This document shows, one piece after another, positions 1 through 56,462 of a DNA stretch of 56,462 nucleotides; within the stretch, counting starts at the first letter, position 1, and the number at the start of each line of letters is the position of its first letter. The DNA is from a virus. The notes below the pieces were generated by a model. It ran no database searches and was not told where the DNA came from. It saw only the letters and a program-made list of their open reading frames with translations. Location: the IMG/VR virus record IMGVR_UViG_3300021139_000017; one strand, 5' to 3'. The position numbers and the translations under genes are program-made.

Positions 1-157
1 CCAAGTCAGCGACCAAGTCCGCGCCCAAGTCCGCAACCAAGTCAGCGACCAAGTCCGCGCCCAAGTCCGCAACCAAGTCAGCGACCAAGTCAGCGACCAA
101 GTCAGCGACCAAGTCAGCGACCAAGTCAGCGACCAAGTCAGCGACCAAGTCAGCGAC
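1..157 (+). repeat. 12-bp tandem repeat GACCAAGTC(A/C)GC and variants; continuation of the array at 56323-56462
   Basis: Direct reading shows about 13 consecutive 12-nt units. The last seven are identical (GACCAAGTCAGC). Confidence 0.95.
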
Positions 158-790
158 GTTATTCGCTACGGATTTTGGTATGACTTTGGCCAGTTCGATT
201 CATGGTGGTTGTCCTGGTATTACTTCATGGGCAAATGCGGCGTGGATGCTTCCAAACTCCAACCGTCATTTGACATGGCCAAGAACGCTGGATGGACGAT
301 TCTTTTTTGGGATTGGGCATTTGTGTCTGAAAAGCCGCAGTGCATTCACCGCGACGAACAGGGCCGGTTGCATTGTGAATCCGGCCCGTCCATTCACTAC
401 GAAGGCTTTGACGTGTTCGCCATTCACGGTGTTCGCGTGCCCGAAAAGGTGATTGTCGCACCGCAGACGCTGACGACTGCCGAGATTGACGCCGAGCAAA
501 ACGCGGAAGTTCGCCGGGTGATGATCGAACGCTACGGGCAGGATCACTACTTGATGGAATCCAAGGCGGCGAAAATCCATGAGGACGAGTTCGGCACACT
601 TTACCGCAAGGAAATCGTCGGCGACGAACCTCTCGTCATGGTCAAGGTCATTAATTCCACGCCGGAAAAGGACGGCTCATTCAAAGAATACTTCTTGCGC
701 GTTCCACCCACCATGCAGCGTGCCCGGCAGGCCGTGGCGTGGACGTTCGGCAAGGATGAAGCGGATTATCAGCCGGCGGCGCAATCCTGA
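1..790 (+). CDS. 3' portion of a junction-spanning gene: (Q-V-x-x)n repeat linker plus a conserved C-terminal domain of unknown function (recalled as DUF6745-like, unverified)
   Basis: Frame 2 is open from nt 2 to the stop at 788-790. It has the same codon phase (CAA GTC AGC GAC) as the ORF that starts at 56101 and runs off the window end. After removing the 54-nt overlap the joined gene is 1098 nt (365 aa). The C-terminal part (WDWAFVSEKP...DEQGRLHCESGPSIHYEGFDVFAIHGVRVP) looks like a widespread uncharacterised domain. Confidence 0.6.
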   Translation, partial: QVSDQVRAQVRNQVSDQVRAQVRNQVSDQVSDQVSDQVSDQVSDQVSDQVSDVIRYGFWYDFGQFDSWWLSWYYFMGKCGVDASKLQPSFDMAKNAGWTILFWDWAFVSEKPQCIHRDEQGRLHCESGPSIHYEGFDVFAIHGVRVPEKVIVAPQTLTTAEIDAEQNAEVRRVMIERYGQDHYLMESKAAKIHEDEFGTLYRKEIVGDEPLVMVKVINSTPEKDGSFKEYFLRVPPTMQRARQAVAWTFGKDEADYQPAAQS

Positions 791-793
791 TTT

Positions 794-1642
794 ATGCACG
801 CCCGCCCGATCCTATTCACCGGCGAGATGGTGCGCGCCATCCTTGCCGGCCGCAAGACGCAGACGCGGCGCACCATCACACCGCAGCCATCATCTGTTGA
901 ATACTGGGCAAAAGGCAAGCCAAGTGATCGGTTTAATGGCATGGCCGTGCTGCGCGATGCGGATGGCAGAGGCTGGTCCAGTTGTGGCGCGTTTCGCTGC
1001 AAATTTATCGCCGATGGAATGTGCGCCTTGCTCGGTGGAAAATTGGGGAACTCGAACCTTGAAGACAGGACCGAACGCAAATCGCTGCTCTGGGTGCGTG
1101 AGACATTCTGCAAGCCTGATAAACAGAATCCTCGTTATGCTGGAATGGTTGGAGATTATGTTTATCGGGCGGACTACGAATATCGGGAGCCTGCCAGAAG
1201 CGTATTGGTAGATTGCAAATGGAAGCCATCCATCTTCATGCCGCGCGCGGCTAGCCGCATCACACTGGAAATCGTCGCGGTGCGCGTGGAACGGTTGCAG
1301 GACATTAGTGAAAAGGATGCGAAGGCGGAAGGCGTCCAAGCCAGAGGCTTCAAGATTGAAATCTCGCCAAAAGACCTTTTGGAAATCTACATCAACCAAG
1401 GCCTCAAGTGTGCGCTCACCGGCTTGCCGATAGACTTCAAGGCGAAGAAGTGGTTTCACGGAACGGCATCAATAGACCGCATTGATAGCAAGAAAGGTTA
1501 TATCGCTGGCAATGTTCAATGGGTTCACACTGACATCAACAAAATGAAACTGGATTTTCAGCAAGATTATTTCATCCAAATGTGCCGCCGTGTGGCGAAC
1601 ATTGGCGGTATCTGGCTGGACGAAAACAAAGGAAAGGTATGA
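794..1642 (+). CDS. ASCH-like (PUA-fold) domain fused to an HNH-like nuclease module
   Basis: ATG at 794, 3 nt after the upstream stop. The N-terminus (PILFTGEMVRAILAGRKTQTRR ... LWVRETF ... WKPSIFMPRAASRITLEI) matches the phage ASCH-like family. The C-terminus (ASIDRIDSKKGYIAGNVQWVHTDINKMK) matches the phage HNH/homing-endonuclease-type motif. Confidence 0.6.
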   Translation: MHARPILFTGEMVRAILAGRKTQTRRTITPQPSSVEYWAKGKPSDRFNGMAVLRDADGRGWSSCGAFRCKFIADGMCALLGGKLGNSNLEDRTERKSLLWVRETFCKPDKQNPRYAGMVGDYVYRADYEYREPARSVLVDCKWKPSIFMPRAASRITLEIVAVRVERLQDISEKDAKAEGVQARGFKIEISPKDLLEIYINQGLKCALTGLPIDFKAKKWFHGTASIDRIDSKKGYIAGNVQWVHTDINKMKLDFQQDYFIQMCRRVANIGGIWLDENKGKV

Positions 1643-2304
1643 GTTACCACAGGAGACGGACCTTCTCTTTGAGCCTTGGCGATTGGCTGGATGACGAAGT
1701 GCCGATTGAATGGCTGGCAGAAATGTTGGACACCATCCGGCAATGCGCCGATGTGACGTGGATTCTCTGCACCAAGCGGCCGGAGAATTTTAAGGAGCGC
1801 CTGACGCGGGTGATGATGTGGTTTGAGAATACGCCCTGCACCAAACAAGGCACTGCTACATGGAACTGGGTTTTGAACTGGGTCACCGACATCACCGGGG
1901 TTTGCGCTCCAAAAAACATCATCCTGCTCACCAGCGTCGAGAATCAGGAGCAGGCCGACAAGCGCATCCCTGAACTACTCAAGATACCCGCCGTGTGCCG
2001 AGGCTTGAGCCTTGAGCCGCTGCTTGGGCCGGTGGATTTGGTTTCCAAAAAAGGAACAGCGGCTAACCGCTCAAGCTGGATAGCAAAACAATCGAACGAA
2101 CCAAATATCCATTGGCTCATCATCGGCGGCGAGTCAGGCCCAAATGCCCGCGAAATGGGACTTGGTTGGATTCATTCATTGGTCGCACAAGCTGATGCGG
2201 CTGGTGTTCCAGTGTTCGTCAAACAGGACAGCGGCAAAAAGTCTGGATTGCAAGGTTGCATACCTGATGAAATTTGGAACAGAAAGGAGTTTCCAAAACT
2301 ATGA
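1639..2304 (+). CDS. Gp37/Gp68 (DUF5131) family protein, apparently lacking the N-terminal Cys-rich segment
   Basis: ATGA start/stop overlap with the upstream gene. Motifs seen: FSLSLGDWLDDEVP, WILCTKRPENF, LLTSVENQ, RGLSLEPLLGP, WLIIGGESGPNAR, PVFVKQ. The family's usual first ~60 aa (IEWT...GC..CYA) are absent. Confidence 0.65.
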   Translation: MSYHRRRTFSLSLGDWLDDEVPIEWLAEMLDTIRQCADVTWILCTKRPENFKERLTRVMMWFENTPCTKQGTATWNWVLNWVTDITGVCAPKNIILLTSVENQEQADKRIPELLKIPAVCRGLSLEPLLGPVDLVSKKGTAANRSSWIAKQSNEPNIHWLIIGGESGPNAREMGLGWIHSLVAQADAAGVPVFVKQDSGKKSGLQGCIPDEIWNRKEFPKL

Positions 2305-3473
2305 ACCCGCAACCGACACTTTGGGAAGGGGAGAGGAAAACGCTGGCCGACTCGCTGGACATGACAGCGCAGAGTCTCAACGCTTACGGCGCGGATTACG
2401 ACCATTGGGCAATCGCATTCAGCGGCGGCAAAGACTCATCTGCGACCGTCGCCGCCGTGGTCTATCTCATCGAGCAAGGCAAAGTAAAAGCGCCGAAATC
2501 TCTAACGGTCATCATGTCTGATACTCGCATGGAATTGCCGCCGCTGTTCTCAACAGCCATGAAGATCATGGGCGAACTCAAGGCGCGCGGCGTCAAAACT
2601 CAAGTGGTCATGCCGAAAATGGATGACCGCTTTTTCGTCTATATGTTCGGGCGCGGTGTTCCGCCGCCGTCGAACACTTTCCGTTGGTGCACCGCGCAAC
2701 TCAAGATCGAGCCAATGGTGGATGCGTTCAAGGCGCTGCGGGATGAATACGGCCAAAAATTCTTGATGCTTACAGGCGTCCGCATTGGCGAAAGCGCAGC
2801 GCGTGACGCTCGCATCGCTGTTTCCTGTGGCAAGAATAATTCCGAGTGCGGGCAAGGCTGGTTTCAGGAAGCCACACCGGAAGCCGTCGCCGACACGCTC
2901 GCGCCGTTGCTGCATTGGCGTCTTTGCCATGTCTGGGACTGGCTGACCGGGCAGCATGAACTTGAACCACACGGATTTTCAACTTCACTTATTGCCGCTG
3001 TTTATGGGCAGGATGAAAACCTAGAGACACACGCCCGCACCGGCTGCGTTGGATGCAACCTAGCAAGCCGCGACTTCGCGCTTGAATCCATCATCCAGCG
3101 GCCACAGTGGAAGCATTATCACCCGCTGATGGAACTGCGGCTACTGTATGCCGAGCTAAAGCGTCCGCATTGCCGCCTACGCAAGGACGGCAGCGAAACC
3201 CGCCAAGATGGCTCGCTCGTCGCCAATCCGTGCCGCATGGGGCCGCTGACGTTCGACGCTCGCAGGTTCGGTCTGGCTCGCATCAAAGACATTCAGACCC
3301 GCGCTGGTGTTGACCTGATTAACGCCGACGAGGAAGCGCGCATCTTGGAATTGATCGAGTCGCAGACTTGGCCGCGTGGCTGGGATGGCAGCGAACCGAT
3401 GGCGTCGGACATCTTCGACAACGTGAACCCCGACGGCAGCGTCCAACCCATCATGCGCGAGTTGATGACATGA
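2301..3473 (+). CDS. DndC/SspD-like PP-loop ATP pyrophosphatase (PAPS-reductase superfamily)
   Basis: ATGA overlap with the upstream gene and an AAAGGAG Shine-Dalgarno site. SGGKDS P-loop, MSDTRMELPP, FGRGVPPPSNTFRWCTAQLKIEP and GVRIGESAARD are typical of DndC. GCVGC lies near the C-terminus. Confidence 0.75.
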   Translation: MNPQPTLWEGERKTLADSLDMTAQSLNAYGADYDHWAIAFSGGKDSSATVAAVVYLIEQGKVKAPKSLTVIMSDTRMELPPLFSTAMKIMGELKARGVKTQVVMPKMDDRFFVYMFGRGVPPPSNTFRWCTAQLKIEPMVDAFKALRDEYGQKFLMLTGVRIGESAARDARIAVSCGKNNSECGQGWFQEATPEAVADTLAPLLHWRLCHVWDWLTGQHELEPHGFSTSLIAAVYGQDENLETHARTGCVGCNLASRDFALESIIQRPQWKHYHPLMELRLLYAELKRPHCRLRKDGSETRQDGSLVANPCRMGPLTFDARRFGLARIKDIQTRAGVDLINADEEARILELIESQTWPRGWDGSEPMASDIFDNVNPDGSVQPIMRELMT

Positions 3474-3670
3474 ATTTGACTTTTGATTTTACCGGGTTAA
3501 AACCAAAATATCCCACCGCGCATAAATCGTCGGTGGATGGTCGTTCAATTTGCTGTGCTGTATGCAAACTGTTTTTTAACAGTTATGGTATTCCACAGCG
3601 CGTTTGGAACCGAATGAGTGAATGTCAGCGCGCGGATTATTCGAAAAATGAAACGCGAAACCACGTTTAG
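3470..3670 (+). CDS. hypothetical 66-aa protein
   Basis: ATGA overlap with the DndC-like stop. No recognisable motif. Overlaps the next gene by 23 nt. Confidence 0.35.
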   Translation: MNLTFDFTGLKPKYPTAHKSSVDGRSICCAVCKLFFNSYGIPQRVWNRMSECQRADYSKNETRNHV

Positions 3671-4121
3671 CCATTGCCGCAAATATCGCTACACCCTATG
3701 GCGCGAATTTGAATGCGATGATATTTTTCAGCCGGCACAGTTTTTTAATAGCTTTGCACAATTTATTTGTCTGAATCCTTCGACTGCTGACGAAAACAAT
3801 GATGATCCAACCGTGAGGCGATGCATTCAATTTTCAAAAGATTGGGGATATGGCGCTTTCTGCATGACAAACATTTTTGGATTTCGAGCGACTGATCCCA
3901 ACGTGATGAAGGCGCAGGATGACCCTATCGGCTGCGACAACACCAACCAGATTCGGGAAATTGCTGAACATGCTGGAATTATAATTGCCGCCTGGGGACG
4001 ACATGGATTTCATCTTTATCGCCAAGCTCAAGTTTTAGACGCACTTCAGCCATGGAAAGAAAAGGTCCATTGTCTTGGGTTGGATGGAATGGAAACAGGA
4101 TTGCACCCGCCATTCGGCTAG
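3648..4121 (+). CDS. DUF1643 family protein
   Basis: ATG at 3648. Motifs CRKYRYTLWREF, FICLNPSTADENNDDPTVRRC, GYGAFCMTNIFGFRATDP, IIAAWG and a C-terminal HPPF(G) match the DUF1643 pattern. Confidence 0.6.
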   Translation: MKRETTFSHCRKYRYTLWREFECDDIFQPAQFFNSFAQFICLNPSTADENNDDPTVRRCIQFSKDWGYGAFCMTNIFGFRATDPNVMKAQDDPIGCDNTNQIREIAEHAGIIIAAWGRHGFHLYRQAQVLDALQPWKEKVHCLGLDGMETGLHPPFG

Positions 4122-4269
4122 CAGTTATTGGCTGGCGAAGACTGGCGAAGCGGCGAAGATTGCAACTGCCCTGGCGCATTCTGAATCGGTCATGCGTAAA
4201 AATTATATGGCGCTCGTTACCCAGGCAGACGCAGAAAAGTTCTGGCTTTTGAAACCAAGCCTCATTTGA
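4075..4269 (+). pseudogene. C-terminal remnant of a tyrosine recombinase (integrase)
   Basis: The frame reads QDCTRHSASSYWLAKTGEAAKIATALAHSESVMRKNYMALVTQADAEKFWLLKP. This matches the conserved integrase C-terminus (HDLRHSFASywLa ... LGHS.s.m...hY ... A..fW), including the catalytic-Tyr position. The upstream ~300 aa of an integrase are absent, and the 5' end overlaps the DUF1643 gene. Confidence 0.5.
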
Positions 4270-4603
4270 CGATTTCCGCTTTCACTTCGCAAAGGCCGAG
4301 GGGCAACCCATTGAGTTTTGAAAATGCGGCCGGCGACAGATCAATGCGGCCGGCGAATCTCCGAGCAGGCCGGTCCGTGACGCGAACAATAACCCAGCAT
4401 CCATTGTGGGAATCAGTTATTCGCAACAATGTTCCCAACGGCCATTGCCACGTTGCACAGGTCATCGCAGACGGATCGAAATGGGATCCGGAAGACGCCA
4501 ACCTTCCTTCGTCGTCGAAACGCTCCCATGAAGCAATATCGCCGCACGCGCGCCAAAGCACGAATAACGCGGCAATGATCAAAATTGCGAGTTGTCGCCT
4601 CAT
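4262..4603 (-). CDS. RlpA-like double-psi beta-barrel lytic transglycosylase with an N-terminal signal/anchor (candidate endolysin)
   Basis: ATG at 4603. N-terminal hydrophobic segment AILIIAALFVLW. ASW...GRLASSG..FDPSAMTCA...PLGTLLRITDSHNGCWVIVRVTDRPARRFAGRIDLSPAAFSKL matches the RlpA/DPBB pattern. Confidence 0.65.
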   Translation of the reverse strand: MRRQLAILIIAALFVLWRACGDIASWERFDDEGRLASSGSHFDPSAMTCATWQWPLGTLLRITDSHNGCWVIVRVTDRPARRFAGRIDLSPAAFSKLNGLPLGLCEVKAEIVK

Positions 4604-4605
4604 GT

Positions 4606-5457
4606 TTATTGGGCCGATGCTGATTGTGCGGCAGAAGTCATTACTGCCAAAGAATTGGCATTGGCATCATCAATTTCGAAGGCAGGTATCACAGGATTGA
4701 TTCGGGTATGAGCGGCGCCCATTTCTTCAGCGGCAAGCCAAACCATTGAGTTTTCTGGGCCGCTATAGGCAATGTCGAACGTGACGGCCGCAACGGTGGC
4801 AATTGGTGGGTTGGTGAGGTCGGTTTTTGCCCAAGCCCACGGCGTATTTCCATTGCCGAGCGATAGCATTGTGTGGCTTTCATCGGGAGCCAGACGCCGC
4901 GCCTCTGATAATGCCAGCATGTCCGGCGCATTGAATCCGGTAGATCCACCATCCCAAAAGACATTATTTCCGATTTTGTGTGCTGGAAAATAGCTTTGTG
5001 CCGCACTGGATGCCATCATCACATCCACCATCAGCATTCCGCTATCAGGACCAATCACAATCTCGTCGCCGTCGAAACGACTTTCTCCATAACTCTGAAA
5101 ATAGGTTCTTCGGCCAGTTGTCATTTCATCGGCTGTGGCTATGAACTTGGTTTTGCAATCTGCCAGGGTTGCATTTCCAACCACCGACAGCAGCGCGTTA
5201 CGCAGATTGTCCGATGAATACTTTGCGGACGCAAAAATCCGGTTAATTGGAATCCACCATGCGCCTGAAAAAATGGTCGGGGCTGACTTGGTGAAGAATG
5301 ACGAAACATCCTTGATCCCGAGCGCGTAGCATCCCCCGACAATGCTGCCAACAGAAGTCCCGGCAATCAGGTCAAAATCCGGATGTCCTTTGGCGTTTAG
5401 AATCGCGCAATGCATAATCCCGCGAGTTCCACCGCCTTGGAGAGCCAGAATTTTCAT
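4606..5457 (-). CDS. patatin-like phospholipase
   Basis: Oxyanion motif LQGGGTRG, nucleophile elbow GTSVG and the catalytic Asp motif WDGG are all present in the expected order. No signal peptide. The stop is 2 nt from the RlpA-like start. Confidence 0.85.
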   Translation of the reverse strand: MKILALQGGGTRGIMHCAILNAKGHPDFDLIAGTSVGSIVGGCYALGIKDVSSFFTKSAPTIFSGAWWIPINRIFASAKYSSDNLRNALLSVVGNATLADCKTKFIATADEMTTGRRTYFQSYGESRFDGDEIVIGPDSGMLMVDVMMASSAAQSYFPAHKIGNNVFWDGGSTGFNAPDMLALSEARRLAPDESHTMLSLGNGNTPWAWAKTDLTNPPIATVAAVTFDIAYSGPENSMVWLAAEEMGAAHTRINPVIPAFEIDDANANSLAVMTSAAQSASAQ

Positions 5458-5664
5458 TTAGCAGACTTCTTGGCTGTTCGCCAGTTTCTTGCAGTTGCCC
5501 ACGATGGCCACGTCGCCATCGGCGAGCTTGATGTCTGCGCCGTCGCCGGGCGGCAGGAAGGCGACGATGCGCGAGATGTGCGTGTCACCGTCTGCCGAGC
5601 AGTAAAGCACCGTGTCGCCGATTTGCGCGACAGTCGAGCCGTTGGAATAGAATTTTTCACCCAT
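5458..5664 (-). CDS. hypothetical 68-aa protein, abutting the patatin gene
   Basis: ATG at 5664. Its stop codon sits directly against the patatin start codon. Composition looks beta-rich. Confidence 0.5.
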   Translation of the reverse strand: MGEKFYSNGSTVAQIGDTVLYCSADGDTHISRIVAFLPPGDGADIKLADGDVAIVGNCKKLANSQEVC

Positions 5665-5668
5665 AAAG

Positions 5669-6118
5669 TTATTGGGTTGCTTTTAATCCAGATGCTGTTC
5701 CGGCCAATATTGCTTCCAATGCAGCGGTCAATTGCGCATTTTGGTTCAGCGCGCCTTTGACCGTTCCCTGTCCGGCATACTGACTAAATTTCGTTGTAAT
5801 GGCATCCACCAGCACGGCGTAAAGAGCCTTGTCGCCTTGCACGTTTGCGGCCACCAGCGCATCCTTCACAGCGGCAGGATCCACAGTTCCGGTGGAAATG
5901 AGTTGACCAAGCACGGTGTCCACCAGCGCAATGTCAGTCTTGGCCGCAGGGTTCTGGGTGACATATTGCTCGGTGGCGACTTCCGCAGCCAATCGCAGGT
6001 TGCTTGGGTCGGTGATGGTTTGAACGATGACGTTGCCGTTGCTCGGCGCGGTTGAGCATCCGGTGAAAGCCAGTGCCGCAACGGCGGCAAGGCAGAGAGT
6101 CCATTTGTTGAATTTCAT
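5669..6118 (-). CDS. lipoprotein
   Basis: N-terminus MKFNKWTLCLAAVAALAFTGCS is a signal peptide with an FTGC lipobox. Confidence 0.7.
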   Translation of the reverse strand: MKFNKWTLCLAAVAALAFTGCSTAPSNGNVIVQTITDPSNLRLAAEVATEQYVTQNPAAKTDIALVDTVLGQLISTGTVDPAAVKDALVAANVQGDKALYAVLVDAITTKFSQYAGQGTVKGALNQNAQLTAALEAILAGTASGLKATQ

Positions 6119-6142
6119 ATTTGCGTTTTTTTTGGTTGATGA

Positions 6143-6625
6143 TTAAAAGCTGATTGTGGCTTGCACCGCTCCGAGCAACCCAGCTTTGTCAGTTGCACAG
6201 AATTTGTCTCCGGCCTCCGTCTCGATCCCCATATTTTTGGTAAGCCGAAATTCCAATGTGGCGTCAACGACGGTGTAATTGGAGCCATCGGTAAAATCTT
6301 TTCCCGCGCCCAATCTGCCACCAATAGCAAAACGCCAGAAAGGCCAGCGCACGTTGTAATCAACCTGGCTGTAATCAAACAAAAGCGCGTTGAGATGTGA
6401 AAAGCTGGTCACGCCGGCGCGGATGCCGCCGCCGTAGTGGATGGATTGCCAATATGTCCCGCCTAGTTCCGTTCCCGTGGACATGCGCGTAACAGGATGC
6501 GCGAATGAAAATGCCGGACCTGCCATAATTTCAATCTCGCTGGCAGCATAAAAATTCGTGCAAGATTGAGCTTTAGCACCGATGCAAATTACAAAAAACG
6601 CGATGAGTGTATAAAATATTTTCAT
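6143..6625 (-). CDS. small outer-membrane beta-barrel protein (OmpX/Ail/Lom size class)
   Basis: ATG at 6625 gives MKIFYTLIAFFVICIGAKAQ (signal peptide). The mature part is about 140 aa with alternating hydrophobic strands, Gly/aromatic girdles and a C-terminal ...ATISF (terminal Phe, BAM-type signal). Confidence 0.6.
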   Translation of the reverse strand: MKIFYTLIAFFVICIGAKAQSCTNFYAASEIEIMAGPAFSFAHPVTRMSTGTELGGTYWQSIHYGGGIRAGVTSFSHLNALLFDYSQVDYNVRWPFWRFAIGGRLGAGKDFTDGSNYTVVDATLEFRLTKNMGIETEAGDKFCATDKAGLLGAVQATISF

Positions 6626-6735
6626 AAAGTTAGGCTTTTCGACCTGCGCCTCACGCTCAACTCCTGATTCAATTCCATGAAATGGGTTGAGCCAGCCGGG
6701 TGAATTGGCAGTGTCTAACGCAGGACGAAAATTTT

Positions 6736-7053
6736 TCATGCTTTTGGTAAATTGCTTGGCGGCATTTCTGCCAAAATGCCTTTTATGTCATCCGCCGATA
6801 GCGAACCATTTTTTTGAATCGTCGTCATGGAGTTGTCCAGAAACGCAATAATTGTAGTGGCAATCGCCAAGACAATATTGGCGTGCATCTTTTGAATTTG
6901 CAGCGGTGTCATGGCGGAAACATCGTCAAAACCTTCAACGGATGCCATCCAGGCGTTGTGTGCCACGACGTAGAGGTAAATGGTCAGCCGCACGGTGGCT
7001 ATCCGCCAATAAAGCGGCAGCGATTCAAAGAAGTTTTTAAGCGGGACTGGCAT
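6736..7053 (-). CDS. two-TM membrane protein (holin candidate)
   Basis: Hydrophobic segments WRIATVRLTIYLYVVAHNAWMA and ANIVLAIATTIIAFL, with a charged C-tail. Lies between the fibre genes and the lysis enzymes. Confidence 0.45.
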   Translation of the reverse strand: MPVPLKNFFESLPLYWRIATVRLTIYLYVVAHNAWMASVEGFDDVSAMTPLQIQKMHANIVLAIATTIIAFLDNSMTTIQKNGSLSADDIKGILAEMPPSNLPKA

Positions 7054-7054
7054 A

Positions 7055-7378
7055 TTAATGAGAATGAATAAAGTAATGAATGGTTTCGACGGCGGCCGCA
7101 GTCAACGTGGCCGTGCCTACGATGATTGTTCCAAGCGTCGTAACTGCTTTAGCCATGCCCATGCCATTGTTTTTAACGTCTTCCAGCGCCCGCACCCTAG
7201 GCTCTAATGTGCCGCACGATCCCGGTGATGAGCATGGAGGATTTGCGTTAATATAAGCCTCTATTCTTGCAAACCGTTGAAGCAGTTCCTTGGTATCGCT
7301 ATGGATTTCTACCAAAGCAGGTTCGGCAACGCCGCGCCACGCTTTTAAGTTTGCCACCTCTTGCTGCATATCTTGCAT
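7055..7378 (-). CDS. coiled-coil protein with a C-terminal TM anchor (holin/antiholin/spanin-like candidate)
   Basis: The N-terminal part looks helical/coiled-coil. The C-terminus AVTTLGTIIVGTATLTAAAV is a single TM segment. Confidence 0.45.
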   Translation of the reverse strand: MQDMQQEVANLKAWRGVAEPALVEIHSDTKELLQRFARIEAYINANPPCSSPGSCGTLEPRVRALEDVKNNGMGMAKAVTTLGTIIVGTATLTAAAVETIHYFIHSH

Positions 7379-7382
7379 AGAT

Positions 7383-7739
7383 TTATTTCTGATTTACACC
7401 TAGCCCCGTCGGTGCAGGAAATTGAATTATTGGCATCATAAATTGGTTTGTATCAAACAAAATTGGGGTCGCCATGCTCGAGGCTTCTGCCCCATTCCCC
7501 CAAGTTGAGCAGATCGTCAACCAACTCCCATTAGGCACCTGCTGGATTGGGATGTTTGTTGTCCCGGTATTGCACGAACCAAACCAGTGATTTGTGGCTG
7601 TGTTGTTTGTTGGACACCAATAAGCAGCATAGCCATTAACTCCATTCGTCGCATCAGACTGCGATGGAACGAATCCAAGCGAAAAGCTTTGCCCCATTGT
7701 TTGAGCAGCGATTAGGATAAATAACAAAATGAATTTCAT
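7383..7739 (-). CDS. small secreted Cys-containing protein
   Basis: ATG at 7739 overlaps the upstream stop (ATGA). MKFILLFILIAAQTMGQS is a signal peptide. The mature part has 3 Cys and is N/T/G rich. Confidence 0.55.
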   Translation of the reverse strand: MKFILLFILIAAQTMGQSFSLGFVPSQSDATNGVNGYAAYWCPTNNTATNHWFGSCNTGTTNIPIQQVPNGSWLTICSTWGNGAEASSMATPILFDTNQFMMPIIQFPAPTGLGVNQK

Positions 7740-9400
7740 TGAATTTGAAGTAGCGCATTGGTTTTCCAAGGCGTAACCGTGAAAAGCCAATTATTCGAGC
7801 AAACAATTTTAACGACCCCAGGAACAGGTATAAAGTTGCTAGCGTTGTAGTTTGTCGCCAGTAAAGTTGTGGTGTTAGTTAATCCGCCACCATTTCCAAA
7901 GAATTGTTCACCGGCAGGTAATTGAAAGCCGTTTGTGGTTAAGGTTGCCACCAGATTGGTGGGAGTGGCCGCTGTGGCAATGAACCATTGCTCGCCGCTG
8001 TTGGTGTTGAAAATGTAGTTGCGCACCCAGCCTGGCGAGCTACCGATCGGCGTGTAAATGTAGCCCACGTCATTCGCATAACCGCCGGCATTGAAGTTGG
8101 TGTAGTTGGCCGAATTGTAATAAAATCCGAAATAATTCTGCACATCCGACGTGCTACCGGGCTGATTCAAATACCAACCCGTCTCGGACGCGCCGTTGGT
8201 GTTCAGGTTTTGAATGACCACCTGGACATAGGTGTTGGTATTCCCAAGAACCGTGAGCGCATTCTGAAAATTGTTGCTGATGGTGTTGAGAGCAATATTA
8301 GTCAGTCCGGCTCCGTTGCCGATGATTATACTGCCAGTGGCAATGACGAGATTTGAATTTATGGTGACGTTGTTCGTCGTAATATTGATTGATCCGAGCG
8401 GAGAATAGCCAAGATTGACGATATCTTGATTCTGGTCAGCTTGGAAAATGGAATTACCGCGCACGTCATTAACCAGCGTCAAACCCGTCCCGCTGAACTC
8501 AAGCGACGGTGGCTGTGCATTAATTCCAAGGATTGCGCCAAAATAGCCCGACACCGTGGAGTGATGGACATACATGACGTTTGTGTCTGCCAGAAAGAAA
8601 TTAGCCTCTGGAAAAATTACGGGTGTGCTATTGGACTGAACCAACCCCAGTGTTGTCGAGTTGGTGAAATAAACATTCGCCGAATAAAGCGCGGTTTGCG
8701 AATACCCTAAATAATCCTGCTCTGCCAGTTGCGTGTAATTCGTCCCAGCGTGCGTCAGCCAGTAGTTACCGCCAATCCAGTTTGTAAATTTGATGTTTTC
8801 ACCAACAAAAAAACCTGCCCCGGCATCATAGACCTGAACCCCAATTTGGTTTGTTATCGTGTAATAAATGTTTGTGACATAAGAGTCTTGGATCGGACCT
8901 GTTGTGGCCGTTATAAAAGAATATGGCGAAGAGACACTTGTTATTAAATTATTGTAGTAAAAAACCCCATTTAAGCCCGTTCCGGCCCAATTCATTGCGG
9001 TGATGCCATTCACCGTATCAGGCAAAGTGCCTGAAGGAATAAAGTAATTGGTTGTGCTGACGCTGTATGGCGTTGCCACAGTTACGGCAAAATTAATTCC
9101 AAGATGCTGATTGGTAAAAATCACCACGCCATTCGTCAATGCTGGATAATTTGCAACATTAAATGTTTTCGAATCACCTGGATACCAAACCCCTCCAACG
9201 ACCACGGATCCTGCCGCCGGCGCCACACTTACCGAGCGCACTAACGCCGGAAAACCTCCGGACAACGATCCGAAATAAAATGCCACATTGTTGCTTTGTG
9301 CGGATGAAATGACCGCGCCGGCCAAGAAGATGGCAAACGCGGAAGTGAATAAGAAGCACGCCTTAAATCGGCGTGATAATGGAAAGCGTCTGGCAGTCAT
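7736..9400 (-). CDS. tail-fibre-like protein (554 aa) with an RR-containing signal-peptide-like N-terminus
   Basis: N-terminus MTARRFPLSRRFKACFLFTSAFAIFLAGAVISSAQS. N/T/S/G-rich beta-type composition. GNGAGLTNI and GNGGGLTN motifs resemble the G-x-G-x-GLTN repeats of phage tail fibres. Confidence 0.6.
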   Translation of the reverse strand: MTARRFPLSRRFKACFLFTSAFAIFLAGAVISSAQSNNVAFYFGSLSGGFPALVRSVSVAPAAGSVVVGGVWYPGDSKTFNVANYPALTNGVVIFTNQHLGINFAVTVATPYSVSTTNYFIPSGTLPDTVNGITAMNWAGTGLNGVFYYNNLITSVSSPYSFITATTGPIQDSYVTNIYYTITNQIGVQVYDAGAGFFVGENIKFTNWIGGNYWLTHAGTNYTQLAEQDYLGYSQTALYSANVYFTNSTTLGLVQSNSTPVIFPEANFFLADTNVMYVHHSTVSGYFGAILGINAQPPSLEFSGTGLTLVNDVRGNSIFQADQNQDIVNLGYSPLGSINITTNNVTINSNLVIATGSIIIGNGAGLTNIALNTISNNFQNALTVLGNTNTYVQVVIQNLNTNGASETGWYLNQPGSTSDVQNYFGFYYNSANYTNFNAGGYANDVGYIYTPIGSSPGWVRNYIFNTNSGEQWFIATAATPTNLVATLTTNGFQLPAGEQFFGNGGGLTNTTTLLATNYNASNFIPVPGVVKIVCSNNWLFTVTPWKTNALLQIQ

Positions 9401-9426
9401 GCTATTAAACTTAAAAAGTCAATCCG

Positions 9427-10638
9427 TCACGGCCCCATCTGTTTCGTGTAAGTCGTAGTCCCGTTCGTCGAGCCGGTCAGGTAGAAAAATCCATTGCTGC
9501 ACCACATGCGGCCCCCCTTCTGATTTCCGAGGTCGGAGATTGTCGGCGTGTTGGTCTGCACCCAAAGGCTGAAAGCGTTGCCGATGGTCAATGGCGCGTA
9601 AAGGTTGGCCGTCGGGATGGCGGCTGTGCGCGGCCAAAAGAACATCTCCGGTTGCGTCGGGTAAATCGGAATGGTGAACGTGACTACACCGGCATTGGTT
9701 GAAATCGTGTAATTCGTGTAGGTCGTCCAGCCGTTCAACAACGACAGGTTTGTGCTGGATGAAATCACAAACGCTGACGGCAAATTTGTCTGCGGAATGG
9801 CCAAGAGCAAATTCGTCCCGGTGCCGTCAAGGCTCAACGAGTTGTAGAGCGTCACCGTCGGAAAGCCGATGTCGAAAGCCGTCCCGCCGAAGTGGCTGAC
9901 GATCTGGTGAAAATAACCGTTTGTGTCCGTGTTGTTTTGCCATTGGCCGGCAACCATGTTCTGCTCGGTCATGTCAACATAGTTTTTCGTCGCGGCATCC
10001 TGTGGCACAATCGGGTCACTGAACTGCGTGAACTGCCCATAGAATCCGTTTGTGCGGTTAATATATTCAGGGTGATCGACCGTCTGAATCACGACCGAGC
10101 CAAGCCCGCCGCCAGCGCCGACGACGGCCAGCGAATAAGTGTTTGTGACATTGACGTAATTCGTCAGCACGAACCACCCGGACGTTCCGTTTGTCGAAGC
10201 CCACACCTGCTCAAACACGTTTGTTGGAAAAGCCACGCCGCCGCCCCCAGCTTGGCCCGGCGAGAAGCTTAATTTCGTCCAACCGTTCGTGAACCGGCCC
10301 ACATAATTCGACGTGCCGAACGCCCAATAGTTTGACGAGAAGATTGTGAACTGCTGACTCGACAAAACGCTGTTGGATAGCGTCAGCACGGAATTGGTTG
10401 ACCCCCCGCCGCTGGATTGCGCCAGATTTGGTGACAGTGGATTCAACATCACCGCCCCGTTGGTATAAATGAAATCCACGGGCGAGAACCACATGTCAAT
10501 CGGATGGCCGTTTGCGTTCAGCACGCCGGGCGGCGTCACCGTCAGCACGGCGGACGGATAGTTCGTCGTGACGTTGAACGATTGCGAGTGCGCCAGCGCC
10601 AGCCAGCCGCACACAATGAGGATGAGGATGTTTTTCAT
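9427..10638 (-). CDS. tail fibre protein (403 aa) with a signal-peptide-like N-terminus
   Basis: ATG at 10638 gives MKNILILIVCGWLALAHSQS. The internal motif DPIVPQDAATKNYVD is the classic tail-fibre (P..DAATK.YVD) motif. Confidence 0.65.
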   Translation of the reverse strand: MKNILILIVCGWLALAHSQSFNVTTNYPSAVLTVTPPGVLNANGHPIDMWFSPVDFIYTNGAVMLNPLSPNLAQSSGGGSTNSVLTLSNSVLSSQQFTIFSSNYWAFGTSNYVGRFTNGWTKLSFSPGQAGGGGVAFPTNVFEQVWASTNGTSGWFVLTNYVNVTNTYSLAVVGAGGGLGSVVIQTVDHPEYINRTNGFYGQFTQFSDPIVPQDAATKNYVDMTEQNMVAGQWQNNTDTNGYFHQIVSHFGGTAFDIGFPTVTLYNSLSLDGTGTNLLLAIPQTNLPSAFVISSSTNLSLLNGWTTYTNYTISTNAGVVTFTIPIYPTQPEMFFWPRTAAIPTANLYAPLTIGNAFSLWVQTNTPTISDLGNQKGGRMWCSNGFFYLTGSTNGTTTYTKQMGP

Positions 10639-10645
10639 AATAGTG

Positions 10646-12979
10646 TCAGTAAAAGGTGACGGAGCCGTAAAACGAGCGGGTCTTGCACGTTTCGCATTCG
10701 CCCTGAATCTCGGTCGAAATCCATTGCGTTGTGTCAGACCAGCCAAATGAAGTGATACAGCGGTTGTTGATGATTTCCGACACGCTGCCATCGGTGTGAA
10801 TTTCCAGACGATTCGGCGGCAACGCGGGCTTTTGGCCGATGGTTGGCGGGATGGTTGGCGGCGGCACAGTGATTTGAATTGGATTGTCATTGAACATCCG
10901 CCGCGCTTGATCCACGGCCTGCCACATGCCGTAACCGTTGGCCAAAGTTTTGCAGACACCATTCAGCGTGAAGGAAATGTAGGGAGGACAATTCGCGGGC
11001 GGCGGCACAGGCGGCGGCGGCGAGTTTGTGCCAGGCGTCGGCGTGTAAGGCGGCGGATTCGTTGCCGGAGCCTCGATGACGTAGGTGAACTGGTAGGAGC
11101 CGGGCGGCGTCCCGTAAATGGCCCCGTTCGGCCCGATATACCACCAACTCGTGTTGGTCGTGGTGAACATCACTTGCGAGTAAGGATTTCCAATTAAACC
11201 GTAGCCAATCCAGTTAGCATTGTTGGAAATTGCAAACCAAGTGTTAGATGGCGGAATCATCGTAACATTGGTTACATAGGGTGAAGCTCCAACACTGCCC
11301 GTCAATGTGATGGTTTCATTCGTCAATGGTAGAATGGTGACATTGTTGGTCAGTGCGTAATAAAACCACCACGCATTCGAGTTGTAGAGTGCCCAGCAAG
11401 TGATGTAGGAATACTGGTTCGTCAACGTGCTGTTGGTGTAAATCAGATAGGCCGTGTCAATCGGCAGAAAAACCGATGAGCGATTGCCGGTCGGATTGGT
11501 GACGATGATGGACGAAACCTGCCAGTTGTAATTCGTGGACATGGCCGCGAGCTTCAACACTTCCCCGCACGCGTTGGTGAATGAACCCAGCCCCCATTGC
11601 GGCGACGGATAAAATGGCCCGCTGTTGTTCGGACACGTCGGCCCACCCATGACGAAGCCGCAAGCGTTGGTGTAAATGAGCGAAAGAAAGTTTGTGCCAT
11701 ACTGGTTGACGACAGGCGGAATGTTCGTGTCGAGGATGTAAGGGCCGGCAATGTTTGTGCAGCCCGGCAGATAAATCGCGTTGCTGTAATTGATGAAGCC
11801 GCACGCATTCGTGTAGGCATTCGCGGCAATGTTCGTGTTCAAATAATACGGCGGTGCCATGTTGGTGCAGCCGGGATTGAACACCTTGTTGGACACGCTC
11901 ACGAAACCACACGCATTCGTGTAGAGGTTGTTCGTCCAAAGCAGATACGGCGGCAGACCGTTCGTGCAAGCCGGATTCGTGCTGGTGAGGATGAAGCCGC
12001 ACGCATTGGTGAACAACCCCGTGCCAAGATTCGTCGCCGCGAAATACGGTGGCCCGGCGTTCGTGCAAATCGTCGGGTAAGGATTCGTGAACGTCGTCAC
12101 CGTCATGTTGCTCGACAGAACGAATCCGCAAGCGTTCGTGTAGAGATTATTCGTCCAGAACCAAAACGGCCCGGCAGAGTTCGTGCAAGTTACCGGGAAA
12201 AAATTCGTGTAGCCCGCAATGCCGTTGGTCAACATCGCCATGCCGTTCGCGTTGGTCACAACACCCGCGCCGATGCCGGGCGCGGCGAAATACGGCCCCG
12301 CCGTGTTCGTGCTCGATGCCGGATTCAGAATCAGCGCGGACTGCCCGCAATCGTTCGTGAAATGAAAACCGTCCACCGAATACCAGCCATCCGGGCAGTT
12401 GGTCGGCGCGGGAAAGCTGATGCCGCCAAGACTGGTGATCGGATAAAACGGATTCGTGCTGGTGAGCGTGAACGTGTTGGAGATCGTCAAGTTGCTGCCG
12501 ACGCCGTTCGTGATGGTCAGATAATTCGTGCCCGCACTTCCACCCGGCCCGCCCACCGTCGCGGCGATGTTTGTCATCAGCGTCAGCAACGTCGAGTTCG
12601 TCGGTGCGTTGGCGCTGACGATTGAGCCGATGGCCGCAGAACCAGCCGAGGAAAATGTGTTCGCTGCCGACAGCCCAATGACGACGCCATTGAGCCAGAA
12701 GTTTGTCAGGCCGGACGGCGGCGGGTTGGTGGCAATCCAGTTGTTGAGCCAAGCCCAGTTGCCATTAATGTCCAACTGCGTTTGGTGCAACGATTCGCCC
12801 ACCGTAACCGAATTGGTCTTGGTGTTCGTCGCCGCGCCGTTGGTGACTACGCCGGGAATGGTGATGCTCGACGTGGTGACATTCGTTGTGGTGTAGATCG
12901 TCGTCGTGTCGAGGTTGGTGAGTTGGGCGCGAGCCGTCATCACCAGCATCAAGAGTGTCAGGATGGATTTTGTTTTCAT
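10646..12979 (-). CDS. fibre-like protein (777 aa) with a signal peptide and about 8 Cys-pair repeats
   Basis: ATG at 12979, 4 nt after the upstream stop, gives MKTKSILTLLMLVMTARAQ. Internal repeats end in (Y/F)TNACGF. A Pro-rich stretch PPPYTPTPGTNSPPPPVPPP lies near the C-terminus. The upstream 115 codons of the track ORF overlap the previous gene and are rejected. Confidence 0.65.
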   Translation of the reverse strand: MKTKSILTLLMLVMTARAQLTNLDTTTIYTTTNVTTSSITIPGVVTNGAATNTKTNSVTVGESLHQTQLDINGNWAWLNNWIATNPPPSGLTNFWLNGVVIGLSAANTFSSAGSAAIGSIVSANAPTNSTLLTLMTNIAATVGGPGGSAGTNYLTITNGVGSNLTISNTFTLTSTNPFYPITSLGGISFPAPTNCPDGWYSVDGFHFTNDCGQSALILNPASSTNTAGPYFAAPGIGAGVVTNANGMAMLTNGIAGYTNFFPVTCTNSAGPFWFWTNNLYTNACGFVLSSNMTVTTFTNPYPTICTNAGPPYFAATNLGTGLFTNACGFILTSTNPACTNGLPPYLLWTNNLYTNACGFVSVSNKVFNPGCTNMAPPYYLNTNIAANAYTNACGFINYSNAIYLPGCTNIAGPYILDTNIPPVVNQYGTNFLSLIYTNACGFVMGGPTCPNNSGPFYPSPQWGLGSFTNACGEVLKLAAMSTNYNWQVSSIIVTNPTGNRSSVFLPIDTAYLIYTNSTLTNQYSYITCWALYNSNAWWFYYALTNNVTILPLTNETITLTGSVGASPYVTNVTMIPPSNTWFAISNNANWIGYGLIGNPYSQVMFTTTNTSWWYIGPNGAIYGTPPGSYQFTYVIEAPATNPPPYTPTPGTNSPPPPVPPPANCPPYISFTLNGVCKTLANGYGMWQAVDQARRMFNDNPIQITVPPPTIPPTIGQKPALPPNRLEIHTDGSVSEIINNRCITSFGWSDTTQWISTEIQGECETCKTRSFYGSVTFY

Positions 12980-12983
12980 AATT

Positions 12984-15695
12984 TTAGGAGCCGTCGGGAA
13001 CGCCGAGCAGCAAGAGCGAGTTTTCCAGATCGTTGAAGATTTCAACGGACATCGGGAATTGAGTTTTGGAAACCACCATTTGCCCCGGATACGACAGGCT
13101 GTTGAATGGATAGTTGGCCAGATGGCGGCTGAAAAAGTTGACGAACGCGCCGCAGTATTCAAACGCCGTCGGACTGTAACCGCCGTTGCCGAAGCCGTAT
13201 TGTTGCGCGTGGAAAAGCGGTTGCCAGTTCGCCAGCACTTCCAGAATGATTTGCGTGTTTGCCTGATAAACGATTTCCGTCCCGGCCAACACCGGCCAGA
13301 ACACCGAGACGTTTCCCGTGTCACGGCCCGCTGCCGGAATGGTAATGGTGAACGGACTCACGCCATCGGCCTTGAAGAATGGTTCAAACACCAGCGAGCC
13401 GTCCCACGCCAGCCGGTTCTGCCCCACGGTGACGACGATGGCCGCGCCGCTGGTTGGCGTTACCATGATTCCGTCCGTGTTCGCCACGGGCAGACGCCGG
13501 GCGCACAGATTGAAAATGCAGTAGCCGTTTTGCGGGATTGGCTTCTGCCCCCCGGTTAGTGCCGTGTAGCCGATGTCCACCCGCGCATTCCCCGTCAGGC
13601 AATTACTGAAAGGCTCATTCGCCAGCGGGAAGTATTGCCGCGCCGGAGCCGCCGAAAAATCCATCTCGACGACGATGGCAAACGACACCGCCACGCCGTT
13701 CGTGTTCTGGATCGTGAATCGGAAATCACCAAGCCCATTGATGATGTTTTGCAGATAGTTCGCGCCGCCCGCGTTCGGAATGACCACGGAGTTACCCGCC
13801 GCAATCACGAAATCGTAAGTCGCCGGGTTCGCCGGATTCGGCCACCCAGCTTTCGTGCTGACAAAGATTTTCAGATTGGATGCCAGCGCGGTGCCCGCGC
13901 TTAACTGGCCATTAACCCAGCCGAGTCCTGGCGTTCCGGGTTGAACCAACGTCAGCTTGATCCCCACGCAAGTAGATGCGGCCACAAAACCGAAGTCCGA
14001 AAACGAATAGTTGTTGGATGCCCCGGCCAAAAGCGTCTGGCTGGCACTGGTGTTGAGGCGCGACTGATAGTTTGAACCGAGATTGAACGGGACAAAATCC
14101 GTATCCCGCAACACCGCCCACGTCGCCGCCTGTGTCTGGCACGACTGATTGATGATGTTGAAATAATGCTCGCCCGAATCGTAAGCCACGCCGCCGATGG
14201 TGAGGTAGTATTCGCCACGGTCGAACAGCGTCATTTGCCGCATCGAGCTTGCTTGAATCGGAAAGAACGCCGGAACTGGATTGTCGAGATAGTCCGGCAA
14301 CAGATTGAACAGACCCGGCGAGCCTGCCACACCGCCGCCGCTGCTACCGTAGCCGCTGACGTATGGCGGAATGTCGTTGTCGAGAAAAACATTCAGCCCC
14401 GGCGTCGGCAACGTCATCGCCACCCAGACGCCTTTGACGGTCGCGTCCGACAACTGCCAGAATGAGCCGTGCGCCGTGCCGTTGAGCGTGAACGCCGCGC
14501 CGACACCCGGCCCCGTGATGGCGTAGCCGTTTGAGCCGGGATGCACCACGTTGACAGGTTTGAACGCCGCCGTGCTGCCAAAGCTCAATGACGAGGTGTA
14601 GGCGGCATAAACTCCCACCAATGGATAGGGATTTGAATTGAGCGTGTAACCCGCCGCTGGATTGGCAGTCAGCGTGATTGTGCCGCTGCCCGGCGCAATG
14701 ACCGTCGTGAAGCTCGCCACCAAAAGAAAGTTGCCCGGTGAAACGGTCTGCGTCGTCCAGACTGGCGCGACTCCGATTGCCGACGGAGTGAACGCCGCCG
14801 CCGCGGGCAATGCCGCGCCCGTGAAGCCCCACGACACTGTAACCGTCCAAGTGCCTTCCGTGTCGGCAACGTAATTCAACGTCGCCGTCTGCGCCACCCC
14901 AGCCGTTGCGCCGGTCAAAAGTTGGCCGCTGGCATTTCTGCCGGCTGAAACCGAGAACCCTGGCTTGGCATCCGCCGCCGCGTAATAAAACTGCACGTTC
15001 TTGAAAACCGTCATGCCGCCGTAATCGCCGAGCAACTGCCCTTGGACGGTCTGCGGGAATGTCACCGGATCGTTGACGCCGACACACCAAGGCCCGCTCA
15101 AAACCGCCGCTGGCGTCAAATACAGCCCGGCATTGATTGGCACACCGGCATTCGCCCCAAAGAGCAGCGTCCAGTAATCGCCCCGGATGCGGTTCAATTC
15201 CTGCCGCCAGTTTTTCAGGTTGAGTTGCACCGAAGCCGTCACCGGCAGGTAAGGCGTCCCGTGCAGAATCGCCGACGTGCAACCGTAGGACTGGATAAAT
15301 TCGCCGCCCGGATTGGCGTCCGCGTTGTTGTAATAAAACGAATTGCCGGATGATGTCGGAAACGTAATGCCCGAACCCGCCGCCGCTTCGTTCGCTCCCG
15401 CCGTCCAGTTGTAAAACCGCTGTGCGAGAACGGCCAGCGTGTAATTGCCGCTGCCGTCATACGTCGCACCGGGCGGAACGAGATTGATGCTCAACGTGCC
15501 GTTGCCGAAGTTATAGGCCGGTTGCGGATAAACCAGCGTCGTCTGGTTGGCGTCAACGAAGTAGTCGAACGACTGCGAAATCGGCCAAGTTCCGGCCCAG
15601 ATAGCCGCATCCACAAGCGGTTTCAAAACCTGATTGGCCAAGGCCGCGAGTCCGGCAAAGTCGTTTTGCGAGATGATGGCTCCGCGCGTTGGCAT
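12984..15695 (-). CDS. large baseplate/central-fibre (Tal-position) structural protein, 903 aa
   Basis: Long ORF in the tail module downstream of the tape measure and the Dit-position gene. No signal peptide. No specific motif recognised. Confidence 0.55.
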   Translation of the reverse strand: MPTRGAIISQNDFAGLAALANQVLKPLVDAAIWAGTWPISQSFDYFVDANQTTLVYPQPAYNFGNGTLSINLVPPGATYDGSGNYTLAVLAQRFYNWTAGANEAAAGSGITFPTSSGNSFYYNNADANPGGEFIQSYGCTSAILHGTPYLPVTASVQLNLKNWRQELNRIRGDYWTLLFGANAGVPINAGLYLTPAAVLSGPWCVGVNDPVTFPQTVQGQLLGDYGGMTVFKNVQFYYAAADAKPGFSVSAGRNASGQLLTGATAGVAQTATLNYVADTEGTWTVTVSWGFTGAALPAAAAFTPSAIGVAPVWTTQTVSPGNFLLVASFTTVIAPGSGTITLTANPAAGYTLNSNPYPLVGVYAAYTSSLSFGSTAAFKPVNVVHPGSNGYAITGPGVGAAFTLNGTAHGSFWQLSDATVKGVWVAMTLPTPGLNVFLDNDIPPYVSGYGSSGGGVAGSPGLFNLLPDYLDNPVPAFFPIQASSMRQMTLFDRGEYYLTIGGVAYDSGEHYFNIINQSCQTQAATWAVLRDTDFVPFNLGSNYQSRLNTSASQTLLAGASNNYSFSDFGFVAASTCVGIKLTLVQPGTPGLGWVNGQLSAGTALASNLKIFVSTKAGWPNPANPATYDFVIAAGNSVVIPNAGGANYLQNIINGLGDFRFTIQNTNGVAVSFAIVVEMDFSAAPARQYFPLANEPFSNCLTGNARVDIGYTALTGGQKPIPQNGYCIFNLCARRLPVANTDGIMVTPTSGAAIVVTVGQNRLAWDGSLVFEPFFKADGVSPFTITIPAAGRDTGNVSVFWPVLAGTEIVYQANTQIILEVLANWQPLFHAQQYGFGNGGYSPTAFEYCGAFVNFFSRHLANYPFNSLSYPGQMVVSKTQFPMSVEIFNDLENSLLLLGVPDGS

Positions 15696-15698
15696 GGG

Positions 15699-16073
15699 TC
15701 ACATCCAGACGCCGGTTGTGGTTCCCATCGGCAACTGCATCCAGAAATTATTGCCCACCCACGGCGGCTGATTCGGCGTCGTCACGCTGGTAATCCGAAC
15801 GTATGTGCCCGCGTTCGCACCCAAACTGACGATGCAGATGTCCCCAAGATTGTAGTTTTTGGTGGGATTGTATTCGCCGGTGATTGGAAGCGACAAATGC
15901 TGTGAAATATTCGGGCTTTTAACGTGGAATCTTGTTCCGCGAGTCGTCTGTTCAACTTTGACTGTCTGAGAATCAAAAAACTGCAATTCATCCAGCCGGC
16001 CCAAATTGCGATTAATAAAATCGCTCATTGCATCGTTTCCTGAAGCATCTTTGCTGTTATTTTTCGATCTCAT
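15699..16073 (-). CDS. tail/baseplate-module hypothetical protein (124 aa)
   Basis: ATG at 16073, 1 nt after the upstream stop. The longer track ORF would overlap the upstream gene. Confidence 0.45.
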   Translation of the reverse strand: MRSKNNSKDASGNDAMSDFINRNLGRLDELQFFDSQTVKVEQTTRGTRFHVKSPNISQHLSLPITGEYNPTKNYNLGDICIVSLGANAGTYVRITSVTTPNQPPWVGNNFWMQLPMGTTTGVWM

Positions 16074-16074
16074 A

Positions 16075-16941
16075 TTAACGCGGCTGGTAACGGATATTCG
16101 ACCAAAGCCCGAGAGCATATTCGACCGTTCGCTCAATCATGAAGTTGGCCATGCAAGGTTCGCGGCCAATGGTTTTTTTCCAGCCCCATTGGTAGTAGGG
16201 AGCTTCGCTCGTTGGGGCATATTGAAAAGGCTGTGCCGAAATTTCCGAATATAGCCTTGGAGGCAAATTGTAAGTCCATCCGCTTCCGACTTCGGTTAGC
16301 AACTGCGCTGGCGTGTAAATGCAATTTTCATAAGCAATACCGGAATTGTAAGTGGCCCCAGGACTGCAATAACTCGTGTGCCGCAAAACTTTTGACGGCC
16401 GCTCAAATTCAACCTGTCCTTTTAAAATTTCCAAAACCAATTGGAGCGATCGACCGTCTGTCGGAATCGCGTGCGGAGCATTTGCAGGAATGTTTGCGTC
16501 AGCATATGCAACCGCCCCCGAAAGACTGCCGCCTTGAGTGGCTAAAACGCTCAACACATCCTTGTCATTGGTTGTCATCCAGCCGGTAGATCCCACAATG
16601 AGTGGGTTATTAAAAATTGTGTCCGTGGTTTCATTCGACAAAAGCTCCCAAGAATCAAAGTAAAGCTCGGTTAAAATGGATCCAAGGCTATTAACCAACC
16701 CTGGCACAGATACCTCGAGACTTTTTACCTCTGCGCTGGTTACACCGTCAATGCCCACATCACAGCCGAGAAACGATCCTGATGCGCCAAACTGAATGAT
16801 GTAATTGTAATAATTAACGAGCGGATCCAGCGTCAGGCATGACACGGTAAAATGCGTCGTTGTTCCCTTTGGTCCGTAATCAATTTTTAACGGCCCAAAA
16901 GTAAGCCCTGCGTATCCAATACCTTGTTTTTGTCCTGCCAT
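16075..16941 (-). CDS. distal-tail (Dit-position) protein, 288 aa
   Basis: Sits immediately downstream of the tape-measure gene (3-nt gap). The call rests on position and size only. Confidence 0.45.
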   Translation of the reverse strand: MAGQKQGIGYAGLTFGPLKIDYGPKGTTTHFTVSCLTLDPLVNYYNYIIQFGASGSFLGCDVGIDGVTSAEVKSLEVSVPGLVNSLGSILTELYFDSWELLSNETTDTIFNNPLIVGSTGWMTTNDKDVLSVLATQGGSLSGAVAYADANIPANAPHAIPTDGRSLQLVLEILKGQVEFERPSKVLRHTSYCSPGATYNSGIAYENCIYTPAQLLTEVGSGWTYNLPPRLYSEISAQPFQYAPTSEAPYYQWGWKKTIGREPCMANFMIERTVEYALGLWSNIRYQPR

Positions 16942-16944
16942 AAA

Positions 16945-18636
16945 TTAAGGTCGGTTATCGCGTGTGTTGTGAACTGGGAATTGTTGTGGCCGCGTTCCAA
17001 GCTGCGGTTTGCGTTCCCCTGGTGGATGATTTGATGGCGGATGCACTGGCGTTATTTTATGGTCAATGGACCGAAGCGTGGCCAGTTGCTGCAATTCAAT
17101 TGGCGCGGTAGCTGCATATGCCCCAATGCGCTGATTGCTGTTTAGGGAATAACTGCGATTTTCACCTTTATCACCTTTTTTTTCTGCCAAATCACGCGCC
17201 TTTTCTTCTGCAAGTTTTGCCGCAGACTCTTCAGCCGAATCGGTGTTTTTAGCTGCATTCGATTTTACGATGTTTGGAATCTCCAATCCGATTTGAGCAG
17301 CATCACCGGCTGCTTTAGCAGCATCTTTATTTAACTGCTCTTTGGTTTTACGGGTTTGATCATTGATTTCAACCTTATCAGCATAGGCGTTACGCTGGGC
17401 TATCATCTTTTGAGCAAGGTCTTGCCCCCCTTCTTCCGTTTGGCTGATCAGTTGCTGGCTAGCGCCGCCCAAATCCATGGCAGCTTGTTTCTTAAATTCC
17501 TCCCAAACACCGCCTCCCTTCAAAAACTTTTCAGCGGCTTCGGCATTCTGATTCAATTGGCCAAGATTTTTCTGATCCTCTTCCTTGGTATTAACCTTGA
17601 TACTGTTCGCCTGCTTCAATTTATTTTGAGACTCAATTTCCAAATTGGTCTTTTCGGTTAGTTTGTTTGCGAGTTCAGATTTTTGCTGGTCTTTTTCAAG
17701 CTGCAACTCTTGGCCGGCGTATTTTGCATTGATGGCTTCTTTTTCCTCCGGAGTTTTAGCCGCAACGAGTTCGGTGGCTTTTTTAATTTCCAGCATTTTT
17801 TTCAAATGGTCGTAATGCTCCTTGATTGTGTCCAATTCTCGTTTCGCCGCCGCTGCTGCCGAATTGTAAGCGGCAGTTGTCTTTTGAACCTCATCAGTGA
17901 TTTCCTTTTGAGCATTGCGCGCGTCATTGAGATGGCGCTTTAGAAGCGGGATGTAATCATCTTTTAGATCGGACGACCCGCTGAATGTCAGCGAATCAAG
18001 CAAGCTTTTAACACCCCACACACGCTCATAAAATACACCCGCCGCCAATGCAATTACTCCAAAGATTGCCGTGACGCCAAGCATGGATAGCCCTGCGCCC
18101 CTCGTTGACGCCGCCAATGCTTCCTGAGCAACGGCGTCCGCTTCTGCGGCGGATGCTTTACGACCCAAGGCTGCTGCGGTAGCATTTGCTGCCATTGCTT
18201 CCGCAGCATCGGCATCGGCTGCAACCAGCGTAGATTCGATTTCAAAGCCTTCAGCTTCGGCTTCGGCCGCTGTCGCTTCTGCCTTGCGCATGGCTGCCGT
18301 CGCCGCCATGTTCGCATTTAAAGCCGCTTCCGCGTAGCCATCCGCCAGCATTCGCGCTGCTGACGCTCCTTGCTGTGCTGCTCGAGATGCGCTGCTTATG
18401 TATTGAATCAAGAGTGACAACGAACCAAGGATTCGCCCAACGCCGCGCCCCATCATAATCTCGCGTCCGATAACGGTTGTTTCTCGAATCATTCCTGTCA
18501 TGCCAACCGTATGCCCACTGGCAGCGCTGGCAGACATTCGGCGCGCAGCGATCGTGGTCATGGTCTGCATCCGCGCAAGTTCCGCTTGAAACTGCGTCGA
18601 GTTTGCCCCAAAAATTACTGTGACAGCGCTGGCCAT
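16945..18636 (-). CDS. tape measure protein (563 aa)
   Basis: An Ala-rich helical N-terminal third, hydrophobic segments (GLSMLGVTAIFGVIALAAGVF), then a long K/E/Q/A coiled-coil. Lies downstream of the tube and chaperone-position genes. At about 0.15 nm per residue this predicts a tail of about 85 nm. Confidence 0.7.
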   Translation of the reverse strand: MASAVTVIFGANSTQFQAELARMQTMTTIAARRMSASAASGHTVGMTGMIRETTVIGREIMMGRGVGRILGSLSLLIQYISSASRAAQQGASAARMLADGYAEAALNANMAATAAMRKAEATAAEAEAEGFEIESTLVAADADAAEAMAANATAAALGRKASAAEADAVAQEALAASTRGAGLSMLGVTAIFGVIALAAGVFYERVWGVKSLLDSLTFSGSSDLKDDYIPLLKRHLNDARNAQKEITDEVQKTTAAYNSAAAAAKRELDTIKEHYDHLKKMLEIKKATELVAAKTPEEKEAINAKYAGQELQLEKDQQKSELANKLTEKTNLEIESQNKLKQANSIKVNTKEEDQKNLGQLNQNAEAAEKFLKGGGVWEEFKKQAAMDLGGASQQLISQTEEGGQDLAQKMIAQRNAYADKVEINDQTRKTKEQLNKDAAKAAGDAAQIGLEIPNIVKSNAAKNTDSAEESAAKLAEEKARDLAEKKGDKGENRSYSLNSNQRIGAYAATAPIELQQLATLRSIDHKITPVHPPSNHPPGERKPQLGTRPQQFPVHNTRDNRP

Positions 18637-18637
18637 G

Positions 18638-19309
18638 TTATTTTATTCCTTTATTTGCGTTGGCTGCGGCTTCGGCAAAGGCTTTTTCAGCCTCTTCTCC
18701 GACTAAAATTTTTTCATTCAAGCCCGGCGCAGGTGTCCCAGGCTTACGCGGAGCCTCGCGGTCTATTTCCTGCTGATTTTTTACCCAAATTGACCCGGTA
18801 GCTTCCAAATGTGTTGAGTAAAGAATTTGAGCCAACCCAAGCGGAAAGTTCAGAGGGGATCCTCCAAAATGGGACTGAATCAATAGTGAGTGATTCGAGG
18901 CAACATAATTTATCAGACTTGCAAGCCCAGGTGCTCCGAAATATCGAAATGGAACGCCTTGCTGTCTTGGCATCTTGGTTTGCGGCAAATCCTGACTACC
19001 GGCAGAGCGATAAGCTCGAAAACTTTCAATACCCTTGTCCAGTTCTGCCGCTTTTGCTTGAGATGCCGCCAACGTGAAGCGAAATTTTGCCAAGAATTTA
19101 CCTTTGCCGCAAATTTCCATCGCCATTATCAATGAGAGCCGCTTGGCATCTTCTGAAAGCTCTTCGAAAGATATTTTGCCGTAAGTTGCCAAGGGGTTGC
19201 CTTCACGAATCAATGCCATTTCGTGACCAATGGCGTAATTTTCAAGCGCCAGCCCGAACACTTTTACGGATGGCGGCTGAAATGCATTACTAAACAATTC
19301 TTCGTGCAT
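18638..19309 (-). CDS. tail assembly chaperone-position protein (223 aa)
   Basis: Its stop is 1 nt from the tape-measure start. The call is by position only, and no frameshift partner ORF was seen. Confidence 0.4.
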   Translation of the reverse strand: MHEELFSNAFQPPSVKVFGLALENYAIGHEMALIREGNPLATYGKISFEELSEDAKRLSLIMAMEICGKGKFLAKFRFTLAASQAKAAELDKGIESFRAYRSAGSQDLPQTKMPRQQGVPFRYFGAPGLASLINYVASNHSLLIQSHFGGSPLNFPLGLAQILYSTHLEATGSIWVKNQQEIDREAPRKPGTPAPGLNEKILVGEEAEKAFAEAAANANKGIK

Positions 19310-19312
19310 ATT

Positions 19313-19350
19313 GTAATAAAAAAGACGGCTTCGGATTTCTCCGGAGCCGC
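19313..19350 (-). terminator. rho-independent terminator after the tube-candidate gene
   Basis: The minus-strand transcript reads CGGCGGCUCCGGA-GAAA-UCCGAAGCCGUC followed by UUUUUUAUU. This is a GC-rich stem of about 12 bp (with G-U pairs/mismatch) plus a U-run. Confidence 0.6.
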
Positions 19351-19373
19351 CGTATTAAATTGTTCGACCGAAA

Positions 19374-19841
19374 TTATCCGACAATCGGAGCGCCAGTCAG
19401 TGCAGTGTTCTGCGCCGCGTTGGTGTAGCGTTCCATGTTGAAATCAATGCTCGCGTTGTCATCCATCTTCAGATTGATCTTGGTTCCACTCTTGACGCGC
19501 CAGGTTCCGTTAAAAGCCGCAACCTTGTAATTCGCAATAACCACTGAGAAAAGCGTGATTGCTTCTCCGCACACTGTTGCCGCCCCAGCGCGAGTCGCCG
19601 CCGATGGAAAGATTTTCAACGCTCTTTCGTAGCGGAAATTTGTCTGTGTAAAGTTCTGATTGTTGCCGGTCGTGTCTTTATTGGCTTTTTCATCCCACGT
19701 CAGCGTCAATTCATCAGAATCAAACTCAAACGAATCCAAACCGGCAATGGTAACAGCCGCACCGTTGTTGGTGATGCCATACAGGTAAGCAACTGCGCCG
19801 ATCTGCTGCTCGGCAATATTAAGAGGTGATGGTCCTGGCAT
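19374..19841 (-). CDS. major tail tube protein candidate (155 aa)
   Basis: The size, the position upstream of the chaperone-position/tape-measure genes, and a strong terminator directly downstream suggest an abundant structural protein. Confidence 0.45.
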   Translation of the reverse strand: MPGPSPLNIAEQQIGAVAYLYGITNNGAAVTIAGLDSFEFDSDELTLTWDEKANKDTTGNNQNFTQTNFRYERALKIFPSAATRAGAATVCGEAITLFSVVIANYKVAAFNGTWRVKSGTKINLKMDDNASIDFNMERYTNAAQNTALTGAPIVG

Positions 19842-19844
19842 AAA

Positions 19845-20018
19845 TTAGGTGGTTTCGGGTTTTTGTTCCGGTTTGGGATAGTGAACACCGCCGTAAATTT
19901 TACCAAGATGCGGATAGTTCTTTGGATCATGCAAAAACTCACACCTTTCGGCGTGCGTTTTGATTTGCTGAAACTTTTTTATCAGATCCGGAAGCGGGTC
20001 TTGTGATTCTACGGACAT
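19845..20018 (-). CDS. hypothetical 57-aa protein (below the ORF-track cutoff)
   Basis: Hand translation gives MSVESQDPLPDLIKKFQQIKTHAERCEFLHDPKNYPHLGKIYGGVHYPKPEQKPETT. It exactly fills the gap between neighbouring genes, with its stop 3 nt from the next ATG. Confidence 0.4.
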   Translation of the reverse strand: MSVESQDPLPDLIKKFQQIKTHAERCEFLHDPKNYPHLGKIYGGVHYPKPEQKPETT

Positions 20019-20029
20019 AAAATAATAAA

Positions 20030-20461
20030 TTAGGGGACGTAAACTGAATTTGTGGTAGCCGCTGGCGAAATACCGATACCTAGAACAACCGGGCAGGATA
20101 CAGTTTGACCTGTTCCGTTAAAAGTCGTTGACCATGACCCGCCGTTTGTGCCGGCCGCGAACGAGTTACTAAAAGAACCAACGATGAAATAACCAGGATA
20201 GCCCGGCGCCGGCGTCAATCCGTTGGTAGGATTTACCGCATACCAACCTTGAACAACCTCGTTGGTGTTGGCAATATTGCCAATGGTGATGGTTTTATAC
20301 GCCCCGGCTTGAAAAACAAAATTTGTTTGAAAAACACCAGGCGAAGTCAGCACTTGTGCCCAATTCGTCCCGGTCAGATTCGTAACGCTGCCATAAGTCT
20401 GTGCGTTAGCGGAAAACGCCATTAAAATTGCGAGTCCAACGAGTAAAATTAGTTTTTTCAT
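20030..20461 (-). CDS. secreted N/T/G-rich protein (143 aa)
   Basis: MKKLILLVGLAILMAFSANAQ is a signal peptide. The mature part looks beta-rich, like the fibre-like proteins. Confidence 0.55.
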   Translation of the reverse strand: MKKLILLVGLAILMAFSANAQTYGSVTNLTGTNWAQVLTSPGVFQTNFVFQAGAYKTITIGNIANTNEVVQGWYAVNPTNGLTPAPGYPGYFIVGSFSNSFAAGTNGGSWSTTFNGTGQTVSCPVVLGIGISPAATTNSVYVP

Positions 20462-20493
20462 AAATGCTGTCCCGTTCGTAAATCAAAATAAAG

Positions 20494-20823
20494 TCAACCA
20501 AGTTGGATTGGCTTAATGTGTGCCTGAATGGAAATGTCTCCATTGGCATGGTCCACCACATGAAGGTCAATTTCTGCCGCATTACTTTTCAAATTGTTAA
20601 GCTCGGCATGGATAACCGCCTTATAGTGGTCCGGAATTTCAGCAATCCCTGTCACCAAATCTTTTAAATTTGAAACCATGTGCTTTTTTCCGTTGATGGC
20701 GAAACGTAGCGGGTGCTTAATTGGAGCGAACTGAGGAATATGCGCTTCAAAAGTAGGCTGCGGCTTTGTGGTTGTGGCCGGCACAGAAGCAGGAACGGAT
20801 GATGTGGCAATGGATTCAGTCAT
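20494..20823 (-). CDS. neck/tail-module hypothetical protein (109 aa)
   Basis: ATG-started ORF in the co-directional structural operon. No motif recognised. Confidence 0.45.
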   Translation of the reverse strand: MTESIATSSVPASVPATTTKPQPTFEAHIPQFAPIKHPLRFAINGKKHMVSNLKDLVTGIAEIPDHYKAVIHAELNNLKSNAAEIDLHVVDHANGDISIQAHIKPIQLG

Positions 20824-20828
20824 AAAAA

Positions 20829-21416
20829 TCAGTTTGGAAGTGCAGCATTCGAATAGCTGACGAAAGCTGATAAATGGATGATCTCAACCCAATTAGTCGT
20901 TCCTGCGTCATTTCCGCGCGTGATGAGGGGTGTTGAGAATTTTACCCAGTCGCAACGAAAATTCACCATGTCAGCATTATCCTGGGCAATCTGGTTCCCA
21001 ATCGGCGTGTTATCCGTGGCTGCAAGCCATCGACCGCATTTCGTGATCGCATCAGCCAAAGCCTTCATATCGGTGGCTTCTGACTGGCCACCGAGATTCA
21101 AGGTGTCAAATGTATCACCCAAATAGGTATCCAGATTTACACCCGGAAGCGCAACGTCCGTGTTGGGTTGTGCTACTCCATCAAAATGGTGCTGAATCTG
21201 CATCTGACAAACGCCCTCCGGACGATATGGCCGGGTTGGGCTGAAGCTGGTCACAACAAATGAACGATTGGGAAGCGGCCTGATTCTTGATTCATTCGAG
21301 ATAAAGGAATCATTAGGTGTCCCCTTTCCTTGTAAAATCAATAACGCACGCATTGCGCGTTCTAATTTCGTAGCGGGACTGATGAAAAATGCCATTCTGC
21401 AATGGCTTGAAGTCAA
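20829..21416 (-). CDS. neck-module hypothetical protein
   Basis: The track start at 21416 is TTG. The first ATG is at 21395 (MAFFISP...). No motif recognised. Confidence 0.45.
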   Translation of the reverse strand: MTSSHCRMAFFISPATKLERAMRALLILQGKGTPNDSFISNESRIRPLPNRSFVVTSFSPTRPYRPEGVCQMQIQHHFDGVAQPNTDVALPGVNLDTYLGDTFDTLNLGGQSEATDMKALADAITKCGRWLAATDNTPIGNQIAQDNADMVNFRCDWVKFSTPLITRGNDAGTTNWVEIIHLSAFVSYSNAALPN

Positions 21417-21423
21417 ATTTGCT

Positions 21424-22281
21424 TTAAGGCGAAACTTGCAGCCCGAGCAGCTTTAATTCCGGCTCATCGTTCACCCATTCTTGTTTCGCCGCAAGCGCCA
21501 TTTTCTTATTAAACTCTCGATTAATCGCTAACTGGATCCGTGGCTCCGCAATATCATGGTTTGCCTGGTTGTATTTCTCCGAAAGCTCCTTCGTGGTTTT
21601 TTTCCCAACGCCAAGATTATTCGAAACGCGGCAGACCGCCAGCGCGTATCCTTCTTTTGCCGGATCGACTTCTGAATAGTCAGTTGAAATTAAAGCGGAG
21701 GACTGACTTTTACCGAGCGCAAAAGGCAAAATTGACACTTTCAAATCAATCCACGACTTTTTTAAGAACCCTGTGGAAGAATGCCGGGCGCGAATCATGC
21801 GTTCTGCGACTTGCTTAACCCAGCCCCAAAACATCGCGGCTGAATCTGTCACCGAGCCTCCAAATTTACGGCTAGTGCTGCGGCCTCGTCCGAAATCAGG
21901 TGGAGTGATTCCCCATCTATTGCCCGTCTCGATGCTGAATCTTGATGTCGGGTGCATCCGCGCCAAAACAATTCGCATGGCAGTATTCACTGCCGACACG
22001 TCTTCTGCATCTGGCGTTCGGTTATCAAACGTGATGGTTTCATGCTGACGATTTTTAGCCGTGGAAAGCTTCCCTGATGAAAGCACGGCCGGCGACGTTA
22101 TGACGTTCATGTCCGTATCAATTGTGCTCTGATCAACAACCGGAAAACCGTCCGCAACATCTTTTATTACATGGTAAGCCGTTGAATTAATACACCTGGC
22201 CGGTGCTCGCTTTGTATGCCGCAAAAGGATTTTCTGAGCAGCATTCAGCTTCGTCGCATCAACGGTGCATGTCAGATTCAT
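21424..22281 (-). CDS. first gene of the neck/tail operon, hypothetical (285 aa)
   Basis: ATG at 22281, directly downstream of the repeat-rich divergent control region. No motif recognised. Confidence 0.5.
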   Translation of the reverse strand: MNLTCTVDATKLNAAQKILLRHTKRAPARCINSTAYHVIKDVADGFPVVDQSTIDTDMNVITSPAVLSSGKLSTAKNRQHETITFDNRTPDAEDVSAVNTAMRIVLARMHPTSRFSIETGNRWGITPPDFGRGRSTSRKFGGSVTDSAAMFWGWVKQVAERMIRARHSSTGFLKKSWIDLKVSILPFALGKSQSSALISTDYSEVDPAKEGYALAVCRVSNNLGVGKKTTKELSEKYNQANHDIAEPRIQLAINREFNKKMALAAKQEWVNDEPELKLLGLQVSP

Positions 22282-22442
22282 TCAAAACACGTCCTCAGTC
22301 AAAACCTGCCTGATCACCCCATAACCCCATAACCCGCTATCGGGCAATTAGTCGGTAGAATTGTGCCTAAAAACAATACACATGAGAGATTGTCGAAGTT
22401 CCGTAACTAGGCCCATGCGATTATCCCTCCATAAGAATCCTT

Positions 22443-22513
22443 ACGGTAACGCTAATCGAACGGTAACGGTAACTGCCACTTTATCGTCATCTGCGCGGTA
22501 ACGGTAACTGCCA
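22443..22513. repeat. iteron-like GGTAAC repeats, including an 18-bp exact direct repeat
   Basis: CGGTAACGGTAACTGCCA occurs at 22461-22478 and again at 22496-22513. ACGGTAAC also occurs at 22443-22450. That gives five GGTAAC hexamers in 71 bp. Confidence 0.8.
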
Positions 22514-22620
22514 GCTTTACGTTTTCGGCGTATGTGGCTTAAACTTCGTGATGGCGCAATGTTTCCAATGCCCACCGCGCGATATAAGGCGCTCCGATAT
22601 AAAGCCGGATGTTCTGTCTC

Positions 22621-22649
22621 TTGCCTAGCGCAAGCGCTTGGTTTAAGTT
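22621..22649 (+). promoter_or_regulatory. sigma70-like promoter candidate abutting a start codon
   Basis: TTGCCT - 17 nt - TAAGTT, with the ATG at 22655 only 5 nt after the -10 box. The architecture matches the promoter candidates at 54047-54074 and 55372-55400. Confidence 0.4.
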
Positions 22650-22654
22650 GTGGC

Positions 22655-22831
22655 ATGTCATCTTTAAAACAAAAAAATGCGGCCGCTGTGGCGCTCGGTA
22701 GGTTAGGCGGATCGGCTGGCACTGGTAACGCCAAAGCCAGGACGCCAGAGCAAGCGCGCAAAGCTGGAAAAATTGGTGCGTCTGTGCGATGGGCTAACCA
22801 TGTCAAAAAGACAGAGCCAGCGAAAAAATAA
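22655..22831 (+). CDS. small basic protein (58 aa), a family common in phages/plasmids
   Basis: MSSLKQKNAAAVALGRLGGSAGTGNAKARTPEQARKAGKIGASVRWA resembles the recurrent (A)ALGR.GGKA...K.R..E.ARKAA..RW small-protein pattern. The longer track ORF starts upstream of the promoter candidate. Confidence 0.4.
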   Translation: MSSLKQKNAAAVALGRLGGSAGTGNAKARTPEQARKAGKIGASVRWANHVKKTEPAKK

Positions 22832-22980
22832 ACCAGCGTTTTTCAAATTCTGCTAGAATCACCTTGTTTTCATTGGCGAAAATAATTTTATTTTTTTGTT
22901 GTATGGCGCAAGCGGTTGCGTTATATTCTTACCAGTTCAAACGAACTAACCGAAACAGCCCGGCAAAATTGGCTGAAAAA

Positions 22981-23877
22981 ATGAAAGACCGAAATATGTA
23001 TTCCTTCACACACACAATGAACAGCCGCATTAACCGTTTTGGCGCATCCGCGCGTGCGCTTCGTTCCAACTCGCCTTTGACCGATGAACAAATCCGCAAC
23101 GTGGCGCCATCCGTTTTCGCGGACGCGGCGCACAGTTCGCGCTCGGCTCGTTATTCTACCATCCCCACCAGCGAAGTTTTGACCAGCTTGCGCCGTGAAG
23201 GGTTTCAACCCTTTGCCGTGACGCAAGGCGGATCGCGCGATGAAGAAAAGCGCGGTTTTACCAAGCACATGCTCCGCTTGCGCCACGAATCGAACATGGC
23301 CGCGCAAGTGGGCGACTCGTTTCAAGAAATTGTTTTGGTCAATTCGCATGATGGCACGTCGAGTTATCAACTCATGGCCGGCATGTTCCGGCTTGTTTGC
23401 TCAAATGGTATGGTGGCGGGCACGGGCAATGGCTTTGATGAAGTCCGCATCAAACATCAGGGCAATGTTATTCCAGCCGTGATTGATGGCTGCATTGAGA
23501 TTTTAGGACGCTTGCCGGCGGTATCGGGTGAAGTGGAAAATTTCAACCGGCTTCAGCTTACCCAGGGTGAGCAAAACGCTTTTGCGGCTGCCGCGCTGGC
23601 TGTGCGTTACGATGAACAGACCGCGCCATTTGAAGCGGCGAAACTTTTAACCGTGCATCGTCGGGATGATGCCGCGCCCACCCTTTGGAACACCTTAAAC
23701 ACCGTGCAAGAAAATGTGATTCGCGGCGGGGTGGGTTACGTTTTGCGGGATGAACAGGGCCGGCGAAAACAATATCGCCGCACGCGCGAAGTCGCTGGAA
23801 TTGACCAAAACGTGAAACTGAATCGCGGCTTGTGGGTTCTGGCGCAAGAAATGGCCAAACTGAAGGGAGCGAACTAA
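22981..23877 (+). CDS. DUF932 (DUF945-like) family protein
   Basis: NSRINRFG...PLTDEQIRNVAPSVFADAAHSSRSARYSTIPTSEVLTSLRREGFQPFAVTQ...FTKHMLRLRH...LVNSHDGTSSYQLMAGMFRLVCSNGMV is a close match to the family pattern seen on ICEs, prophages and plasmids. The start is uncertain: ATGs lie at 22981, 22996 and 23017, and the track start is TTG. Confidence 0.75.
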   Translation: MKDRNMYSFTHTMNSRINRFGASARALRSNSPLTDEQIRNVAPSVFADAAHSSRSARYSTIPTSEVLTSLRREGFQPFAVTQGGSRDEEKRGFTKHMLRLRHESNMAAQVGDSFQEIVLVNSHDGTSSYQLMAGMFRLVCSNGMVAGTGNGFDEVRIKHQGNVIPAVIDGCIEILGRLPAVSGEVENFNRLQLTQGEQNAFAAAALAVRYDEQTAPFEAAKLLTVHRRDDAAPTLWNTLNTVQENVIRGGVGYVLRDEQGRRKQYRRTREVAGIDQNVKLNRGLWVLAQEMAKLKGAN

Positions 23878-23988
23878 ACCGCGCAGTTATTCGCGGTCTT
23901 GGCTTGTCATGCCAGCGAGCCAAGCACGCGGAAAACACCGCAACCCAAACGGCGGGGAAATTACGCCGAATTTAAACAAACTGAAAAC

Positions 23989-26316
23989 ATGAAAACATTG
24001 ATTGCAATTAACAAAAATTCACGCGCGGCGATTAAATTTGCGGCGCTCGGCGTCAAACGGTCTAACCTGCCGATTTTGGGTAACGTCCATCTTTACGCGA
24101 ACGGATCACTTGAAATGGTTGGGACTGATTTAGACGTTTTTACGGTTTCACGCTGCGCGTGCGCTTCCGAAATCGACGGCAAAGTGACATTTCCGGCCGC
24201 AGCTTTGAAAGATGTCGCGGCGATTAAAGCCGATGGCAATATTTCGCTTTCGGCAGATGCTAAAAGCATCGTCACCATTTCGGCCAATGGTAACGAGCGA
24301 AAAATTTACGGCTTGCCCGCTACAGATTTTCCAGCCCTGCCCGAACTTGGGGAAAAGATTTACACCGCTTCATTTCCTGCCGCGAAATTCATTTCGGCTT
24401 TAAAATCTGTTTCGCTGGCGATGTCCACAGACGCAAGCCGATATGTTCTGAATGGCGTTTGTGTTGAGATTAGCGCGGATAACGTGCGCTTGGTTGCCAC
24501 CGATGGCCGCCGGCTGCAATTTGTGGACATTGCACGGGGGGAATCAGATGCGGAAATGATGGCCGCAATCTCTGCCGCGAAAACTGAATTTTCAATTGCC
24601 CAACTGGCGCGGGATGCGGCGCAAACGGTTTTGGCCGAAACAGAAAAGCAATTTCCAGCCAAGCCAATTGAAATTGAACACCGTCGCGGCCGCAAATCTT
24701 CACGGTTTGAAGATTCAGAGCAAACCAAGCTGGCGCGGGAAAACTATGCGCAAGCTTGCCAAAAGCTATCTGAAGCCAGCCAGGCGCTGTCAGCTATTGA
24801 ACATGGGGAATCGTTTATCATCCCCGCCAAAGCCGTCAGCCTGATTCAAAAATTCCCGCTAGATAAAAAGGCGGATCAGACAATCAAAATTGAACTTTGG
24901 CAGGAACTTAAAGGCGTTGCGGCCGGATCGCGCTTCACGCTGGGGGAATTTTCCATCTATTCGCGGCTGGTCGAGGGGAATTTTCCGAACTGCCGCCAAG
25001 TCATTCCGGGGGATTGCAAGGAGCGGATCACTGTGCTGGCCAAAGAGTTTCAAGCCGTTTTGGAAGCCGCTGAAAAAGGAACATCTGAAAAACATAACGC
25101 TGTCGGCTTGTTTTTTGATAAAAATGGTTTGACCGTCAAAGCCAATGCGCCTGAGATTGGGGAAACGGTTGTCAAAATGCCGGGCAATTTCGCGCTGCAA
25201 AATCCGTTTTGCATCTCGTTTAATCCGCGCTATTTAATTGAAGCTTGCCAATCCTTCGCGGTGAATCATGCGGAAATGGTTTTGGAATTTGTGGATGAAC
25301 TTTCACCCGTCAAAATTCTTTCGACCGATGGCGCGCTTCAAGTTGTCATTATGCCAATGCGGATGGCTGGATCATCGCCGGTTACTGTCACGGATGAAGT
25401 TGCGCCAAGCAATGAAGAAAAGGCAAAGGCTGTTTGCGCCGAAATAAAAGGCGAAACTGCCACAGAACAAAAGCCGGTGATTTTGAATTGCGTGGCGAAC
25501 AACCAGCCAGAGCCAGTCGTTGCCGTGCCGGCCGTGCCCATTGCGGAGCCGGTCGCGGTTGCCGCTGTGGAAACACCTTGCCCGATAGAATACGACGCCA
25601 CAATCAACACCGCTAAGTTTATCGGGCATTGCCAAGCCGGCGAACGCTATAATAATTCCATCATCACAGGCAATTTTAACCGCAAAAAAAAGGCAATTGA
25701 ATTTGCGGCCGATAACGGGGGGAAAATCGCCGGATATTTGCACGGCAAATATGTTCGCGGTTGGGTTGTATCCGTGCCGATTGAAAAGCCGGCTGAATCG
25801 GTCGCGGCGAAATTGGAAAACGTCAAACCCTTATCACCAGAATTGCCAGAGCCGGAGACGCCGTTTGAAGTAACTACCCAGCCCGACGTGCGCGTGACGG
25901 TCGCGGGGGGAATTGTCACCCATTACGAGGTTTTAAGTCGTGCGGGGGGAATTTATTCGCGGGGAATCATCCTGATTGGCACCAAGATTGAAGCGTTGCG
26001 CGCGGTATTTGAGGATTTGACGTTTGAAGTTATCCAGGCGGAACCGATGAAGATTGAAACCACCTTTGCCGAATCGCCAGCCGAGGCGGTGGTTATCAAG
26101 CAAGCCGCGCCTTTGGTCATGGCCATTCGCCGCGACGAACGCGGGCAAATCATTAACGGCAATTTTCCCATGCGTGAAGCATCTGGTCCGGTGAAGTTGC
26201 CGCCAATCCCGCCGCGCAAAGGTGGCGCACTGGCAACCATGCTCGAGGCGGGGGAAAAATTGGCCGCTCTGATGATGACTAAACCTGTGCCGGCATTCAT
26301 CGGCGCGGAAATCTGA
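23989..26316 (+). CDS. DNA polymerase III beta sliding-clamp (DnaN) homologue with an internal insertion and a long C-terminal extension (775 aa)
   Basis: ATG at 23989. Clamp hallmarks appear in order: NLPILGNVHL, RLVATDGRRL, EGNFPNCRQVIP, ISFNPRYLIEACQ and VIMPMRM. An ~85-aa helical insert follows RLVATDGRRLQFVDIA. About 310 further residues follow the clamp end. Confidence 0.75.
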   Translation: MKTLIAINKNSRAAIKFAALGVKRSNLPILGNVHLYANGSLEMVGTDLDVFTVSRCACASEIDGKVTFPAAALKDVAAIKADGNISLSADAKSIVTISANGNERKIYGLPATDFPALPELGEKIYTASFPAAKFISALKSVSLAMSTDASRYVLNGVCVEISADNVRLVATDGRRLQFVDIARGESDAEMMAAISAAKTEFSIAQLARDAAQTVLAETEKQFPAKPIEIEHRRGRKSSRFEDSEQTKLARENYAQACQKLSEASQALSAIEHGESFIIPAKAVSLIQKFPLDKKADQTIKIELWQELKGVAAGSRFTLGEFSIYSRLVEGNFPNCRQVIPGDCKERITVLAKEFQAVLEAAEKGTSEKHNAVGLFFDKNGLTVKANAPEIGETVVKMPGNFALQNPFCISFNPRYLIEACQSFAVNHAEMVLEFVDELSPVKILSTDGALQVVIMPMRMAGSSPVTVTDEVAPSNEEKAKAVCAEIKGETATEQKPVILNCVANNQPEPVVAVPAVPIAEPVAVAAVETPCPIEYDATINTAKFIGHCQAGERYNNSIITGNFNRKKKAIEFAADNGGKIAGYLHGKYVRGWVVSVPIEKPAESVAAKLENVKPLSPELPEPETPFEVTTQPDVRVTVAGGIVTHYEVLSRAGGIYSRGIILIGTKIEALRAVFEDLTFEVIQAEPMKIETTFAESPAEAVVIKQAAPLVMAIRRDERGQIINGNFPMREASGPVKLPPIPPRKGGALATMLEAGEKLAALMMTKPVPAFIGAEI

Positions 26317-26345
26317 AACCGACGAAACTTTAACCACTGCTTTTT

Positions 26346-26795
26346 ATGACTACTGAAATTTTCGGAAAACCGATTTTTACTTATAGCCGCGCCCAGGCGA
26401 TTGAAGATGGTTTTTTGGTGGATATTTCCAAGGCTGTCACGCCCTGCCCGTTCAAATACCCGGTGGCAATGACGCGCACAGCCTATGAATCCACCCTTGG
26501 CGCCGGTGGCTTTTGGGATGAAAAACCGGATGGCACGGCGGATTTGATTCTGCCCGGCGGTCAGGATTGCTCGGGCCGCGCTTGGGACGTTTTCCAAATG
26601 CTGCTGGCTACCATGCGTAACCCGCGACTTGATCCGCTGCAAATGCGGAACAGTGACAACACGCGCGTTTATTTCAGCGTGTTGATTGATACGCACGACA
26701 ACGGGCGCAAAACGCGCGTAGAATTGAAAAGCATATGCGGACCGGGCGACGATGCGGCGCCGGTCATCACCATTCTTTTGCGGGGGGAAGATTAA
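26346..26795 (+). CDS. ICE/plasmid-associated hypothetical protein (recalled as DUF6573-like, unverified)
   Basis: N-terminal YSRAQAIEDGFLVDIS and C-terminal GPGDDAAPVITILLRGED match a pattern I associate with conjugative-element proteins. Confidence 0.5.
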   Translation: MTTEIFGKPIFTYSRAQAIEDGFLVDISKAVTPCPFKYPVAMTRTAYESTLGAGGFWDEKPDGTADLILPGGQDCSGRAWDVFQMLLATMRNPRLDPLQMRNSDNTRVYFSVLIDTHDNGRKTRVELKSICGPGDDAAPVITILLRGED

Positions 26796-26817
26796 CCAAT
26801 AAAATGAAAGAAATTCT

Positions 26818-27123
26818 ATGAATAAAACACCACATACTCCCGGACCTTGGAAATCAGAAGATGCAAAAACACCACATGGTCGGCCGGTAATACAAAAGGA
26901 AATCGTCGCTGGCATTCGACACATTGCCGATGTCCGGCTTTACGAGGACGCGGATTTAGCCAATGCGCGATTGATTGCCGCCGCGCCAGAATTGCTTTCC
27001 GCTCTTGAAACAATTGTTCGCAAATCATATCTGCGACCGGGAAAGCATGAGGATTGCCAGATTCACCCCGCATTGATTGCTGACGCCCGTGCCGCCATCG
27101 CCAAAGCGAAAGGAAATCTGTGA
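26818..27123 (+). CDS. conserved phage hypothetical protein (101 aa)
   Basis: TPGPW near the N-terminus and ANARLIAAAPELLSALE form a recurrent small phage-protein motif. Confidence 0.5.
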   Translation: MNKTPHTPGPWKSEDAKTPHGRPVIQKEIVAGIRHIADVRLYEDADLANARLIAAAPELLSALETIVRKSYLRPGKHEDCQIHPALIADARAAIAKAKGNL

Positions 27124-27283
27124 AAACATTAAAAACTTTTCGTTGTCTTTTCATGTTTGGAAATGCTCAATGCGCAGATGAATCAGTTCAATGTGATTCC
27201 AAGACTGCCGCCGAAAAATGGGGACGCCAAACAGCCAAGCAACGAGGATGGCGCTTTTTGGAAGCTCGCCAGGGGGAGGCCGC

Positions 27284-28207
27284 ATGAAATCCATAACCCT
27301 ATTTTATCGCAATCTAGCCGAGAATGCCGACAAGGTTTATCAAGCCGAGATCGTCCCTAGCGCGGGGGGATTTGAAGTCGTTTGCCGATATGGCAAGCGG
27401 GGGGCAAAGCTGTCCTACGTTACCAAGACACGCCAGCCAGTGCCATTGGATGAAGCGCAAAAGATTTTCACTGGGCTTATCCGTGAGAAAACCGCGAAGG
27501 GTTACACCGATGACGCGGGGGGAATCCCTTTTAACGGGGACACGGTGAAACTTGGGGAAATTTTACCCCATCCCCGCAAAACACTTGTGACGTTAGCCGA
27601 GGCGCGCGAGTGGTCAACGTCTCAATTCCTCATTCAGCGCAAGCTGGACGGCAGCTTGGCTCGTCGGGAAGTCGCGGGGGCTGTCTTGCTTGGGGAACTG
27701 GTCACGGCGCGCTCTGGCGCGTTCCTGACGCCGGCTGATAGGGCTTTAATCGCCAAGCATGGCTCGTTTTTTGCCGCCTTTACCGTCGAATCGGTGCATG
27801 GGGAAAAAATGCTCACCAAATCCACGCGGGAACGCTGGGGGATCCTATGCAGTTTCGCTCCATACTTCCCGGCGGATGTCGTCCTGGTTGAATCCGCAAC
27901 CGTGCCGGACATGCTGACGGGGGAAGAAGGCTACGTCGCGCACAAATGGTCGGATGGCTGGGGGGAAATGTTATGCCACAAAGCCGAGGACATTTTCACC
28001 TGCCGCGTGACCGCTACGGGAGGGACGCAAGCCGCGCAAATCTGCGATGCCGCCACCGGCCAGGCACGCGGGGCTTGCAAGTTCGGCGGTGGAGCCATTG
28101 ATCGCGTGCGGATTGGATCGGTCGTGCGGATCGCTGGCATGGGGCTTACCGACGCGGGGAAAATCAGACAGCCAACCTTGTGCCGGGAATGGCTGGTTAA
28201 ATTCTAA
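27284..28207 (+). CDS. WGR domain fused to a minimal ATP-dependent DNA ligase
   Basis: GGGGGAGG Shine-Dalgarno site before the ATG at 27284. The N-terminus (FYRNLAENADKVYQAEIV...VVCRYGKRGAKL...GLIREKTAKGY) is WGR-like. This is followed by ligase motif I (QRKLDGS), motif IV-like EGYVAHK and an OB-like C-terminus. Confidence 0.7.
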   Translation: MKSITLFYRNLAENADKVYQAEIVPSAGGFEVVCRYGKRGAKLSYVTKTRQPVPLDEAQKIFTGLIREKTAKGYTDDAGGIPFNGDTVKLGEILPHPRKTLVTLAEAREWSTSQFLIQRKLDGSLARREVAGAVLLGELVTARSGAFLTPADRALIAKHGSFFAAFTVESVHGEKMLTKSTRERWGILCSFAPYFPADVVLVESATVPDMLTGEEGYVAHKWSDGWGEMLCHKAEDIFTCRVTATGGTQAAQICDAATGQARGACKFGGGAIDRVRIGSVVRIAGMGLTDAGKIRQPTLCREWLVKF

Positions 28208-28211
28208 AATT

Positions 28212-28430
28212 ATGAATCCAAACGATACAAGGGTGCTTTACGCTCTAAAAACGGATTTGGCAGCTTCACTACGCCTGCGTCAGACATCTTTTCGATGCTG
28301 CGGCTTGAATGAACTTGATTCTGCCACGCGCTCGCCGTCGGAATTTTTCTGGCGCGAATATGCGGCAGTCGAGCAGTTCATCGCCGAAAACTTTTGCGGT
28401 TGCGATAAGACGTTTAACCCGCAAATTTGA
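28212..28430 (+). CDS. hypothetical 72-aa protein
   Basis: ATG at 28212, 4 nt after the ligase stop. Cys-containing; no motif recognised. Confidence 0.4.
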   Translation: MNPNDTRVLYALKTDLAASLRLRQTSFRCCGLNELDSATRSPSEFFWREYAAVEQFIAENFCGCDKTFNPQI

Positions 28431-28503
28431 ACCACCTATTGAAACTGACTCGACTAAAACCCGGTAAAATGTCCAGACTCAGCCGCAAGAAAAAATCCAC
28501 TAT

Positions 28504-28728
28504 ATGAAAACTGCCAACCAAGTCCGCGAATATGTCCGTCGCCGGTCCTTGATCGAGCGGGGAAAATATGTAGCCAGCCAAGTCGCGTTTTATCCCGACC
28601 AAGCGCATCCTGATTTGCGGCCAATCCTGGCGCGTGAACGGGAATTGCTGTTAATCGAAATTTTGAACGCTTTCGACACGCCTCATAAAACCAAGTTGAA
28701 AATACCGAAGGGGAAAATCCATGAATGA
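28504..28728 (+). CDS. hypothetical 74-aa protein
   Basis: ATG-started ORF. Overlaps the next ORF by 8 nt. Confidence 0.4.
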   Translation: MKTANQVREYVRRRSLIERGKYVASQVAFYPDQAHPDLRPILARERELLLIEILNAFDTPHKTKLKIPKGKIHE

Positions 28729-29056
28729 CAAGCCTGCCGCGCGTGGGGAACCTTTCCCGCAACATTACGCCCTTAAATGGCCGGAGCCAATCCCGCTTTG
28801 GAAGTGGGCCGCGCGTAACTCCCGCCGCGCCGATGGCAAGCCGCTGGCGATGGTGGATTTTTTCAAGCGGTCGGTGCGCGGGGATGACAGGAAGCCGGGG
28901 GAAACCCATGAATCATTTGTGCGCCGGTCGCTCTTTGAAGCCTTGCGCGAACTGGTGATTAGTCGGCAGCGTGCGGGGGGAACTGTGCCCGAGTGGGTGT
29001 CGGAACATCTTGCCAACGAAATCGCCCAAGGTGAAAATTCAAGGCGTGTGTCGTGA
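28721..29056 (+). CDS. hypothetical 111-aa protein
   Basis: ATG preceded by GAAGGGGAAAA. Last gene of the plus-strand island. Confidence 0.4.
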   Translation: MNDKPAARGEPFPQHYALKWPEPIPLWKWAARNSRRADGKPLAMVDFFKRSVRGDDRKPGETHESFVRRSLFEALRELVISRQRAGGTVPEWVSEHLANEIAQGENSRRVS

Positions 29057-29158
29057 CTGATTCGTGTAAACATGGCAGTCCTGCAACCACGCAACATCAG
29101 TCCTAAAGAGCCACACGCTACCCTTCATTAGACTTGCGGACTCTGGCCAAAACAAAAA

Positions 29159-29188
29159 CCTCTGCCGTGAAACCAAACACGGCAGAGG
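29159..29188. terminator. bidirectional hairpin between convergent operons
   Basis: A perfect 11-bp inverted repeat, CCTCTGCCGTG (29159-29169) / CACGGCAGAGG (29178-29188), with an 8-nt loop. It lies between the plus-strand island end (29056) and the head-operon end (29219). Confidence 0.65.
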
Positions 29189-29218
29189 CCAATGAAACCG
29201 CCCAACTCCAAACCAAAT

Positions 29219-29611
29219 TTAAGAAGCGCCTTTTTTGGCATTCACAGCCGCCGCGATCATGGCCGGCAATGCTGCCAAGACTTCGGAAATGCTTGGTTCT
29301 TCGGCCGCTTTTGCCGCTTTCGCATCCGATTCGGCAAGCTTGTTGTCGGCTTCGACTTCCGCATTGATCCGCTTTACCGTGGCTTCGCTCGCTTCGGCGA
29401 TCTTGCCAGAGACAACCAAGTGAGCCACAAGCTCCTTTTCGGACGGTGAAAGCTGGGCGTATTCTGTCGCGCTGCCAATGTTGAACACGGCGCCTTTGTG
29501 GATATGTGCCTTGCATTCCTTGCCGCCAACCAAGAGATGCTTTTGGCCGTCACCCAGGACGATCGGATTGCCTTGGGGATTCGGAAAATCAGTGGTGCAG
29601 ATATATTTCAT
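29219..29611 (-). CDS. head-module hypothetical protein (130 aa)
   Basis: Last gene of the leftward operon. The C-terminal half is Ala/Glu/Lys-rich and helical. Confidence 0.45.
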   Translation of the reverse strand: MKYICTTDFPNPQGNPIVLGDGQKHLLVGGKECKAHIHKGAVFNIGSATEYAQLSPSEKELVAHLVVSGKIAEASEATVKRINAEVEADNKLAESDAKAAKAAEEPSISEVLAALPAMIAAAVNAKKGAS

Positions 29612-29648
29612 GGATTTTTCAGTTATTGGTTGATTTTTAGGCTGACGA

Positions 29649-30296
29649 TTAATATTGCGGCGTTGAAAATCCAGTCTGACCAGTCAGGACTGCGCCAACC
29701 GTGAGGTTAGTAGCCGCGCCGCTCGGCAGCACAATCAAGCGCAAGTAGCGAGGGACATCGTTGACGTTGAACCCAAGCGTGACTAGACCATTGTTTGGAC
29801 CCGGAATGGATACGCCGGTTGCCGTGATGTTGTTGGTCGGCAAAGCTTTTGCCAGATAGGGCGTTGCATAGCCGCCCAAAGCCACGTTCGGATAAGTCAC
29901 CGTGCCAGGAACATAAAAGATATTCGTGGCAATCAGGTTGGTGCTGCCGTAAATCAGATTCGTGTAATTGAGCGTGAGAGACGATGCCAGCGCCGCCGTT
30001 GTAATGGCGGTAATGTTGGTCTGATCGGCGGAACCTTGGATGATAAAGGTCGCTGCCGAGTTGCCGACATTGGTTACGGCCATCACATCGATTTTGACCG
30101 TGCCATAAAACACACGCATATCGACCCAGTTGTTGGTGCCGCTGGTGTAAGCCGAACCACCGCTATACAGGGTCGGGGTGGCAAGTTGCAGCGTGCGGAC
30201 CGCTTGGAATGTATCGAAGCCGATTTGCGCGCTGGCATTCGTGGCCAGCAAAGAGCCAATCGCCGCCAGTCCGAGGATGATTTTATTAAATTTCAT
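29649..30296 (-). CDS. signal-peptide-bearing N/T/G-rich protein (215 aa) in the decoration-protein slot
   Basis: The first ATG (30296) gives MKFNKIILGLAAIGSLLATNASAQ. The track start at 30329 is TTG. Lies immediately downstream of the capsid gene. Confidence 0.55.
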   Translation of the reverse strand: MKFNKIILGLAAIGSLLATNASAQIGFDTFQAVRTLQLATPTLYSGGSAYTSGTNNWVDMRVFYGTVKIDVMAVTNVGNSAATFIIQGSADQTNITAITTAALASSLTLNYTNLIYGSTNLIATNIFYVPGTVTYPNVALGGYATPYLAKALPTNNITATGVSIPGPNNGLVTLGFNVNDVPRYLRLIVLPSGAATNLTVGAVLTGQTGFSTPQY

Positions 30297-30329
30297 GTTC
30301 TTTTTGGTTAAAATTTCAGTATCCGTCAA

Positions 30330-32996
30330 TTATTGGTTGCAGGAATCAGCGCTGCGGGTGAACGCCTGAGCATGCCGGACAGCCACGTCGAAATAGTTGT
30401 TGAACGTGATGGCGATTTCGTCGCGGTCGGCGCGAGTCCAGTTGTCCACCACCGAAACCACCCCACCGAAGATGCCGATCATCAGGTTTTCAAACACGCC
30501 CGCCAAAAGGATGTCGCCGGGGATCTGTTGCGTGGCAATCGCTTTTTGGTCAAGGATGGTGCCGTCCAGTTCGTCACCTTTCCAGATGGCTTCATCGGAA
30601 TTGCTGACGACTGTTGCGCCAACCAGCGTCTTGGGCAAAACAGCCAGGCGACCTTGGCCAACACTGGTCGTGGCGAAAGCGAGCGGACCAGGCACATTGA
30701 ATTTCCGAATCAGCGTGCGAAGGCTTACGATCTGCGAATAAGACGGCGTGCCGCCGAAAATGATTTGATTGATGCCGGGCTGATTCAAGATGCCAAGCGG
30801 CTGGTCGGCCGCGCCGGAACCGTTGATGCCCATCGCGTCGATGTAACGGGCGCGGACCTGCGCATGATCATTCCAAATCAGCGATTCCACATCGTAAGAC
30901 GGCTGCAACACTGCGAGCCGGCTGTAATACTGGCGGGAACCGACGCGGTGCGGCTCCATCTTGATCTGACCAAGCACCTGGTCATACGCATTAAGCTGCG
31001 CACCTTCCGGCAGCGATTGCGCCACCGTGGACGCTTCCAAGCGCGGGAACACCAGCGGGCCGGTCAAACCGGAAAGAAACGTCGCGCCGAGTTCGGCAAG
31101 CGCGATGCGGTTGCGGAGCAAATCAATCCACGGCATGAACTGAGGCGCAACGAGCGCGCCGCCAGTGGCGAAGTCATTCGCCAAGAAATCACGCTTCATG
31201 CGACCGCCGGACAGGTCTTTGCGCTGCACGCGTGAACGGGCATTGTGCGGCATGATGAATCCGCCCTGCTCGGTAATGCGCTGGCATCCGGGAATTTCGG
31301 CCAACTGGGCGCGAATGCCTTCGTCCGCTTCTTTTTCGGCGCCGTCAAACGGCTTCAAGCCGGTGGAAGCATAGCCGCGCTTTTTGGCCTCCTTGACCAT
31401 CGAGCGAATGGCCCCAAACAAATCGCAGGCGTTCGCCACTTCATCCGGAGCATTGACCGCTTCGATGAGATTCGGCTCGGCCGAGGAATCGCGCTTCAGA
31501 TCATCGACCTTGCTGCGGAAAATCTGGCGCACTTCGGCATCCGGCTTGGAATCGTCCATCGCCTGCGCTTCCAGGGCGGCGATGTTGATTTTGTCACGGA
31601 GATAAAACGGCTGTTTTTTGCCGTCGCGGGTTTCGCGGCCAACACGATTGCCAAATTCCTTGGTAAACTCGGTGGCGAGGGTGGCAATTTCCGTATTGCG
31701 CGCTTTGAAACGGTCGCTGCGCGTTTTGGTTTCGGCCTCGACGGTTTTCCGCTGAATGAAGCCTTTTTCCGCCAAAGCTTTTTGGACGGCAGGCGTTTCC
31801 AGACTGTCAATGACGAGTTCCGGTGTCAGGGTCTTGATTTCTTCGGGCATAAATTTTCGAGTTAAAATGTTTGGTGCGGTTTTAGCCGCTTCTGTATTTT
31901 TATTTGAGTCAACCGAACGGGATTTTTCCGCGCGCGATTTCGCGCTATCGACGGGCTGATAAGATCCCACCCATTTAACTTCGGTCGCCTCGCCGAGCGT
32001 TACCGCTTCATCCTCATATTCAAAAACAACCTCCCAATAGGTTGAATCCATCCAGTTGTAGATGATTGCCATCCATTCGCCCGCATCCTGATCCAAAATA
32101 ATGTCCTGGACAAAGAATGCGCTGAACACGTCGCCATTCTCGCGCTTGGATTTGAAACGCTTGTCAGAATCTGCCGCTACGGAAACCATTTGGCTTAGTT
32201 CGCCAAACGAGACTTCATCCGCGGCATCGCGGGTAAATTTAAAATCGGACTTCTTGGCGGCTTTGCGGGTTTTAATAGCCTCACGTTTCGCGCGAATCTC
32301 GGCCTCGCAGCCGCATTCAAAGTTTTCATCGAGCATGGCGCGGTCAAACATATTGCCGCAACACAAGCAGGCCCATTGGCCTTCAGCGCTACGGCGCACA
32401 CCTGCGCGATTGGAGTCGGCCGGCGTCCGAACGGAACTGATTTCGTCTGCCGCCCAGGCGAGGCGTTTGATCGGGTAGCCGTCCTTTTCGCCTTCGTCGG
32501 CAATAAATGCCGTGTGCCAATAGCCGGTGGAAATGCCGGTGCGCTCACCACGCTTCATCTGTTCGTAGCGGGTATTGGAGAGTTCGGAGAGTCCATCGAA
32601 TTTCAGCACTGCCCGGCTGACGTTATCCTTGCTGCGTTTGGCGCGCGGCACTTTGCCGATTTGCAGGGAATTTTCATGTTCGTCGAGCACCGTGCCTTTT
32701 CCGCCGTCAAGCTCGGAAAAATCCACATCCTCTTTGCGATGGCTTAAAAGCTCCCAATACTTCGTGCCTTTCGTGGCAATGCCCAAATCCTCATCAAATT
32801 GGGTGGCCTTGCGCAAAACCAATTCCTCGCTGGCGAAGCAAACCTGGATGGTCTTCTCATCATCATCCGCACTGTCAGTCTCCACGGTGGAATAGCGGAA
32901 AAGATGTTCAGCCTTTGCGCCGCGCGTGTTTGACTTAGCCGGAAGTTTGACAGCCGGCGTTCCCGTCGGCTTTTTCTCGTTTTCAGTTTTCGCCAT
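30330..32996 (-). CDS. fused HK97-family prohead protease / scaffold-like region / HK97-family major capsid protein (888 aa)
   Basis: The N-terminal third (...LDEHENSLQIGKV...GISTGYWH...ADEISSVRTPADSNRAGV) resembles peptidase S78/U35. A CLCC...CGC knuckle follows. The central region is a charged coiled-coil. The C-terminal ~300 aa (GGALVAPQF...LPEGAQL...GINGSGAADQPLGILN...) matches the Phage_capsid (HK97) family. Confidence 0.8.
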   Translation of the reverse strand: MAKTENEKKPTGTPAVKLPAKSNTRGAKAEHLFRYSTVETDSADDDEKTIQVCFASEELVLRKATQFDEDLGIATKGTKYWELLSHRKEDVDFSELDGGKGTVLDEHENSLQIGKVPRAKRSKDNVSRAVLKFDGLSELSNTRYEQMKRGERTGISTGYWHTAFIADEGEKDGYPIKRLAWAADEISSVRTPADSNRAGVRRSAEGQWACLCCGNMFDRAMLDENFECGCEAEIRAKREAIKTRKAAKKSDFKFTRDAADEVSFGELSQMVSVAADSDKRFKSKRENGDVFSAFFVQDIILDQDAGEWMAIIYNWMDSTYWEVVFEYEDEAVTLGEATEVKWVGSYQPVDSAKSRAEKSRSVDSNKNTEAAKTAPNILTRKFMPEEIKTLTPELVIDSLETPAVQKALAEKGFIQRKTVEAETKTRSDRFKARNTEIATLATEFTKEFGNRVGRETRDGKKQPFYLRDKINIAALEAQAMDDSKPDAEVRQIFRSKVDDLKRDSSAEPNLIEAVNAPDEVANACDLFGAIRSMVKEAKKRGYASTGLKPFDGAEKEADEGIRAQLAEIPGCQRITEQGGFIMPHNARSRVQRKDLSGGRMKRDFLANDFATGGALVAPQFMPWIDLLRNRIALAELGATFLSGLTGPLVFPRLEASTVAQSLPEGAQLNAYDQVLGQIKMEPHRVGSRQYYSRLAVLQPSYDVESLIWNDHAQVRARYIDAMGINGSGAADQPLGILNQPGINQIIFGGTPSYSQIVSLRTLIRKFNVPGPLAFATTSVGQGRLAVLPKTLVGATVVSNSDEAIWKGDELDGTILDQKAIATQQIPGDILLAGVFENLMIGIFGGVVSVVDNWTRADRDEIAITFNNYFDVAVRHAQAFTRSADSCNQ

Positions 32997-33097
32997 ATCC
33001 TTTCGGATAAGTCAAACTTGAAGCGGCAAGGGCGGATGTTTCACGCAGCAATTCAACCGATTGCAACATAGCCACACCCGCCCCGCCAAAATAACTG

Positions 33098-33463
33098 CTA
33101 CGCTTTGTAGTTCGCATCTACCGCCATAAATCGCCAGATAAGTCCTCCCTGCTGCAAGCCACCGTGCCAAAGCCTCATGGGAATGGCCGGAGCACTTGGG
33201 TTCATTTTCAAAGAAAATAAAATGCCCTTTTTAGGCGTGAAGTTTGCCGGCAAATCGGAATCGAGAAAAACCAATCGCTCGATGAACGTCGTTGGCGACT
33301 GACCGCCCGGCACAAGGTTGAAATCGCCCACCATCTCCGAGTGCGTGCAGGGAATGGCCGCGCCTTGAATTGTCATCATCGCGCCGCCGGATCCATCTTC
33401 GCCGCGCAACATCCCTTGGTAGTCAGCGAAGTTTTGCGCATGTTCAGCAAATGGATTGCTCAT
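33098..33463 (-). CDS. head-module hypothetical protein (121 aa)
   Basis: Lies between the portal and protease-capsid genes. No motif recognised. Confidence 0.45.
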   Translation of the reverse strand: MSNPFAEHAQNFADYQGMLRGEDGSGGAMMTIQGAAIPCTHSEMVGDFNLVPGGQSPTTFIERLVFLDSDLPANFTPKKGILFSLKMNPSAPAIPMRLWHGGLQQGGLIWRFMAVDANYKA

Positions 33464-33465
33464 GT

Positions 33466-35316
33466 TTAATGAAGTTCACCATTGTTGGACATTTTTAACA
33501 ACGCCTCCATTGAAATCCTTGACCGGCTGCGTGCTTTTTTTCGGACTGGATTGGATGTTTTGGTTTTGGATGGTGCATTTCCTTCTTCTCCCACATCCGG
33601 CAAGGTTTGCCCGGGCTGGCCTTTGCTAATATCGGGGCGCGTCACATCAACCTCATCGAAATTAAGCCCGTTGTTATCGAGAATGGATTTCTCGTTTTTA
33701 AGCAGTTGTGCCAGTTTTTCAAAGCTCATGCCTTCCGGCAACTGATCTTGAACCTGTTGGCGCGTAAGGTGCCCAGCTTCGTTCAAGATGACCAAAGCCT
33801 GAGCTTGGACTAGCGGATTTACAAACGGCCAACGACGCCCTTTAAAATGAGCGGCATCAATATATTTTTCATATTCCGACAAGAAGATTGGCTCGCCACG
33901 CTTGTCAAAGTAACCTTTCTTAATGGCCTCTTTCAGCCATACAGCAAAAATCTCATCAACCCCACCATCGACCATGTTTTTCTGCCTGACTTTGCAATGA
34001 TCCTGAAATGGAATCTGGCACATCAAGCCGGCAATGAATCCAAGGTTTTGGAAATCACCGCTCGTATGCTGATAAGTGATGCCGGCGCCGACGGCAATTT
34101 CGCGCAAGTTGTCTTGGCGGAACTCGTGGGCGGCTTCAATCGGAAACTTTGGATCCAGAATCTTTGCTTCCACACCGTATGGCAATTCACGTTCCATGCC
34201 CGGTTTCATGGTCTGCGTCGGAACACCGTTCCCCTGTTGCAATTTTGCGGGGTCGCTCGTGACACCGACGCCGGGCATACCACCTTCAGCGTTGGCTATT
34301 TGCTCGGCCATTTCTGGCGTAATGCCAATGCCCGTCGGAAATTTCTTTTCCAGGACGAATGGCTTCATGGTGCTGGCCAGCGCCGCGATTGTAAGCGACT
34401 TTGAGTATTGTTGGTTGCGCCAGACAGGTTGCGTCACCGCATCCAATTCCGTCATGCCAATATCCTGCTCGGCGCGGTCCCGGAGATTGTTGAAATGAAC
34501 AATGTCTGAAGCCGGCACCTGCTCGCGCCATTGATCGCCTCCGTCCTGCCGGCTTTGGCCGGTAGGATTTACCAATTCGCCAGGATGACGACGCAAAAGC
34601 CAATAAGCCAAAGCGAAGTTGAATCGCGGCTCAAACTCAATGGAAAAGCGAATCGGATTGCCGCCTCCAAATTTACCACTGGCCGGAGACACTCCCATGT
34701 AATTTTCTTGCAAATGATCTTCTTCCAGAAAATCAACCGCATAACCAAATTCATTGTATTGAAAATCGCGGTAGTGGCGGCAAATAACGGAGCCAGCCTC
34801 GACTAGCTCGGCCTCTATCATGCGGCCGGCTTCCATGGCCGACATGTTTTTGCGCACCGTGAAATTTTTCTTTTTGTGGAATTTCTTCCATGCCTCCTCA
34901 ATGGCGCGGCTCTTAACCTGGTCTTTGGTGAAATTCCCCTCGCCGTCGAACTCACCCAGCATCATTTCCAATTCAAAAAATTTGTGTCCGACTACGTTAT
35001 TTTGAAAGGTTCGCTTAATGGCTTTGCCGTGCGCAGTATCCTTGCCCAGCGTTCGTGTGCGGCTCCGGACTTTGTGCTTCGATTGGAGCACTTCGGTATT
35101 GGGCGAGCCGTAAGTTGAACGCAGATCGGAATTGTAATTGTCCGTGTTGGCCGCATCGTAGGATCGCTTTTGCCGCTCATTCAAAGTCTCAATTTCGCGC
35201 ATGGCGCGGATAAACTCCGGTCGCATCACCGGCATGGGCGATATAAGCTGCGAGCCATGCTTCACACCTTCAACGGGGGCCGACGCAGAACGGACTAATT
35301 CAAATGAAAGTTTCAT
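33466..35316 (-). CDS. portal protein, lambda (gpB) family
   Basis: ATG at 35316 overlaps the upstream stop (ATGA). YDAANTDNYNSDL...KVRSRTRTLGKDTAHGKAIKRTFQNNVVG and the overall length fit the Phage_portal_2 pattern. Sits two small genes downstream of the GpA-type terminase. Confidence 0.75.
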   Translation of the reverse strand: MKLSFELVRSASAPVEGVKHGSQLISPMPVMRPEFIRAMREIETLNERQKRSYDAANTDNYNSDLRSTYGSPNTEVLQSKHKVRSRTRTLGKDTAHGKAIKRTFQNNVVGHKFFELEMMLGEFDGEGNFTKDQVKSRAIEEAWKKFHKKKNFTVRKNMSAMEAGRMIEAELVEAGSVICRHYRDFQYNEFGYAVDFLEEDHLQENYMGVSPASGKFGGGNPIRFSIEFEPRFNFALAYWLLRRHPGELVNPTGQSRQDGGDQWREQVPASDIVHFNNLRDRAEQDIGMTELDAVTQPVWRNQQYSKSLTIAALASTMKPFVLEKKFPTGIGITPEMAEQIANAEGGMPGVGVTSDPAKLQQGNGVPTQTMKPGMERELPYGVEAKILDPKFPIEAAHEFRQDNLREIAVGAGITYQHTSGDFQNLGFIAGLMCQIPFQDHCKVRQKNMVDGGVDEIFAVWLKEAIKKGYFDKRGEPIFLSEYEKYIDAAHFKGRRWPFVNPLVQAQALVILNEAGHLTRQQVQDQLPEGMSFEKLAQLLKNEKSILDNNGLNFDEVDVTRPDISKGQPGQTLPDVGEEGNAPSKTKTSNPVRKKARSRSRISMEALLKMSNNGELH

Positions 35317-35531
35317 TTTTGGATTTCCATGCGGAACTCTTGGGGTGACGGAATGGCTCCTGACGGCCTTGGCGGTGCTTCCACCTGCACCCAAAATTCG
35401 TTTTTTGTCGAGTCATAGCCCGACCGAATAATTTTTGCGTTCGCCGGCAAGTCAGAACTCAATTTGCGCAGGCTTCCGCCAGCGGCAAATTTGAGCATCG
35501 TTTCCGGTGTAATGGTGATGTTTTTCGCCAT
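35313..35531 (-). CDS. hypothetical 72-aa protein (gpW-position)
   Basis: Small ORF between terminase and portal, ATGA-coupled to the portal gene. Confidence 0.4.
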   Translation of the reverse strand: MAKNITITPETMLKFAAGGSLRKLSSDLPANAKIIRSGYDSTKNEFWVQVEAPPRPSGAIPSPQEFRMEIQK

Positions 35532-35534
35532 ACG

Positions 35535-36110
35535 TCAGCCGATGCTGAAAACTGGCACGGTAAAATTGCGCGGATGTTGACCGTTGCGTGCGCGCTCCTG
35601 TTGGATTTCGCTGGCACGGACTTCTTTCCAATACCTCAAATCTTCCAGCACTTTGGTCTGATCTTGAATTTTAAACCGGCTGCGCAAATCCTCTGTCTCG
35701 GCAAATTTCAATTTGTAGAGTTGCCGGAGCGTGTCCTTTAACAGTGAAATCATTTCCTGCGCTTCGGTCTGGATTTCGCCGGCTGAAGCTCCGGCGGCGA
35801 GATCGCCTTGAAGCGAGAGTGTGCCGTAATAGATTTGATGCTTCTCGGCTCCGTTGACTGCCTGACCCGTCAAGACGTAATCGCCCGCATCCAACGCTGC
35901 GGCAAAACCGTCTATATCCACAAAATGGGCATCAATCAGGGTTGCGGATGCGATACTGACAAACGCGGTTTTTTCCACACCAAGCAGATCCGTTAGGACA
36001 TAATGCAACGCCCATCCGCCGCTCGATGGATAAGCTGGCAGATAACGCTGGAATATCAGGCTATCACCGGCGGCAAAAATTTCAGGTTCTCTGGTTGCAA
36101 TGTCGGCCAT
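35535..36110 (-). CDS. hypothetical 191-aa protein
   Basis: ATG-started ORF between the terminase and portal genes. No motif recognised. Confidence 0.45.
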   Translation of the reverse strand: MADIATREPEIFAAGDSLIFQRYLPAYPSSGGWALHYVLTDLLGVEKTAFVSIASATLIDAHFVDIDGFAAALDAGDYVLTGQAVNGAEKHQIYYGTLSLQGDLAAGASAGEIQTEAQEMISLLKDTLRQLYKLKFAETEDLRSRFKIQDQTKVLEDLRYWKEVRASEIQQERARNGQHPRNFTVPVFSIG

Positions 36111-36131
36111 TAACCTTTGGCCTTAGTCAAA

Positions 36132-38282
36132 CTAGGAAGCTTCCGATTCTTGCACCGTCTCGGGCGTGCTCACGGCCGCGCTTCCGTCAATCGCATTGCC
36201 GAGCATGTTGTCCATAAGCTTGCGCACGAGCAGCATCTTGCGGCAGTCAAGATAATGGTTGTCGGGCCGCTTCTTTTCCCAATACGCCTTGCCGCGCCGT
36301 TCGGTGCGGTATTCGGCGTTGATTTGCCGTTCATAAGTCAGGTCGCCCACCTCGCGCGCCTTCGTTTTGTCATCGAGTTGGGATCGGTCAAGCGTGTGGA
36401 TTTTTGGCTTTCCGTCGCCGCCGGTCATCAATTCATGCAACTGATCACTGATGGCAATGTTACTCCACTGGGTCGTATAAACACGCACCGCCTGGGTGTG
36501 GCCATTGACCGAAATAAATTTTTCATGCGAATGCGGCATCGAATAAGGCTTCAACACCGTCCGATTGCTGTTAGGCGTCCCCCATTTGAAATAAGCTGCG
36601 TCATCACCCAGCAGGATTTTCCAGCATTGCCGGTATTTTTTTAGCCACGGCTGGAACTTTCTCAATAGCGGATCGGTCACGTCCACCAGTTCGGAATAGT
36701 CTGCCGCTTTTTGCAAAATGTCCGGCGTCCATTTCCGCCCGTCAATCACCACCCGCGCATTCGGAATCTGCCAGCGTTTCTGGATGGCAACGACTTCTTC
36801 CCATGCCGTGCAAAAGTGGCGAGCCAAATCCCATGAATTGCCGCGCTTATCCACCACTTCCACCAACACCCAGAACGAACCCGGCACATCCTCATCGGCG
36901 GCGGCGTCAATTTTCTTCTGCACGTCCACGGACATATTGCGGCTATGTTCGTCGGCAATCAGACTGTTGGGGTCATAACTGCCGATGGTCGGTGAAAGTT
37001 CCATGCCGGCCGTCTGGCCCTTTTCGTAGAACACAGACCGCTCCGCACAAAACCAATCTTGCAGCGGAATCTCATTCCCCTGGCTCTTGGCATGTTTTGC
37101 AATCAAAAAACTCGCCACCGTTTTTTCAAAACGATTATCCTTGTTTGCCTCGAATGGCAGCACGAAACAAACCTGCTTGGGCGGCATCTTGATTCCGTTA
37201 ATGACGGTTCTATAATCCTGCGTGTAGGTTTCCGCGATGGCTTCACGCTCCGCCTTGGTGTCGTTGATATGGTGTCCGCAATGCAAGCATTCCCAGTAAG
37301 CCATGCGCGCCCTTTGCGCAACGTCACGCTTACCCTCGTCATCGTCGGGTATGATCATGCCCGCGTAAGTCCCCGGCTTTGGCGTGGTTTCTAGCAACGC
37401 CGTTTCGCCGCCAATGGTCACGGTTGCAATCTTCAAAGATGGTCGAGGCTTGAAATCATCCGGCCGCTTGAATGACCAATGGCGCCACTCGAAGCTCTGC
37501 TCGCCATTGCACGCTGGACAGCGCCAGACCAAAGGCACTTGCAGCACATCTTTTACGGCTCGGTGTAAATCTGTTCCGGCAATTGACGCCTGCGACTCGT
37601 TGAGAATTTTACAGGTGTTTTCAAACCGATCTGCGCGCTTAAAAGCTTTGAACAACAAACCGTCTTTCGGGTGCTGCCACGCTTCCGAAATCCATAGGTA
37701 TTGCCATGAGAGCGATGATGTATGTCCGTCATTCAATCCAGCCACAAGCAGCGAACTGTAAGGCGTCTTGATTCGTGTCCCGGTTGTTCCAAATCTATTT
37801 TCCTCCATCGCCACGGCAATCATCCTGGCCAAAACGGGATGCTTTTTGACCGTCTCAATGGCGCGATGCTGGCAATACAAATCCGCCTTGGGATCATCTT
37901 CAAACAACACCAGCATTGCCGCACAAAGATGTTCCAGAAGATAAACCGCCCAAATGTCACCGCAAAGCGACTTCATAACTTGTGTCGCGCCTATAACGTG
38001 GACAAATCGCACAAAACCGTCCAACAAGGCCAGCAGGGGGCCGTTCAAATGGCGGGCAGACTCAATGCAAAAATGTCCGTCCTGTTCCGCCGGCATGGAC
38101 CGATATCCATCGCCCACCAACTTGAACCTTTTACAATTGTCGGCAATGGAACCTCGAAAGCTACGGGCGATACCATTCCACAATGAACGCTGCAAATGCA
38201 ATGCGGCACGTTCATTCGCCAGAAATTGATTATCCGAACTCACTTTGATTTTAAGTTCAATTTTTGACCATCTCGCTTCCAA
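36132..38282 (-). CDS. terL: terminase large subunit, GpA (lambda A) family
   Basis: FVHVIGATQVMKSLCGDIWAVYLLEH parallels lambda gpA VNVVKSARVGYSKMLLGVYAYFIEH. The central VWRCPACNGEQSFEW parallels HVACPHCGEEQYLKF. The track start is TTG, and there is no ATG in the first 62 codons. Confidence 0.75.
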   Translation of the reverse strand: MEARWSKIELKIKVSSDNQFLANERAALHLQRSLWNGIARSFRGSIADNCKRFKLVGDGYRSMPAEQDGHFCIESARHLNGPLLALLDGFVRFVHVIGATQVMKSLCGDIWAVYLLEHLCAAMLVLFEDDPKADLYCQHRAIETVKKHPVLARMIAVAMEENRFGTTGTRIKTPYSSLLVAGLNDGHTSSLSWQYLWISEAWQHPKDGLLFKAFKRADRFENTCKILNESQASIAGTDLHRAVKDVLQVPLVWRCPACNGEQSFEWRHWSFKRPDDFKPRPSLKIATVTIGGETALLETTPKPGTYAGMIIPDDDEGKRDVAQRARMAYWECLHCGHHINDTKAEREAIAETYTQDYRTVINGIKMPPKQVCFVLPFEANKDNRFEKTVASFLIAKHAKSQGNEIPLQDWFCAERSVFYEKGQTAGMELSPTIGSYDPNSLIADEHSRNMSVDVQKKIDAAADEDVPGSFWVLVEVVDKRGNSWDLARHFCTAWEEVVAIQKRWQIPNARVVIDGRKWTPDILQKAADYSELVDVTDPLLRKFQPWLKKYRQCWKILLGDDAAYFKWGTPNSNRTVLKPYSMPHSHEKFISVNGHTQAVRVYTTQWSNIAISDQLHELMTGGDGKPKIHTLDRSQLDDKTKAREVGDLTYERQINAEYRTERRGKAYWEKKRPDNHYLDCRKMLLVRKLMDNMLGNAIDGSAAVSTPETVQESEAS

Positions 38283-38402
38283 GATTTTAACGAGCGCCGC
38301 GCCGGATGTGCGGTGATGCCGCGTTGCTCAAAAGCCAGATCAAAGGCATCTGCGATGGCTTCCAGTTTTTTAAGCCGGTGCCGGAGTTTTAAATTTTGGC
38401 AG

Positions 38403-38729
38403 CTATTCATTTTTTTCTCCTTCGTTGATAAGGTTCACCAGTTGCTTGACGGTTTTAATTGCGCGCAACTTTTTATCATAGCCCGCTTTCATTTCCTTTT
38501 TCCCGCAATTGTTTTCCCATATAAACCAGCAAAGCCATTCTGCGTTAGTGTCACCAGTTAATTGCGCCACGACTTTGACATAATGGTCAAATGTTTGCCA
38601 AAAAGGATTCATCGCCGGGCTGTCCACGCGAACACCAAGCAATGAGTTCAATTGGTCGCTGATAGCATCCATTGCCTGATAATCTGTTATGAGCTTTTTA
38701 ATAAGTGCAATTTTCTCTTTTGTTTTCAT
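38403..38729 (-). CDS. hypothetical 108-aa protein (small-terminase position, unsupported by motifs)
   Basis: Nearest upstream gene to the terminase large subunit (120-nt gap). No motif recognised. Confidence 0.4.
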   Translation of the reverse strand: MKTKEKIALIKKLITDYQAMDAISDQLNSLLGVRVDSPAMNPFWQTFDHYVKVVAQLTGDTNAEWLCWFIWENNCGKKEMKAGYDKKLRAIKTVKQLVNLINEGEKNE

Positions 38730-39121
38730 ACCTTCGACCCCTTCACGCGCTCGACGAATAGTTGTTTGGCAAACAGGCAGATTTGTAATTCAAGTTTTCC
38801 AAACCCCTCACTTGCGCCGCGAATCATTGAGCCTGTGGTGTAGGCATCTTTTTCAATACACTTCTTCAAAACATCCATCGCTGCGGCGGGGTCGGTGGTG
38901 TAAGACTTAAACGGTATTGGGACAGCTTTGCATCCTTCCGCCTTTGATTCGTCGTCGGCAATCTGTTTATTGCATCGCCAAGCTTCGTTTATGTCTCGCG
39001 TGTAGCCTCTGGCCTCTGGGCGATAATAATGACCATATTTCAAGATTGCGTAATCTTGGGTTAAGCCCATGACATTCTCCGCAATCCAAGCATCCAATTC
39101 GCGTAGTTCAGTTGTGGTCAT
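38726..39121 (-). CDS. hypothetical protein, possibly phage ABA-sandwich-domain-like
   Basis: ATG at 39121, 1 nt after the upstream stop. N-terminal ELDAWIAENVMG resembles the LD.LVAEKVMG opening of that family. Confidence 0.4.
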   Translation of the reverse strand: MTTTELRELDAWIAENVMGLTQDYAILKYGHYYRPEARGYTRDINEAWRCNKQIADDESKAEGCKAVPIPFKSYTTDPAAAMDVLKKCIEKDAYTTGSMIRGASEGFGKLELQICLFAKQLFVERVKGSKV

Positions 39122-39122
39122 A

Positions 39123-39413
39123 TTATATTTTTTCCATGGCTTTCCATATTTCATCGCGCCTGTCCTTAAGCATCGGCAAAAGCTCTCTGGCAATCATACA
39201 GCCCGCAATTTTGTTTGCCCCTAACAGTATTCGGTGCTCTGTGTCGGAAAATTGGATAACTATTGATTCCGCCATCCTGACTTGGCTAGTGGACATTGTG
39301 TAATGCTTATCATCAAACTGGTCTATTGCATTGCTCAACTCCACTGCGGCGGCTTTCAGTTGCGTGTAGTCCGCAATCCGTTTTTGAAGGATTATTTTTT
39401 CTTGTTCTATCAT
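39123..39413 (-). CDS. hypothetical 96-aa protein
   Basis: ATG at 39413 forms an ATGA overlap with the upstream stop. Confidence 0.4.
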   Translation of the reverse strand: MIEQEKIILQKRIADYTQLKAAAVELSNAIDQFDDKHYTMSTSQVRMAESIVIQFSDTEHRILLGANKIAGCMIARELLPMLKDRRDEIWKAMEKI

Positions 39414-40018
39414 ACTCCATTTTCCTTTCTCACCCGCTCGAACTCGGCGAGGGCTTTGCCTAGCCGTTGAACTATTGGACACAGTTCGTTGTCTTTGTGT
39501 TGGTCTATTTTAGGATGATGCAAACAGTCACAGAGCTGATTGGTTGCTATTATAGTTCCATCACTATCAATGCAGACGAGTTTGGAAGTAGGTTCCACTA
39601 ACCCCTCGGCTGCTTTGGTCATGGCGGCGAGTTGGGATTGGAGTTTTAATTCGCGTCCAGCTTCCGGCACATAGTTAGTCATCGCGTCGGCAATCTCTGT
39701 CTGCCGGTCTGCCTCTTTGCGGGCTTCCTCCAACTCCTTTTTGAGTTGGTCGCGTTCGACAATGATTCTTGCCTGATGTTGCTGGAACTGTTCAGTCCAT
39801 TCTTCGGCAATCTGTTTCGCCTTCACCGCCTCACTCAATTCCGTTTCGAGTTGGCGGATTCTGTCGTGAACGTGAATGTTCTCTTTCCCGTCCCAGAAAT
39901 AAACGCCGGGGTTGGTGAAATGGTTGTCGGCAAAATACCACTTGATACCGTTCTTATCTTCGCCGATTAAACTCATTGGAGACATCGGCATTGGCGTTGG
40001 TGTTTTTGGGTTGGTCAT
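39410..40018 (-). CDS. coiled-coil hypothetical protein (202 aa)
   Basis: The central region is E/K/Q-rich with a heptad-like pattern. ATGA-type overlaps at both ends. Confidence 0.45.
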   Translation of the reverse strand: MTNPKTPTPMPMSPMSLIGEDKNGIKWYFADNHFTNPGVYFWDGKENIHVHDRIRQLETELSEAVKAKQIAEEWTEQFQQHQARIIVERDQLKKELEEARKEADRQTEIADAMTNYVPEAGRELKLQSQLAAMTKAAEGLVEPTSKLVCIDSDGTIIATNQLCDCLHHPKIDQHKDNELCPIVQRLGKALAEFERVRKENGV

Positions 40019-40200
40019 AATTGCTTGTTGTTATTTTCGTTCAATGATTCCATCCGCCACCAGATTAGATGCAGAATTAGCATGGTAAATTGAAAGTCGC
40101 TATTACGTCCGCCGATTTGAATAATTAGAAACAGCGTTGCCCAAACTAAAGTAAAGCATCCAGCCAAAGACTTCCAGTTAGTGGTTTGTAAATTGGTCAT
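40015..40200 (-). CDS. small membrane protein (61 aa)
   Basis: Hydrophobic segments CFTLVWATLFLIIQIG and FTMLILHLIWW. Overlapping start and stop codons with both neighbours. Confidence 0.4.
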   Translation of the reverse strand: MTNLQTTNWKSLAGCFTLVWATLFLIIQIGGRNSDFQFTMLILHLIWWRMESLNENNNKQL

Positions 40201-40460
40201 AAATTTATTTTGTTCGGGCAGAATTTAATCTTCTTTCCGCAGCCGCATTTGCATGGTGCATACAGGTCTGGTTTAGTTGGAAATGGCACGCGCATCGTGT
40301 TCGCCGGTGGATACTCTTTGGCGTCCATTTTGCGAGCCGTAGTCACGCGAGAATCTTTTTCCCATGACTCCTTAACGAACCAAAGCCCGCACGTTTCGCA
40401 AAACGGGTCTTTGTGTTTCGTTGAATTGATAACTGGTTTTAGGCATTGGCATAAATCCAT
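40197..40460 (-). CDS. small Cys-rich protein with a C-terminal SEC-C-like metal-binding motif
   Basis: C-terminal PCKCGCGKKIKFC resembles the SecA C-terminal SEC-C motif (CPCGSGKKYKKCC). N-terminal CQC...CETC is also present. Confidence 0.5.
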   Translation of the reverse strand: MDLCQCLKPVINSTKHKDPFCETCGLWFVKESWEKDSRVTTARKMDAKEYPPANTMRVPFPTKPDLYAPCKCGCGKKIKFCPNKINL

Positions 40461-40639
40461 AAATCTCCTTGTTCTGCTTTGATGTTTTTTGACACTCGTT
40501 GGGGCGAATTTTCAACAACCTCATTGTCAACAATCGTCCCTCGCAAATCGTCCTCAAGGTTCGGTCCGTGTGGGTCGATCATCCCGCGCCGCAGCTTTTG
40601 CGTAAGGTCAGCAATTAAAGTTTCGAGTCGTATTTTCAT
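40439..40639 (-). CDS. hypothetical 66-aa protein
   Basis: ATGA-coupled to the upstream gene. Overlaps the downstream start by 22 nt. Confidence 0.35.
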   Translation of the reverse strand: MKIRLETLIADLTQKLRRGMIDPHGPNLEDDLRGTIVDNEVVENSPQRVSKNIKAEQGDLWIYANA

Positions 40640-41478
40640 GGTTGTTCCTGTTGGCTTTCAGATTTTAATTTTTCGGATAGCTCGCCCGCAAACTTCTCGC
40701 TGGCAATTTCGACTGCATCCGTGATTTTTTGATGTTCGATGGTTAGAAACTGTTCGAGTATGGACACTTTTTCCGGCTCAATTTTCAGCGCTTGCGCCTT
40801 GGCTACAAAAGCCTCGATAATAGTTTTCTCAATTCGCGTCTTCCATTGGTCATGGTATTGGCGGCTAAATCCGGCTGCTAGGCGTTCTGCCATTGAAACA
40901 GAAATGTAACCACCCATTTCCTTTACGATGCGCCAACGCTCATGTTCCAGACGTTCACGTTTGGCTATTTCTTCAAGTTCGCCGATCGGCATTTTGGCTG
41001 GCGAGCTACCATTGACCTGGCGAGAGTCCGCTCGATATTCGTGCCAAAGGTAAGCGTCAAACCAAGCAATCCAAGCACGCAGACTCCAACGTCTCCGCAC
41101 GCCTTCTAGCGGCTTTGGCGGCATTGGCTTTCCGTTTAATCGTTTGCCGCCGGCCCATTCTCCAATGGTATGCTTTGTGATTCCAATACGAAGCTTGCTG
41201 GATTTATCTGGATTCTGATAATGAAGCATCATCCTCGATGCAATTTCACCGTGCGTATCGCAAATGTCGTTGTCGGATTCCTTTTTTTCTCCGCGCGAGG
41301 GAGCGTCTATAAGCCCGAGGTCGGCCAGTTGCTTTTCCTGCCACTGGACCGTCGCACCGCGCTCGTAAAGCGCTAGCTTGATCAAAAGGTTTTTCCGCTT
41401 GGCCCCTGGAAAAGCTGCCAGCTTCGCCTCGATCTCGGGCGATACTGCAATTTCCTTTATGTCTGCTTTATCTGACAT
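40636..41478 (-). CDS. hypothetical 280-aa protein
   Basis: ATG-started ORF in the operon. No motif recognised. Confidence 0.45.
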   Translation of the reverse strand: MSDKADIKEIAVSPEIEAKLAAFPGAKRKNLLIKLALYERGATVQWQEKQLADLGLIDAPSRGEKKESDNDICDTHGEIASRMMLHYQNPDKSSKLRIGITKHTIGEWAGGKRLNGKPMPPKPLEGVRRRWSLRAWIAWFDAYLWHEYRADSRQVNGSSPAKMPIGELEEIAKRERLEHERWRIVKEMGGYISVSMAERLAAGFSRQYHDQWKTRIEKTIIEAFVAKAQALKIEPEKVSILEQFLTIEHQKITDAVEIASEKFAGELSEKLKSESQQEQP

Positions 41479-41658
41479 TTATCCCGTGACCGAGGATGCC
41501 ATCACCTCGATAGTCTCAACCTGGTGTTTTGCTTTCCGCGATGACCGAAGCCAATCGCCAACATATCCCCTGCCCGGCTTCCATCCGCGTTGTTGCAGCT
41601 TGCGTAATTTTGCAAGTTCTGAACCGCTCGCGCGGCTGAATCGTTTGTGTGATTTCAT
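41479..41658 (-). CDS. small basic protein (59 aa)
   Basis: The ATG at 41658 follows the upstream stop by 2 nt. The longer track ORF would overlap the upstream gene by 100 nt. Confidence 0.35.
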   Translation of the reverse strand: MKSHKRFSRASGSELAKLRKLQQRGWKPGRGYVGDWLRSSRKAKHQVETIEVMASSVTG

Positions 41659-41660
41659 TT

Positions 41661-42317
41661 TTATTCTCCTTTCTCTGCCAATAATTTTTGAACGATGGCA
41701 TGACGTTCCGCCATAGGTCTTGTCGCCAGTTCGATCTTCTGCAAAGTTTCCGTCTGGCAAGATGAATAGTAGGATTCAAGCGGAGAACCTTCCGGCTCCA
41801 TTTTTTTAAGCCATGATTCCACCGTCGCCGCTGTGCTAATGAAACCGTTAAATGGGTTAATGGGTTCGTGGGTTGTTTCGCCACCAAGTCGGCGCGTTTT
41901 TTCCATCAGCCCGGTAAGCTCAAACAGTGCGTGCATGACTGGCGTGCAATCGTCCATCTTTTCTGCCCGCGCCGGCATCGTGCGAAATACTTTTTGCGCC
42001 GCTTTTATTTTCTCGCGCCGGATGGCATCAACTTTCCAAGTCTCGATGTCCGGATGCCAGTTGCGAAACTCGAATTGCCCAATTTTTTCCGCTTCTTCAA
42101 ATTTGCGGCCGGCTTCGCGGATTTTGTTGCAGCCGCGGATAAACGCTTTTGCGCCGTCGCCGATTTCTTCCACTCCGCTATCAAAGTCGGAGATTCCCTG
42201 GGTCATCAACACTGCGACTGATTCACGTTTGGCGAGATCGGATCGTTCCGTATAACTGCGCTCGTCGCTCTTGATAAAAGCCACAGCCGATTTGGTCGCT
42301 GATTTTTTTTTGCTCAT
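41661..42317 (-). CDS. hypothetical 218-aa protein
   Basis: ATGA-coupled to the upstream gene. No motif recognised. Confidence 0.45.
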   Translation of the reverse strand: MSKKKSATKSAVAFIKSDERSYTERSDLAKRESVAVLMTQGISDFDSGVEEIGDGAKAFIRGCNKIREAGRKFEEAEKIGQFEFRNWHPDIETWKVDAIRREKIKAAQKVFRTMPARAEKMDDCTPVMHALFELTGLMEKTRRLGGETTHEPINPFNGFISTAATVESWLKKMEPEGSPLESYYSSCQTETLQKIELATRPMAERHAIVQKLLAEKGE

Positions 42318-42898
42318 AATTTGTTTTTGGATTTGATTTGGTCAAGGCGTGCTTGCGCCATGTTCTTTCGTGCCTGCTCGGTTCTTTGTGAAAGCATTGG
42401 GGCAAGCTTTAACTGTTCAAGAAAATGGGCGGCGCATTTGGAGACGGTTTGTTTGCCGCTCTGGTTGCGGGCCAGGTTCATCTTGCGCGCAATGTCGGCA
42501 AATGACTTTACCCCAGCTTCATCAGAATACCCCAAAACAAACATAGCCGTGACTATAGACATGCGAATGAATTTACGGCCGCGCTGCTGGCTGGTATAAA
42601 CGTCCAGCATTGAAAAAATTTTGCCCAGCCAAAGCACCCATTGCTTGTCTCGCTCGCGCATTGCCTCGCCCAATGCCTGAGACAACGATCCGCGCATCAT
42701 CTGATCACCGGAGTTCATTGTCTCGTCAAAATACTGGAACAACTCTTCGACCTTCTCGCGTGAAACATTGAAACGCGCGGATGCCACGTCGATTGGGTCT
42801 TCGCCGATTTCACCGTCCACCATTGCGCGGCCATTGCGCTTAGGGGCGGGAATTTCGTGAGGATTTACGCGAGTATCAATTTGATTGGAGGTTTTCAT
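42314..42898 (-). CDS. hypothetical 194-aa protein
   Basis: ATG-started, abuts the upstream small ORF. No motif recognised. Confidence 0.45.
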   Translation of the reverse strand: MKTSNQIDTRVNPHEIPAPKRNGRAMVDGEIGEDPIDVASARFNVSREKVEELFQYFDETMNSGDQMMRGSLSQALGEAMRERDKQWVLWLGKIFSMLDVYTSQQRGRKFIRMSIVTAMFVLGYSDEAGVKSFADIARKMNLARNQSGKQTVSKCAAHFLEQLKLAPMLSQRTEQARKNMAQARLDQIKSKNKL

Positions 42899-43075
42899 TT
42901 ATATTTCGACTGGTTTTAATTCCACCTTCCAAGCTTTAATCACAAATACCACCCGTTGATTGATTTTTTTTAGTTTCAATCGGTATTTGCCTTTTCGAAT
43001 GCGCGAATGAATTGAATTAGCCGCCAATCCTTGTCGCATTCCTTCCTCAATACAAAATTCTTTTAAGGTTTTCAT
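42899..43075 (-). CDS. 58-aa DNA-binding-like small protein (below the ORF-track cutoff)
   Basis: Hand translation gives MKTLKEFCIEEGMRQGLAANSIHSRIRKGKYRLKLKKINQRVVFVIKAWKVELKPVEI. It has an ATGA overlap with the upstream gene, and its stop abuts the next ATG. It resembles the excisionase/HTH-type S.(Q/H)..(Y/R)(R/K)IR.GK pattern. Confidence 0.4.
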   Translation of the reverse strand: MKTLKEFCIEEGMRQGLAANSIHSRIRKGKYRLKLKKINQRVVFVIKAWKVELKPVEI

Positions 43076-43815
43076 TTAAACTCTTTCCAGATTTGTTCAG
43101 CGTATTGCGCCGGAGTTGTTTTGATTCTCTGTTCTTTGATTGCTGATTCTACTTCAGAAATGGTTCGAACACATTTGCCATGATTTTCCTTCAACCGATT
43201 TACCCACTTCCCGGCATCATTCACCCATTGATCCGCCAGCGCTGCTTCAAATCTGGCCGCTGTTTCCCGTTCAATCATCGCCAAAGCTTTTTTGCCCTTT
43301 GTTGTAAGCTTAGACTTAGTTGTAGTTGTAATTGTAAGGGATTTGCGTGACGCGGCGCTTACGTCTTCCCTCACGCTTGGCGTCACGTCAACCGATTCGG
43401 CAGGCGTCACGGCAGGCGTCACGGCAGGCGTCACGGTGAACGTCACGCATCCCGTCACGCTATCTGGTTCTGAAAGAAACAGCTTTGCTCTTTTGTTGGC
43501 ATCTGCTGTGCGGTTATACTGCAAGGCGTATTCGCGTTTCGACTCATTTAGCGTTTTTACGGTGCCTTCGTGAAGAAAATAGGCACCTTTAATTTTCCAA
43601 CCCTTCGACATCAATTCTATTTTCACCTTGGGCCACGCCTTGGAAGTGCAACTTGAAAGCTCTCTCAGGGTAAAATCATCATTGAGCGGCGGACCATCAT
43701 TTAAAATAGTCATGTCGAACAACTGACGGTGAGCCAGCTTTCCAGAGTTGGTCATCCCAAAAGTGTCAATCATCATCAGATTGGGCTTGTATTTGACAAA
43801 ATGCAGATCGTTCAT
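43072..43815 (-). CDS. replication-module protein, DUF1376-like N-terminus (tentative)
   Basis: The N-terminal ~100 aa loosely fit the DUF1376 pattern. A central (VTPA)n linker is encoded by phased CGTCACG repeats. Sits in the position of a replication initiator. Confidence 0.4.
   Translation of the reverse strand: MNDLHFVKYKPNLMMIDTFGMTNSGKLAHRQLFDMTILNDGPPLNDDFTLRELSSCTSKAWPKVKIELMSKGWKIKGAYFLHEGTVKTLNESKREYALQYNRTADANKRAKLFLSEPDSVTGCVTFTVTPAVTPAVTPAESVDVTPSVREDVSAASRKSLTITTTTKSKLTTKGKKALAMIERETAARFEAALADQWVNDAGKWVNRLKENHGKCVRTISEVESAIKEQRIKTTPAQYAEQIWKEFK
43381..43459. repeat. phased CGTCACG repeats (12-bp register) inside the replication-module gene
   Basis: CGTCACG starts at 43381, 43405, 43417, 43429, 43441 and 43453. 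An inverted copy (CGTGACG) lies at 43346. Confidence 0.85.
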
Positions 43816-43847
43816 TTTTGTAAAAGTTTGGGTTAAAAGCTTCGATT

Positions 43848-44261
43848 TTACCCAGCGGTTGTAACGGCTAATTCTTCCGGCTCACCTGTTTCATTCACGT
43901 TGAAAATTCCCAGCATTCCGCGCATTGGAATGAACGGCAGTGGATAGGCATTTTCCAGAACAAAACCAAAAGGCCCCACAAAAAACGGCGATGGATGCTT
44001 GATCACGCAACCAGTAATCCTTGCAACGCCCACAATGCCGCCCTTGGCAAGTTTATTGAGTGCAGGGATGTTGGAAGCCAGTGCCGGGTTAAACAGCCGA
44101 ACAAAGGCAACGGCGTCGGCATATTCCAATTGTGTGCAACCCTTGGCTGCGTGAATCTGGATGTCCCCTCGATGCTTGGTTGGCCATGTCCGATTCTCGA
44201 TCGTCTTATGACCGGCAATGATTAACCATGCCCACGGCTGGCGAATTGATATAGCTTTCAT
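43848..44261 (-). CDS. ASCH domain protein
   Basis: ATG at 44261 forms an ATGA overlap with the methyltransferase stop. MKAISIRQPWAWLIIAGHKTIENRTW...IQIHAAK is the canonical ASCH opening. Confidence 0.7.
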   Translation of the reverse strand: MKAISIRQPWAWLIIAGHKTIENRTWPTKHRGDIQIHAAKGCTQLEYADAVAFVRLFNPALASNIPALNKLAKGGIVGVARITGCVIKHPSPFFVGPFGFVLENAYPLPFIPMRGMLGIFNVNETGEPEELAVTTAG

Positions 44262-46366
44262 GCGTGTAAGGCTTGCAATCGGTTGCGCTCGCCTGGCTGC
44301 CATGCCGATAGGTCAGAAGAGTTGGCCGCGACTAATGCAGCGGCGACAGGTGGTGATACCGAGTTGCCACACATCCTTACTTGCTCGGTTTTGGTTAGTT
44401 CGACGACTTTGATTTCCCCGGTCTTGGGGTGAATCAGCCACGCACGGTCAATGACGTAATCGTCTCCAAACCCCTGGGCGCGGAACAGTTCGCGGGAAGT
44501 AAGCATCCGCATTCCCAGATCCAAAATGACGAAACCGCTAACCGTGGCAAACTCGCCTTCAAACACCACGCCATGTTCGCGCAGAAACTTCGCCACGCGC
44601 CGCGCGCCGGCCAAATGCCACGGGGTAAGCGGGTAGGTGGTTCCGTCGGTCTGGACAAATCCAAAACGCTCTTTGGTGGTCACTGTCCGCAAAGGCTCGT
44701 CAACGGCCTGCCCGTCCTTGTCGTTTCCGTAGTATGCAACCAATGCGCCGGACACCACGCCGAATTTTTCCTTGGTGGTCGCGGTTCTGAATGGCTCATT
44801 GACGGATTGACCAATGTCGGATTCATTTCCGTAGAACCCAACCACAGATGCCGTGACAACCTGCTGTTGTGATCCCTTGGCGCTGATCGTGCTGGCCGGC
44901 GAGTCGGCGGCGTGGCCGGGGTTCGTGTTAAATCCGCCATTATGTTGGGCGAGGTAGGCGGAAATCAAAGATGTCTTACCACCACCAGCGGGCATGATGG
45001 TAGGTGCTGGATCTGAAACCGATTGGCCTACGCTCTGGCCAAACTCACGACAAATGGAGGCAGCCACAATTCCGTGGTGTTTGCCGCCGGCGCTGATGGC
45101 ATGTAACGGATCAGATATGTCGGGCGCATTTCCGTGCGTTTCAAAGTTTCCACGAAGTTTCACCAGATTAGCCGCTGCCAGCGAAAAATGACCACCTTTT
45201 ACAGATGCGCAAATCGTCCGCAGTGGTTCGTTTGCCGGCATCGTGCGCTGATTGGATGAATTTGCCTGTTCTTCAATAAACGGTGCCAGCGAGGCATCAA
45301 CAAAGGCTTTCTCTCCGCGATTGGCCCCTGTGATAGTGGTGGCGGGTTCATCCACAGACTCAACACGGTTGTCACCTCCTTGATGCGTCAGGCTGACAAT
45401 GAATGGACGCGCTGCTTTCAAGACATATCTGTCAACACCCTTTGCAATGCGCCGGAGCGTGGCAGGCGCCAATGGTCGTTTGCATCGGACCTTCTTTGCA
45501 TCCTGCCTGGATAGGAAAATTGAATTGCAAGGAGTAGACCAATCAATGCACTCGGCCACCGTGCGCCACGGCTTGAGCTTGAGTTTCCGCGCTGCTTCTG
45601 GCGCAGCGTGCGTCGGCGCCGGCCAAACGATCGGCAGTCCATCACACCGCCAGATGCCAAATAGTCGTTTGCGAATGGTCGGTGCCCCATAATCGCAGGC
45701 GTGCAATTCTTTGGCCTCGCCATAATATCCAAAGCCTTGGATCAACTGTTCGCGGGTGATGTTATTCGACGGACAGGATTCATCTTTCAAGACTTCAACC
45801 ATTTGGTCTAAATCAGGATGATTAGGCTCGATGCCTGCCCCAAGCGCATCATTAAAAGCCCGCCAGGTGCGGCCGCGATGTTCCGGCACTGGTTTTCCGT
45901 GGTGGCAATCCTTTTTGCATTTCCGTCCACCGGAGCAGCCATTGCTATGCGTCTCAAACAATGGTCCCCAAGTCTGGATTTCCTCGACGTTTTCCATGTA
46001 AATTACCCGCGTTCTGATTGCCGCCCAACGAAAAATAACGAACGCCAGCCCGCGAATTTTTTTGCTCAACGGCTTGCCGCCTTTGGCCTTCGAAAAGTGT
46101 TTGCAGTCCGGAGAAAACCAACCCATACCGACACGTCGGCCTTCGGTCAACAGTCCGGGATTAATTGCAAAGATGTCCTCGCAATGGTGAATGGTCTGCG
46201 GATGATTATTGCGGTGCATTCCGAGCGCCTTGTCATCGTGATTCATCGCGTGGTCAACATGCCGGCCTAACGCCTGCTCGATGCCGGTAAAAGCCCCTCC
46301 TCCGCCGGCAAATCCGTCCACGACCAGTTCACTGTTGATGTCTAAAATTAATTGTTGGCGTATCAT
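44258..46366 (-). CDS. DNA (cytosine-5) methyltransferase, 702 aa, with a repeated TRD-like region
   Basis: Motif I DGFAGGGG, motif IV SPDCKHFS, motif VI MENVEE, motif VIII DYGAPTIRKRLF, motif IX MLTSRELFRAQGFGDDY and motif X CGNSVSPPV. Seven xxP-x-x-T-I/V modules lie between motifs VIII and IX. Confidence 0.85.
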   Translation of the reverse strand: MIRQQLILDINSELVVDGFAGGGGAFTGIEQALGRHVDHAMNHDDKALGMHRNNHPQTIHHCEDIFAINPGLLTEGRRVGMGWFSPDCKHFSKAKGGKPLSKKIRGLAFVIFRWAAIRTRVIYMENVEEIQTWGPLFETHSNGCSGGRKCKKDCHHGKPVPEHRGRTWRAFNDALGAGIEPNHPDLDQMVEVLKDESCPSNNITREQLIQGFGYYGEAKELHACDYGAPTIRKRLFGIWRCDGLPIVWPAPTHAAPEAARKLKLKPWRTVAECIDWSTPCNSIFLSRQDAKKVRCKRPLAPATLRRIAKGVDRYVLKAARPFIVSLTHQGGDNRVESVDEPATTITGANRGEKAFVDASLAPFIEEQANSSNQRTMPANEPLRTICASVKGGHFSLAAANLVKLRGNFETHGNAPDISDPLHAISAGGKHHGIVAASICREFGQSVGQSVSDPAPTIMPAGGGKTSLISAYLAQHNGGFNTNPGHAADSPASTISAKGSQQQVVTASVVGFYGNESDIGQSVNEPFRTATTKEKFGVVSGALVAYYGNDKDGQAVDEPLRTVTTKERFGFVQTDGTTYPLTPWHLAGARRVAKFLREHGVVFEGEFATVSGFVILDLGMRMLTSRELFRAQGFGDDYVIDRAWLIHPKTGEIKVVELTKTEQVRMCGNSVSPPVAAALVAANSSDLSAWQPGERNRLQALHA

Positions 46367-46394
46367 TTCTTTTCCTCGGTTTCCTGTTGCTGAT

Positions 46395-47483
46395 TCATGG
46401 AATCAAATCGGGATCGCCTTCCGGAGCGGCCTCGTCTGCCGGTGGCTGGTTAGCAAAGCACGGTTCAAACATCACCTGCGATCCCATCCACGGCTCGGCG
46501 CTTACCGTCGTCCAGCCGCCGGAACTTTCGTCGGAATCGTCGTAGGTGGGCCATTTCTTGTTAGCCAGACACCAGGCATAGTTCGCAAGCATCCGCCGGT
46601 ATTGCACCCGGCCCAACGTAATGAGATTGCTTTCCTCCGGCTGCTCGCCAGGTTCCACATCGCGCATCATGCGCCGGCCAATCTCGAAGGGTGAGAAATT
46701 CTCTTGAACCACAAAACACCAAGCCAGCCGTTGTTCTTTGGTCGCGCCATTGAAGATGTCCAAATCAAATGCCGCCTGAATATGATAGCCAAAATTAAAA
46801 ACATCGCGTTGAAATTTGATGATGGCTGCCGACCGGCTAGACTTCAAATCGCCAAGGCATTGTGCAAACTCCGTGTCTTGGCGAGGAGCGAGATCCAGCA
46901 GGCAACGAACTGGGATAATCAGGCCGGTGGCTTCATCGTGCCATTCGCCTTCAACCAAAACCTGCTTGTCGCTCGCGGCGATGAAAGAAGCTAGGATTTC
47001 GTCCTCGGTGATGCGCTTCGCCGCCGTCCAACCTTCCGTCAGCTTGTCCTGGGGGACAATTTCCAGCCCAGACTTGATTTGCGCCTCCGTCCATTCGGAA
47101 CAGGTCTTGGAATTGTTGTTCCACGGCTTGCTCAAGGTCACTTCCTCGCGCGCACATTTGCATTTGGAGCATGACTTTGAATCAGAAACACTGCCGCAGC
47201 CGGGACATTTCATCCCCTTGGCCTCGTAGGTTTCCGGCTGCAAAATGTAGCGCGCGTCAAAATGCTCTGGCGTCAATACCAGCGTGTCCAGCAGGTTTCC
47301 AAAATCCTTGGAAGCTGATTCCGGCCCCTCAAAACCGCGAATGTATCTCGATGGACAATGGGCGAAGTTTTTCAGTTCGGACGGCGACATTGGATTGCGG
47401 ATATCCCCGCGCTCGAATGGCCGGTTGTGATAGACGGCGGGCGCGATGTTTTTGCCCATCACTTTGCAATTCTTGAAGCTCAT
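46395..47483 (-). CDS. PD-(D/E)XK exonuclease (RecE/exonuclease VIII-like, DUF3799-type)
   Basis: LGDLKSSRSAAIIKFQRDVFNFGYHIQAAFDLD matches the D.K...F......gYhiQaA pattern. ATGA-coupled to the Erf gene. Contains an internal Cys cluster (CPGCGSVSDSKSCSKCKC). Confidence 0.65.
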   Translation of the reverse strand: MSFKNCKVMGKNIAPAVYHNRPFERGDIRNPMSPSELKNFAHCPSRYIRGFEGPESASKDFGNLLDTLVLTPEHFDARYILQPETYEAKGMKCPGCGSVSDSKSCSKCKCAREEVTLSKPWNNNSKTCSEWTEAQIKSGLEIVPQDKLTEGWTAAKRITEDEILASFIAASDKQVLVEGEWHDEATGLIIPVRCLLDLAPRQDTEFAQCLGDLKSSRSAAIIKFQRDVFNFGYHIQAAFDLDIFNGATKEQRLAWCFVVQENFSPFEIGRRMMRDVEPGEQPEESNLITLGRVQYRRMLANYAWCLANKKWPTYDDSDESSGGWTTVSAEPWMGSQVMFEPCFANQPPADEAAPEGDPDLIP

Positions 47484-48289
47484 TGGATTTCCTTCAATTT
47501 GGCTTCGGTGGCGGCGATGGCTTTTTCAAACCGAGCAACGCTTAAATCCGGTGCAGCCTCGGGGATGGCTCCATCAAGCACCTCGTTTTGCCAACACCAT
47601 TGGTTATGCCCATTCCAATTGGTGCGAACCCATGCAGGATCTTGACTGACCACAGGCTTTAATAGGTTCCAAAGCTTCGTGGCCAGTTCCTTCACGCTCA
47701 AATCCCTAGATGCAAGCGTTGATGGACCTGCTGGGCGCGGCTTATGGCCTTGATTGCCATCGTCATCCTCTCCCACGATAGTCAGGTTGAAGATCATCGC
47801 CGTGAGATAGCGCCGGCCATAGCTGAACGTCGAACCCTCTCCATGAATCTTGGTCTTGCTCGCGCTGCCCTTCATGCCCATGTCGTCAGGTGACAGGTCA
47901 ACGTGGTAATCTTCCGAATGGCCACCCATGCTAACCTTGCAGGTGACACGGATCTTTGCCGGATTGGTCGAGTCGCCCTCACTGAATTTGAGCGAGAACT
48001 TGTATTTCTCTATGACCGGCATGATGGCCTTGGCCATCGCTTCTAGCTTGGCATATTTGGAATTGGTCGAAGGGTTGGTTGACCGCTTGATTATCATTGG
48101 CATTTCCGCCTGTGCCGCCGCCATCGCTTCGTTGAACTGTAATTCAGCCTGTCGCGCACACATTTTCTGGTGCATGTCCAAAAGACGCTCCAACTTATTA
48201 ACGTCAATCTCCGGGTCTTTTGCTGCGGACATAATGGCCGTCATCAAAGATGGAGTTTGGTCTTTATCTATGGTTGCCAATTCATTCAT
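47480..48289 (-). CDS. ERF-family single-strand annealing protein
   Basis: [24 protein letters not shown] ... [31 protein letters not shown] fits the ERF superfamily signature. Confidence 0.75.
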
Positions 48290-48786
48290 GCGGTTGCCTT
48301 TTTTGTTTGGGATTGTTGGTTGCTTTTACGGCTGTTTTGAACCTGCTGTGATTGGGTTGCCCAGCGGCAATTAGATGGTTCGTAATTGCCGTTATTATCA
48401 ATTCGGTCTAGGGATTTCCCCGCTGGACGCGGCCCCATATCTGCAAAGAAATTCTCGAATGATTCTAGCCAGCGCGGACAAACCTTGATTCCACGCGCGC
48501 CGTAATACTTAAAGCTCGTGCTGTTTGGATTTAGGCAGCGAGCCTTCATCATTGACCAAATTTTATGCTCCGTGGTTTTAGTCATACCATGAACTGATCG
48601 GCGAATATTGCTCAATCCAGTTCCGCAACCACACGACCTAGAAAGCCCATGAACCACATTGTAAGAATCAACGAGCTTTGTTTTCCCGCATTCACAAAGA
48701 CAAAGAAGAACGGCTTTTCCATTCCGTTTTAATCCGGATTCTTGGACGGTAAGCCTTCCAAATTTTTGGCCGACAATAGTATTCAT
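48286..48786 (-). CDS. HNH-like/AP2-type phage nuclease-family protein
   Basis: GQKFGRLTV...[11 protein letters not shown]...SCGC...[74 protein letters not shown] is the standard pattern of this common phage family. Confidence 0.6.
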
Positions 48787-49097
48787 TGTAAGCCTCCTTT
48801 CCCCGTCTCAAGTTTGAGGTGTTTCCGGCGGTAGCGGGCGGCAATACGCCCGCGAACGTGCTTGTGCTGGCAAATGTCTTCGTTGCGCGAGTAATCCACC
48901 ACCGTTGACATCCAGTTTTCAAACTGCTCCGGGTTCGTCAGGGCAAACCACATGGCGTAGCGCGCCACGCTGGCGGTAGAACAATCTTTGTTAAAGCAAC
49001 GCGCTTTCCATTGTTCCAAAGCGGTGAGTTCCGCCATGCAAAGACCGACTACCACTTCCGACACTTCTTTTTCAATCAAGACTTCGTGAGAGTCCAT
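48783..49097 (-). CDS. hypothetical 104-aa protein
   Basis: ATG at 49097. The in-frame upstream extension (ATG 49310, or the track start 49508) is Arg/Ser/Thr-rich and looks non-coding, but a longer form cannot be excluded. Confidence 0.4.
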
Positions 49098-49332
49098 TTG
49101 ATTTTTCTTTCCTTGCCCATTGACGTGGGCAAAAAGAATGCCGTGACACGAAGGCGTCAACCTTATCACCAAGCGGGAACGACCCGCCGTGGCTATCGCA
49201 TCACGGCAAACGGTTCTGTGGATTAGGTCGCGCGTCACGTTGTTGCGCACAGAATTGACCGTCCGGTGTTGACGCACCGAACGCTGCCGAGTTGACAGAA
49301 AATATAGCATTGAGTCAATAAAATTTCTTGAA
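49098..49332. promoter_or_regulatory. internal regulatory gap with TTGAC boxes and a hairpin
   Basis: TTGAC(G/A/C) occurs at 49120, 49255, 49269 and 49291, with inverted copies at 49155-49160 and 49313-49317. An inverted repeat TTGCCCA/TGGGCAA lies at 49113-49132, adjacent to the downstream start. Confidence 0.5.
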
Positions 49333-50703
49333 TTACTCGCTGACCTTTCCGTTTTCGACGACAAACACGCCGATGTTTTCCGGCACCTTGGCGGGGCGTT
49401 CGCCGACAATGGTGGCGAGAATTGATTTCTTTTCCGCTTTGGCCTTGTCCACAAATTCAAAGATGGATTTGCCCAGCGATTCCGCCCGGTCAATGAGCGA
49501 AAGGTCAAAACCTGCGGGATATAACCCAGATAATTCGCAGGATAATTTCATAACTTGCGAATCCGAAATCATGCCGGCGGTCGTGCCGTCATAGATGAAG
49601 TTTCCGGCCTCGTCAAATTCCAGCCCCTTGATGCCGCAGGTTTCCCCGATGGATTTCAGCTTGGACTGTTTCTCGGCCTTAATTTCCCGCTGACGCTTTT
49701 CCAACGCGGCTAGTTTCTTTTCGTCATCGGCCTTGGCCTGCGCGCGCGCGAGGTTCTTTTGATACTGCTCGGCGCGGACATTGGTGGCCCCGGCCTCTTG
49801 GATTTGTTTTTCAAGCGCCGCTGTGTCTGGGGCAATCGCCAGCAGTTGCTTTTGGATTGGCGTTCGGTCTGGCGCGGCGGCCTTGGCCAGCAACGGCTTC
49901 TTGGCCTCAATGACAATCCCATCCAGTTGCGTCTGCAATTCGATGATCTTGCGTTTGTGCTCCTCAATCGCGCCAGCGATGTCCAGCTTGCGATTGGTCA
50001 GCCGGTCAACATCCGCATTGCGTGCGCGGATTTTTTCGTTTTCATCCTCGACCTTTTCGCAGGCCGCTTCCCACCCGTCTTGTAAGTTTTGCAATTCGGT
50101 TTCAAGCCCGATTTTCTTCGTGGAGTAAACTTCGCGGATTTCCGCCAGCCTGGTCTGCGCTACGCCGATGTCCACCGGATCAACCTTAGTCAGATCAATT
50201 TCACCGTAGCCGGCAATCTTCGCACGCAACGCCGTCGCGTCCCGCTGGCTATTAAATAGTTCGGAATCCAAGGCCGTCGTGTCCACGGCAAACAGTTCCG
50301 TGAAGTATTGCTTCCGTTCCAATTCGGTCTTGTTCCGCAGAAAGTCCTGGTCTAGCAGGAAGGGATTTAGCAGGCGTTTGATTTCCGCCACCGGCGACGG
50401 CACCGGCTTGCCGTTCTTGACAAACACCACGGAGCGGGCCTTCGTGCTGGAATCTTTCGCCTTGTAAAACGAGCGGCCAATCATGCCGCCGTCAAAATGC
50501 AGTTCAATTTCCGCCTCCTTTTCGCCGTGCGAAATGATGTCACCGGGAAATTCCCCGCCGCACACCCAGCGCACGCAATTTAGGATGGTGGTTTTACCCT
50601 GTTTGATTTCGCCGTAGAACAAGATCAACGGCTTGTTGATTTCGATGGTGGTTTCACCGACCAGCTTGCCGATGTTTTTGATAATTAGTTTGGTTGGTTT
50701 CAT
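49333..50703 (-). CDS. SMC/Rad50/RecF-like AAA ATPase (456 aa)
   Basis: ATG at 50703. Walker A GEIKQGKTT at the N-terminus, a long central coiled-coil, and a C-terminal ELSG signature-like motif plus Walker B/D-loop FDLSLIDRAESL. Confidence 0.65.
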   Translation of the reverse strand: MKPTKLIIKNIGKLVGETTIEINKPLILFYGEIKQGKTTILNCVRWVCGGEFPGDIISHGEKEAEIELHFDGGMIGRSFYKAKDSSTKARSVVFVKNGKPVPSPVAEIKRLLNPFLLDQDFLRNKTELERKQYFTELFAVDTTALDSELFNSQRDATALRAKIAGYGEIDLTKVDPVDIGVAQTRLAEIREVYSTKKIGLETELQNLQDGWEAACEKVEDENEKIRARNADVDRLTNRKLDIAGAIEEHKRKIIELQTQLDGIVIEAKKPLLAKAAAPDRTPIQKQLLAIAPDTAALEKQIQEAGATNVRAEQYQKNLARAQAKADDEKKLAALEKRQREIKAEKQSKLKSIGETCGIKGLEFDEAGNFIYDGTTAGMISDSQVMKLSCELSGLYPAGFDLSLIDRAESLGKSIFEFVDKAKAEKKSILATIVGERPAKVPENIGVFVVENGKVSE

Positions 50704-50716
50704 AATTGGTTTTGGT

Positions 50717-50935
50717 TCACTGTAAAACTCGTTGCTTGGTTGCTTTTGTTGCATAGCGACCACGCACAGACCGGCCTTGTGCGGCGCGCTTATTTGCCTT
50801 ACGAATCAATGTGCATTCACGGCAAACCCGCCAGCCGCCGTTAGCACATTCCGGCCCGTTGTTGATCATGCGCCAACCATCTTTTTGCAAAGCCTCGACT
50901 TCAATTGCGCCAAGTGTTTTGTGGTGCATGCTCAT
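50717..50935 (-). CDS. hypothetical 72-aa Cys-containing protein
   Basis: ATGA-coupled to the RusA gene. Contains C...CRECT. Confidence 0.4.
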   Translation of the reverse strand: MSMHHKTLGAIEVEALQKDGWRMINNGPECANGGWRVCRECTLIRKANKRAAQGRSVRGRYATKATKQRVLQ

Positions 50936-51414
50936 AAATTTAATTCAGCCGCATCGCGCAGGGTAATTTCGCATCCGGTGGTGCCAACGGCGTAACTCTT
51001 CGACACCTTCAACAAAACCACCTGGTCGTCGTCGCCCCAAACTCCGAGCGTGGACATGCGATCCATGACGCACTTTGCGAGGTTGTCAGCGTCCGGCTTT
51101 GACGCATACCATTCGGGCGCGGTGGCCTTCAAAACCCCCTTGGAATTGAAATGTGACTTGGGGCGGGGCATAGAAAAGCAAAGCGTCAGGCAAACCGGCA
51201 CGCTGATCTTAGGCATGGCTGGCGCTTCGGCGCACCATGCTTCAGCAATCGCCCGGCCCCACGTCTGCGCGGGGTGCTCCTTGCGTTTGCCAGTCTTGGC
51301 GCTCTTGATGGTTAGCGGCGTGTAGCAGCGCACAAAGCCGCCCATCGAGGACGCTTTAATGCGCGGCTGTCCGGCGGGCAGGCCGGGGACGAAGATTGTG
51401 AAGGTGGGGAACAT
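50932..51414 (-). CDS. rusA: RusA-family Holliday junction resolvase
   Basis: ATG at 51414 (MFPTFTIFVPGLPAGQPRIKA...). LTLCFSMPRPKSH...KPDADNLAKCVMDRMSTLGVWGDDDQVV...K matches the RusA pattern, including the catalytic Asp cluster. Confidence 0.75.
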   Translation of the reverse strand: MFPTFTIFVPGLPAGQPRIKASSMGGFVRCYTPLTIKSAKTGKRKEHPAQTWGRAIAEAWCAEAPAMPKISVPVCLTLCFSMPRPKSHFNSKGVLKATAPEWYASKPDADNLAKCVMDRMSTLGVWGDDDQVVLLKVSKSYAVGTTGCEITLRDAAELNL

Positions 51415-51516
51415 TTTAAAGGGCGCGGCAGGCGGGATTAAACCCGCATTTCCAAAGTCCAATCCGGCTCGAAACCGGAACTCGGGAGAATTGCTTATTC
51501 GACTGCCGCATAAGAA

Positions 51517-52209
51517 CTATTCTTCGCGTTCGGCGTGTTCTGCTTTCACAAGTTCGACGGCGTTCTTGAATCCCTTCGCTTCTTCGCGGCCAAGGTTTTC
51601 GTCCAGCCATTCGCCGAAGCGTTTGCACGCGCGCTTCACCTGGTCGGCGCGCTTCTTGGAGCACGCCTGTTCGCTGTCGAGGCGTTCGTTAATGATACGC
51701 GTGCCGATTTTGATGCGGAGCGCCGAGAACCATTTGCCACCGAGACGGCCCACCGTCAGCACGCCACTGTCTTCACCGGCAGGCTGGAACAGTTCAATGT
51801 CTTGGCGGGCATCGAACTTGGATTCAGCTTCGAGCAGCTCTGTCTGCCGATCGGCATCCGTCAGCGGTTCGGTGATGACCGGGATTGCATCATTGGGTAA
51901 CTCGCCTTTGACCAAGGCAGATTCCAGATAGAAATATTTTTTGGATTCCTTCAAATCGAGGATGACCACGCAACGCTCATTACGGAACTCGAATCCGTTG
52001 GTGATGTCGGTCGAAATTTTGTCAATGCGGGCTTCGGCCTCGGTCGTCTTGGACTTGTAAGAAGCCTTCACCTGGTCAAACTCGGCTTCGATGCCGCGCA
52101 GACCGGAAATGCAGCGCGCCAGATCGCCGCCAAGTTGACGATGTTCTTCGGTGGTGAAATCGTGTTTTACAGATTTCGTTTCGATTTTTGGTTTAATTGG
52201 AGTTGTCAT
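51517..52209 (-). CDS. hypothetical 230-aa protein
   Basis: ATG-started early-operon ORF. No motif recognised. Confidence 0.45.
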   Translation of the reverse strand: MTTPIKPKIETKSVKHDFTTEEHRQLGGDLARCISGLRGIEAEFDQVKASYKSKTTEAEARIDKISTDITNGFEFRNERCVVILDLKESKKYFYLESALVKGELPNDAIPVITEPLTDADRQTELLEAESKFDARQDIELFQPAGEDSGVLTVGRLGGKWFSALRIKIGTRIINERLDSEQACSKKRADQVKRACKRFGEWLDENLGREEAKGFKNAVELVKAEHAEREE

Positions 52210-52240
52210 TTATTTGTGTGTTTTTGGTTTGTTGTTTCTT

Positions 52241-52423
52241 TCAGGAAATCAGCCCGCGCATTTTCAATAGCGCCGCCATTAGCGGCGTCCGTGTTCCTCC
52301 GTTGTTTCCCCATTTTCCAAGGCACCGACACTTGGGATTAGCGCGCAACTGTCGCAAATCCTTTGTAATGCCCGGCATGGCATTAGCCGGCAGTTCGCCA
52401 TTCTGGGGCGCTAAATTTTTCAT
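52241..52423 (-). CDS. hypothetical 60-aa protein
   Basis: An ATGA overlap with the upstream stop suggests translational coupling. Composition is unremarkable. Confidence 0.3.
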   Translation of the reverse strand: MKNLAPQNGELPANAMPGITKDLRQLRANPKCRCLGKWGNNGGTRTPLMAALLKMRGLIS

Positions 52424-52785
52424 AAAAGCTCACCTTGCTCTTTCCGTTTTGTGGACCATACCGTGGCATTCATGCCGCTGGCGTTTTTGCGGCGTGTAAA
52501 AACCCTTTGGCCATCTACAAAATGGGTTGCCTTGAAAATAAGCTTCTGCGTGTGAAGTTCACTGACTCTTGGGCGGATGGATAAGACCGACTTGCCAATC
52601 AATTCCGCCAATTCGTCTGCGGTCAGATCCCGACTATGCAGGAGCAACAAGCATTGGCCGCGCAACTTGGCCGCATCTTCGCGCACAGCAAAAGCAGCTT
52701 CGGCGCTGGTTCCAGCCGTCTTAAATCCGGGAGCCGCAGGATAGTTTGAAATCACAGGCATAAAATATTTAGGTGTTTTCGTCAT
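52420..52785 (-). CDS. winged-helix (MarR-like) DNA-binding protein candidate
   Basis: LTADELAELIGKSVLSIRPRVSELHTQKLI looks like a wHTH recognition unit. An alternative ATG at 52761 avoids the overlap with the upstream gene. Confidence 0.45.
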   Translation of the reverse strand: MTKTPKYFMPVISNYPAAPGFKTAGTSAEAAFAVREDAAKLRGQCLLLLHSRDLTADELAELIGKSVLSIRPRVSELHTQKLIFKATHFVDGQRVFTRRKNASGMNATVWSTKRKEQGELL

Positions 52786-52987
52786 TTATCAGCACACCAC
52801 CACGAAAGTTTGATGGACGGCAGCGCGGGCAATCGTCCGCGCCACAAAAGCCATCACTGCACCGGCTATATTTTGGTTTTGATACGCGGTGCTCTTGGCG
52901 TTCGTCGTAGCTGTAAAATTTGCGTTCATCACGATCAAAGTCTTCATCGACGTTGTTGCTTCCAAATCCTGTGATTCTTAGTGGCAT
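52769..52987 (-). CDS. hypothetical 72-aa protein
   Basis: ATG shares 1 nt with the upstream stop (TAATG). Contains CSDGFCGADDCPRC. Confidence 0.35.
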   Translation of the reverse strand: MPLRITGFGSNNVDEDFDRDERKFYSYDERQEHRVSKPKYSRCSDGFCGADDCPRCRPSNFRGGVLINDENT

Positions 52988-53196
52988 TATTTTTTAATGG
53001 TTAATTCCAGAAATGTTCGCGGATGAATCAAAATCTGTTTGCGGGACCGCTTTATTACACCCTTGGTTTTAGGAAAAGCCGACCGCACAGTTGATTCGTT
53101 GATCTGCTGCCAAATAGCGAACTGCCCTGGCGTGAGCAGCGAATCCAACGTAAAGTTTTTCGGCAGGCATCCCGGTATTTGCGAAACGGTTTTCAT
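52987..53196 (-). CDS. excisionase/AlpA-like HTH protein candidate (69 aa)
   Basis: ATG at 53196 overlaps the stop of the hand-found 57-aa ORF. LLTPGQFAIWQQINESTVRSAF looks like an HTH. Confidence 0.4.
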   Translation of the reverse strand: MKTVSQIPGCLPKNFTLDSLLTPGQFAIWQQINESTVRSAFPKTKGVIKRSRKQILIHPRTFLELTIKK

Positions 53197-53366
53197 TTGA
53201 ACGCTGTAAGCCGCCCGATCCAGTAGCCGATATAGCCGCCACCCAGCGTCATCGCGCACATGGCCATAGTAAACAGCCGTTGCCGCCAGATCGCCGAGCG
53301 CTCGGCTGCGTTCAACGCCTCCATTGGGTTTTCATTGTCGGTAACAAATTCAGGGATTTGCTTCAT
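53193..53366 (-). CDS. 57-aa membrane protein (below the ORF-track cutoff)
   Basis: Hand translation gives MKQIPEFVTDNENPMEALNAAERSAIWRQRLFTMAMCAMTLGGGYIGYWIGRLTAFK. It has a C-terminal TM segment and ATGA coupling to the downstream gene. Confidence 0.4.
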   Translation of the reverse strand: MKQIPEFVTDNENPMEALNAAERSAIWRQRLFTMAMCAMTLGGGYIGYWIGRLTAFK

Positions 53367-53372
53367 AGCGAG

Positions 53373-53603
53373 TCAGGGTTTCGGGTTTAGAGTCATGGTC
53401 AAAGCCAGCACCACATGTTTGGAATCTTTGGGGTTGCTTTTGATTCCAAGCGATTCGGAATGCCCCCATACATCGCCAAGCGCATTGCAGAAACCAGCAC
53501 TCGACACTTTCAGATTACCCGCCACATCCTTATGCGTTAATGATTCGGCAAACAGGATTGCCGCAGGCACATTGTCGAGGCTGGTTGTAACAATATATTT
53601 CAT
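53373..53603 (-). CDS. hypothetical 76-aa protein
   Basis: ATG at 53603 forms an ATGA overlap with the upstream stop. The track start is TTG. Confidence 0.4.
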   Translation of the reverse strand: MKYIVTTSLDNVPAAILFAESLTHKDVAGNLKVSSAGFCNALGDVWGHSESLGIKSNPKDSKHVVLALTMTLNPKP

Positions 53604-53812
53604 ACGCAATGCGCCAAATCCACGCAGACTTCTCCAAGCGAACCTTCTTCGCCAACCGCAAACGTCTGTGCCATACGGTCAGCCGCATTCAGGCAATCCA
53701 TGATTTCTTCATAACTTCCGTTGACCTGTGGCCAATGCCAGTGAACCAATCGCCGCACTTCCAGTTCGGAGCGACATTCGCGCAACTTGGATTTGAAAGC
53801 GGATGGGGTCAT
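53600..53812 (-). CDS. hypothetical 70-aa protein
   Basis: Second gene of the leftward operon. No motif recognised. Confidence 0.4.
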   Translation of the reverse strand: MTPSAFKSKLRECRSELEVRRLVHWHWPQVNGSYEEIMDCLNAADRMAQTFAVGEEGSLGEVCVDLAHCV

Positions 53813-53844
53813 GGCTTAGTTTTTTGGCTGAAAGGTTTTCGCTG

Positions 53845-54033
53845 TTAGGATTTAATTTTGCGCCCCATTACCTTTTTGGTTTTCTCAAAATAAACCCGCC
53901 GGCTTGCGATCGGTTTAGAGAGAAAATTTTTAAATGATTGAAGCGCGTATTCTTGAAGTGTTGTCCCCATTTCAATGGCGTCTTTTTTTACTCGGGCAAG
54001 TTCCGCGTCGGGTATTTCTACGTTTAGTTGCAT
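53845..54033 (-). CDS. ribbon-helix-helix regulator (leftward)
   Basis: MQLNVEIPDAELARVKKDAIEMGTTLQEYALQSFKNFL gives a beta-strand plus two helices of an Arc/CopG-type fold. Paralogous to the divergent gene at 54166. Confidence 0.6.
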   Translation of the reverse strand: MQLNVEIPDAELARVKKDAIEMGTTLQEYALQSFKNFLSKPIASRRVYFEKTKKVMGRKIKS

Positions 54034-54046
54034 ATTCGATGCGCCT

Positions 54047-54074
54047 ATCTTCCTAGATTCCTAGTTAAACGCAA
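54047..54074 (-). promoter_or_regulatory. leftward promoter candidate with embedded TTCCTAG direct repeats
   Basis: The minus strand reads TTGCGT - 16 nt (TTAACTAGGAATCTAG) - GAAGAT, 13 nt before the ATG at 54033. TTCCTAG occurs twice on the plus strand (54050-54056 and 54058-54064). Confidence 0.45.
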
Positions 54075-54083
54075 TAAAAATCT

Positions 54084-54111
54084 TTGCACTTCCTAGGAAG
54101 TGTGCTAAGAT
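54084..54111 (+). promoter_or_regulatory. rightward promoter candidate overlapping a perfect 16-bp palindromic operator
   Basis: TTGCAC - 16 nt - TAAGAT. The spacer contains CACTTCCTAGGAAGTG (54087-54102), which is its own reverse complement. Confidence 0.5.
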
Positions 54112-54165
54112 AAGTCGTAAAACAAAGGGACAAGCCTTTTTAAAAAAATGAAGTCTGAAATCAAA

Positions 54166-54384
54166 ATGGCGCAACTAAATGTTGAAATACCTGAAGATTT
54201 GAAACGAGCAATCAAGTCCACCGCTGCTAACGATGGCGTTTCGCTTCAGAACTGGACGATTGCCGCCTTGCGTGACGCAAGCAAAACGGAAAAAGACTTT
54301 AATTCAGCCAAATCCGAGAAGATCGACAAGGCAATATCGGCGGTTGTTTTTCGCAACCACCGCAAACCTCGCAACGCAAAATGA
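54166..54384 (+). CDS. ribbon-helix-helix regulator (rightward)
   Basis: MAQLNVEIPEDLKRAIKSTAANDGVSLQNWTIAALRDA shares the QLNVEIP strand with the leftward RHH. An upstream in-frame ATG at 54148 is an alternative start. Confidence 0.55.
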   Translation: MAQLNVEIPEDLKRAIKSTAANDGVSLQNWTIAALRDASKTEKDFNSAKSEKIDKAISAVVFRNHRKPRNAK

Positions 54385-54649
54385 GGGCTTCGCGTTCAAA
54401 CTCGATTGCCAGTTCCAATTTTTCCTCGCGCGACATTTCCGCCACGACTGCCTTTAGTTCATCATTCATAAACCCACGCCTTTCCCAAAACATTGTTGAG
54501 ATTGTTGAGTCGGTTTGAGGAACCGCCGTCACTGTGAACCCGGCTTAAAACATTTTCACGCAAAAAAGCATACAACTTATTCACACGATTGCCAAAAGCC
54601 CATACCAGCATTGCGCAGTGAACATTGAATTTACCACGAAAGAGTCTTT

Positions 54650-54943
54650 ATGAAGAATAAAGCTTCCAAAACTGGACGGATTACGCCTTTGAAATTGACG
54701 GATGCTTGCCGAAACGAATTAGAATTGCGAAAAAAGGAGCGCGGAATAAATTTTATAGATTCGGTTGAAAACGCGATTCTGGGTAATGAGCGTTTCAACT
54801 CGAGGGTGGAGCGCGAAATTGCAGAATACCAAGCGCAGCATAAATGCTCTCGGGCCGACGCCATCGAGGCGATGTTAATAGAAGTGGTTGGATACCGCCT
54901 AAATCTTCCCGAACCCAAAAAAATCTATTCCGAGCACTCGTAG
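54650..54943 (+). CDS. hypothetical 97-aa protein
   Basis: ATG-started ORF with helical, charged composition. No motif recognised. Confidence 0.4.
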   Translation: MKNKASKTGRITPLKLTDACRNELELRKKERGINFIDSVENAILGNERFNSRVEREIAEYQAQHKCSRADAIEAMLIEVVGYRLNLPEPKKIYSEHS

Positions 54944-55019
54944 GGAGCCATTGTTTTAAAAAAACTTCCGAACACATCGTGCGCGAATACAAAAAACCAC
55001 AAAACTACAGAACAAACCT

Positions 55020-55250
55020 ATGGCCATGATTAAATGCCCTGAATGCAGCAAAAATATATCATCAAAAGCAGCTTCTTGCCCTGGATGCGGGACACCAATC
55101 GCAATGAAATCCGGGGCATTTGGAGGTCTTGAAAAAGGAATTACTGTGCGACAAGGGTTTTGGCACGACAGAAATGTTGGAGCGATTGGGTTTTTCATTT
55201 TTTTCATTATCATTCTGATTGCCGTCGGGATTTATATGAGAATGAATTAA
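55020..55250 (+). CDS. zinc-ribbon membrane protein (76 aa)
   Basis: The N-terminal CPEC...CPGC zinc ribbon and the C-terminal TM segment IGFFIFFIIILIAVGIY are followed by a terminator. Confidence 0.6.
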   Translation: MAMIKCPECSKNISSKAASCPGCGTPIAMKSGAFGGLEKGITVRQGFWHDRNVGAIGFFIFFIIILIAVGIYMRMN

Positions 55251-55314
55251 ATTGTCTAAACCTATGATTTTTTAGAAGCTTCCCCAGCTTGGTTCAGAAA
55301 GATTTTTTCTTCGC

Positions 55315-55342
55315 AAACGCCTTTTTTTAAAGGCGTTTTTTT
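55315..55342 (+). terminator. rho-independent terminator
   Basis: AAACGCCTT - loop - AAGGCGTTT followed by a T-run (55336-55342). Confidence 0.65.
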
Positions 55343-55371
55343 ATTTTTAAGCATAGCTGCAAAAATAATTG

Positions 55372-55408
55372 TTGCAAAATACATAGGAATCTAGGAAGAT
55401 AGGCGCAC
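55372..55408 (+). promoter_or_regulatory. promoter/operator of the rightward accessory operon; an exact inverted copy of the leftward promoter-operator
   Basis: TTGCAA - 17 nt - GAAGAT - 8 nt - ATG. The stretch 55384-55407 (TAGGAATCTAGGAAGATAGGCGCA) is the exact reverse complement of 54040-54063. Confidence 0.55.
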
Positions 55409-55699
55409 ATGAAACGCATACATTCTATGAAAACCAAAATTCTCCCCTTGATTGCCGCAGCCCTGTTGGCCGGCTGCTCCACCACTCCGCACGCCTGTCA
55501 TCTGCTGGAGTTCAACCACACGCCGTCGCCGGCCACGCAGGCCGCTCTGGCCGCCACCACGGCGGAAAATTCCACCAACGCCATCCGGCAGTGGTTCGCC
55601 GCCGGCAATGACGGCTTTGTAATCAACACCACCAACCTGGTGGCCGCTACCAACGCAATTCGAGCCGCTCTTTCTGATGGTGGAACCGAACTGCCCTAG
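55409..55699 (+). CDS. lipoprotein (96 aa)
   Basis: MKRIHSMKTKILPLIAAALLAGCS is a signal peptide with an LAGC lipobox. Confidence 0.65.
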   Translation: MKRIHSMKTKILPLIAAALLAGCSTTPHACHLLEFNHTPSPATQAALAATTAENSTNAIRQWFAAGNDGFVINTTNLVAATNAIRAALSDGGTELP

Positions 55700-55730
55700 T
55701 TTTCTGTTAAACCAACACAACAAACCAAAA

Positions 55731-56096
55731 ATGAAAAAGACACAAACACCAGTCCACTACCGTCAAGGCGACGTGCTCATTGAGCAGATCGCCAAAGTTC
55801 CGACCACTGCGGTCAAGCAGAAGAAATCCGCGAGCATCGTTCTGGCGCACGGCACGGCCACCGGCCATCACCACACGCTTGAAGCGGCCAAGCCCGCGCA
55901 ATGGTTCAAGCAGGGTGAAATTCCGGCCACCACCAAAAAGGCCAGCACGTTGGCCGGCGAAGTTTATGTGTCGCTGCCGAGCGGCGGCAAGGTGACGCAC
56001 GACGAACACGCGACTATCAAACTGCCGAAGGGCATTTATCGGGTTACGCGCCAGCTTGAGTATTCACCCACGGCCATCCGCAACGTCAACGACTAA
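55731..56096 (+). CDS. conserved phage hypothetical protein (121 aa)
   Basis: ATG at 55731. RQGDVLIEQI...LAHGTATGHHH...THDEHATIKLPKGIYRVTRQLEY matches a recurrent phage beta-barrel-like family of unknown function. Confidence 0.5.
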   Translation: MKKTQTPVHYRQGDVLIEQIAKVPTTAVKQKKSASIVLAHGTATGHHHTLEAAKPAQWFKQGEIPATTKKASTLAGEVYVSLPSGGKVTHDEHATIKLPKGIYRVTRQLEYSPTAIRNVND

Positions 56097-56100
56097 GGGT

Positions 56101-56462
56101 ATGATTACAGAACTCACGCCAGCCCAAGTCAAACAACTGCCGATTGTCCGCGATGAATGGTTGAAGATCGGATTATCAACCGAGCCAGTGGATAGGACAA
56201 AGGTGCGCGCAATTCTTGGCAGTCTTTACGCGGTGGCCAAGAAACCCGCGCCGAAGTATGTAATTCACCTTACTAGTCCGTTGCATGTGGCGATTGCCAT
56301 TGCACAGATGCGGCTGGGAGACGCCCAAGTCAGCGCCCAAGTCAGCGCCCAAGTCCGCGACCAAGTCAGCGACCAAGTCCGCGACCAAGTCAGCGACCAA
56401 GTCCGCGACCAAGTCAGCGACCAAGTCCGCGCCCAAGTCCGCAACCAAGTCAGCGACCAAGT
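56101..56462 (+). CDS. 5' portion of the junction-spanning (QVxx)n-repeat gene
   Basis: The ATG at 56101 opens MITELTPAQVKQLPIVRDEWLKIGLSTEPVDRTKVRAILGSLYAVAKKPAPKYVIHLTSPLHVAIAIAQMRLGDAQVSAQVSAQVRDQVSD.... There is no stop before the window end. It continues in phase at nt 2 of the window. Confidence 0.6.
   Translation, partial: MITELTPAQVKQLPIVRDEWLKIGLSTEPVDRTKVRAILGSLYAVAKKPAPKYVIHLTSPLHVAIAIAQMRLGDAQVSAQVSAQVRDQVSDQVRDQVSDQVRDQVSDQVRAQVRNQVSDQ
56323..56462 (+). repeat. 12-bp tandem repeat (G/A)(A/C)CCAAGTC(A/C)GC; the first part of the array continued at 1-157
   Basis: Direct reading of about 11.5 consecutive 12-nt units. The last 54 nt equal window positions 1-54. Confidence 0.95.

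Follow-up and report, generated by a model that had tools for sequence, protein, structure and literature searches.

A catalogued DndC-like PP-loop enzyme among apparent deletion remnants in an early accessory operon of a virus genome

The window discussed here, the whole 56,462-nucleotide stretch of virus record IMGVR_UViG_3300021139_000017, carries a rightward accessory operon that crosses the end of the circularly permuted genome and runs to position 4121, with gaps between genes of -41 to +31 nt. At its head lies a 24-nt promoter/operator copy (55384-55407, + strand) that is the exact reverse complement of 54040-54063, in agreement with the original prediction that the operon shares the operator of the early leftward promoter. 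No convincing + strand terminator was found between this copy and 4121. The last part of the operon, all on the + strand, comprises a 282-aa ORF (794-1642), a 221-aa DUF5131 ORF (1639-2304), a 390-aa PP-loop protein (2301-3473), a 66-aa Cys-containing protein (3470-3670) and a DUF1643 gene (3648-4121), followed by an integrase remnant (4086-4269). These ORFs are chained, as had been described, by ATGA overlaps at 1639-1642, 2301-2304 and 3470-3473 and by a 23-nt overlap at 3648-3670, which can be read directly from the sequence.

The PP-loop protein is intact and stands alone. It belongs to the PAPS-reductase superfamily and to PHROG 12882, whose profile it matches over its full length (residues 9-385 on positions 8-402 of 404; E 1.5e-144); Pfam PAPS_reduct (PF01507) matches as well. 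The two predicted motifs, AFSGGKDSS and FRWCTAQLKIEP, are both present. Among 38 homologues, S41, G43, K44, D45 and S46 are invariant and G42 is at least 90% conserved. Six cysteines (C130, C176, C183, C209, C249, C252) are likewise invariant and may serve as [4Fe-4S] ligands, as in DndC. With the DndC of DndABCDE systems the protein shares the SGGKDS PP-loop and a cysteine-rich core including an R-x-G-C-x-G-C motif, but it is shorter (390 aa against profiles of 447-481 positions). The AF2 model has a pLDDT of 83.6, and its top PDB fold matches are PP-loop enzymes.

Which enzyme is it? The description of the protein as DndC-like holds: PADLOC ranks DndC (E 8e-35) above BrxP (1.9e-18) and SspD (6e-11), and the best NCBIfam matches are DndC and PRK06850. 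Among the PADLOC models, one for a type II methyltransferase whose N-terminal half is PAPS-like matches as well (E 7.7e-25). The protein is not a DndC equivalog, as its score against TIGR03183 is 115.9 bits, below the curated cut-off of 290.4, and linkage to DndD/DndE is absent, though the SGGxDS motif is present. Identity with SspD or BrxP was likewise rejected. The SspD match covers residues 38-165 only and the BrxP match residues 17-177 only, and the best 25 of the 37 families matched by PADLOC include neither SspB/C partners nor a DUF4007 domain or the BrxC/Z/L partners.

Another candidate is an auxiliary CysH-type PAPS/APS reductase of sulfur assimilation that boosts host cysteine synthesis, a role proposed for other prophage 'PAPS reductases' (bioRxiv 10.64898/2026.02.18.706556). 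The PAPS_reduct match would fit such a role, as would an invariant ECG motif within a flexible loop and a plant APS reductase as the top fold match in the PDB (E 3.9e-6). However, no CysH equivalog appears among the NCBIfam matches, the protein has a canonical ATP-binding SGGKDS loop in addition to its six invariant cysteines, and the genes near family members serve DNA metabolism (methyltransferases, Mom, nucleases and replication genes), with no sulfur-assimilation gene among them. An assimilatory reductase is therefore very improbable, in line with the original prediction.

Known phosphorothioate systems all require an ATPase partner, which is DndD, SspC or BrxC (PMC12914056), and none of the three is encoded in the phage. 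As predicted, DndC-type matches fall on the PP-loop protein alone. Neither DndA/B/E nor SspA/B/C was detected among the 65 window ORFs by Pfam or among the best 25 of the 37 families matched by PADLOC, and the match of a phage AAA_23 ATPase to DndD is confined to the P-loop (E 0.0085). The same is seen in relatives: no DndD/DndE-type cluster was found near 81 PAPS loci, DndA/B/D/E were not among the conserved neighbours at 160 PAPS-centred loci, and no DndD was found in the four Verrucomicrobiota genomes that carry the closest prophage copies. DndD-type systems were nevertheless found in 12 of the 301 genomes sampled from the phylum that probably contains the host.

A DndC-only phage cassette with these partners had been thought undescribed, but a stand-alone phage gene of this kind is already known. 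Full-length PHROG 12882 proteins, 50-53% identical to the window protein over 96-98% of its length, are annotated in cultured phages; examples include the DndC of Pseudomonas phage phiC725A (SCA90816.1) and proteins of Rhizobium phages RR1-A and RHph_N28_2, Pseudomonas phages Dobby and vB_PaeM-D14A, and Microcystis phage Mae-JY29. Stand-alone phage 'DndC/PAPS reductase' proteins form 4,717 clusters at E<=1e-20, and JGI has attached the label 'DndC' to thousands of metagenome clusters of the family. The window protein is thus of a catalogued type, within a very large and already annotated phage family. In the PHROG 12882 phages the gene occurs singly in the early/replication region, often beside DNA methyltransferases; by contrast, the methyltransferase in the window lies ~14 kb off in another early operon, and the flanks of the PP-loop gene are deletion scars.

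Are the flanking genes partners of the enzyme? HMM counts at the 160 PAPS-centred loci gave a C5 methyltransferase in 55 (34%), DUF5131 in 28 (17.5%), ASCH in 12 and DUF1643 in 4 (2.5%). Reverse counts found PAPS in one of 30 DUF5131-centred and one of 80 DUF1643-centred loci. DUF5131 is nevertheless enriched about 7-fold near PAPS genes (28/160 against 2/80 by HMM counts; 17/80 against 2/80 in a BLAST-based subset, Fisher p = 3e-4). The gene directly adjacent to PAPS is a C5 methyltransferase at 17 of the 160 loci and DUF5131 at 9, so that DUF5131 may be a facultative partner of PAPS genes. On the PAPS tree, DUF5131 proximity requires 27 changes for 29 positives, and relatives of the PP-loop protein at 76-88% identity occupy unrelated contexts. 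The PP-loop gene is a single-gene module that has been reshuffled among very different phage contexts.

The piece of DUF5131 found here (PF07505; Gp37/Gp68) matches its Pfam profile well above threshold (135.8 bits against a gathering threshold of 28.9), and PHROG 2045 strongly over the barrel part. The family is placed in the radical SAM superfamily, Megacluster-5-2, by RadicalSAM.org (PMC9477430). Alignment to the Pfam HMM confirmed the predicted N-terminal truncation: only profile positions 69-216 of 243 are covered, and positions 1-68, which hold the three-Cys motif, are missing. The closest homologues are 327-358 aa long with the N-terminal Cys motif in place, and an uninterrupted allele (L083) has 86.6% nucleotide identity starting exactly at 1637, at codon Met95. 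The motif, GC..(V)S.GC..CYA, is present in two homologues (P0002, L008) and in the N piece of a split allele (L278), and it is absent throughout the 56-kb genome together with the N piece that carries it.

The 282-aa ORF upstream of DUF5131, which lay outside the original discussion, is a chimera, and it explains the DUF5131 truncation. Its 5' part (794-1336) is an ASCH-domain gene without the last ~40-60 codons: residues 1-187 match positions 65-215 of the 277 in phrog_874, and the alignment with eight ASCH homologues ends at ...AKAEGV, before their C-terminal W..IN..NPWVWV.EF block. Its 3' part (1337-1642), fused in frame, corresponds to the last ~55% of an HNH homing-endonuclease gene, with the stop codon overlapping the DUF5131 start. 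Residues 179-282 of the chimera share 84% identity with residues 90-193 of the HNH ORF in L278 (phrog_374/3322), and DNA homology to L278 begins at 1348. A complete homing endonuclease of either family, with both a catalytic HNH core and an N-terminal DNA-binding module, was rejected. The core is retained (phrog_3322 positions 62-148 of 162), while the first 89 residues of the L278 ORF, its N-terminal module, are missing.

The split allele gives the order of the intact arrangement: a 91-aa DUF5131-N piece (WSGCTKVSDGCKNCYAE), the 193-aa HNH ORF, and a DUF5131-C piece that begins MSYHRRR, as the window piece does, with an ATGA overlap. A similar gene in pieces is reportedly found in Aeromonas phage Aeh1, where nrdA is split by the free-standing homing endonuclease mobE. 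In L278 the HNH gene lies inside DUF5131, with separate N and C ORFs and overlapping stop and start codons. The window differs from the Aeh1 type in having lost the N piece together with half of the endonuclease gene, and only a remnant is left. In relatives DUF5131 can be split in this way, the N piece with the Cys motif being followed by the HNH gene and then by a C piece that starts with an ATG in overlap with the stop codon of the endonuclease. A deletion in the window lineage took the 3' end of the ASCH gene, the DUF5131 N piece and the beginning of the endonuclease gene, leaving the in-frame ASCH::HNH chimera and an orphan C piece. The sequence comparisons show this origin for both products. 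The DUF5131 fragment is probably inert and unable to bind the radical-SAM cluster.

The 66-aa protein belongs to a rare family. Its homologues of 60-71 aa (E 4e-19 to 7e-7) share the pattern C..C(K/R)(L/M)(F/W).N..G(I/V)P.R.W..MS.C.R..Y. A DUF1643 protein was expected to end the set. The gene is there (PF07799, E 4e-38), but its 3' end is not intact: the last ~12 codons are non-native and ~10 C-terminal residues are lacking. DNA homology to its closest relatives is limited to 3648-4057. Against an alignment of 39 sequences, the invariant H153-P154 of the C-terminal P..HPLYL block is kept in register, the near-invariant P151, L155 and Y156 are replaced, and the protein ends early, without its tail.

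Overlapping the end of DUF1643 in a different frame, positions 4086-4269 encode ~60 codons from the 3' end of a tyrosine integrase. The remnant matches the catalytic C-terminus (W..D..RHS...H...Y) of an integrase with a Pfam Phage_integrase domain (L004; BLASTP E 2e-9), and a second match was found in L148. No further integrase or recombinase Pfam match is present among the 65 window ORFs. A complete catalytic domain (R..H-x-x-R..H/W..Y) was looked for and rejected, as only RHS...H...Y is left. A second deletion joined DUF1643, stripped of its native C-terminus, to these last codons of the integrase, as comparison of the sequences on either side of the junction shows.

Does this arrangement recur? 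The exact DUF1643 protein is present on 14 contigs from independent JGI, ENA and Logan samples, one of them from 2009. Eight retrieved contigs with the DUF1643 junction are 99.9-100% identical to the window; two (L290, L291) cover the whole arrangement and the others the DUF1643 end only. This recurrence shows that the arrangement is real. Speaking against a reading as wreckage, the remnant ORFs all remain open and coupled, DUF1643 keeps its His-Pro, and dN/dS against relatives is low (0.04-0.10), although this value gives no date for the deletion.

The DUF5131 C piece and the chimera could have been kept because the deletion gave them a new function, such as that of an ASCH-targeted nuclease for the chimera. 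Both are uninterrupted ORFs, ASCH and HNH are joined in frame, the catalytic core of HNH is whole, at 84% identity to a relative, and the genotype has been stable across its 14 contigs and several samples. Against this, the ASCH fold lacks its C-terminal strands and the endonuclease its N-terminal module, no second sequence with this fusion point was found, and the near-identity of the recovered contigs gives no sign of selection after the deletion. We regard such a new function as decidedly unlikely.

In the original prediction, the four coupled genes from DUF5131 onward act together as one pathway of DNA modification, in which the shortened DUF5131 is a genuine subunit. Tight ATGA coupling, intact ORFs and recurrence of the arrangement across samples speak for this, as do the enrichment of DUF5131 near PAPS and its adjacency at 9 of 160 loci. 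Moreover, an Azospirillum prophage (L242) has a row of DUF5131-ASCH-DUF1643-PAPS-methyltransferase, and in another locus (L199) DUF1643 abuts PAPS. On the other hand, the co-occurrence counts do not support a conserved cassette: they show separate genes, each mostly found without the rest, with DUF5131 and DUF1643 not fixed partners. The small Cys protein is absent from all 289 related loci and co-occurs with none of the other genes. Gene order and spacing vary, and the pairing lacks phylogenetic persistence. The DUF5131 start is the recombination junction of a gene split by a homing endonuclease, its Cys-motif piece is missing genome-wide, and the DUF1643 C-terminus is non-native. Since both genes are damaged by deletion here, translational coupling joins gene remnants and not a pathway; the four-gene pathway is quite improbable.

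Positions 794-4269 are probably the mosaic tail of a rightward early accessory operon, in which an intact conserved enzyme, presumably of DNA modification or counter-defence, is surrounded by the wreckage of two deletions. With one intact, catalogued DndC/PAPS-reductase-type enzyme among the leftovers of broken genes, this is an ordinary patchwork of accessory genes and not a new system.

What might the enzyme do? Its most likely role is in DNA modification or counter-defence, played alone or together with host factors. It would work early in infection without phage-encoded DndD/E-type partners, combining ATP-dependent adenylation with cysteine/Fe-S-bound sulfur in a chemistry on DNA. Host donors would supply the sulfur, DNA methyltransferases might cooperate, and the enzyme would either modify phage DNA or subvert phosphorothioate-based or other restriction. 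Support for DNA as the target comes from the C5 methyltransferases directly adjacent to PAPS genes, the PADLOC methyltransferase match, the gene set of the L288 locus and the DndD-type systems in the likely host phylum. The predicted role in modification or anti-restriction also appears reasonable by analogy with a published case, a PAPS-Dam fusion through which a Vibrio phage escapes Dnd (bioRxiv 10.1101/2021.05.05.442762; cited in PMC13551039). The protein concerned, p0018 of Vibrio phage 44E38.1 (Piel et al. 2022), resembles the window protein in having a DndC-type PAPS domain without Dnd partners, in its link to DNA methylation and in its place within a variable region of anti-defence genes; its architecture, PAPS-domain::Dam, is different, and a second gene was transferred with it. 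Only an N-terminal PAPS domain (aa 4-175) is fused to the methylase in p0018, whereas the window protein is unfused, with its own C-terminal domain.

A substrate other than DNA would be RNA. TtuA and NcsA are [4Fe-4S] tRNA thiolases, and fold matches to TtuA, NcsA, TilS and GMP synthetase equal the APS reductase match; ASCH domains, which are neighbours here, are often RNA-related. The protein could then thiolate or otherwise modify RNA (tRNA) or the nucleotide pool, like TtuA, NcsA, TtcA or TilS. The strongest HMM affinity, however, is to DndC, a DNA-modifying enzyme, linkage or fusion to DNA methyltransferases is recurrent, and neither tRNA genes nor partners for RNA modification were seen, which makes an RNA substrate rather unlikely.

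It is unlikely, though conceivable, that PHROG 12882 PP-loop/Fe-S enzymes lie at the centre of a modular type of phage DNA modification not yet described, with C5 methyltransferases and full-length DUF5131 radical-SAM enzymes as facultative partners. On this view ASCH and DUF1643 would sometimes join, as in L242, and the window would carry a degraded version keeping only the core enzyme. The product might then contain sulfur or be a hypermodified base or backbone, and no DndD/E-type partners would be needed to make it.

As the window shows, what look like partners of the enzyme can be the remains of broken genes; thus, claims of a new system based on neighbourhood need a check of the junctions. 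From the co-occurrence figures for C5 methyltransferase, DUF5131 and DUF1643 it can be judged which partners merit experiments with cultured relatives. That a homing endonuclease can split DUF5131 accounts for many 'N-terminally truncated' entries in databases. Members of the stand-alone phage 'DndC/PAPS reductase' family lie in anti-restriction islands beside methyltransferases and Mom; at one locus (L288), PAPS is accompanied by Mom, by DUF5131 and by an N6/N4 methyltransferase.

The original prediction described 1639-4121 as a translationally coupled modification cassette combining DUF5131, a DndC-like PP-loop ATPase and DUF1643. The observation is real, but reading it as a new four-gene system is unsupported: the region consists of two deletion scars with, between them, a single intact gene from a known phage family. 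The reading frames themselves are present, with Pfam matches on the + strand to DUF5131 (1639-2304), PAPS_reduct (2301-3473) and DUF1643 (3648-4121), and successive frames overlap through ATGA at 1639, 2301 and 3470 and by 23 nt at 3648-3670. The proposed sharing of an operator with the early leftward promoter also holds, as a 24-nt element at the head of the rightward operon (55384-55407) is an exact inverted copy of 54040-54063. From there the operon extends past the window end as far as 4121, with intergenic gaps of -41 to +31 nt and no convincing + strand terminator between the element and 4121. GC content across the region is a mosaic: 56% and 47% in the ASCH and HNH segments of the upstream 282-aa ORF (794-1642), 53% in DUF5131, 58% in the PP-loop gene, 42% in 3474-3647 and 45% in DUF1643.

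Are these genes conserved as a set? Loci were fetched around homologues of the PP-loop protein (80 viral and 80 genomic), DUF5131 (30) and DUF1643 (80), and scanned with HMMs built for this analysis. In the 160 PP-loop-centred loci, C5 methyltransferases were found 55 times, DUF5131 28 times, ASCH 12 times and DUF1643 four times. The DUF5131-centred loci contain six C5 methyltransferases, one ASCH, one PP-loop gene and no DUF1643; the corresponding counts for the DUF1643-centred loci are nine C5 methyltransferases, two DUF5131, two ASCH and one PP-loop gene. Directly adjoining the PP-loop gene, in either order, are C5 methyltransferases (17/160), DUF5131 (9/160), ASCH (3/160) and DUF1643 (2/160); its immediate flanking genes are mostly singletons, and relatives at 76-88% identity lie in contexts unrelated to one another. 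Compared with DUF1643-centred loci, both DUF5131 and C5 methyltransferases are enriched near the PP-loop gene (Fisher p ~3e-4 each; for DUF5131 in a BLAST-based subset, 17/80 versus 2/80 loci). When DUF5131 proximity is mapped on a phylogeny of 161 PP-loop proteins, its 29 positives need 27 changes; thus, this proximity is not inherited as a block. The 66-aa ORF (3470-3670) encodes a real but rare small protein, whose 60-71-aa homologues share a C..C...C motif and which was found in 0/289 related loci.

Similar genes are gathered elsewhere in other arrangements. For example, a 56.8-kb Logan contig (L288) carries a modification island at 6905-16468 with HNH_3, a PP-loop gene whose product is 85% identical to that of the window, DUF1064, Mom, full-length DUF5131 and an N6/N4 methyltransferase. 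In a prophage on Azospirillum sp. A26 chromosome 1 (L242:3354-7903), DUF5131, ASCH, DUF1643, PAPS reductase and methyltransferase genes are contiguous; they belong to the same families as those of the window, but are intact (DUF5131 is full-length) and ordered differently. Counts, adjacency, contexts and tree show no conserved cassette, and the PP-loop gene and its neighbours are best described as a guild whose DNA-modification and anti-restriction genes move independently, rather than as an operon-level system.

To which family does the PP-loop protein belong? It is a full-length match to PHROG 12882 ('phosphoadenosine phosphosulfate reductase'; E 1.5e-144). Its top curated affinities are DndC (115.9 bits, cut-off 290.4) and PRK06850 (123.4, cut-off 536), both scores being far under the cut-offs, and PADLOC ranks DndC (8e-35) ahead of BrxP (1.9e-18) and SspD (6e-11), with a further match to a type II methyltransferase model that has a PAPS-like N-terminal half (7.7e-25). 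The assignment withstood the alternative of an assimilatory PAPS reductase, since none of the CysH models in an NCBIfam search matched. Invariant across 38 homologues are S41, G43, K44, D45 and S46 of the PP-loop, together with six cysteines (C130, C176, C183, C209, C249 and C252). Among PP-loop enzymes, the AlphaFold model (pLDDT 83.6) resembles APS reductase, CysD, FAD synthase and GMP synthetase, as well as TtuA and NcsA, both [4Fe-4S] thiolases. A search of PDB sequences with the single protein returned nothing, and the family profile gave weak PAPS-domain matches only. A DndC-only phage gene is also not undescribed: the family comprises 4,717 clusters at E<=1e-20, many with the JGI name 'DNA sulfur modification protein DndC', and is annotated in the cultured phages phiC725A, RR1-A, RHph_N28_2, Dobby, D14A and Mae-JY29. 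The nearest cellular copies come from assemblies of Opitutus and Verrucomicrobium, consistent with a host in the Verrucomicrobiota.

The PP-loop gene is undamaged and conserved, and it is both autonomous and associated with DNA methylases. We infer a DNA-directed early role for its product, putatively in modification or counter-restriction. The enzyme would act on DNA early in infection by a putative combination of ATP-dependent adenylation and cysteine/Fe-S sulfur chemistry, and the phage DNA would thereby be modified, or phosphorothioate-based or other restriction interfered with. Consistent with such a role, a PAPS-Dam fusion of a Vibrio phage gives escape from Dnd (10.1101/2021.05.05.442762), a 2026 survey places PAPS reductases in the cargo of Aca-regulated anti-defence operons, and DndD-type systems are found in 12/301 genomes sampled from the likely host phylum. 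However, the known phosphorothioate systems all require an ATPase partner (PMC12914056), and DndD is absent from 4/4 genomes with the closest prophage copies. The original prediction had noted that the usual Dnd and Ssp partners are missing; among the 65 window ORFs, DndC-type matches fall on the PP-loop protein only (Pfam, and the best 25 of 37 families matched in PADLOC). The AAA_23 ATPase of the phage (49333-50763) was considered as a DndD surrogate and rejected, as its likeness is limited to the P-loop and it is absent near PAPS genes in other loci.

The most instructive by-products of the analysis are a DUF5131 gene split by a homing endonuclease and a lost integrase. DUF5131 is a member of the radical SAM superfamily (PMC9477430). 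Homologues closest to the window protein, 327-358 aa in length, have a three-Cys motif at the start, and the predicted lack of a Cys-rich N-terminus is borne out, as the Pfam alignment of the window protein covers positions 69-216/243 only. Identity to an uninterrupted allele (L083; 86.6% nt) starts exactly at window 1637, at the ATG that is codon 95 of L083. In a JGI contig (Ga0643774_0000804, L278:2478-4086), DUF5131 is in pieces whose stop and start codons overlap: an N piece (91 aa) that has the Cys motif, carrying WSGCTKVSDGCKNCYAE; a 193-aa HNH endonuclease ORF (phrog_374/3322); and, after an ATGA overlap, a C piece of 255 aa beginning MSYHRRRIFSLSLGDW. Residues 179-282 of the window 282-aa ORF share 84% identity with the C-terminal half of this endonuclease, and the 3' end of the ORF overlaps onto MSYHRRR in the same way. 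Residues 1 to ~181 are an ASCH domain that ends ~40-60 residues before its homologues, including by phrog_874 coverage. Together these comparisons show one deletion, with its junction at ~1337-1348, in which ASCH lost its 3' end, DUF5131 its N piece and the homing-endonuclease gene its 5' ~45%. The N piece was not found elsewhere in the window by tblastn or unfiltered hmmsearch. Because the Cys motif is missing, the remaining fragment would not be expected to bind a cluster; dN/dS against relatives is 0.04-0.10, a value that reflects mostly pre-deletion history. Splitting of this kind may explain many N-terminally short DUF5131 database entries.

Other interrupted DUF5131 genes have different structures. 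Two loci (L279:1285-1951 and L280) have 667 nt between the N and C pieces, where a predicted 184-aa ORF looks non-coding; a group I intron was rejected here, as an Rfam search that included group I and II introns gave no match. The short entries in L282 (3716-4750, immediately 3' of an HNH_3 gene) and L284 (2-956) are not split genes, having a stop or frameshift within or just past the Cys motif, and may reflect errors of assembly or gene decay. The window itself has a complete HNH endonuclease on the - strand (48286-48786; phrog_374, E 5.6e-59), between the ERF recombinase and AAA_23 ATPase genes, which shares an N-terminal module with the L278 endonuclease (tblastn E 1.6e-6). The DUF5131 fragment matches the PADLOC candidate defence models PDC-M41B (E 5e-24) and PDC-M30B (E 5e-22); thus, candidate bacterial defence systems, too, have DUF5131 proteins as components.

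The right-hand scar lies in DUF1643. At the DNA level, it matches its closest relatives only between its start codon at 3648 and position 4057. In a 39-sequence alignment, near-invariant P151, L155 and Y156 are replaced, H153-P154 are retained and ~10 C-terminal residues are missing. From ~4090, a different frame encodes W..D..RHS...HSES...Y, and the match is to integrases in L004 (E 2e-9; Pfam Phage_integrase) and L148 at their catalytic C-terminus, which identifies a tyrosine integrase 3' remnant at 4086-4269 (+). A second deletion therefore joined DUF1643 to this remnant. No further integrase or recombinase was detected among the 65 ORFs, and therefore deletion seems to have deprived this phage, with its repressor-type switch, of its integrase. 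Close DUF1643 relatives are found at early-operon ends in unrelated phages. The predicted fold is confident (pLDDT 87), and its BFVD matches are other DUF1643 proteins only. A uracil-DNA-glycosylase-like fold, suggested by the NPS...HP motifs, was not confirmed by Foldseek against PDB (none below E 0.01), by profile searches of PDB sequences and Pfam at E<=10, or by a single-sequence PDB search, which returned nothing.

Could the junctions be artefacts of assembly? Independent assemblies support them: 14 contigs, from JGI, ENA and Logan samples, encode the identical chimeric DUF1643 protein, and the eight that were fetched match the window at 99.9-100% identity, which makes population dN/dS of the remnants uninformative. 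Two of these (L290 and L291) carry the same row of 282-, 221-, 390- and 157-aa genes, and the remaining fetched contigs cover the DUF1643 end. The sole differences between these two and the window are in the repeat region of a DUF6745 protein (94.9-96.7% secondary matches), which lies across the window ends (1-183 and 56300-56462) and has a long tandem QVSDQVRA-type peptide repeat.

Follow-up and report, generated by a model that had tools for sequence, protein, structure and literature searches.

A CapV-like patatin phospholipase gene beside a putative wall hydrolase gene in an environmental phage, and its possible part in lysis

Background

The outer-membrane step of Gram-negative phage lysis is the work of spanins or disruptin, o-spanins being lipoproteins. 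In mycobacteriophages, LysB, a lipid-ester-hydrolysing serine enzyme whose gene is adjacent to that of the endolysin, detaches or destroys the outer lipid layer as the final step of lysis, and to our knowledge it is only for such phages of mycolata that a lipid-hydrolysing enzyme has an established role in lysis. A "patatin-based lytic cassette" acting on membrane lipid has been put forward as a hypothesis for Wolbachia phage WO by Bordenstein and Bordenstein in 2022 (PMC9203015), and the WO patatin is thought to replace an endolysin because the host has no detectable peptidoglycan (PMC9203015). Patatins are defined by the motifs G-G-G-x-[K/R]-G, G-x-S-x-G and D-G-[A/G], with a Ser-Asp dyad; bacterial CapV-type effectors destroy the membrane of their own cell from within and so kill it, and apo-CapV is auto-inhibited, its lipid pocket being closed (PMC12480259). 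RlpA, the cellular septal-ring lytic transglycosylase, has a C-terminal SPOR domain plus a lipoprotein anchor, and acts on denuded glycans with the aid of the SPOR domain (PMC6895207).

We analysed a stretch of 56,462 nucleotides (IMG/VR record IMGVR_UViG_3300021139_000017, hereafter the window), for which an earlier note had proposed a patatin as a possible new membrane-disrupting component of a lysis cassette, or else as part of a phage-borne exclusion or abortive module. In view of the phage WO proposal, the novelty was overstated. Like phage WO, the window has a co-directional patatin gene at the end of the tail module, preceded by a gene for a small protein, and the two patatins share 27-30% identity. 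However, the WO partners are an ankyrin protein and a "holin-like" protein with an N-terminal TMD, while in the window, where no ORF matched an ankyrin, the patatin is accompanied by a lipoprotein of outer-membrane type and by a barrel-like protein; moreover, the window, unlike WO, holds a DPBB gene predicted to encode a peptidoglycan-cleaving enzyme, and its patatin belongs to a separate CapV-like family of free-living, environmental phages. CapV and CapE, which are cGAMP- or cUA-activated patatin phospholipases, resemble the window patatin in being single-domain, cytoplasmic and endowed with the same three motifs; in contrast to CapV, the window enzyme is phage-encoded, lies inside a late array with envelope-protein partners and has no CD-NTase nearby. 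LysB differs in its cutinase-like alpha/beta-hydrolase fold and its target, the mycolyl-arabinogalactan linkage of mycolata, whereas the window enzyme has a patatin fold and the host envelope was apparently that of a conventional diderm, since the phage encodes a barrel protein with a beta-signal-like end and lipoproteins.

Results and Discussion

The window is a phage genome, with terminase, portal and capsid genes; it closes on itself through a 54-nt terminal overlap and is apparently complete. No nucleotide-level relative was found among 50,697 phage records, and any kinship with isolates is remote, the capsid protein reaching at most about 32% identity to theirs over a third of its length. 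The tail and cassette proteins had no match in PHROGs. The genes of interest occupy the minus strand and, as the earlier note had described, three of them are packed head-to-tail: a 68-aa ORF (5458..5664), the patatin gene (4606..5457) and the DPBB gene (4262..4603). The stop of the first abuts the patatin ATG (TGC TAA followed by ATG AAA) and the DPBB gene starts 2 nt past the patatin stop (CAA TAA AC ATG AGG), both junctions being as claimed; upstream, 4 nt separate the end of a lipoprotein gene from the ATG of the 68-aa ORF. The tight junctions of the trio indicate co-expression with the late genes. Promoter and terminator scans of the cluster gave signals at chance level, and the GC content of the patatin and DPBB genes equals the genome mean. 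The location at the "end of the late operon" was correct for the tail-side array, where minus-strand genes follow one another from 22806 to 4262 with little space between them and the genes beyond are convergent, but not for a continuous array from the terminase, which is broken by a plus-strand block (22864-28207).

The patatin gene encodes a CapV-like phospholipase of 283 aa, as assigned by Pfam, PADLOC, NCBIfam, AF2/Foldseek and a family alignment. The protein matched Pfam PF01734 with E=1.4e-23 (84.6 bits, cut-off 27.7), and the three catalytic motifs claimed for it were found as GGGTRG (residues 8-13), GTSVG (33-37, including Ser35) and WDGG (168-171, including Asp169). Ser35 and Asp169-Gly-Gly were invariant in an alignment of 26 family members, and G8-G9-G10 were kept in at least 90% of them; since the invariance of the catalytic residues extends over members at 38-100% identity, catalysis is under selection. 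The N-terminus (MKILALQGGG) opens directly with strand beta-1, so that the claimed absence of a signal peptide also stands. As far as the sequence indicates, the Ser35/Asp169 dyad is intact and the protein is cytoplasmic.

CapV-type effectors, with which this protein had been compared from the beginning, turned out to be its closest family by both sequence and fold. It matched the PADLOC CBASS phospholipase effector over its full length (8e-41), the closest NCBIfam families were CBASS_lipase and "anti-phage phospholipase", and the match to NF041079 (8e-38, 130.4 bits) did not reach the equivalog cut-off of 200. The AF2 model (pLDDT 91, pTM 0.90) presented the patatin alpha/beta/alpha fold, and Foldseek placed AbCapV on top (TM 0.82), followed by CapE and plant patatin, with E values of 1e-17 to 1e-20 against patatin Pat17 and CapV. 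The cGAMP-contact residues F147, K149, D159 and E207 of AbCapV align with Y119, Q121, D131 and E185 of the window patatin, of which E185 is kept in at least 90% of the family members; a TGRxxYFQSY motif at the equivalent hairpin is invariant in the family. A further contact, AbCapV R279, lies in the C-terminal third, a part without sequence-level alignment to the window patatin. Canonical CBASS was rejected: there was no cyclase among the window ORFs, PADLOC detected no CD-NTase, sensor or defence partner among 126 neighbours in 12 homologue loci, and the NF041079 score was sub-threshold. An orphan effector without a cyclase, with an overall CapV-like fold, partly kept cGAMP-contact positions and an invariant TGRxxYFQSY motif, could also be an anti-CBASS decoy or hijacker that binds host cyclic nucleotides, either soaking up the alarm or turning it into phage-timed lysis. 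We regard this as unlikely, considering that a pure sponge would not need an invariant catalytic dyad, that the third of the protein corresponding to R279 and other ligand contacts is unaligned at sequence level, and that the conserved lipoprotein and barrel-like partners would be left unexplained.

The last gene of the array (4262..4603, minus strand) encodes a 113-aa signal-bearing DPBB protein with the RlpA-like lytic transglycosylase fold, recognised through Pfam and NCBIfam. It matched PF03330 (DPBB_1) with E=4.3e-8 and 33.7 bits (cut-off 28.8), and rlpA TIGR00413 with 2e-12 and 47.5 bits, below the cut-off of 82.15, and shares with RlpA the motifs ASW...TCA...V(R/T)V(T/I)D(R/I)P...R(I/L)DLS. 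Its N-terminus, MRRQLAILIIAALFVLWRAC, reads as a signal peptide or anchor, in agreement with the earlier proposal; the end of this segment (LWRAC) is not a canonical lipobox, and the 113-aa protein had no match to a SPOR domain, so that it departs from RlpA in both respects and in its short length. Among the about 70 window ORFs, it was the sole wall-hydrolase domain detected, with no other peptidoglycan hydrolase family found (Pfam, E<=1e-3, ORFs of at least 60 aa). For the neighbours of patatin homologues, the search for a second endolysin took in the 25 most frequent of 43 families. The protein is thus a candidate Sec-exported endolysin, and the lysis-cassette-like position of the patatin gene is upheld insofar as it adjoins the only recognisable gene of this genome with a predicted peptidoglycan-cleaving product. 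Homologues of the DPBB protein (99-124 aa, 53-72% identity) are encoded by the terminal late gene beside the integrase in loci L021 and L022, and by the last gene of a co-directional block in L019 and L020. RlpA-like domains occurred in 34 phage records, for example in cyanophage tail hub or "lysozyme" proteins, and a Psychrobacter phage carries an RlpA-like "endolytic peptidoglycan transglycosylase".

Upstream of the patatin gene, the 68-aa ORF (minus strand) fills the gap to the lipoprotein gene. Two overlapping frames are open across it, of which the ATG frame is the one called as a gene, independently, on the identical contig L046 of a metagenome; its GC3 is 0.78, against about 0.5 in neighbouring genes. 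We found no homologue of either frame in the 44 loci compared, and no match in Pfam, PHROG, PADLOC or NCBIfam. A role for this product as a conserved regulator of the patatin was accordingly dropped, since an orphan lends it no comparative backing; by the same comparison, we do not count the ORF among the conserved components of the system.

The genes between 5669 and 7378, all on the minus strand, are predicted to encode envelope or membrane proteins. A lipoprotein of 149 aa (5669..6118) carries the lipobox MKFNKWTLCLAAVAALAFTG/C, followed by an Ala-rich mature domain that looks helical by sequence; the Gly-Cys of the lipobox is invariant in its 8-member family. The next gene (6143..6625, with possible starts as far upstream as 6739) encodes an exported protein of about 160 aa with the signal peptide MKIFYTLIAFFVICIGAKAQS and a C-terminus of alternating polarity ending in AVQATISF. 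Homologues detected by BLASTP or tblastn, all ended by Phe, lie directly upstream of the patatin gene in L004, L007, L008 and L028. That the protein folds as an outer-membrane barrel is our inference from three features, its signal peptide, its C-terminus of alternating polarity and the terminal Phe, which is invariant; one family member gave a weak match to Pfam OMP_b-brl (E=0.038) that reached the C-terminus of the model, and a profile search found no match in the PDB. The barrel-like family is rare, with 24 representatives at E<=1e-3 among 1.84 billion. Two small proteins complete the set: a candidate membrane protein of 105 aa (6736..7053), with one clear hydrophobic segment (residues 56-72) and possibly a second, and a holin-like candidate of 107 aa (7055..7378) with a helical N-terminal part and a Gly/Ala/Thr-rich C-terminal TM segment at residues 81-97 in a hydropathy scan. 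Neither matched any holin family or, more generally, Pfam, PHROG, PADLOC or NCBIfam, and the 107-aa protein had no sequence homologue in other loci; upstream of patatin in L001, L002, L010 and L015 there is a small protein of the same architecture, whose single TMD is often C-terminal. The lipoprotein recalls o-spanins, and the outer membrane as last barrier is common to spanins, disruptin and the role proposed here. However, at 149 aa and helical-looking by sequence, it is unlike a short o-spanin; it had no family match and none in phage isolates or, as a profile, in the PDB, and no i-spanin-like partner with an N-terminal TMD and a coiled coil was recognised beside it.

The patatin homologues fell into about 56 clusters, almost all on phage-like metagenome contigs; members of the family were found at 9 IMG/VR loci and 22 metagenome loci, and its carriers include phage contigs as large as 134-204 kb. 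A search of 185,579 species genomes gave one match, on a Verrucomicrobiota MAG contig. One related contig is labelled Patescibacteria and is probably a binned phage. Among phages of isolate collections, a detectable homologue was found only in WO (6 of 8 records), a Megaira phage and one uncultured phage, at 23-30% identity. The "tight coupling" claimed for the 68-aa ORF, patatin and DPBB genes was not conserved among these loci. Patatin followed by DPBB was the order in 3 of about 24 dereplicated loci, the two besides the window being L029, with DPBB 39 nt after patatin, and L032, with DPBB one gene on; the nearest relatives (68-74% identity) have no 68-aa gene upstream, and downstream of patatin one has unrelated genes and the other a gene of at least 177 aa. 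In L017, a GH25 lysozyme gene (2.5e-34) directly precedes a 29%-identical patatin. In most loci the gene directly upstream of patatin encodes a signal-peptide, lipoprotein or TMD protein. The window lipoprotein has homologues upstream of patatin in 8 of the 24 dereplicated loci; in 3 more, a lipoprotein of a second family stands there. The conserved partners of the patatin are the upstream lipoprotein, barrel-like protein and small membrane proteins, and by gene neighbourhood the lipoprotein is the most conserved of them.

Tail-region genes surround or precede the patatin gene. The Megaira phage has it between the terminase and tail fibre genes, and in L001 and L002 it immediately precedes a gene for a coiled-coil protein of 444-515 aa and large structural-looking genes. 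Such positions would suit a packaged or tail-attached enzyme that opens host outer-membrane lipid during infection. This is very improbable in our opinion, because the constant neighbours bear Sec or lipoprotein signals, which mark them as components of the cell envelope and not of the virion, and the patatin resembles no known ejection or tail protein. Besides, phospholipid is not what an incoming phage normally meets in the outer leaflet.

At its DPBB end the array meets an integrase relic (4075..4269, plus strand) that corresponds to the C-terminus of a tyrosine integrase. The relic matches residues 304-365 of the L021 integrase (407 aa) at 73% identity and is convergent with the DPBB gene, whose 3' end it overlaps. 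In L021 that integrase comes after the DPBB gene, and a full integrase abuts it in both L021 and L049; by this correspondence, the relic marks the former att/int end of a prophage. The succession of tail genes, small TM proteins, hydrolases and int is the usual tail-holin-lysin-att-int order. In the L021/L049 prophage, the slot between the barrel-like gene and the DPBB gene is occupied by a 204-aa alpha/beta-hydrolase with invariant AHSNG, Asp136 and GHS186 and a Ser-Asp-His triad, which is nearer LysB in fold class than the window patatin is. Its best fold matches include minimal lipases and the phospholipase PlaB (TM 0.5-0.6), and a lipid specificity is only suggested. The equivalent gene of L019, which encodes 252 aa before DPBB, has no assignable fold; an SGNH lipase had been guessed for it from a GGDSW motif and was discarded, as there was no match in Pfam, NCBIfam or the PDB.

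As the main alternative to lysis, a cluster that abuts an integrase relic could be att-proximal cargo (a moron) of a formerly temperate phage, in which the barrel-like protein, lipoprotein, patatin and DPBB protein would serve the lysogen in superinfection exclusion, abortive infection (with the lipase as suicide effector), envelope remodelling or virulence and have no part in lysis. We consider this possible, if doubtful. The families closest to the patatin are defence effectors (PADLOC CBASS, NCBIfam CBASS_lipase and the CapV/CapE structures), several AbCapV cGAMP-contact residues have similar counterparts in it, and it shifts between genomic contexts as a small module; small secreted DPBB genes adjoin attR/int in Moraxella prophages, without lysis-like neighbours. 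The conserved partners, in turn, are envelope proteins of the lom/bor type, and lom and bor of phage lambda, an outer-membrane protein and a lipoprotein, are classic prophage cargo. Nevertheless, neither the window nor the 126 neighbours in 12 loci held a CD-NTase, sensor or defence partner, and the patatin scored under the CapV equivalog cut-off. The genes are translationally packed in a late array, with no compositional deviation and no promoter or terminator above chance, and in L001 and L002 the patatin gene is inside co-directional structural-looking arrays, where morons expressed in the lysogen are unexpected. Furthermore, despite the loss of its integrase, the window phage retains an intact patatin gene, and its genome would be left without an identified lysis enzyme unless the DPBB protein is one.

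We therefore give preference, at somewhat less than an even chance, to a lysis role, in which region 4262-7378, whose genes are co-directional and nearly gapless, would be a module that closes the late tail operon and, in association with lysis, disrupts the envelope by degrading lipid. The DPBB protein would be exported and serve as the endolysin, and one or both small membrane proteins would permeabilise or depolarise the inner membrane at a programmed time. The patatin would build up in the cytoplasm in a closed and inactive state like that of apo-CapV, whose auto-inhibition offers a possible way to tolerate a cytoplasmic lipase until it is triggered. It would then hydrolyse membrane phospholipid in one of two ways, either at the cytoplasmic face of the inner membrane or with the lipoprotein and the barrel-like protein docking or assisting it. 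The patatin would thus be the enzymatic counterpart of fusion by spanins, which act by membrane fusion, and of LysB in mycobacteriophages.

Support for a lysis role comes from the phage nature of the genome, its sole wall hydrolase, tight junctions and unremarkable GC, and the tail-holin-lysin-att-int order, together with the invariance of the catalytic residues, the near-confinement of the family to phage-like contigs and the envelope or TMD neighbours upstream. The links to wall hydrolases in L029, L032 and L017, the alpha/beta-hydrolase in the L021/L049 slot, and the WO patatin in a like relative position, for which its authors proposed a lytic role, point in the same direction. Against it, the patatin-DPBB order is restricted to a few loci, the downstream genes of the nearest relatives differ, and structural-looking genes follow patatin in L001 and L002. 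The Moraxella DPBB genes at att/int, the lack of a SPOR domain in the window protein and of a holin-family match for the holin candidates, and the standing of outer-membrane proteins and lipoproteins as classic prophage cargo weigh on the same side, as do the merely suggested lipid specificity of the alpha/beta-hydrolase and the L019 gene without an assignable fold. Finally, a Sec-exported endolysin needs no large holin holes, so that a route to the periplasm for a signal-less patatin is not implied.

Conclusions

A broader and more tentative proposal is that phages of environmental diderms turned a CBASS-type, CapV-like suicide phospholipase into an enzyme dedicated to lysis, which would dissolve membrane lipid with the help of a phage-encoded outer-membrane lipoprotein and a small barrel protein and so stand in for spanins by enzymatic means. 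Patatin and alpha/beta-hydrolase would be interchangeable in the lipase slot, and a small-molecule or oligomerisation gate derived from CapV may persist. The locus bears on the outer-membrane step in the many Gram-negative phages that have no recognisable spanins, and it suggests, without proving it, that digestion of membrane lipid is a means by which some phages burst the host. If this is true, a patatin, a lipoprotein and a barrel-like protein, sometimes beside a DPBB or GH25 enzyme, would form a widespread module and provide candidate enzymes against Gram-negative envelopes, and the phage WO hypothesis would gain independent support. An abortive-infection effector of bacteria would then be linked by evolution to a tool of phage lysis, whichever the direction of transfer.

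Results

The window is a phage genome, with minus-strand genes for the large terminase (36132-38282), the portal (33466-35394) and a fused capsid protein (30330-32996); genes for replication and recombination are present too. Both ends (1-200 and 56340-56462) consist of a tandemly repeated 12-nt unit (CCAAGTCAGCGA / CCAAGTCCGCGC / CCAAGTCCGCAA), within which they overlap exactly over 54 nt, so that the assembly is probably circular and complete. From 22806 to 4262 on the minus strand, large genes that matched no family and are presumably tail genes follow one another almost without gaps, in an array that terminates in the patatin/DPBB region. The genes downstream are convergent, and this plus-strand block (209-4121) encodes DUF6745, an ASCH/HNH-like protein of 282 aa, DUF5131, a PAPS-reductase-like protein (399 aa; PHROG 12882, 1.6e-144) and DUF1643, the last also being found within a few kb of patatin in three of the collected loci (L004-L006). 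At the end of the array, the layout of the three genes is exactly that of the earlier note: the TAA of a 68-aa ORF directly precedes the patatin ATG, and only the dinucleotide AC separates the patatin stop from the DPBB ATG.

The patatin (4606-5457, 283 aa) matched Pfam Patatin well over threshold, and the GGGTRG, GTSVG and WDGG motifs described previously are present; since the protein opens with its first beta strand, it carries no export signal, also as described. A search of 5.8 billion proteins yielded 79 relatives, all metagenomic, of which 56 are close at 38-100% identity. When 26 relatives were aligned, the nucleophile Ser35 and Asp169-Gly-Gly were invariant and the oxyanion glycines were kept in at least 90%; because the dyad is invariant, it is less likely that the patatin acts as a decoy or hijacks a signal. 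In the confident AlphaFold model (pLDDT 91) the best structural matches were AbCapV (TM 0.82) and CapE, both CBASS effectors, followed by plant patatin and PlpD, with ExoU and VipD far lower. The PADLOC profile "CBASS effector, phospholipase" matched over the full length (8e-41), and the nearest solved sequences are cGAMP-activated phospholipases. The NCBIfam profile "CBASS cGAMP-activated phospholipase" matched at 8e-38, but with 130 bits against a cut-off of 200. Profiles and fold thus agree on a CapV-like enzyme which, by the curated sequence criterion, is not CapV.

Mutation of any of five AbCapV residues abolishes cGAMP activation (PMC12480259). Four of these align with similar residues in the phage protein (F147/Y119, K149/Q121, D159/D131 and E207/E185), and the TGRxxYFQSY motif around them is strongly conserved in the phage family; the C-terminal third did not align with AbCapV by sequence. 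Neither a cyclase nor any other CBASS part was found in the window or among 126 genes flanking patatin homologues in 12 loci. The family is nearly restricted to phage contigs (9 IMG/VR loci and 22 metagenome loci), with only one match in 185,579 species-representative genomes. The main alternative to a role in lysis is that the cluster is att-proximal cargo. That the patatin's nearest relatives are defence effectors fits this explanation, but no sensor is present, and members of the family are found in large phage contigs as well as within co-directional arrays of structural-looking genes.

We compared the neighbourhoods of 44 loci with patatin or DPBB homologues. The 68-aa ORF (5458-5664), previously proposed to be a regulatory partner, had no homologue in any of the 44, and the closest patatin relatives (68-74% identity) show no 68-aa gene upstream; the "partner" is therefore specific to the window. 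So is the "tight coupling" of the trio; patatin is followed by DPBB in only two other loci, L029 (39 nt downstream) and L032 (one gene between). In the nearest relatives, unrelated genes come after patatin P0005, and a gene of at least 177 aa comes after P0003. This lack of a conserved patatin-DPBB adjacency favors the cargo explanation.

A lipoprotein family was found in 8 of 24 dereplicated loci, always upstream of patatin and usually adjacent to it, and a second family in three further loci. Five loci carry a barrel-like family of signal-peptide proteins (about 160-200 aa) with an alternating hydrophobic C-terminal stretch and an invariant terminal Phe, of which only 24 representatives were found among 1.84 billion proteins. 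Proteins of similar build lie upstream of patatin in other loci too, and small proteins with a single TM segment also recur there. In the window, 5669-7378 encodes a lipoprotein (5669-6118), a barrel-like protein (6143-6625) and small TM proteins (6736-7053 and 7055-7378), none matching Pfam, PHROG, PADLOC, NCBIfam or PDB. The conserved unit is the lipoprotein, with or without the barrel-like and TM proteins, plus patatin. Prophages typically carry lipoproteins and small outer-membrane proteins as cargo, and partners of this kind would fit att-proximal cargo as well. The patatin could also be a virion enzyme, but this is less likely because its partners bear Sec and lipoprotein signals.

The cassette is closely preceded by genes for large "fibre-like" proteins, rich in Asn, Thr and Gly, that begin with typical Sec signal peptides (e.g. 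MKIKVPFCLWLAVFAWLLALACKA|QTN), both in the window (minus strand, 7736-9400 and 7383-7790) and elsewhere (L002 1792-5664, L015 772-8040, L010 3596-6376, L011 5572-7668 and L032 4625-6517). Virion tail fibres are not expected to carry such signals. A large part of the region from the tail genes to patatin thus encodes exported proteins, which bears on the choice between lysis and cargo. In L004 (4879-5541) and L008 (10943-11608), the product of the gene right after patatin is a PAS-domain protein with a membrane anchor (about 220 aa; PAS_4, 1.7e-7) that may be a sensor; the Pfam survey found four PAS-fold members among patatin neighbours. L001, a 72-kb phage-like contig labelled Patescibacteria, has a stand-alone response-regulator receiver domain gene (5619-6068) amid small membrane-protein genes upstream of patatin.

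The DPBB protein (4262-4603, 113 aa) scored over the Pfam DPBB_1 threshold and is similar to the catalytic domain of RlpA; it starts with a signal peptide or anchor, as the first reading had it. Unlike RlpA, it lacks the SPOR domain and the lipoprotein anchor (PMC6895207). About 30 close homologues (99-124 aa) have short hydrophobic or typical signal N-termini, and the gene closes the co-directional array in readable contigs. In L021, L022 and L049 it is directly followed by a convergent integrase and then by bacterial genes, which identifies an integrated prophage. This junction survives in the window as a 64-aa plus-strand ORF (4075-4269), a relic of a tyrosine integrase C-terminus with 73% identity to residues 304-365 of the L021 integrase. 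The window yielded no full integrase domain, and the phage has thus apparently lost lysogeny; where the remainder of int would be, there are now DUF1643 and PAPS-reductase-like genes. Retention of patatin by a phage that lost its integrase argues against cargo, as does the packing of the cluster into the late array. Since Pfam scans of about 70 window ORFs gave no other peptidoglycan hydrolase, the DPBB protein is, within Pfam sensitivity, the only candidate endolysin.

In Moraxella phage Mcat6 (L045, 3917-4246), the gene for a 109-aa DPBB protein with a signal peptide comes directly before attR and the integrase, and its neighbours are not lysis-like in appearance; Mcat4 and Mcat8 have DPBB similarly placed near the record end. 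Small secreted RlpA-like genes at the att end of prophages may be a wider pattern, and their presence in Moraxella without a lysis context supports the cargo explanation.

Two more comparisons have a bearing on function. At 5307-7056 of L017, an 11.6-kb contig of a Verrucomicrobiota MAG that holds the sole species-genome match of the patatin family (29% identity), a GH25 lysozyme gene (Pfam 2.5e-34) lies directly upstream of patatin. In prophage L021/L049, a pair of TMD proteins is followed by a barrel-like protein with a C-terminal Phe, then by a 204-aa protein (L021 6345-6959; 10001-10615 in L049/L050), DPBB and integrase. The 204-aa protein has alpha/beta-hydrolase features (AHSNG elbow, Asp136 and Gly-His-Ser186, all invariant), so that a second, unrelated serine hydrolase fold holds the position of patatin beside DPBB. 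It belongs to a small phage-borne family (11 clusters) that reached threshold with no Pfam family and whose homologues are carboxylesterases in JGI calls. Its model (pLDDT 78) matched minimal lipases, Legionella RavL and phospholipase PlaB, and monoacylglycerol lipases (TM 0.5-0.6), which only suggests lipid specificity. At the same place in L019 (6246-7004; L020 1795-2553), a gene overlapping DPBB by 4 nt encodes a 252-aa protein with no detectable family or solved relative; its N-terminal GGDSW hinted at an SGNH hydrolase, which no search supported.

Discussion

The region is best read as a lysis or envelope-disruption cassette that pairs a lipid hydrolase with a wall hydrolase. In support of this reading, it closes the tail array next to where att/int used to be, its genes are tightly packed and unremarkable in composition, and the Pfam scans gave no further muralytic gene in the window; the selection on patatin catalysis, the near confinement of the family to phage contigs and its independent links to DPBB and GH25 point the same way. 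The interpretation of the earlier note is supported in part, but the 68-aa partner and the tight coupling are specific to the window. In such a cassette, the DPBB protein would be a Sec-exported endolysin, the small membrane proteins a timing device, and the lipoprotein and barrel-like protein outer-membrane partners. The patatin might attack the inner membrane from inside, or periplasmic leaflets once released; CapV shows that an enzyme of this type can be held in a closed state inside the cell before it goes on to destroy the membrane (PMC12480259).

Our literature search found no paper combining patatin and "lysis cassette". In the Wolbachia phage WO, patatin is thought to replace the endolysin in a host without detectable peptidoglycan (PMC9203015), and the WO record confirmed the patatin layout. 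Only WO, a Megaira phage and one uncultured phage had a detectable patatin homologue among phage records. The window differs from WO in that its patatin is of another, CapV-like family and has a wall hydrolase beside it, its partners are of outer-membrane type, and the hosts of such phages are environmental. It is therefore a variant of an already hypothesised kind and no new category. The region may represent an enzymatic way, new to phages, of lysing diderm bacteria, or else a CBASS-type effector put to a new use as an orphan.

What the first reader, a model, noticed from the sequence alone, without database searches (positions are those of the whole stretch)
7383..12979. Four consecutive fibre-position proteins begin with cleavable-looking Sec (one RR-type) signal peptides
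The 777-aa protein opens MKTKSILTLLMLVMTARAQ. The 403-aa protein opens MKNILILIVCGWLALAHSQS. The 554-aa protein opens MTARRFPLSRRFKACFLFTSAFAIFLAGAVISSAQS. The 118-aa protein opens MKFILLFILIAAQTMGQS. Each opening has a basic n-region, a hydrophobic h-region and an A-x-A/S-Q-type c-region. The proteins sit exactly where receptor-binding fibres belong, after the tape-measure, Dit- and Tal-position genes. They also carry fibre motifs (DAATKNYVD; GxGxGLTN). Tailed-phage virions assemble in the cytoplasm, so exported fibres are unexpected. Several explanations are possible. The N-termini may be uncleaved and serve as assembly or membrane-targeting elements. The proteins may be secreted cargo, such as adhesins, decoys or depolymerase-like factors, rather than virion parts. 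The fibres may be matured or attached outside the cytoplasm. The Cys-pair repeats in the 777-aa protein favour an oxidising (extracytoplasmic) location. Two further signal-peptide proteins of similar composition sit at other module borders (20030-20461 and 29649-30296).
Basis: partly seen in the sequence, partly recalled or inferred. Interest (0 to 1): 0.78.

Follow-up and report, generated by a model that had tools for sequence, protein, structure and literature searches.

The report
Phage tail fibres carrying export signals
In a complete 56-kb freshwater phage genome, probably of a Verrucomicrobia host, all four fibre-position proteins and two other structural-module proteins start with conserved secretion signals. 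If these proteins are virion parts, the outer parts of the virus are made outside the cytoplasm and added only at lysis, which has not been described for tailed phages.

Summary
Genes 10646-12979, 9427-10638, 7736-9400 and 7383-7739 (minus strand) form one tight late operon between the tail-tip gene and the lysis genes. Each opens with an n-h-c leader and a small-x-small|Gln site.

- **Conservation:** every homologue with a complete N-terminus also has a leader, although the leader sequences themselves diverge.
- **Context:** the homologues sit in syntenic phage and prophage loci, two of them in Verrucomicrobiota genomes.
- **Link to classical fibres:** family members carry the N-terminal motif of classical baseplate/tail-fibre connector proteins. 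In cultured phages this motif starts 3-6 codons after the Met. Here it follows a 27-32-residue leader, and the predicted cleavage restores the same register (hhalign 98.3%; the 777-aa protein itself 93.8%).
- **Module exchange:** the 403-aa protein shares 92% identity over its distal 323 residues with a protein of a different phage type that has another N-terminus.
- **Disulfides:** cysteines in the 777-aa repeats are kept or lost strictly in pairs.

Best reading: these are Sec-exported fibre proteins that mature in the periplasm and join particles at lysis. This is unproven. An exported non-virion role is the main rival. The "RR-type" (Tat) reading is not supported. I found no published precedent.

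The parts
10646..12979 (-). g777, 777-aa fibre-type protein. It has a signal peptide, an N-terminal baseplate/fibre-connector-type motif, six Cys-pair repeats and a conserved C-terminal domain.
12926..12979 (-). g777 signal peptide (residues 1-18, MKTKSILTLLMLVMTARA|Q)
   Evidence: Leaders are present in 11 of 11 complete homologues.
12737..12802 (-). g777 residues 60-81 (VGESLHQTQLDINGNWAWLNNW), a diverged copy of the GD-x-L...K-I-N-x-N-F motif found at the N-terminus of classical phage baseplate/tail-fibre connectors
   Evidence: hhalign of A7 against A4: probability 93.8%, E 1.8e-7. A7 against A6: 96.6%.
11558..12187 (-). Six tandem units of about 35 aa, each with two cysteines (C-T-N-x-x-x-P-Y/F ... 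T-N-A-C-G-F). Likely one disulfide per unit.
   Evidence: Cys are kept or lost in pairs across homologues: 26 both, 9 neither, 0 single.
9427..10638 (-). g403, 403-aa fibre-type protein. Signal peptide at 10585-10638. DAATKNYVD at 9973-9999. The distal 323 residues are 92% identical to P0022 of a different phage type.
7736..9400 (-). g554, 554-aa fibre-type protein. Long basic leader at 9299-9400. GNGAGLTN at 8297-8320 and GNGGGLTN at 7874-7897.
7383..7739 (-). g118, a small leader-bearing protein coupled to g554 by a 4-nt overlap, in the position of a fibre chaperone or tip protein. Signal peptide at 7692-7739.
   Evidence: A homologue with its own leader ends the four-gene leader-bearing cassette of L001.
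12984..15695 (-). 903-aa tail-tip (Tal-position) protein directly upstream. It has no signal peptide.
16945..18636 (-). Tape-measure-position protein (563 aa), no signal peptide
   Evidence: weak PHROG tape-measure hit, E 0.002
20030..20461 (-). g143, a small leader-bearing protein inside the tail module, just upstream of the tube-position gene. Signal peptide at 20402-20461.
   Evidence: A protein of similar size sits at the same position in the P0005 contig. A non-homologous leader-bearing protein sits at the same position in L009.
29649..30296 (-). g215, a leader-bearing protein directly after the capsid gene. Signal peptide at 30228-30296.
   Evidence: Seven homologues (38-53% identity) all have leaders, and the one contig examined has the same portal-capsid-g215 order.
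4262..7378 (-). Lysis-side genes that follow the fibres: 107-aa and 105-aa proteins with hydrophobic segments, a 160-aa leader-bearing protein (6143-6625), a 149-aa lipoprotein (5669-6118), a patatin-like phospholipase (4606-5457), and an RlpA/DPBB protein with an N-terminal membrane segment (4262-4603).

Best explanation
The four genes encode receptor-binding or fibre-type proteins of a phage lineage associated with Verrucomicrobiota. Each carries a genuine cleavable Sec-type signal peptide.

Shown:
- The leaders have n-h-c architecture and are conserved as a property, not as a sequence, across three unrelated families.
- The genes sit in a tight late operon after the tail-tip gene.
- g777 has the N-terminal motif of classical baseplate/fibre connectors.
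- In related family members the predicted cleavage recreates the N-terminal register that classical phages have with no leader.
- g403 shows exchange of its distal module between phage types.
- The g777 repeats show paired-cysteine covariation.

Inferred mechanism:
- The proteins are made late and sent through SecYEG.
- Signal peptidase I cuts them, exposing Gln (possibly cyclised to pyroglutamate).
- They fold, trimerise and form disulfides in the periplasm. g118 may be a co-exported chaperone or tip protein.
- They dock through their N-terminal adaptor onto fibre-less particles built in the cytoplasm, once the lysis system merges the compartments.
- g215 (after the capsid gene) and g143 (before the tube gene) would be exterior decoration proteins added the same way.

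All these classes (side fibres, decoration proteins) are known from T4 and lambda work to attach to finished particles in vitro. That statement is from my own knowledge, not a tool result.
For: - Leaders verified and beyond chance.
- Leaders conserved in homologues.
- Alignment A5 shows a 27-32-residue N-terminal extension relative to seven classical phage proteins annotated as baseplate wedge / tail-fibre connector / tail pin. In those proteins the motif starts 3-6 codons after the Met.
- hhalign of mature leader-family N-termini against classical N-termini: 98.3%, E 1.6e-14, columns 3-38 on 3-38. g777-type against classical: 93.8%.
- g403 residues 81-403 are 92% identical to P0022, which has a different N-terminal part. 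P0022 sits in a different phage type: TerL, then a 614-aa and a 359-aa protein with no family hit, then the major head protein, then three leader-bearing proteins.
- Leader-bearing proteins directly follow the last large tail protein in every tail-module locus examined: window, P0005 contig, L009, L012/L026, L013, L022, L027.
- Spacing is tight, and promoter- and terminator-like sites are no more frequent than in shuffled sequence.
- The genome scan found the g403 family only next to phage tail genes.
- Cys pairs co-vary: 26 both, 9 neither, 0 single.
- The putative endolysin (DPBB) also has an N-terminal membrane or export segment, so Sec use late in infection is plausible.
Against: - There is no direct evidence that these proteins are in virions.
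- Apart from the short N-terminal motif, there is no significant match to any fibre family or fold. Pfam, PHROGs and PDB sequence searches found none. AF2 pLDDT was 66 for g403 and 49 for g777, and Foldseek hits were not meaningful.
- g403 and g554 themselves lack the classical N-terminal motif.
- The 903-aa tip protein could be the only receptor-binding protein the particle needs.
- Fibres and particles would have only a short time to meet at lysis.
- Disulfides also occur in phage Milano virions, where the study gives no indication of export.
- In L001 a homologous leader-bearing cassette is not next to recognisable tail genes.
- No trained signal-peptide predictor was run.
Confidence: 0.45

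Rival explanations
1. The proteins are exported but are not virion parts. They would be fibre-derived secreted factors that work in the periplasm or on cell debris. Possible roles are masking or decoying the receptor so progeny are not lost on lysed cells (as T5 Llp does), envelope or capsule remodelling that helps release, or adhesins.
For: - The leaders are real and conserved.
- Tailed-phage particles assemble in the cytoplasm (established knowledge).
- The tip protein g903 has no leader and could be the true receptor-binding protein.
- The L001 cassette stands apart from recognisable tail genes.
- A shared distal module between two phages would also suit a receptor-binding decoy.
Against: - A conserved N-terminal virion-docking-type motif in the classical register is hard to explain for a non-virion protein, unless it is kept only for trimerisation.
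- Phage-type-specific N-terminal parts joined to exchangeable distal parts are the hallmark of virion receptor-binding proteins.
- The position is fixed and core-like in divergent phages.
- The four genes take about 10% of the genome.
- No enzyme domain was detected.
Confidence: 0.3
2. These are morons or lysogenic-conversion genes: independently expressed surface proteins that benefit a lysogen, like lambda lom/bor or cor next to fibre genes.
For: - Exported proteins next to fibre genes have precedent (lom, bor, cor; my own knowledge).
- Related elements are prophages with an integrase (L009).
- g143 and g215 sit at module borders.
Against: - Gaps are 4-26 nt with one overlap, and promoter- and terminator-like sites are no more frequent than in shuffles.
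- No integrase was found in the window.
- Synteny is conserved rather than sporadic.
- The proteins are large, fibre-like and mosaic.
- G+C content is not distinct from neighbouring late genes.
Confidence: 0.08
3. The hydrophobic N-termini are not exported. They would act as uncleaved membrane-targeting or assembly segments, or be removed by a phage protease, and the fibres would join particles in the cytoplasm.
For: - This is the conventional assembly topology.
- Authors of a Porphyromonas phage study assumed that predicted signal peptides on capsid proteins are removed by the prohead protease (PMC10367356).
Against: - The h-regions are strongly hydrophobic and short, follow basic n-regions, and end in small-x-small sites. 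This holds in dozens of divergent homologues.
- Classical homologues of the N-terminal motif need no such segment.
- Gln follows the predicted site in 7 of 7 leader-bearing proteins of the window, which fits processing at exactly that bond.
- Paired cysteines argue for an oxidising location.
Confidence: 0.1
4. Gene-calling artefact: the true starts lie downstream, so no leaders are translated.
For: Public pipelines start g777 at Met11 and do not call g118.
Against: - The leaders are conserved in homologues at 30-50% identity.
- g554 has no alternative start.
- The next Met in g403 is at residue 49, and no Met precedes residue ~135 in g554.
Confidence: 0.02

Closest known systems
Classical phage baseplate / tail-fibre connector proteins (annotated 'baseplate wedge tail fiber protein connector', 'baseplate wedge subunit and tail pin'; e.g. 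Pseudomonas phage PMBT14 gp16, Synechococcus phages S-SCSM2R and S-H38, phage C48C1)
   Same: They share the N-terminal motif (I/V)N-x-G...N-D-G-T-G-D-x-L-R...K-I-N-x-N-F, with profile-profile probability 98.3% for family members and 93.8% for g777. They also share a modular layout in which the N-terminal part differs between proteins that share a distal part.
   Different: In the classical proteins the motif starts 3-6 residues after the initiator Met with no leader. Here it is preceded by a 27-32-residue signal peptide. The rest of the proteins shows no detectable similarity.
Lambda Lom/Bor, Cor, T5 Llp: Sec-exported phage proteins encoded beside fibre or receptor-binding genes
   Same: They are phage-encoded, carry signal peptides and sit next to tail-fibre genes. 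Llp masks the receptor. (My own knowledge.)
   Different: Those are small outer-membrane proteins or lipoproteins, often expressed independently, and are not fibre-like. Here the proteins are 118-777 aa, have no lipobox, are mosaic and fibre-type, lie inside the late operon, and sit at conserved positions.
Sec-dependent phage lysis proteins (signal-anchor-release endolysins such as P1 Lyz, secreted endolysin Lys44 of fOg44, spanins)
   Same: They are late phage proteins exported by the host Sec system before lysis (PMC8878798). This phage's DPBB protein also has such an N-terminus.
   Different: Their function is lysis, not structure or host recognition.
Filamentous phage coat proteins pIII/pVIII
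   Same: They are virion proteins, including the receptor-binding pIII, that are made with Sec signal peptides and assembled outside the cytoplasm. (My own knowledge.)
   Different: Those phages are non-tailed, extrude through the envelope and do not lyse the cell.
Streptococcus mitis phage SM1 PblA/PblB, and the archaeal virus ATV
   Same: PblA and PblB are tail-fibre proteins that also act outside the virion on the cell surface. ATV completes its tails outside the cell. (My own knowledge.)
   Different: PblA and PblB have no signal peptide and reach the surface through phage lysis. ATV is an archaeal, non-Caudoviricetes virus.
Bacteroidetes Q-rule (Gln after the signal-peptidase-I site, cyclised to pyroglutamate; PMC5837995)
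   Same: Gln is at the predicted +1 position in 7 of 7 leader-bearing proteins of the window and in most homologues. Porphyromonas phages also encode unknown proteins that obey the rule (PMC10367356).
   Different: The associated genomes here are Verrucomicrobiota. The rule has been described only for Bacteroidetes, and the paper does not mention Verrucomicrobia.

Membership tests
Sec / signal-peptidase-I signal peptide | Basic n-region, hydrophobic h-region of about 7-15 residues, c-region with small residues at -3 and -1 | tested here: met
   All four proteins, plus g143, g215 and g160, meet it. The g554 leader has a long n-region with five basic residues and an h-region of about 20 residues.
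Sec / signal-peptidase-I signal peptide | The feature is conserved across homologues while the leader sequence diverges | tested here: met
   11 of 11, 25 of 29 (the rest are truncated), 2 of 2 and 7 of 7
Sec / signal-peptidase-I signal peptide | Positive call by a trained predictor (SignalP 6, DeepTMHMM) | not testable with these tools
   No such predictor was available. Only a rule-based scan with an interior-Met control (0 of 100) was run.
Sec / signal-peptidase-I signal peptide | Export and cleavage shown experimentally | not testable with these tools
   Needs PhoA/Bla fusions or N-terminal proteomics
Tat (twin-arginine) signal peptide, for g554 | S/T-R-R-x-F-L-K consensus at the n/h border, conserved in orthologues | tested here: not met
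   ARRFPL and SRRFKA do not fit the consensus. Homologues P0002 and P0003 have KK leaders.
Lipoprotein (signal peptidase II) | Lipobox L-x-x-C at the cleavage site | tested here: not met
   None of the four has one. The neighbouring g149 does (LAFTGC).
Phage tail fibre / baseplate-fibre connector | N-terminal virion-attachment-type motif | tested here: met
   Met for g777 (93.8%) and for family members P0037-P0041, P0038, P0047 and the L013 protein (98.3%). Not found in g403 or g554.
Phage tail fibre / baseplate-fibre connector | Position after the tail-tip genes and a mosaic N-terminal-adaptor / distal-module architecture | tested here: met
   Synteny in seven tail-module loci. g403 and P0022 are 92% identical distally with unrelated N-terminal parts.
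Phage tail fibre / baseplate-fibre connector | Recognisable fibre family or fold (Pfam, PHROG, structure) | tested here: inconclusive
   No Pfam, PHROG or PDB hits. AF2 confidence was moderate to low and Foldseek hits were not meaningful. Only sub-significant tblastn hits (E about 0.7) of the DAATKNYVD region to Klebsiella phage tail fibres.
Phage tail fibre / baseplate-fibre connector | Presence in the virion | not testable with these tools
   Needs virion proteomics or cryo-EM
Moron | Own promoter and terminator, sporadic distribution | tested here: not met
   Gaps of 4-26 nt and one overlap. Promoter- and terminator-like counts equal the shuffled expectation. Positions are conserved in relatives.
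Type IX secretion cargo | C-terminal sorting domain (Por_Secre_tail type) | tested here: not met
   No Pfam hit in any of the proteins

The most novel reading that the evidence does not exclude
In this Verrucomicrobia-associated phage lineage the virion is finished outside the cytoplasm. Every add-on exterior part is Sec-exported, cleaved and oxidatively folded in the periplasm, and attaches to cytoplasm-built particles only when lysis merges the compartments. These parts are the side fibres or receptor-binding proteins, a fibre chaperone or tip protein, and head and tail decoration proteins. This would be a two-compartment assembly pathway not described for tailed phages.
Probability: 0.4. 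Interest if true: 0.9.

Novelty: new variant of a known kind. Interest (0 to 1): 0.77.

Why it matters
Tailed-phage morphogenesis is taken to be wholly cytoplasmic. Annotation pipelines and host-range studies therefore assume that receptor-binding proteins have no signal peptides. One DGR study even used the absence of signal peptides as support for phage origin (PMC6199706).

A whole lineage of phages whose fibre-type proteins are exported has one of two meanings:
- It reveals a new final assembly step: attachment of fibres and decoration proteins in the periplasm or after lysis, with access to disulfide formation and N-terminal pyroglutamate.
- Or it reveals a new class of fibre-derived secreted factors made late in infection.

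Both can be tested directly, and both bear on practical work:
- how phages of the poorly studied PVC bacteria are annotated;
- how receptor-binding proteins are recognised in metagenomes;
- how such proteins would have to be produced in the laboratory (export may be needed for folding).

The case also shows that standard gene callers partly hide the feature, through a shortened start for g777 and a missed g118.

Tried and rejected
- **Family and structure searches:** Pfam and PHROGs on the four proteins and on ten homologues gave nothing useful. PDB sequence search gave nothing.
- **Structure prediction:** AF2 of g403 gave pLDDT 66. It showed two beta-sandwich-like regions and a helix at the DAATKNYVD motif. 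Foldseek against PDB and BFVD gave only low-TM matches. AF2 of g777 gave pLDDT 49, too poor to search.
- **Close relatives:** single-protein scans of IMG/VR found none. Megablast against cultured phages found nothing.
- **N-glycosylation idea** (Asn/Thr-rich, periplasmic): N-x-S/T sequons are not enriched over composition, z from -1.6 to +0.9. Rejected.
- **Tat export of g554:** rejected.
- **Type IX sorting domain and lipobox:** absent.
- **Outer-membrane beta-signal for g777:** the C-terminal F-Y is conserved in the family, but the hydrophobic residues are not in the alternating pattern of such a signal (my reading of the sequences). Rejected.
- **Independent promoters or terminators:** counts are not above the shuffled expectation.
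- **Bacteroidota host** (suggested by Gln at +1): not supported. The only genomic relatives are in Verrucomicrobiota MAGs.
- **Homology of g143 and g215 to the leader-bearing proteins at analogous positions in L009 and L024:** none beyond the leaders themselves.
- **Literature:** five keyword searches and seven papers gave no report of Sec signal peptides on tailed-phage fibres.

Full report
**1. What the window is**

The 56,462-bp window closes on itself: its two ends share 54 bp inside a 12-bp tandem array. It is therefore a complete phage genome. It comes from freshwater bog-lake metagenomes, for example JGI 3300000203 TB18AUG2009E and 3300021117.

The late genes run on the minus strand in this order:
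- a gpA-type large terminase (36132-38282);
- a lambda-family portal (33466-35394);
- an 888-aa protein whose C-terminal third is a Phage_capsid domain (30330-32996);
- after an inserted plus-strand block, the tail genes.

The tail genes include a tape-measure-position gene (16945-18636, weak PHROG hit, E 0.002). They continue with 288-aa, 145-aa and 903-aa proteins that have no family hit.

The four genes of the finding follow. After them come small proteins with hydrophobic segments, a leader-bearing protein, a lipoprotein, a patatin-like phospholipase and an RlpA/DPBB protein with an N-terminal membrane segment. No integrase was found. Cultured phages are only distantly related: the portal is about 23-25% identical at best.

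**2.

The four N-termini are exactly as quoted. Each ATG is the first after the upstream stop. The gaps are 4, 7 and 26 nt, then a 4-nt overlap. g554 has no alternative start.

A rule-based n-h-c plus -3/-1 scan passes 8 of 80 ORF calls at credible starts. These are the four genes, g143, g215, g160 and the lipoprotein g149. None of 100 interior-Met pseudo-N-termini pass.

All seven non-lipoprotein leaders end with a small residue followed by Gln. The motifs DAATKNYVD and GNG(A/G)GLTN are present. So are six repeats of about 35 aa with two Cys each, 20 Cys in total.

The "RR-type" label is not supported. The arginines do not fit the Tat consensus, and the g554 homologues have ordinary KK leaders.

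**3. The leaders are a family trait, not an accident of this genome**

- **g777:** the full HMMER scan of 1.8 billion representatives found 18 relatives. All 11 with a complete N-terminus begin with a leader, 9 of them followed by Gln.
- **g403:** 29 relatives were found. 25 have leaders, and the other four start inside the conserved core.
- **g554:** two relatives, both with leaders.
- **g215:** seven relatives at 38-53% identity, all with leaders. In the one contig examined the gene sits directly after the capsid gene.
- **g118:** a homologue (E 3e-8) with its own leader ends a four-gene, all-leader cassette in L001 that begins with a g554 homologue.

The leader sequences differ freely while keeping the n-h-c form. 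That is what selection for export would produce.

**4. Context and host**

Leader-bearing proteins directly follow the last large tail protein in every tail-module locus I could read:
- the syntenic P0005 contig;
- prophage L009, which has an integrase and lies in MAG GCA_964532525.1;
- L012/L026, L013, L022 and L027.

The single scan of 185,579 species genomes found the g403 family only in two Verrucomicrobiota MAGs, one Verrucomicrobiia and one subdivision 3. Both hits lie next to tail genes. The host is therefore probably a verrucomicrobium. I hold this with moderate confidence, because identity to those loci is only 32-36%.

L009 and L012 also carry small leader-bearing proteins just upstream of the tube or tape-measure genes, the position g143 occupies in the window. 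The g143 and L009 proteins are not homologous.

**5. The link to real virion fibres**

Several family members have, right after the predicted cleavage site, the sequence (I/V)N-x-G...(N-D)-G-T-G-D-x-L-(R)...A-F-x-K-(I/V)-N-x-N-F. These members are P0037-P0041, P0038, P0047 and the L013 protein.

tblastn of this stretch against 50,697 cultured-phage records hits proteins annotated as baseplate wedge tail-fibre connector, baseplate wedge subunit and tail pin, baseplate structural protein or tail protein. In all seven that I opened, the motif starts 3-6 codons after the annotated start and has no leader.

| Comparison | hhalign probability | E-value |
|---|---|---|
| Mature leader-family N-termini (A6) vs classical N-termini (A4), columns 3-38 on 3-38 | 98.3% | 1.6e-14 |
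| g777-type N-termini (A7) vs classical (A4) | 93.8% | 1.8e-7 |
| g777-type (A7) vs contiguous-motif family members (A6) | 96.6% | 5.8e-10 |

Two conclusions follow. First, the joint alignment shows the new family as the classical N-terminus plus a 27-32-residue extension. Second, the predicted cleavage gives back an N-terminus of classical length.

The g777-type N-terminus keeps the opening I-T-N-I strand. It then has an insert of about 35 residues before the GD-x-L...K-I-N-x-N-F helix (residues 60-81).

One caveat applies. The classical set was chosen through similarity to P0038, so the similarity score is partly circular. The register and the absence of a leader in the classical proteins are independent observations.

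**6. Module exchange**

g403 residues 81-403 are 92% identical to P0022, and the last ~150 residues are identical. The N-terminal parts after the leaders are unrelated.

P0022 lies in L024/L025, a different phage type. That locus has a large terminase, 614-aa and 359-aa proteins with no family hit, a major head protein of another PHROG, and then leader-bearing proteins of 195, 129 and 441 aa.

A phage-specific proximal part joined to an exchangeable distal part is the classic signature of virion receptor-binding proteins. The g403 family shows at least four different N-terminal types on one conserved core.

**7. Disulfides**

In the three g777 repeats that can be aligned across homologues, the two cysteines are both present 26 times, both absent 9 times, and never present singly. 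This argues for one disulfide per repeat and so for an oxidising location. It is supportive only. Phage Milano virions have extensive disulfide networks, and that study gives no indication of export.

**8. Mechanism**

I consider it well supported (about 0.85) that these are functional Sec leaders and that the proteins leave the cytoplasm.

What happens next is inference. The explanation I favour (0.45) is that the proteins are true fibres that fold in the periplasm and dock onto fibre-less particles when lysis merges the compartments. On this reading g118 is a co-exported chaperone or tip protein, and g215 and g143 are exterior decoration proteins added the same way.

All these classes are known to attach to finished particles in vitro in T4 and lambda (my own knowledge). 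With micromolar fibre concentrations inside a lysing cell, docking within a fraction of a second is physically reasonable (my estimate).

The main rival (0.30) is an exported non-virion role such as receptor masking, a decoy, envelope remodelling or an adhesin. The remaining rivals are:
- morons (0.08), weakened by tight operon packing, conserved positions and the lack of an integrase;
- uncleaved or non-exported assembly segments (0.10), weakened by the comparison with classical N-termini;
- wrong start codons (0.02).

**9. Comparison with known systems and novelty**

Known Sec substrates of tailed phages are lysis proteins, and small outer-membrane or lipoprotein morons such as Lom, Bor, Cor and Llp. 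Only filamentous phages make virion proteins with signal peptides.

The literature I could search holds no report of signal peptides on tailed-phage fibres. One study uses their absence as a mark of phage origin. A Porphyromonas phage study noted unknown phage proteins obeying the Bacteroidetes Q-rule and dismissed predicted leaders on capsid proteins.

I class the finding as a new variant of a known kind: fibre-type proteins with export signals. If the proteins prove to be virion parts, the assembly route would be new.

**10. Limits**

- There is no isolate and no proteomics, and no trained signal-peptide predictor was run.
- No confident structure was obtained, and host assignment is indirect.
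- g403 and g554 are called fibre-type from position, short motifs and mosaicism only.

Noticed in passing
window 1-120 and 56330-56462: The two ends of the window overlap by 54 bp inside an array of 12-bp tandem units (CCAAGTCAGCGA-like). The contig is therefore a circularly closed genome. The array could be an iteron-like element or could code for a repetitive peptide (ADLV repeats on the minus strand).
   Followed up: partly
window 22864-28207 (+ strand): A plus-strand block splits the head and tail modules. It holds a DUF932 protein, an 805-aa DnaN sliding-clamp fusion and a WGR-domain protein. A DnaN gene lies on the opposite strand about 3 kb beyond the head module in relative L028 as well.
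   Followed up: partly
window 4262-7378 (- strand): The lysis side is unusual. It has two small proteins with hydrophobic segments, a 160-aa leader-bearing protein, a lipoprotein, a patatin-like phospholipase (4606-5457) and an RlpA/DPBB lytic-transglycosylase-like protein with an N-terminal membrane segment (4262-4603). A phospholipase in a lysis cassette may help break the outer membrane.
   Followed up: no
window: all seven non-lipoprotein leaders (e.g. 12926-12979, 10585-10638, 9299-9400, 7692-7739, 20402-20461, 30228-30296, 6569-6625): Gln follows the predicted cleavage site in 7 of 7 proteins and in most homologues (10/12, 14 of about 25, 7/8). This is the 'Q-rule' described only for Bacteroidetes, yet the genomic relatives are in Verrucomicrobiota. 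The few host-encoded leader-bearing proteins flanking L012 and L013 lack Gln at +1.
   Followed up: partly
window 30330-32996: The capsid gene encodes 888 aa, with the Phage_capsid domain only at residues 612-880. The long N-terminal part may be a fused protease or scaffold. Relatives have 892-917 aa.
   Followed up: no
window 209-4121 (+ strand): A block of DUF6745, DUF5131, a PAPS-reductase-domain protein and DUF1643 sits next to the lysis genes. It may be a DNA-modification or metabolic module.
   Followed up: no
L024/L025 8385-14532: This is a different phage type from the same lakes. It has three leader-bearing proteins (195, 129 and 441 aa) directly after its major head protein and a fourth (487 aa) further on. 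Exported structural-module proteins are therefore not limited to the window's phage group.
   Followed up: partly
L012/L026 1366-3424: Three consecutive leader-bearing proteins sit directly upstream of the tape-measure-position gene in a tail-gene cluster. The cluster lies next to a 1263-aa ORF that I read as SMC-like from its N-terminus (not tested), in a Verrucomicrobiia MAG. No integrase is seen in the fetched stretch. It could be a remnant or a tailocin/GTA-like element.
   Followed up: no
window 7383-7739 and 12950-12979; loci L003-L008: Public gene calls miss g118 (they call a 38-aa ORF on the other strand) and start g777 at Met11 (767 aa). Standard pipelines would therefore under-report these signal peptides.
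   Followed up: yes
window: g777, g403, g554, g118, g143, g215: All leader-bearing late proteins have extremely few charged residues (K, R, D and E at 0-2% each) and are rich in Asn, Thr and Gly. N-x-S/T sequons are not enriched.
   Followed up: partly
window 51421-51510: A tRNA-Arg (CCG) gene lies among the early genes.
   Followed up: no

Follow-up and report, generated by a model that had tools for sequence, protein, structure and literature searches.

The locus considered here lies on the minus strand of a viral DNA (IMG/VR record IMGVR_UViG_3300021139_000017; the whole stretch of 56,462 nucleotides is called the window). It encodes a protein of 777 amino acids, P0001, on translating positions 10649–12979, and raises the question of what the tandem array of cysteine-bearing repeats in this protein is and what it could be used for. 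A preliminary description of the sequence had placed about eight degenerate units at 11545–12405. We observed that the array is real. It covers residues 192–478, which map to 11546–12406, and consists of seven units with a Cys pair and one unit that lacks Cys (Table 1); every peptide quoted in that description was present in the translation. The array is flanked by a conserved N-terminal domain on one side and by a conserved distal beta-rich region and C-terminal domain on the other.

Table 1. Features of the P0001 gene and its product (positions in the window)
Feature	Residues	Position	Strand	Remarks
P0001 gene (fibre-like exported protein, 777 aa)		10646..12979	(-)	stop codon included
Sec/SPase I signal peptide (MKTKSILTLLMLVMTARA, followed by Q)	1-18	12926..12979	(-)	predicted cleavage exposes Gln19 (Q-rule)
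Conserved N-terminal domain	19-191	12407..12925	(-)	common to homologues with quite different distal parts (P0013, P0018)
Leading divergent unit (CPDGWYSVDGFHFTNDCGQ)	192-215	12335..12406	(-)	Cys195/Cys211; under HMM threshold
Cys-less unit (S-TNTAGPYFAAPGIGAGVVTNANGM)	220-252	12224..12322	(-)	both Cys positions substituted; i-E 2e-5
Unit 2	262-301	12077..12196	(-)	Cys265/284; homologue-only unit HMM
Unit 3	302-334	11978..12076	(-)	Cys305/327; homologue-only unit HMM
Unit 4	335-367	11879..11977	(-)	Cys338/357; homologue-only unit HMM
Unit 5	368-403	11771..11878	(-)	Cys371/393; homologue-only unit HMM
Unit 6	404-445	11645..11770	(-)	Cys407/440; 11-residue loop insertion
Unit 7	446-478	11546..11644	(-)	Cys449/471; terminal 'CPNxNGPYY..P.[WY]G' unit
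Beta-rich middle region	479-640	11060..11545	(-)	AF2 pLDDT about 63-78; weak fold matches only
Pro-rich linker	641-662	10994..11059	(-)	
Conserved C-terminal domain	663-777	10649..10993	(-)	AF2 pLDDT 84-90

The units were delineated with an HMM built from 24 homologue units only; the units of P0001 were kept out of it, so that the search is not circular. This HMM found seven units in the P0001 ORF (i-E 2e-5 to 3.5e-13). In all six frames of the window, the next best ORF reached an E of only 0.37, and the HMM detected no units elsewhere in the window. A degenerate DNA word for T-N-A-C-G occurred six times, always within the array, as against 0.03 occurrences expected. The leading unit of P0001 can be recognised only from where it lies, from its Cys pair and from the TN-x-CG at its end; in the homologues, the equivalent unit has both Cys or none at all. 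At the other end, unit 6 matches by position the penultimate 'CTNTAGPY.LD' unit of the homologues, and the terminal unit is present in nearly every family member.

The consensus of the module is P-x-C-T-N-x-x-G-P-Y-x-x-x-T-N-x-G-x-x-x-[YFL]-T-N-A-C-G-F-[VI]. Near-invariant positions are C, T/P-N, G-P-Y and T-N-A-C-G-F, and variation is found only in the central loop and the linker; this conservation pattern looks typical of a scaffold. The Cys1-to-Cys1 period is 33–42 residues in P0001, with a family mode of 32, and the modal inter-Cys loop across the family is 21 residues. The conserved aromatics (Y11, Y/F12, Y/F/L22 and F28) would also be compatible with sugar binding.

The preliminary description had not recognised a named repeat family in these units, and the library searches bear this out. 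Pfam and NCBIfam (E up to 1) and PHROGs (up to 0.01–0.1) gave no family for P0001, and the PDB sequences gave no match for P0001 or for the unit profile. The homologues P0003, P0008, P0009, P0010, P0017 and P0021 likewise had no credible family in the family libraries. The lone family match of another homologue, P0011, was below the cutoff and was discarded as chance. Judged from its sequence, the array is a previously uncatalogued tandem module of ∼32 residues.

The family is small and wholly environmental, with about 20 metagenomic clusters among 1.8 billion representatives. No relatives were found in IMG/VR, scanned by protein, DNA pattern and unit profile, nor by tblastn against isolated phages, and one species-genome pattern scan yielded no family member. 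A pattern scan of metagenomes gave eight loci, among which L003 is the only true relative; the others were low-complexity or chance matches.

Comparison of the repeat number across relatives showed that the homologues have 1 to 8 units, consistent with the earlier proposal of a length-variable array; the last two units hold their position throughout. The same proposal had called the repeats recombination-prone, and this part did not stand. Tandem Repeats Finder returned nothing, the similarity between DNA copies is only 65–84% over stretches of about 25 nt, and the longest pair measures 70 nt at 74%. For 37 of 47 units, the nearest relative is a unit of another protein, which indicates that the array is old. 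With copies this old and diverged, the array is not recombination-prone today.

Next, we consider the cysteines, for which one disulfide per module had been suggested. Among the family units that were profile-aligned and inspected, both Cys are present in about 54 and both are missing in about 12; no unit has a single Cys. An earlier tally (47/0/0/11) gave 4e-12 in Fisher's test, a value that overstates the significance, since the sequences are related and hence not independent. The pair was lost on at least six separate occasions, each time within a single unit whose neighbours keep their pairs; as the losses are confined to single units, one disulfide per module is the most likely arrangement. 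The single-unit protein P0009 still has its Cys pair, which places the bond within a unit and not between neighbouring units. The suggestion is thus strengthened by the homologues, where both Cys are conserved and lost only together. The first Cys of each module would then be bonded to the Cys of the N-A-C-G turn, as their co-conservation and co-loss imply. Total Cys counts are odd in some homologues.

Disulfides in P0001 are plausible because of its conserved Sec signal peptide. The layout of this peptide (n-, h- and c-regions, small-x-small site and Gln at +1) was judged by eye, and it fits the Sec/SPase I layout with the Bacteroidetes Q-rule, by which SPase I signal peptides expose Gln (PMC5837995). 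A Sec signal peptide with Gln next was present in all 12 full-length homologues, and Gln is exposed in five of the five SPase I-type proteins of the window. P0001 is encoded by one of four consecutive genes with conserved, apparently cleavable Q-rule signal peptides. Signal peptides of this kind indicate that the bonds are probably formed outside the cytoplasm.

The Q-rule, together with low Shine–Dalgarno use (9 of 39 genes), makes a Bacteroidota-type host probable. The Bacteroides −7 promoter motif was not enriched, the large terminase had no relative among isolated phages, and the major capsid protein has its relatives in phages of varied Proteobacteria, at a distance too great to inform on the host. 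The Bacteroidota O-glycosylation sequon D-[ST]-[AILVMT] was observed 3 times against 1.0 expected, which is not a clear enrichment. In such a probable host, the module bonds would be formed in the periplasm or outside the cell.

Instead of bonding within a single-chain module, the paired Cys could bind metal ions or form bonds between the chains of a trimer, and we rate this as improbable. Where PMC10811340 deals with the tail of phage Milano, the disulfides form an inter-chain network, and the Cys pairs of the Milano fibre beads appear in a table together with these tail disulfides. The co-loss of Cys is equally compatible with inter-chain bonds of the same unit, and CxC mini-inserts in the linkers of P0005, P0007, P0010 and P0011 could hardly bond with themselves and hint at inter-chain knots. 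A metal site, however, would have just two Cys per unit, and no His, Asp or further ligand is conserved that could complete it; disulfides are also what export to an oxidising compartment would favour. The inter-chain version would be a variant of the disulfide-stapled shaft that we favour below and not a contradiction of it.

Structure prediction was of limited help for the array. AlphaFold2 on the full length (17 sequences) gave a mean pLDDT of 47.8, and 30–65 over the array; this low confidence is expected if the real unit is oligomeric. In the predicted secondary structure, which is of low confidence, each unit consists of three short strands and N-A-C-G makes a hairpin turn. Searched against VIA and BFVD, the full-length model gave matches to the N-terminal helices only, or noise. 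The model of residues 400–777 (12 sequences) had a mean pLDDT of 64.2, with a best VIA Z of 4.8 and a best Foldseek E of 1e-2; these are weak jelly-roll-like rows, and no fold was assigned. The C-terminal domain was modelled confidently as short strands and one helix, without a fold match; its Cys664 and Cys765 never vary among the homologues, and an aromatic F-Y closes the protein. The ESM Atlas model of the P0001 sequence had a pLDDT of 0.37, and neither the whole protein nor the isolated array had usable neighbours in the Atlas.

The tail module of this virus is almost unannotatable. The P0001 gene comes after a weak tape-measure match and two large unannotated genes, and before membrane and lysis genes; the receptor-binding position given to it in the preliminary description is thus weakly suggested, by gene order after this tape-measure match only. 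In the metagenomic relative L003 the gene order is kept, with the family gene first, a homologue of the 397-aa neighbour next and a signal-peptide protein third; this third protein bears the fibre-type motif GNGSGLTGL together with a GDSL esterase domain. The two downstream signal-peptide proteins of the window have no detectable domain in common with P0001. The N-terminal domain is shared with P0013 and P0018 in spite of their different distal parts, and is therefore presumed to be the anchoring end. Gene order, modular architecture and the synteny with the fibre-like GDSL-esterase protein, and these only, weakly suggest a protein of the tail fibre or receptor-binding class.

On balance, we favour the explanation that the array is a shaft, stapled by disulfides and adjustable in length, within a fibre-like protein that is exported, and give it somewhat better than an even chance. 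The modules would be stacked head to tail, most likely as a stiff, oxidation-hardened shaft whose length would set the reach of this fibre-like late protein. By analogy with the short tail fibre of phage Milano, the shaft would probably be a trimer of beta-hairpin beads.

A less probable explanation, to which we assign a rather low likelihood, is that the array is a multivalent ligand-binding surface. Its disulfide-closed loops would bind a repeating glycan or surface protein, and the number of units would tune avidity and not length. Tandem aromatic-rich repeats are a common design in carbohydrate binding; here aromatics are conserved in every unit, the variable central loop tolerates insertions (such as the 11 residues in unit 6), and the GDSL esterase in the protein encoded near the family gene in L003 suggests a polysaccharide receptor. 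However, conservation is strongest at identical positions in every unit and every homologue, as would be expected of a scaffold and not of a specificity determinant. The swappable parts are found elsewhere, in an insert after the array, which in the homologues is a variable stretch of 100–150 aa at the beta-rich middle region, and in the whole distal part of P0013 and P0018. In addition, the Pfam, NCBIfam and PDB searches showed no similarity to any carbohydrate-binding family.

The shaft could also belong to a protein that never joins the virion. P0001 would then be an exported envelope or surface protein, with a role in superinfection exclusion, receptor masking or adhesion, and the array would be the stalk of a cell-bound adhesin, comparable to the Bdellovibrio MAT fibres and the trimeric autotransporters. 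The paired Cys and the Q-rule signal peptides on four consecutive genes are in line with this, Porphyromonas phages are reported to encode Q-rule proteins thought to alter the host envelope (PMC10367356), and the MAT fibres are a precedent for a signal peptide, a conserved N-domain and a variable-tipped fibre functioning together on the surface of a cell (PMC10769870). We consider this possible, though doubtful. Together the four genes occupy ∼5.6 kb (some 10% of the genome) and are located within the late structural array, exactly between the tail and lysis genes. If they do not encode fibres, the 903-aa upstream protein would be the sole large unannotated late protein left for host recognition. 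Neither a T9SS C-terminal sorting domain (Por_Secre_tail/TIGR04183 or CHU_C/TIGR04131; Pfam/NCBIfam, E up to 1, a threshold that a very divergent domain could escape) nor the YadA-type membrane anchor of trimeric autotransporter adhesins (PF03895) was detected in P0001.

Known fibres of tailed phages are assembled in the cytoplasm; this counts against a secreted fibre, which would need a step after lysis or at the envelope. Under the shaft explanation, the finished fibre would either join the virion post-lysis or act on the envelope of the infected cell. A bolder version, which we put forward tentatively and hold to be well short of probable, is that the module is a new fold existing only because this phage lineage routes its fibres through the host Sec pathway. 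Periplasmic oxidation, and perhaps pyroglutamylation, would yield a bead chain of evolvable length that docks onto cytoplasm-assembled particles only at lysis. We know of no description of such an assembly route for tailed phages.

If the shaft explanation is true, a compact repeat of ∼32 residues with one disulfide per unit has been used by evolution in 1 to 8 copies. Such a module would be a natural 'ruler' of fibre length, and it could serve in the engineering of phage or adhesin shafts hardened by oxidation. The Cys that are kept or lost together would also be independent sequence evidence for extracytoplasmic maturation of fibre-like proteins in some phages of Bacteroidota-type hosts, and such maturation would challenge the textbook view of a wholly cytoplasmic tail assembly. 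The immediate reach of these implications is limited, as the family is tiny, environmental and without a cultured host.

Finally, we compared P0001 with known systems. Its likeness to the Milano beads and the Bdellovibrio MAT fibres is one of analogy only, with no detectable homology. The Tenebrio antifreeze protein is a disulfide-stapled beta-solenoid of 12-residue TCT repeats, in which one disulfide per repeat stiffens the stack. Like the array of P0001, it has short Thr/Asn/Cys-rich tandem repeats with one disulfide each; the period (12 versus 32 residues), motif, organism and function differ, and the analogy is confined to design.

SPase I signal peptides that expose Gln are shared by P0001 with Q-rule substrates in general (PMC5837995) and with the Porphyromonas gingivalis phage proteins, which are also phage-encoded (PMC10367356). 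Compared by description, the latter have no known function, and neither a fibre-like nature nor repeats are described for them. The exported, phage-fibre-like MAT fibres of Bdellovibrio bacteriovorus (PMC10769870) resemble P0001 in layout: their signal peptide leads into a conserved N-terminal domain rich in beta structure, after which come a long fibre and distal domains that can be swapped. They are, however, bacterial surface proteins of a predator, whereas P0001 is encoded in a phage late operon. The word 'disulfide' does not occur in the main text of PMC10769870, and no search detected sequence similarity to P0001; matches among the 1.8 billion representatives were confined to the family of P0001.

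The other close counterpart is gp31 of the Agrobacterium phage Milano (PDB 8FQC; PMC10811340), a trimeric short tail fibre that attaches by its N-terminal domain, continues as a slender segment of beads and ends in a beta-sandwich. Unlike P0001, gp31 has no signal peptide, and it has 2 beads against 7–8 units. The motifs differ (C-x-L-P..G..A-G-C-[FI]-D-G in Milano and C-T-N..G-P-Y..T-N-A-C-G-F in P0001), and gp31 residues 82–160 showed no sequence relationship to the P0001 module (hhalign probability 0.2%, BLASTP E 1.0). The Milano beads are beta-hairpins of about 35–40 residues with one Cys pair 17–18 residues apart (84/102 and 127/144; PMC10811340). Against this, the units of P0001 have one Cys pair per 32–42 residues and hairpin-like AF2 strands, in a single-chain model at pLDDT 30–65 without a fold match. 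The two proteins are alike in the order of their parts, in module size and in having one Cys pair per module.

The array of Cys-pair repeats claimed in the preliminary description was confirmed in the 777-aa fibre-like protein P0001 by the Cys pairs, a DNA word count and a homologue-only profile, and all the peptides quoted there are present. All six matches in the window to the degenerate DNA word encoding T-N-A-C-G fall inside the array, against an expectation of 0.03. A unit profile trained on 24 units, all from homologues, detected seven units in the P0001 ORF (i-E 2e-5 to 3.5e-13) and scored no better than E 0.37 elsewhere in the window in any frame; the leading unit (aa 195-211) is too divergent for this profile. 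The unit consensus is P-x-C-T-N-x-[AN]-G-P-Y-[YF]-[LP]-[DA]-[TP]-N-x-G-x-x-x-[YLF]-T-N-A-C-G-F-[VI], and across the family the modal period is 32 residues with a modal inter-Cys loop of 21.

Features of the window, P0001 and its relatives (slash, predicted signal peptide cleavage site)
Feature	Position	Strand	Remark
Large terminase	36132-38282		PHROG profile
Portal	33466-35394		PHROG profile
Capsid protein	30330-32996		PHROG profile
Tape-measure	16945-18636		Weak PHROG match, E 0.002
P0001 ORF, longest form	10646-13324	minus	
SPase-I-type signal peptide (P0001)	12926-12979	minus	ARA/Q
SPase-I-type signal peptide	~10580-10638	minus	AHS/Q
SPase-I-type signal peptide	~9290-9400	minus	SSA/Q
SPase-I-type signal peptide	~7680-7739	minus	TMG/Q
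SPase-I-type signal peptide	~6560-6625	minus	AKA/Q
P0001 C-terminal domain	10649-10993 (aa 663-777)	minus	pLDDT 84-90
Thr-Asn dipeptide	10649-12979	minus	47 observed, 12.6 +/- 3.1 in shuffles
Thr-Asn dipeptide	9430-10620	minus	17 observed, 4.7 in shuffles
Thr-Asn dipeptide	7739-9400	minus	20 observed, 7.3 in shuffles
P0001 Cys pairs	aa 195/211, 265/284, 305/327, 338/357, 371/393, 407/440, 449/471		
P0001 Cys-less unit	aa ~220-252		
Extra-Cys linker inserts	P0005 aa 80-86, P0007 107-111, P0011 17-22, P0010 248-258		CxC or CxCxC
881-aa protein	L003:2490-5135	plus	Two genes downstream of family member

The start of the gene was assigned from two observations: the start Met of the homologues corresponds to 12979 and the 903-aa gene upstream stops at 12984, which gives 777 aa. 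The public gene call (P0002, 767 aa) starts at Met11 (window 12949-12979), so that the signal peptide loses its n-region and half of its h-region. As the longer form is conserved among the homologues, the sequences support the longer start.

When 1.84 billion representatives were searched exhaustively with HMMER, 18 family proteins emerged; word-indexed searches contributed another two, and a metagenome DNA-pattern scan one further locus, L003. All members are environmental. We found no relatives in IMG/VR, among isolated phages or, by pattern scan, in the species-genome collection. The module is a new repeat family of very narrow distribution. Five other loci from the scan (L002, L004, L005, L006 and L008; Ga03079xx contigs) are unrelated, their low-complexity His/Thr/Pro-rich repeated DNA fitting the two-motif pattern by chance. 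Behind a signal peptide, family members have a conserved N-domain of ~170 aa and the array. A conserved segment, 'TNY..V.SI.VTN...LIFTN', comes next, then an insert that varies from 0 to ~150 aa, a beta-rich region that is again conserved, a Pro-rich linker and finally a conserved C-terminal domain of ~110 aa ending in an aromatic residue; P0013 and P0018 have only the N-domain in common with the others and diverge from them after it.

The number of units ranges from one (P0009, P0014 and P0015) to 7-8 (P0001, P0003 and L003), and the penultimate 'C-T-N-T-A-G-P-Y-x-L-D' and terminal 'C-P-N-x-N-G-P-Y-Y' units hold constant positions in nearly all members. The closest relative sits in another protein for 37 of the 47 units, so the array is ancient, with some lineage-specific duplication, units 4 and 5 of P0001 being 70% alike. 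The interpretation offered in the preliminary description was largely right, except that it called the repeats recombination-prone: Tandem Repeats Finder found no repeat in the array DNA, and the copies, 65-84% identical over ~25 nt of the motif core, are old at the DNA level. The longest DNA repeat pair is 70 nt at 74%.

Among profile-aligned units, 38 have both Cys and none has only one; on inspection, no unit without the second Cys proved to have the first. Adding L003, P0020, P0021 and the leading divergent unit brought the tally to ~54 with both, none mixed and ~12 with neither. Fisher's test on an earlier tally (47/0/0/11) gave 4e-12, a value that overstates the independence of the units. 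At least six separate double losses were counted, each limited to a single unit whose neighbours retain their pairs, and one-unit proteins also keep the pair. The first Cys is thus predicted to bond the second Cys of the same unit, whether within one chain or across to the equivalent unit of an adjacent chain in an oligomer. With export to an oxidising compartment predicted, disulfides would be the natural reading. A metal site is unlikely, since each unit has only two Cys and the consensus conserves no His or acidic ligand beside them. Some inter-unit linkers carry small extra Cys inserts (TNCGCG, ICNC, VCGC, CGCSC...C); Cys spaced this tightly would not readily pair among themselves, a hint of inter-chain knots in an oligomer.

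Both AlphaFold2 runs gave low confidence for the array (pLDDT 30-65), although each unit consistently showed three short strands (P-Y-x-L, x-Y-T, G-F-V-x) and a tight N-A-C-G turn. A poor monomer model would be expected for an intertwined trimeric fibre but proves nothing. Fold searches of the middle region returned only weak jelly-roll-like rows. The C-terminal domain, preceded by a Pro-rich linker and ending in F-Y, has invariant Cys664 and Cys765 and a Pro-rich insert (aa ~696-722) confined to P0001; fold and profile searches found no match to it, nor any T9SS or autotransporter signature. The scaffold positions are conserved, the loop and linker vary, and the copy number changes between two ends that are themselves conserved; on these grounds we lean towards a structural shaft of adjustable length. 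The preliminary description had also raised a binding array, from modular repeats in a receptor-binding position; we consider this improbable, and less likely than the shaft.

The window is an uncultivated phage, complete or nearly so. The minus-strand order is tape-measure-like, 288 aa, 903 aa, P0001, ~400 aa, 554 aa and 118 aa, followed by membrane, lipoprotein and lysis-type genes. As profile searches of the window matched no tail genes, the fibre position of P0001 is a reasonable reading of the gene order. Thr-Asn is strongly over-represented in all three large signal-peptide proteins; the reverse Asn-Thr is not enriched in them, nor is Thr-Asn in the 903-aa or capsid proteins (shuffles). 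This excess may mark a turn motif in the structure or a site of modification.

The N-terminus of P0001 reads MKTKSILTLLMLVMTARA/QLTN, and the 12 homologues whose N-termini are intact all show that n/h/c layout with Gln after it. Gln stands at +1 in 5/5 predicted SPase-I-type signal peptides of the phage, as in the Bacteroidetes Q-rule. In Bacteroidetes the Q-value averages 71%, most Chlorobi lie below 9% with Ignavibacterium among the outliers (PMC5837995), and phage-encoded Q-rule proteins have been reported in Porphyromonas (PMC10367356). On this basis the signal peptides point to a Bacteroidota or Ignavibacteriota-like host. Low Shine-Dalgarno use (9/39 genes) is compatible with a Bacteroidota-type host; the Bacteroides -7 promoter motif was not enriched in the window. 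The four signal-peptide genes including P0001 occupy ~5.6 kb inside the late array, a large investment that favours a virion role, and their signal peptides favour a putative envelope step. A fibre matured in the periplasm and docking at lysis, an unproven scheme, would reconcile the two.

At L003, the gene next after the family member encodes a homologue of the 397-aa neighbour in the window, and the one after that an 881-aa protein. The latter has a signal peptide of the Q-rule type, a fibre-type GNGSGLTGL motif and, at its C-terminus, a GDSL/SGNH esterase domain that falls just below the Pfam cut-off (E 5.9e-7). It resembles a receptor-destroying fibre that is exported and may carry a receptor-modifying enzyme. 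Bdellovibrio MAT fibres, on the cell surface, combine a signal peptide, a conserved N-domain, a fibre and a swappable tip (PMC10769870). The nearest solved design to P0001, by analogy, is gp31, the short tail fibre of phage Milano: a trimer whose N-terminal attachment domain leads into two bead domains of 35-40 aa, each of three beta-hairpins with one Cys pair (84/102 and 127/144), and then a jelly roll (PMC10811340). The order of parts and the single Cys pair per bead or unit are the same. Sequence similarity is nil (hhalign 0.2%). Disulfide-stabilised fibre shafts are a known theme, and the P0001 module is a new variation on it.
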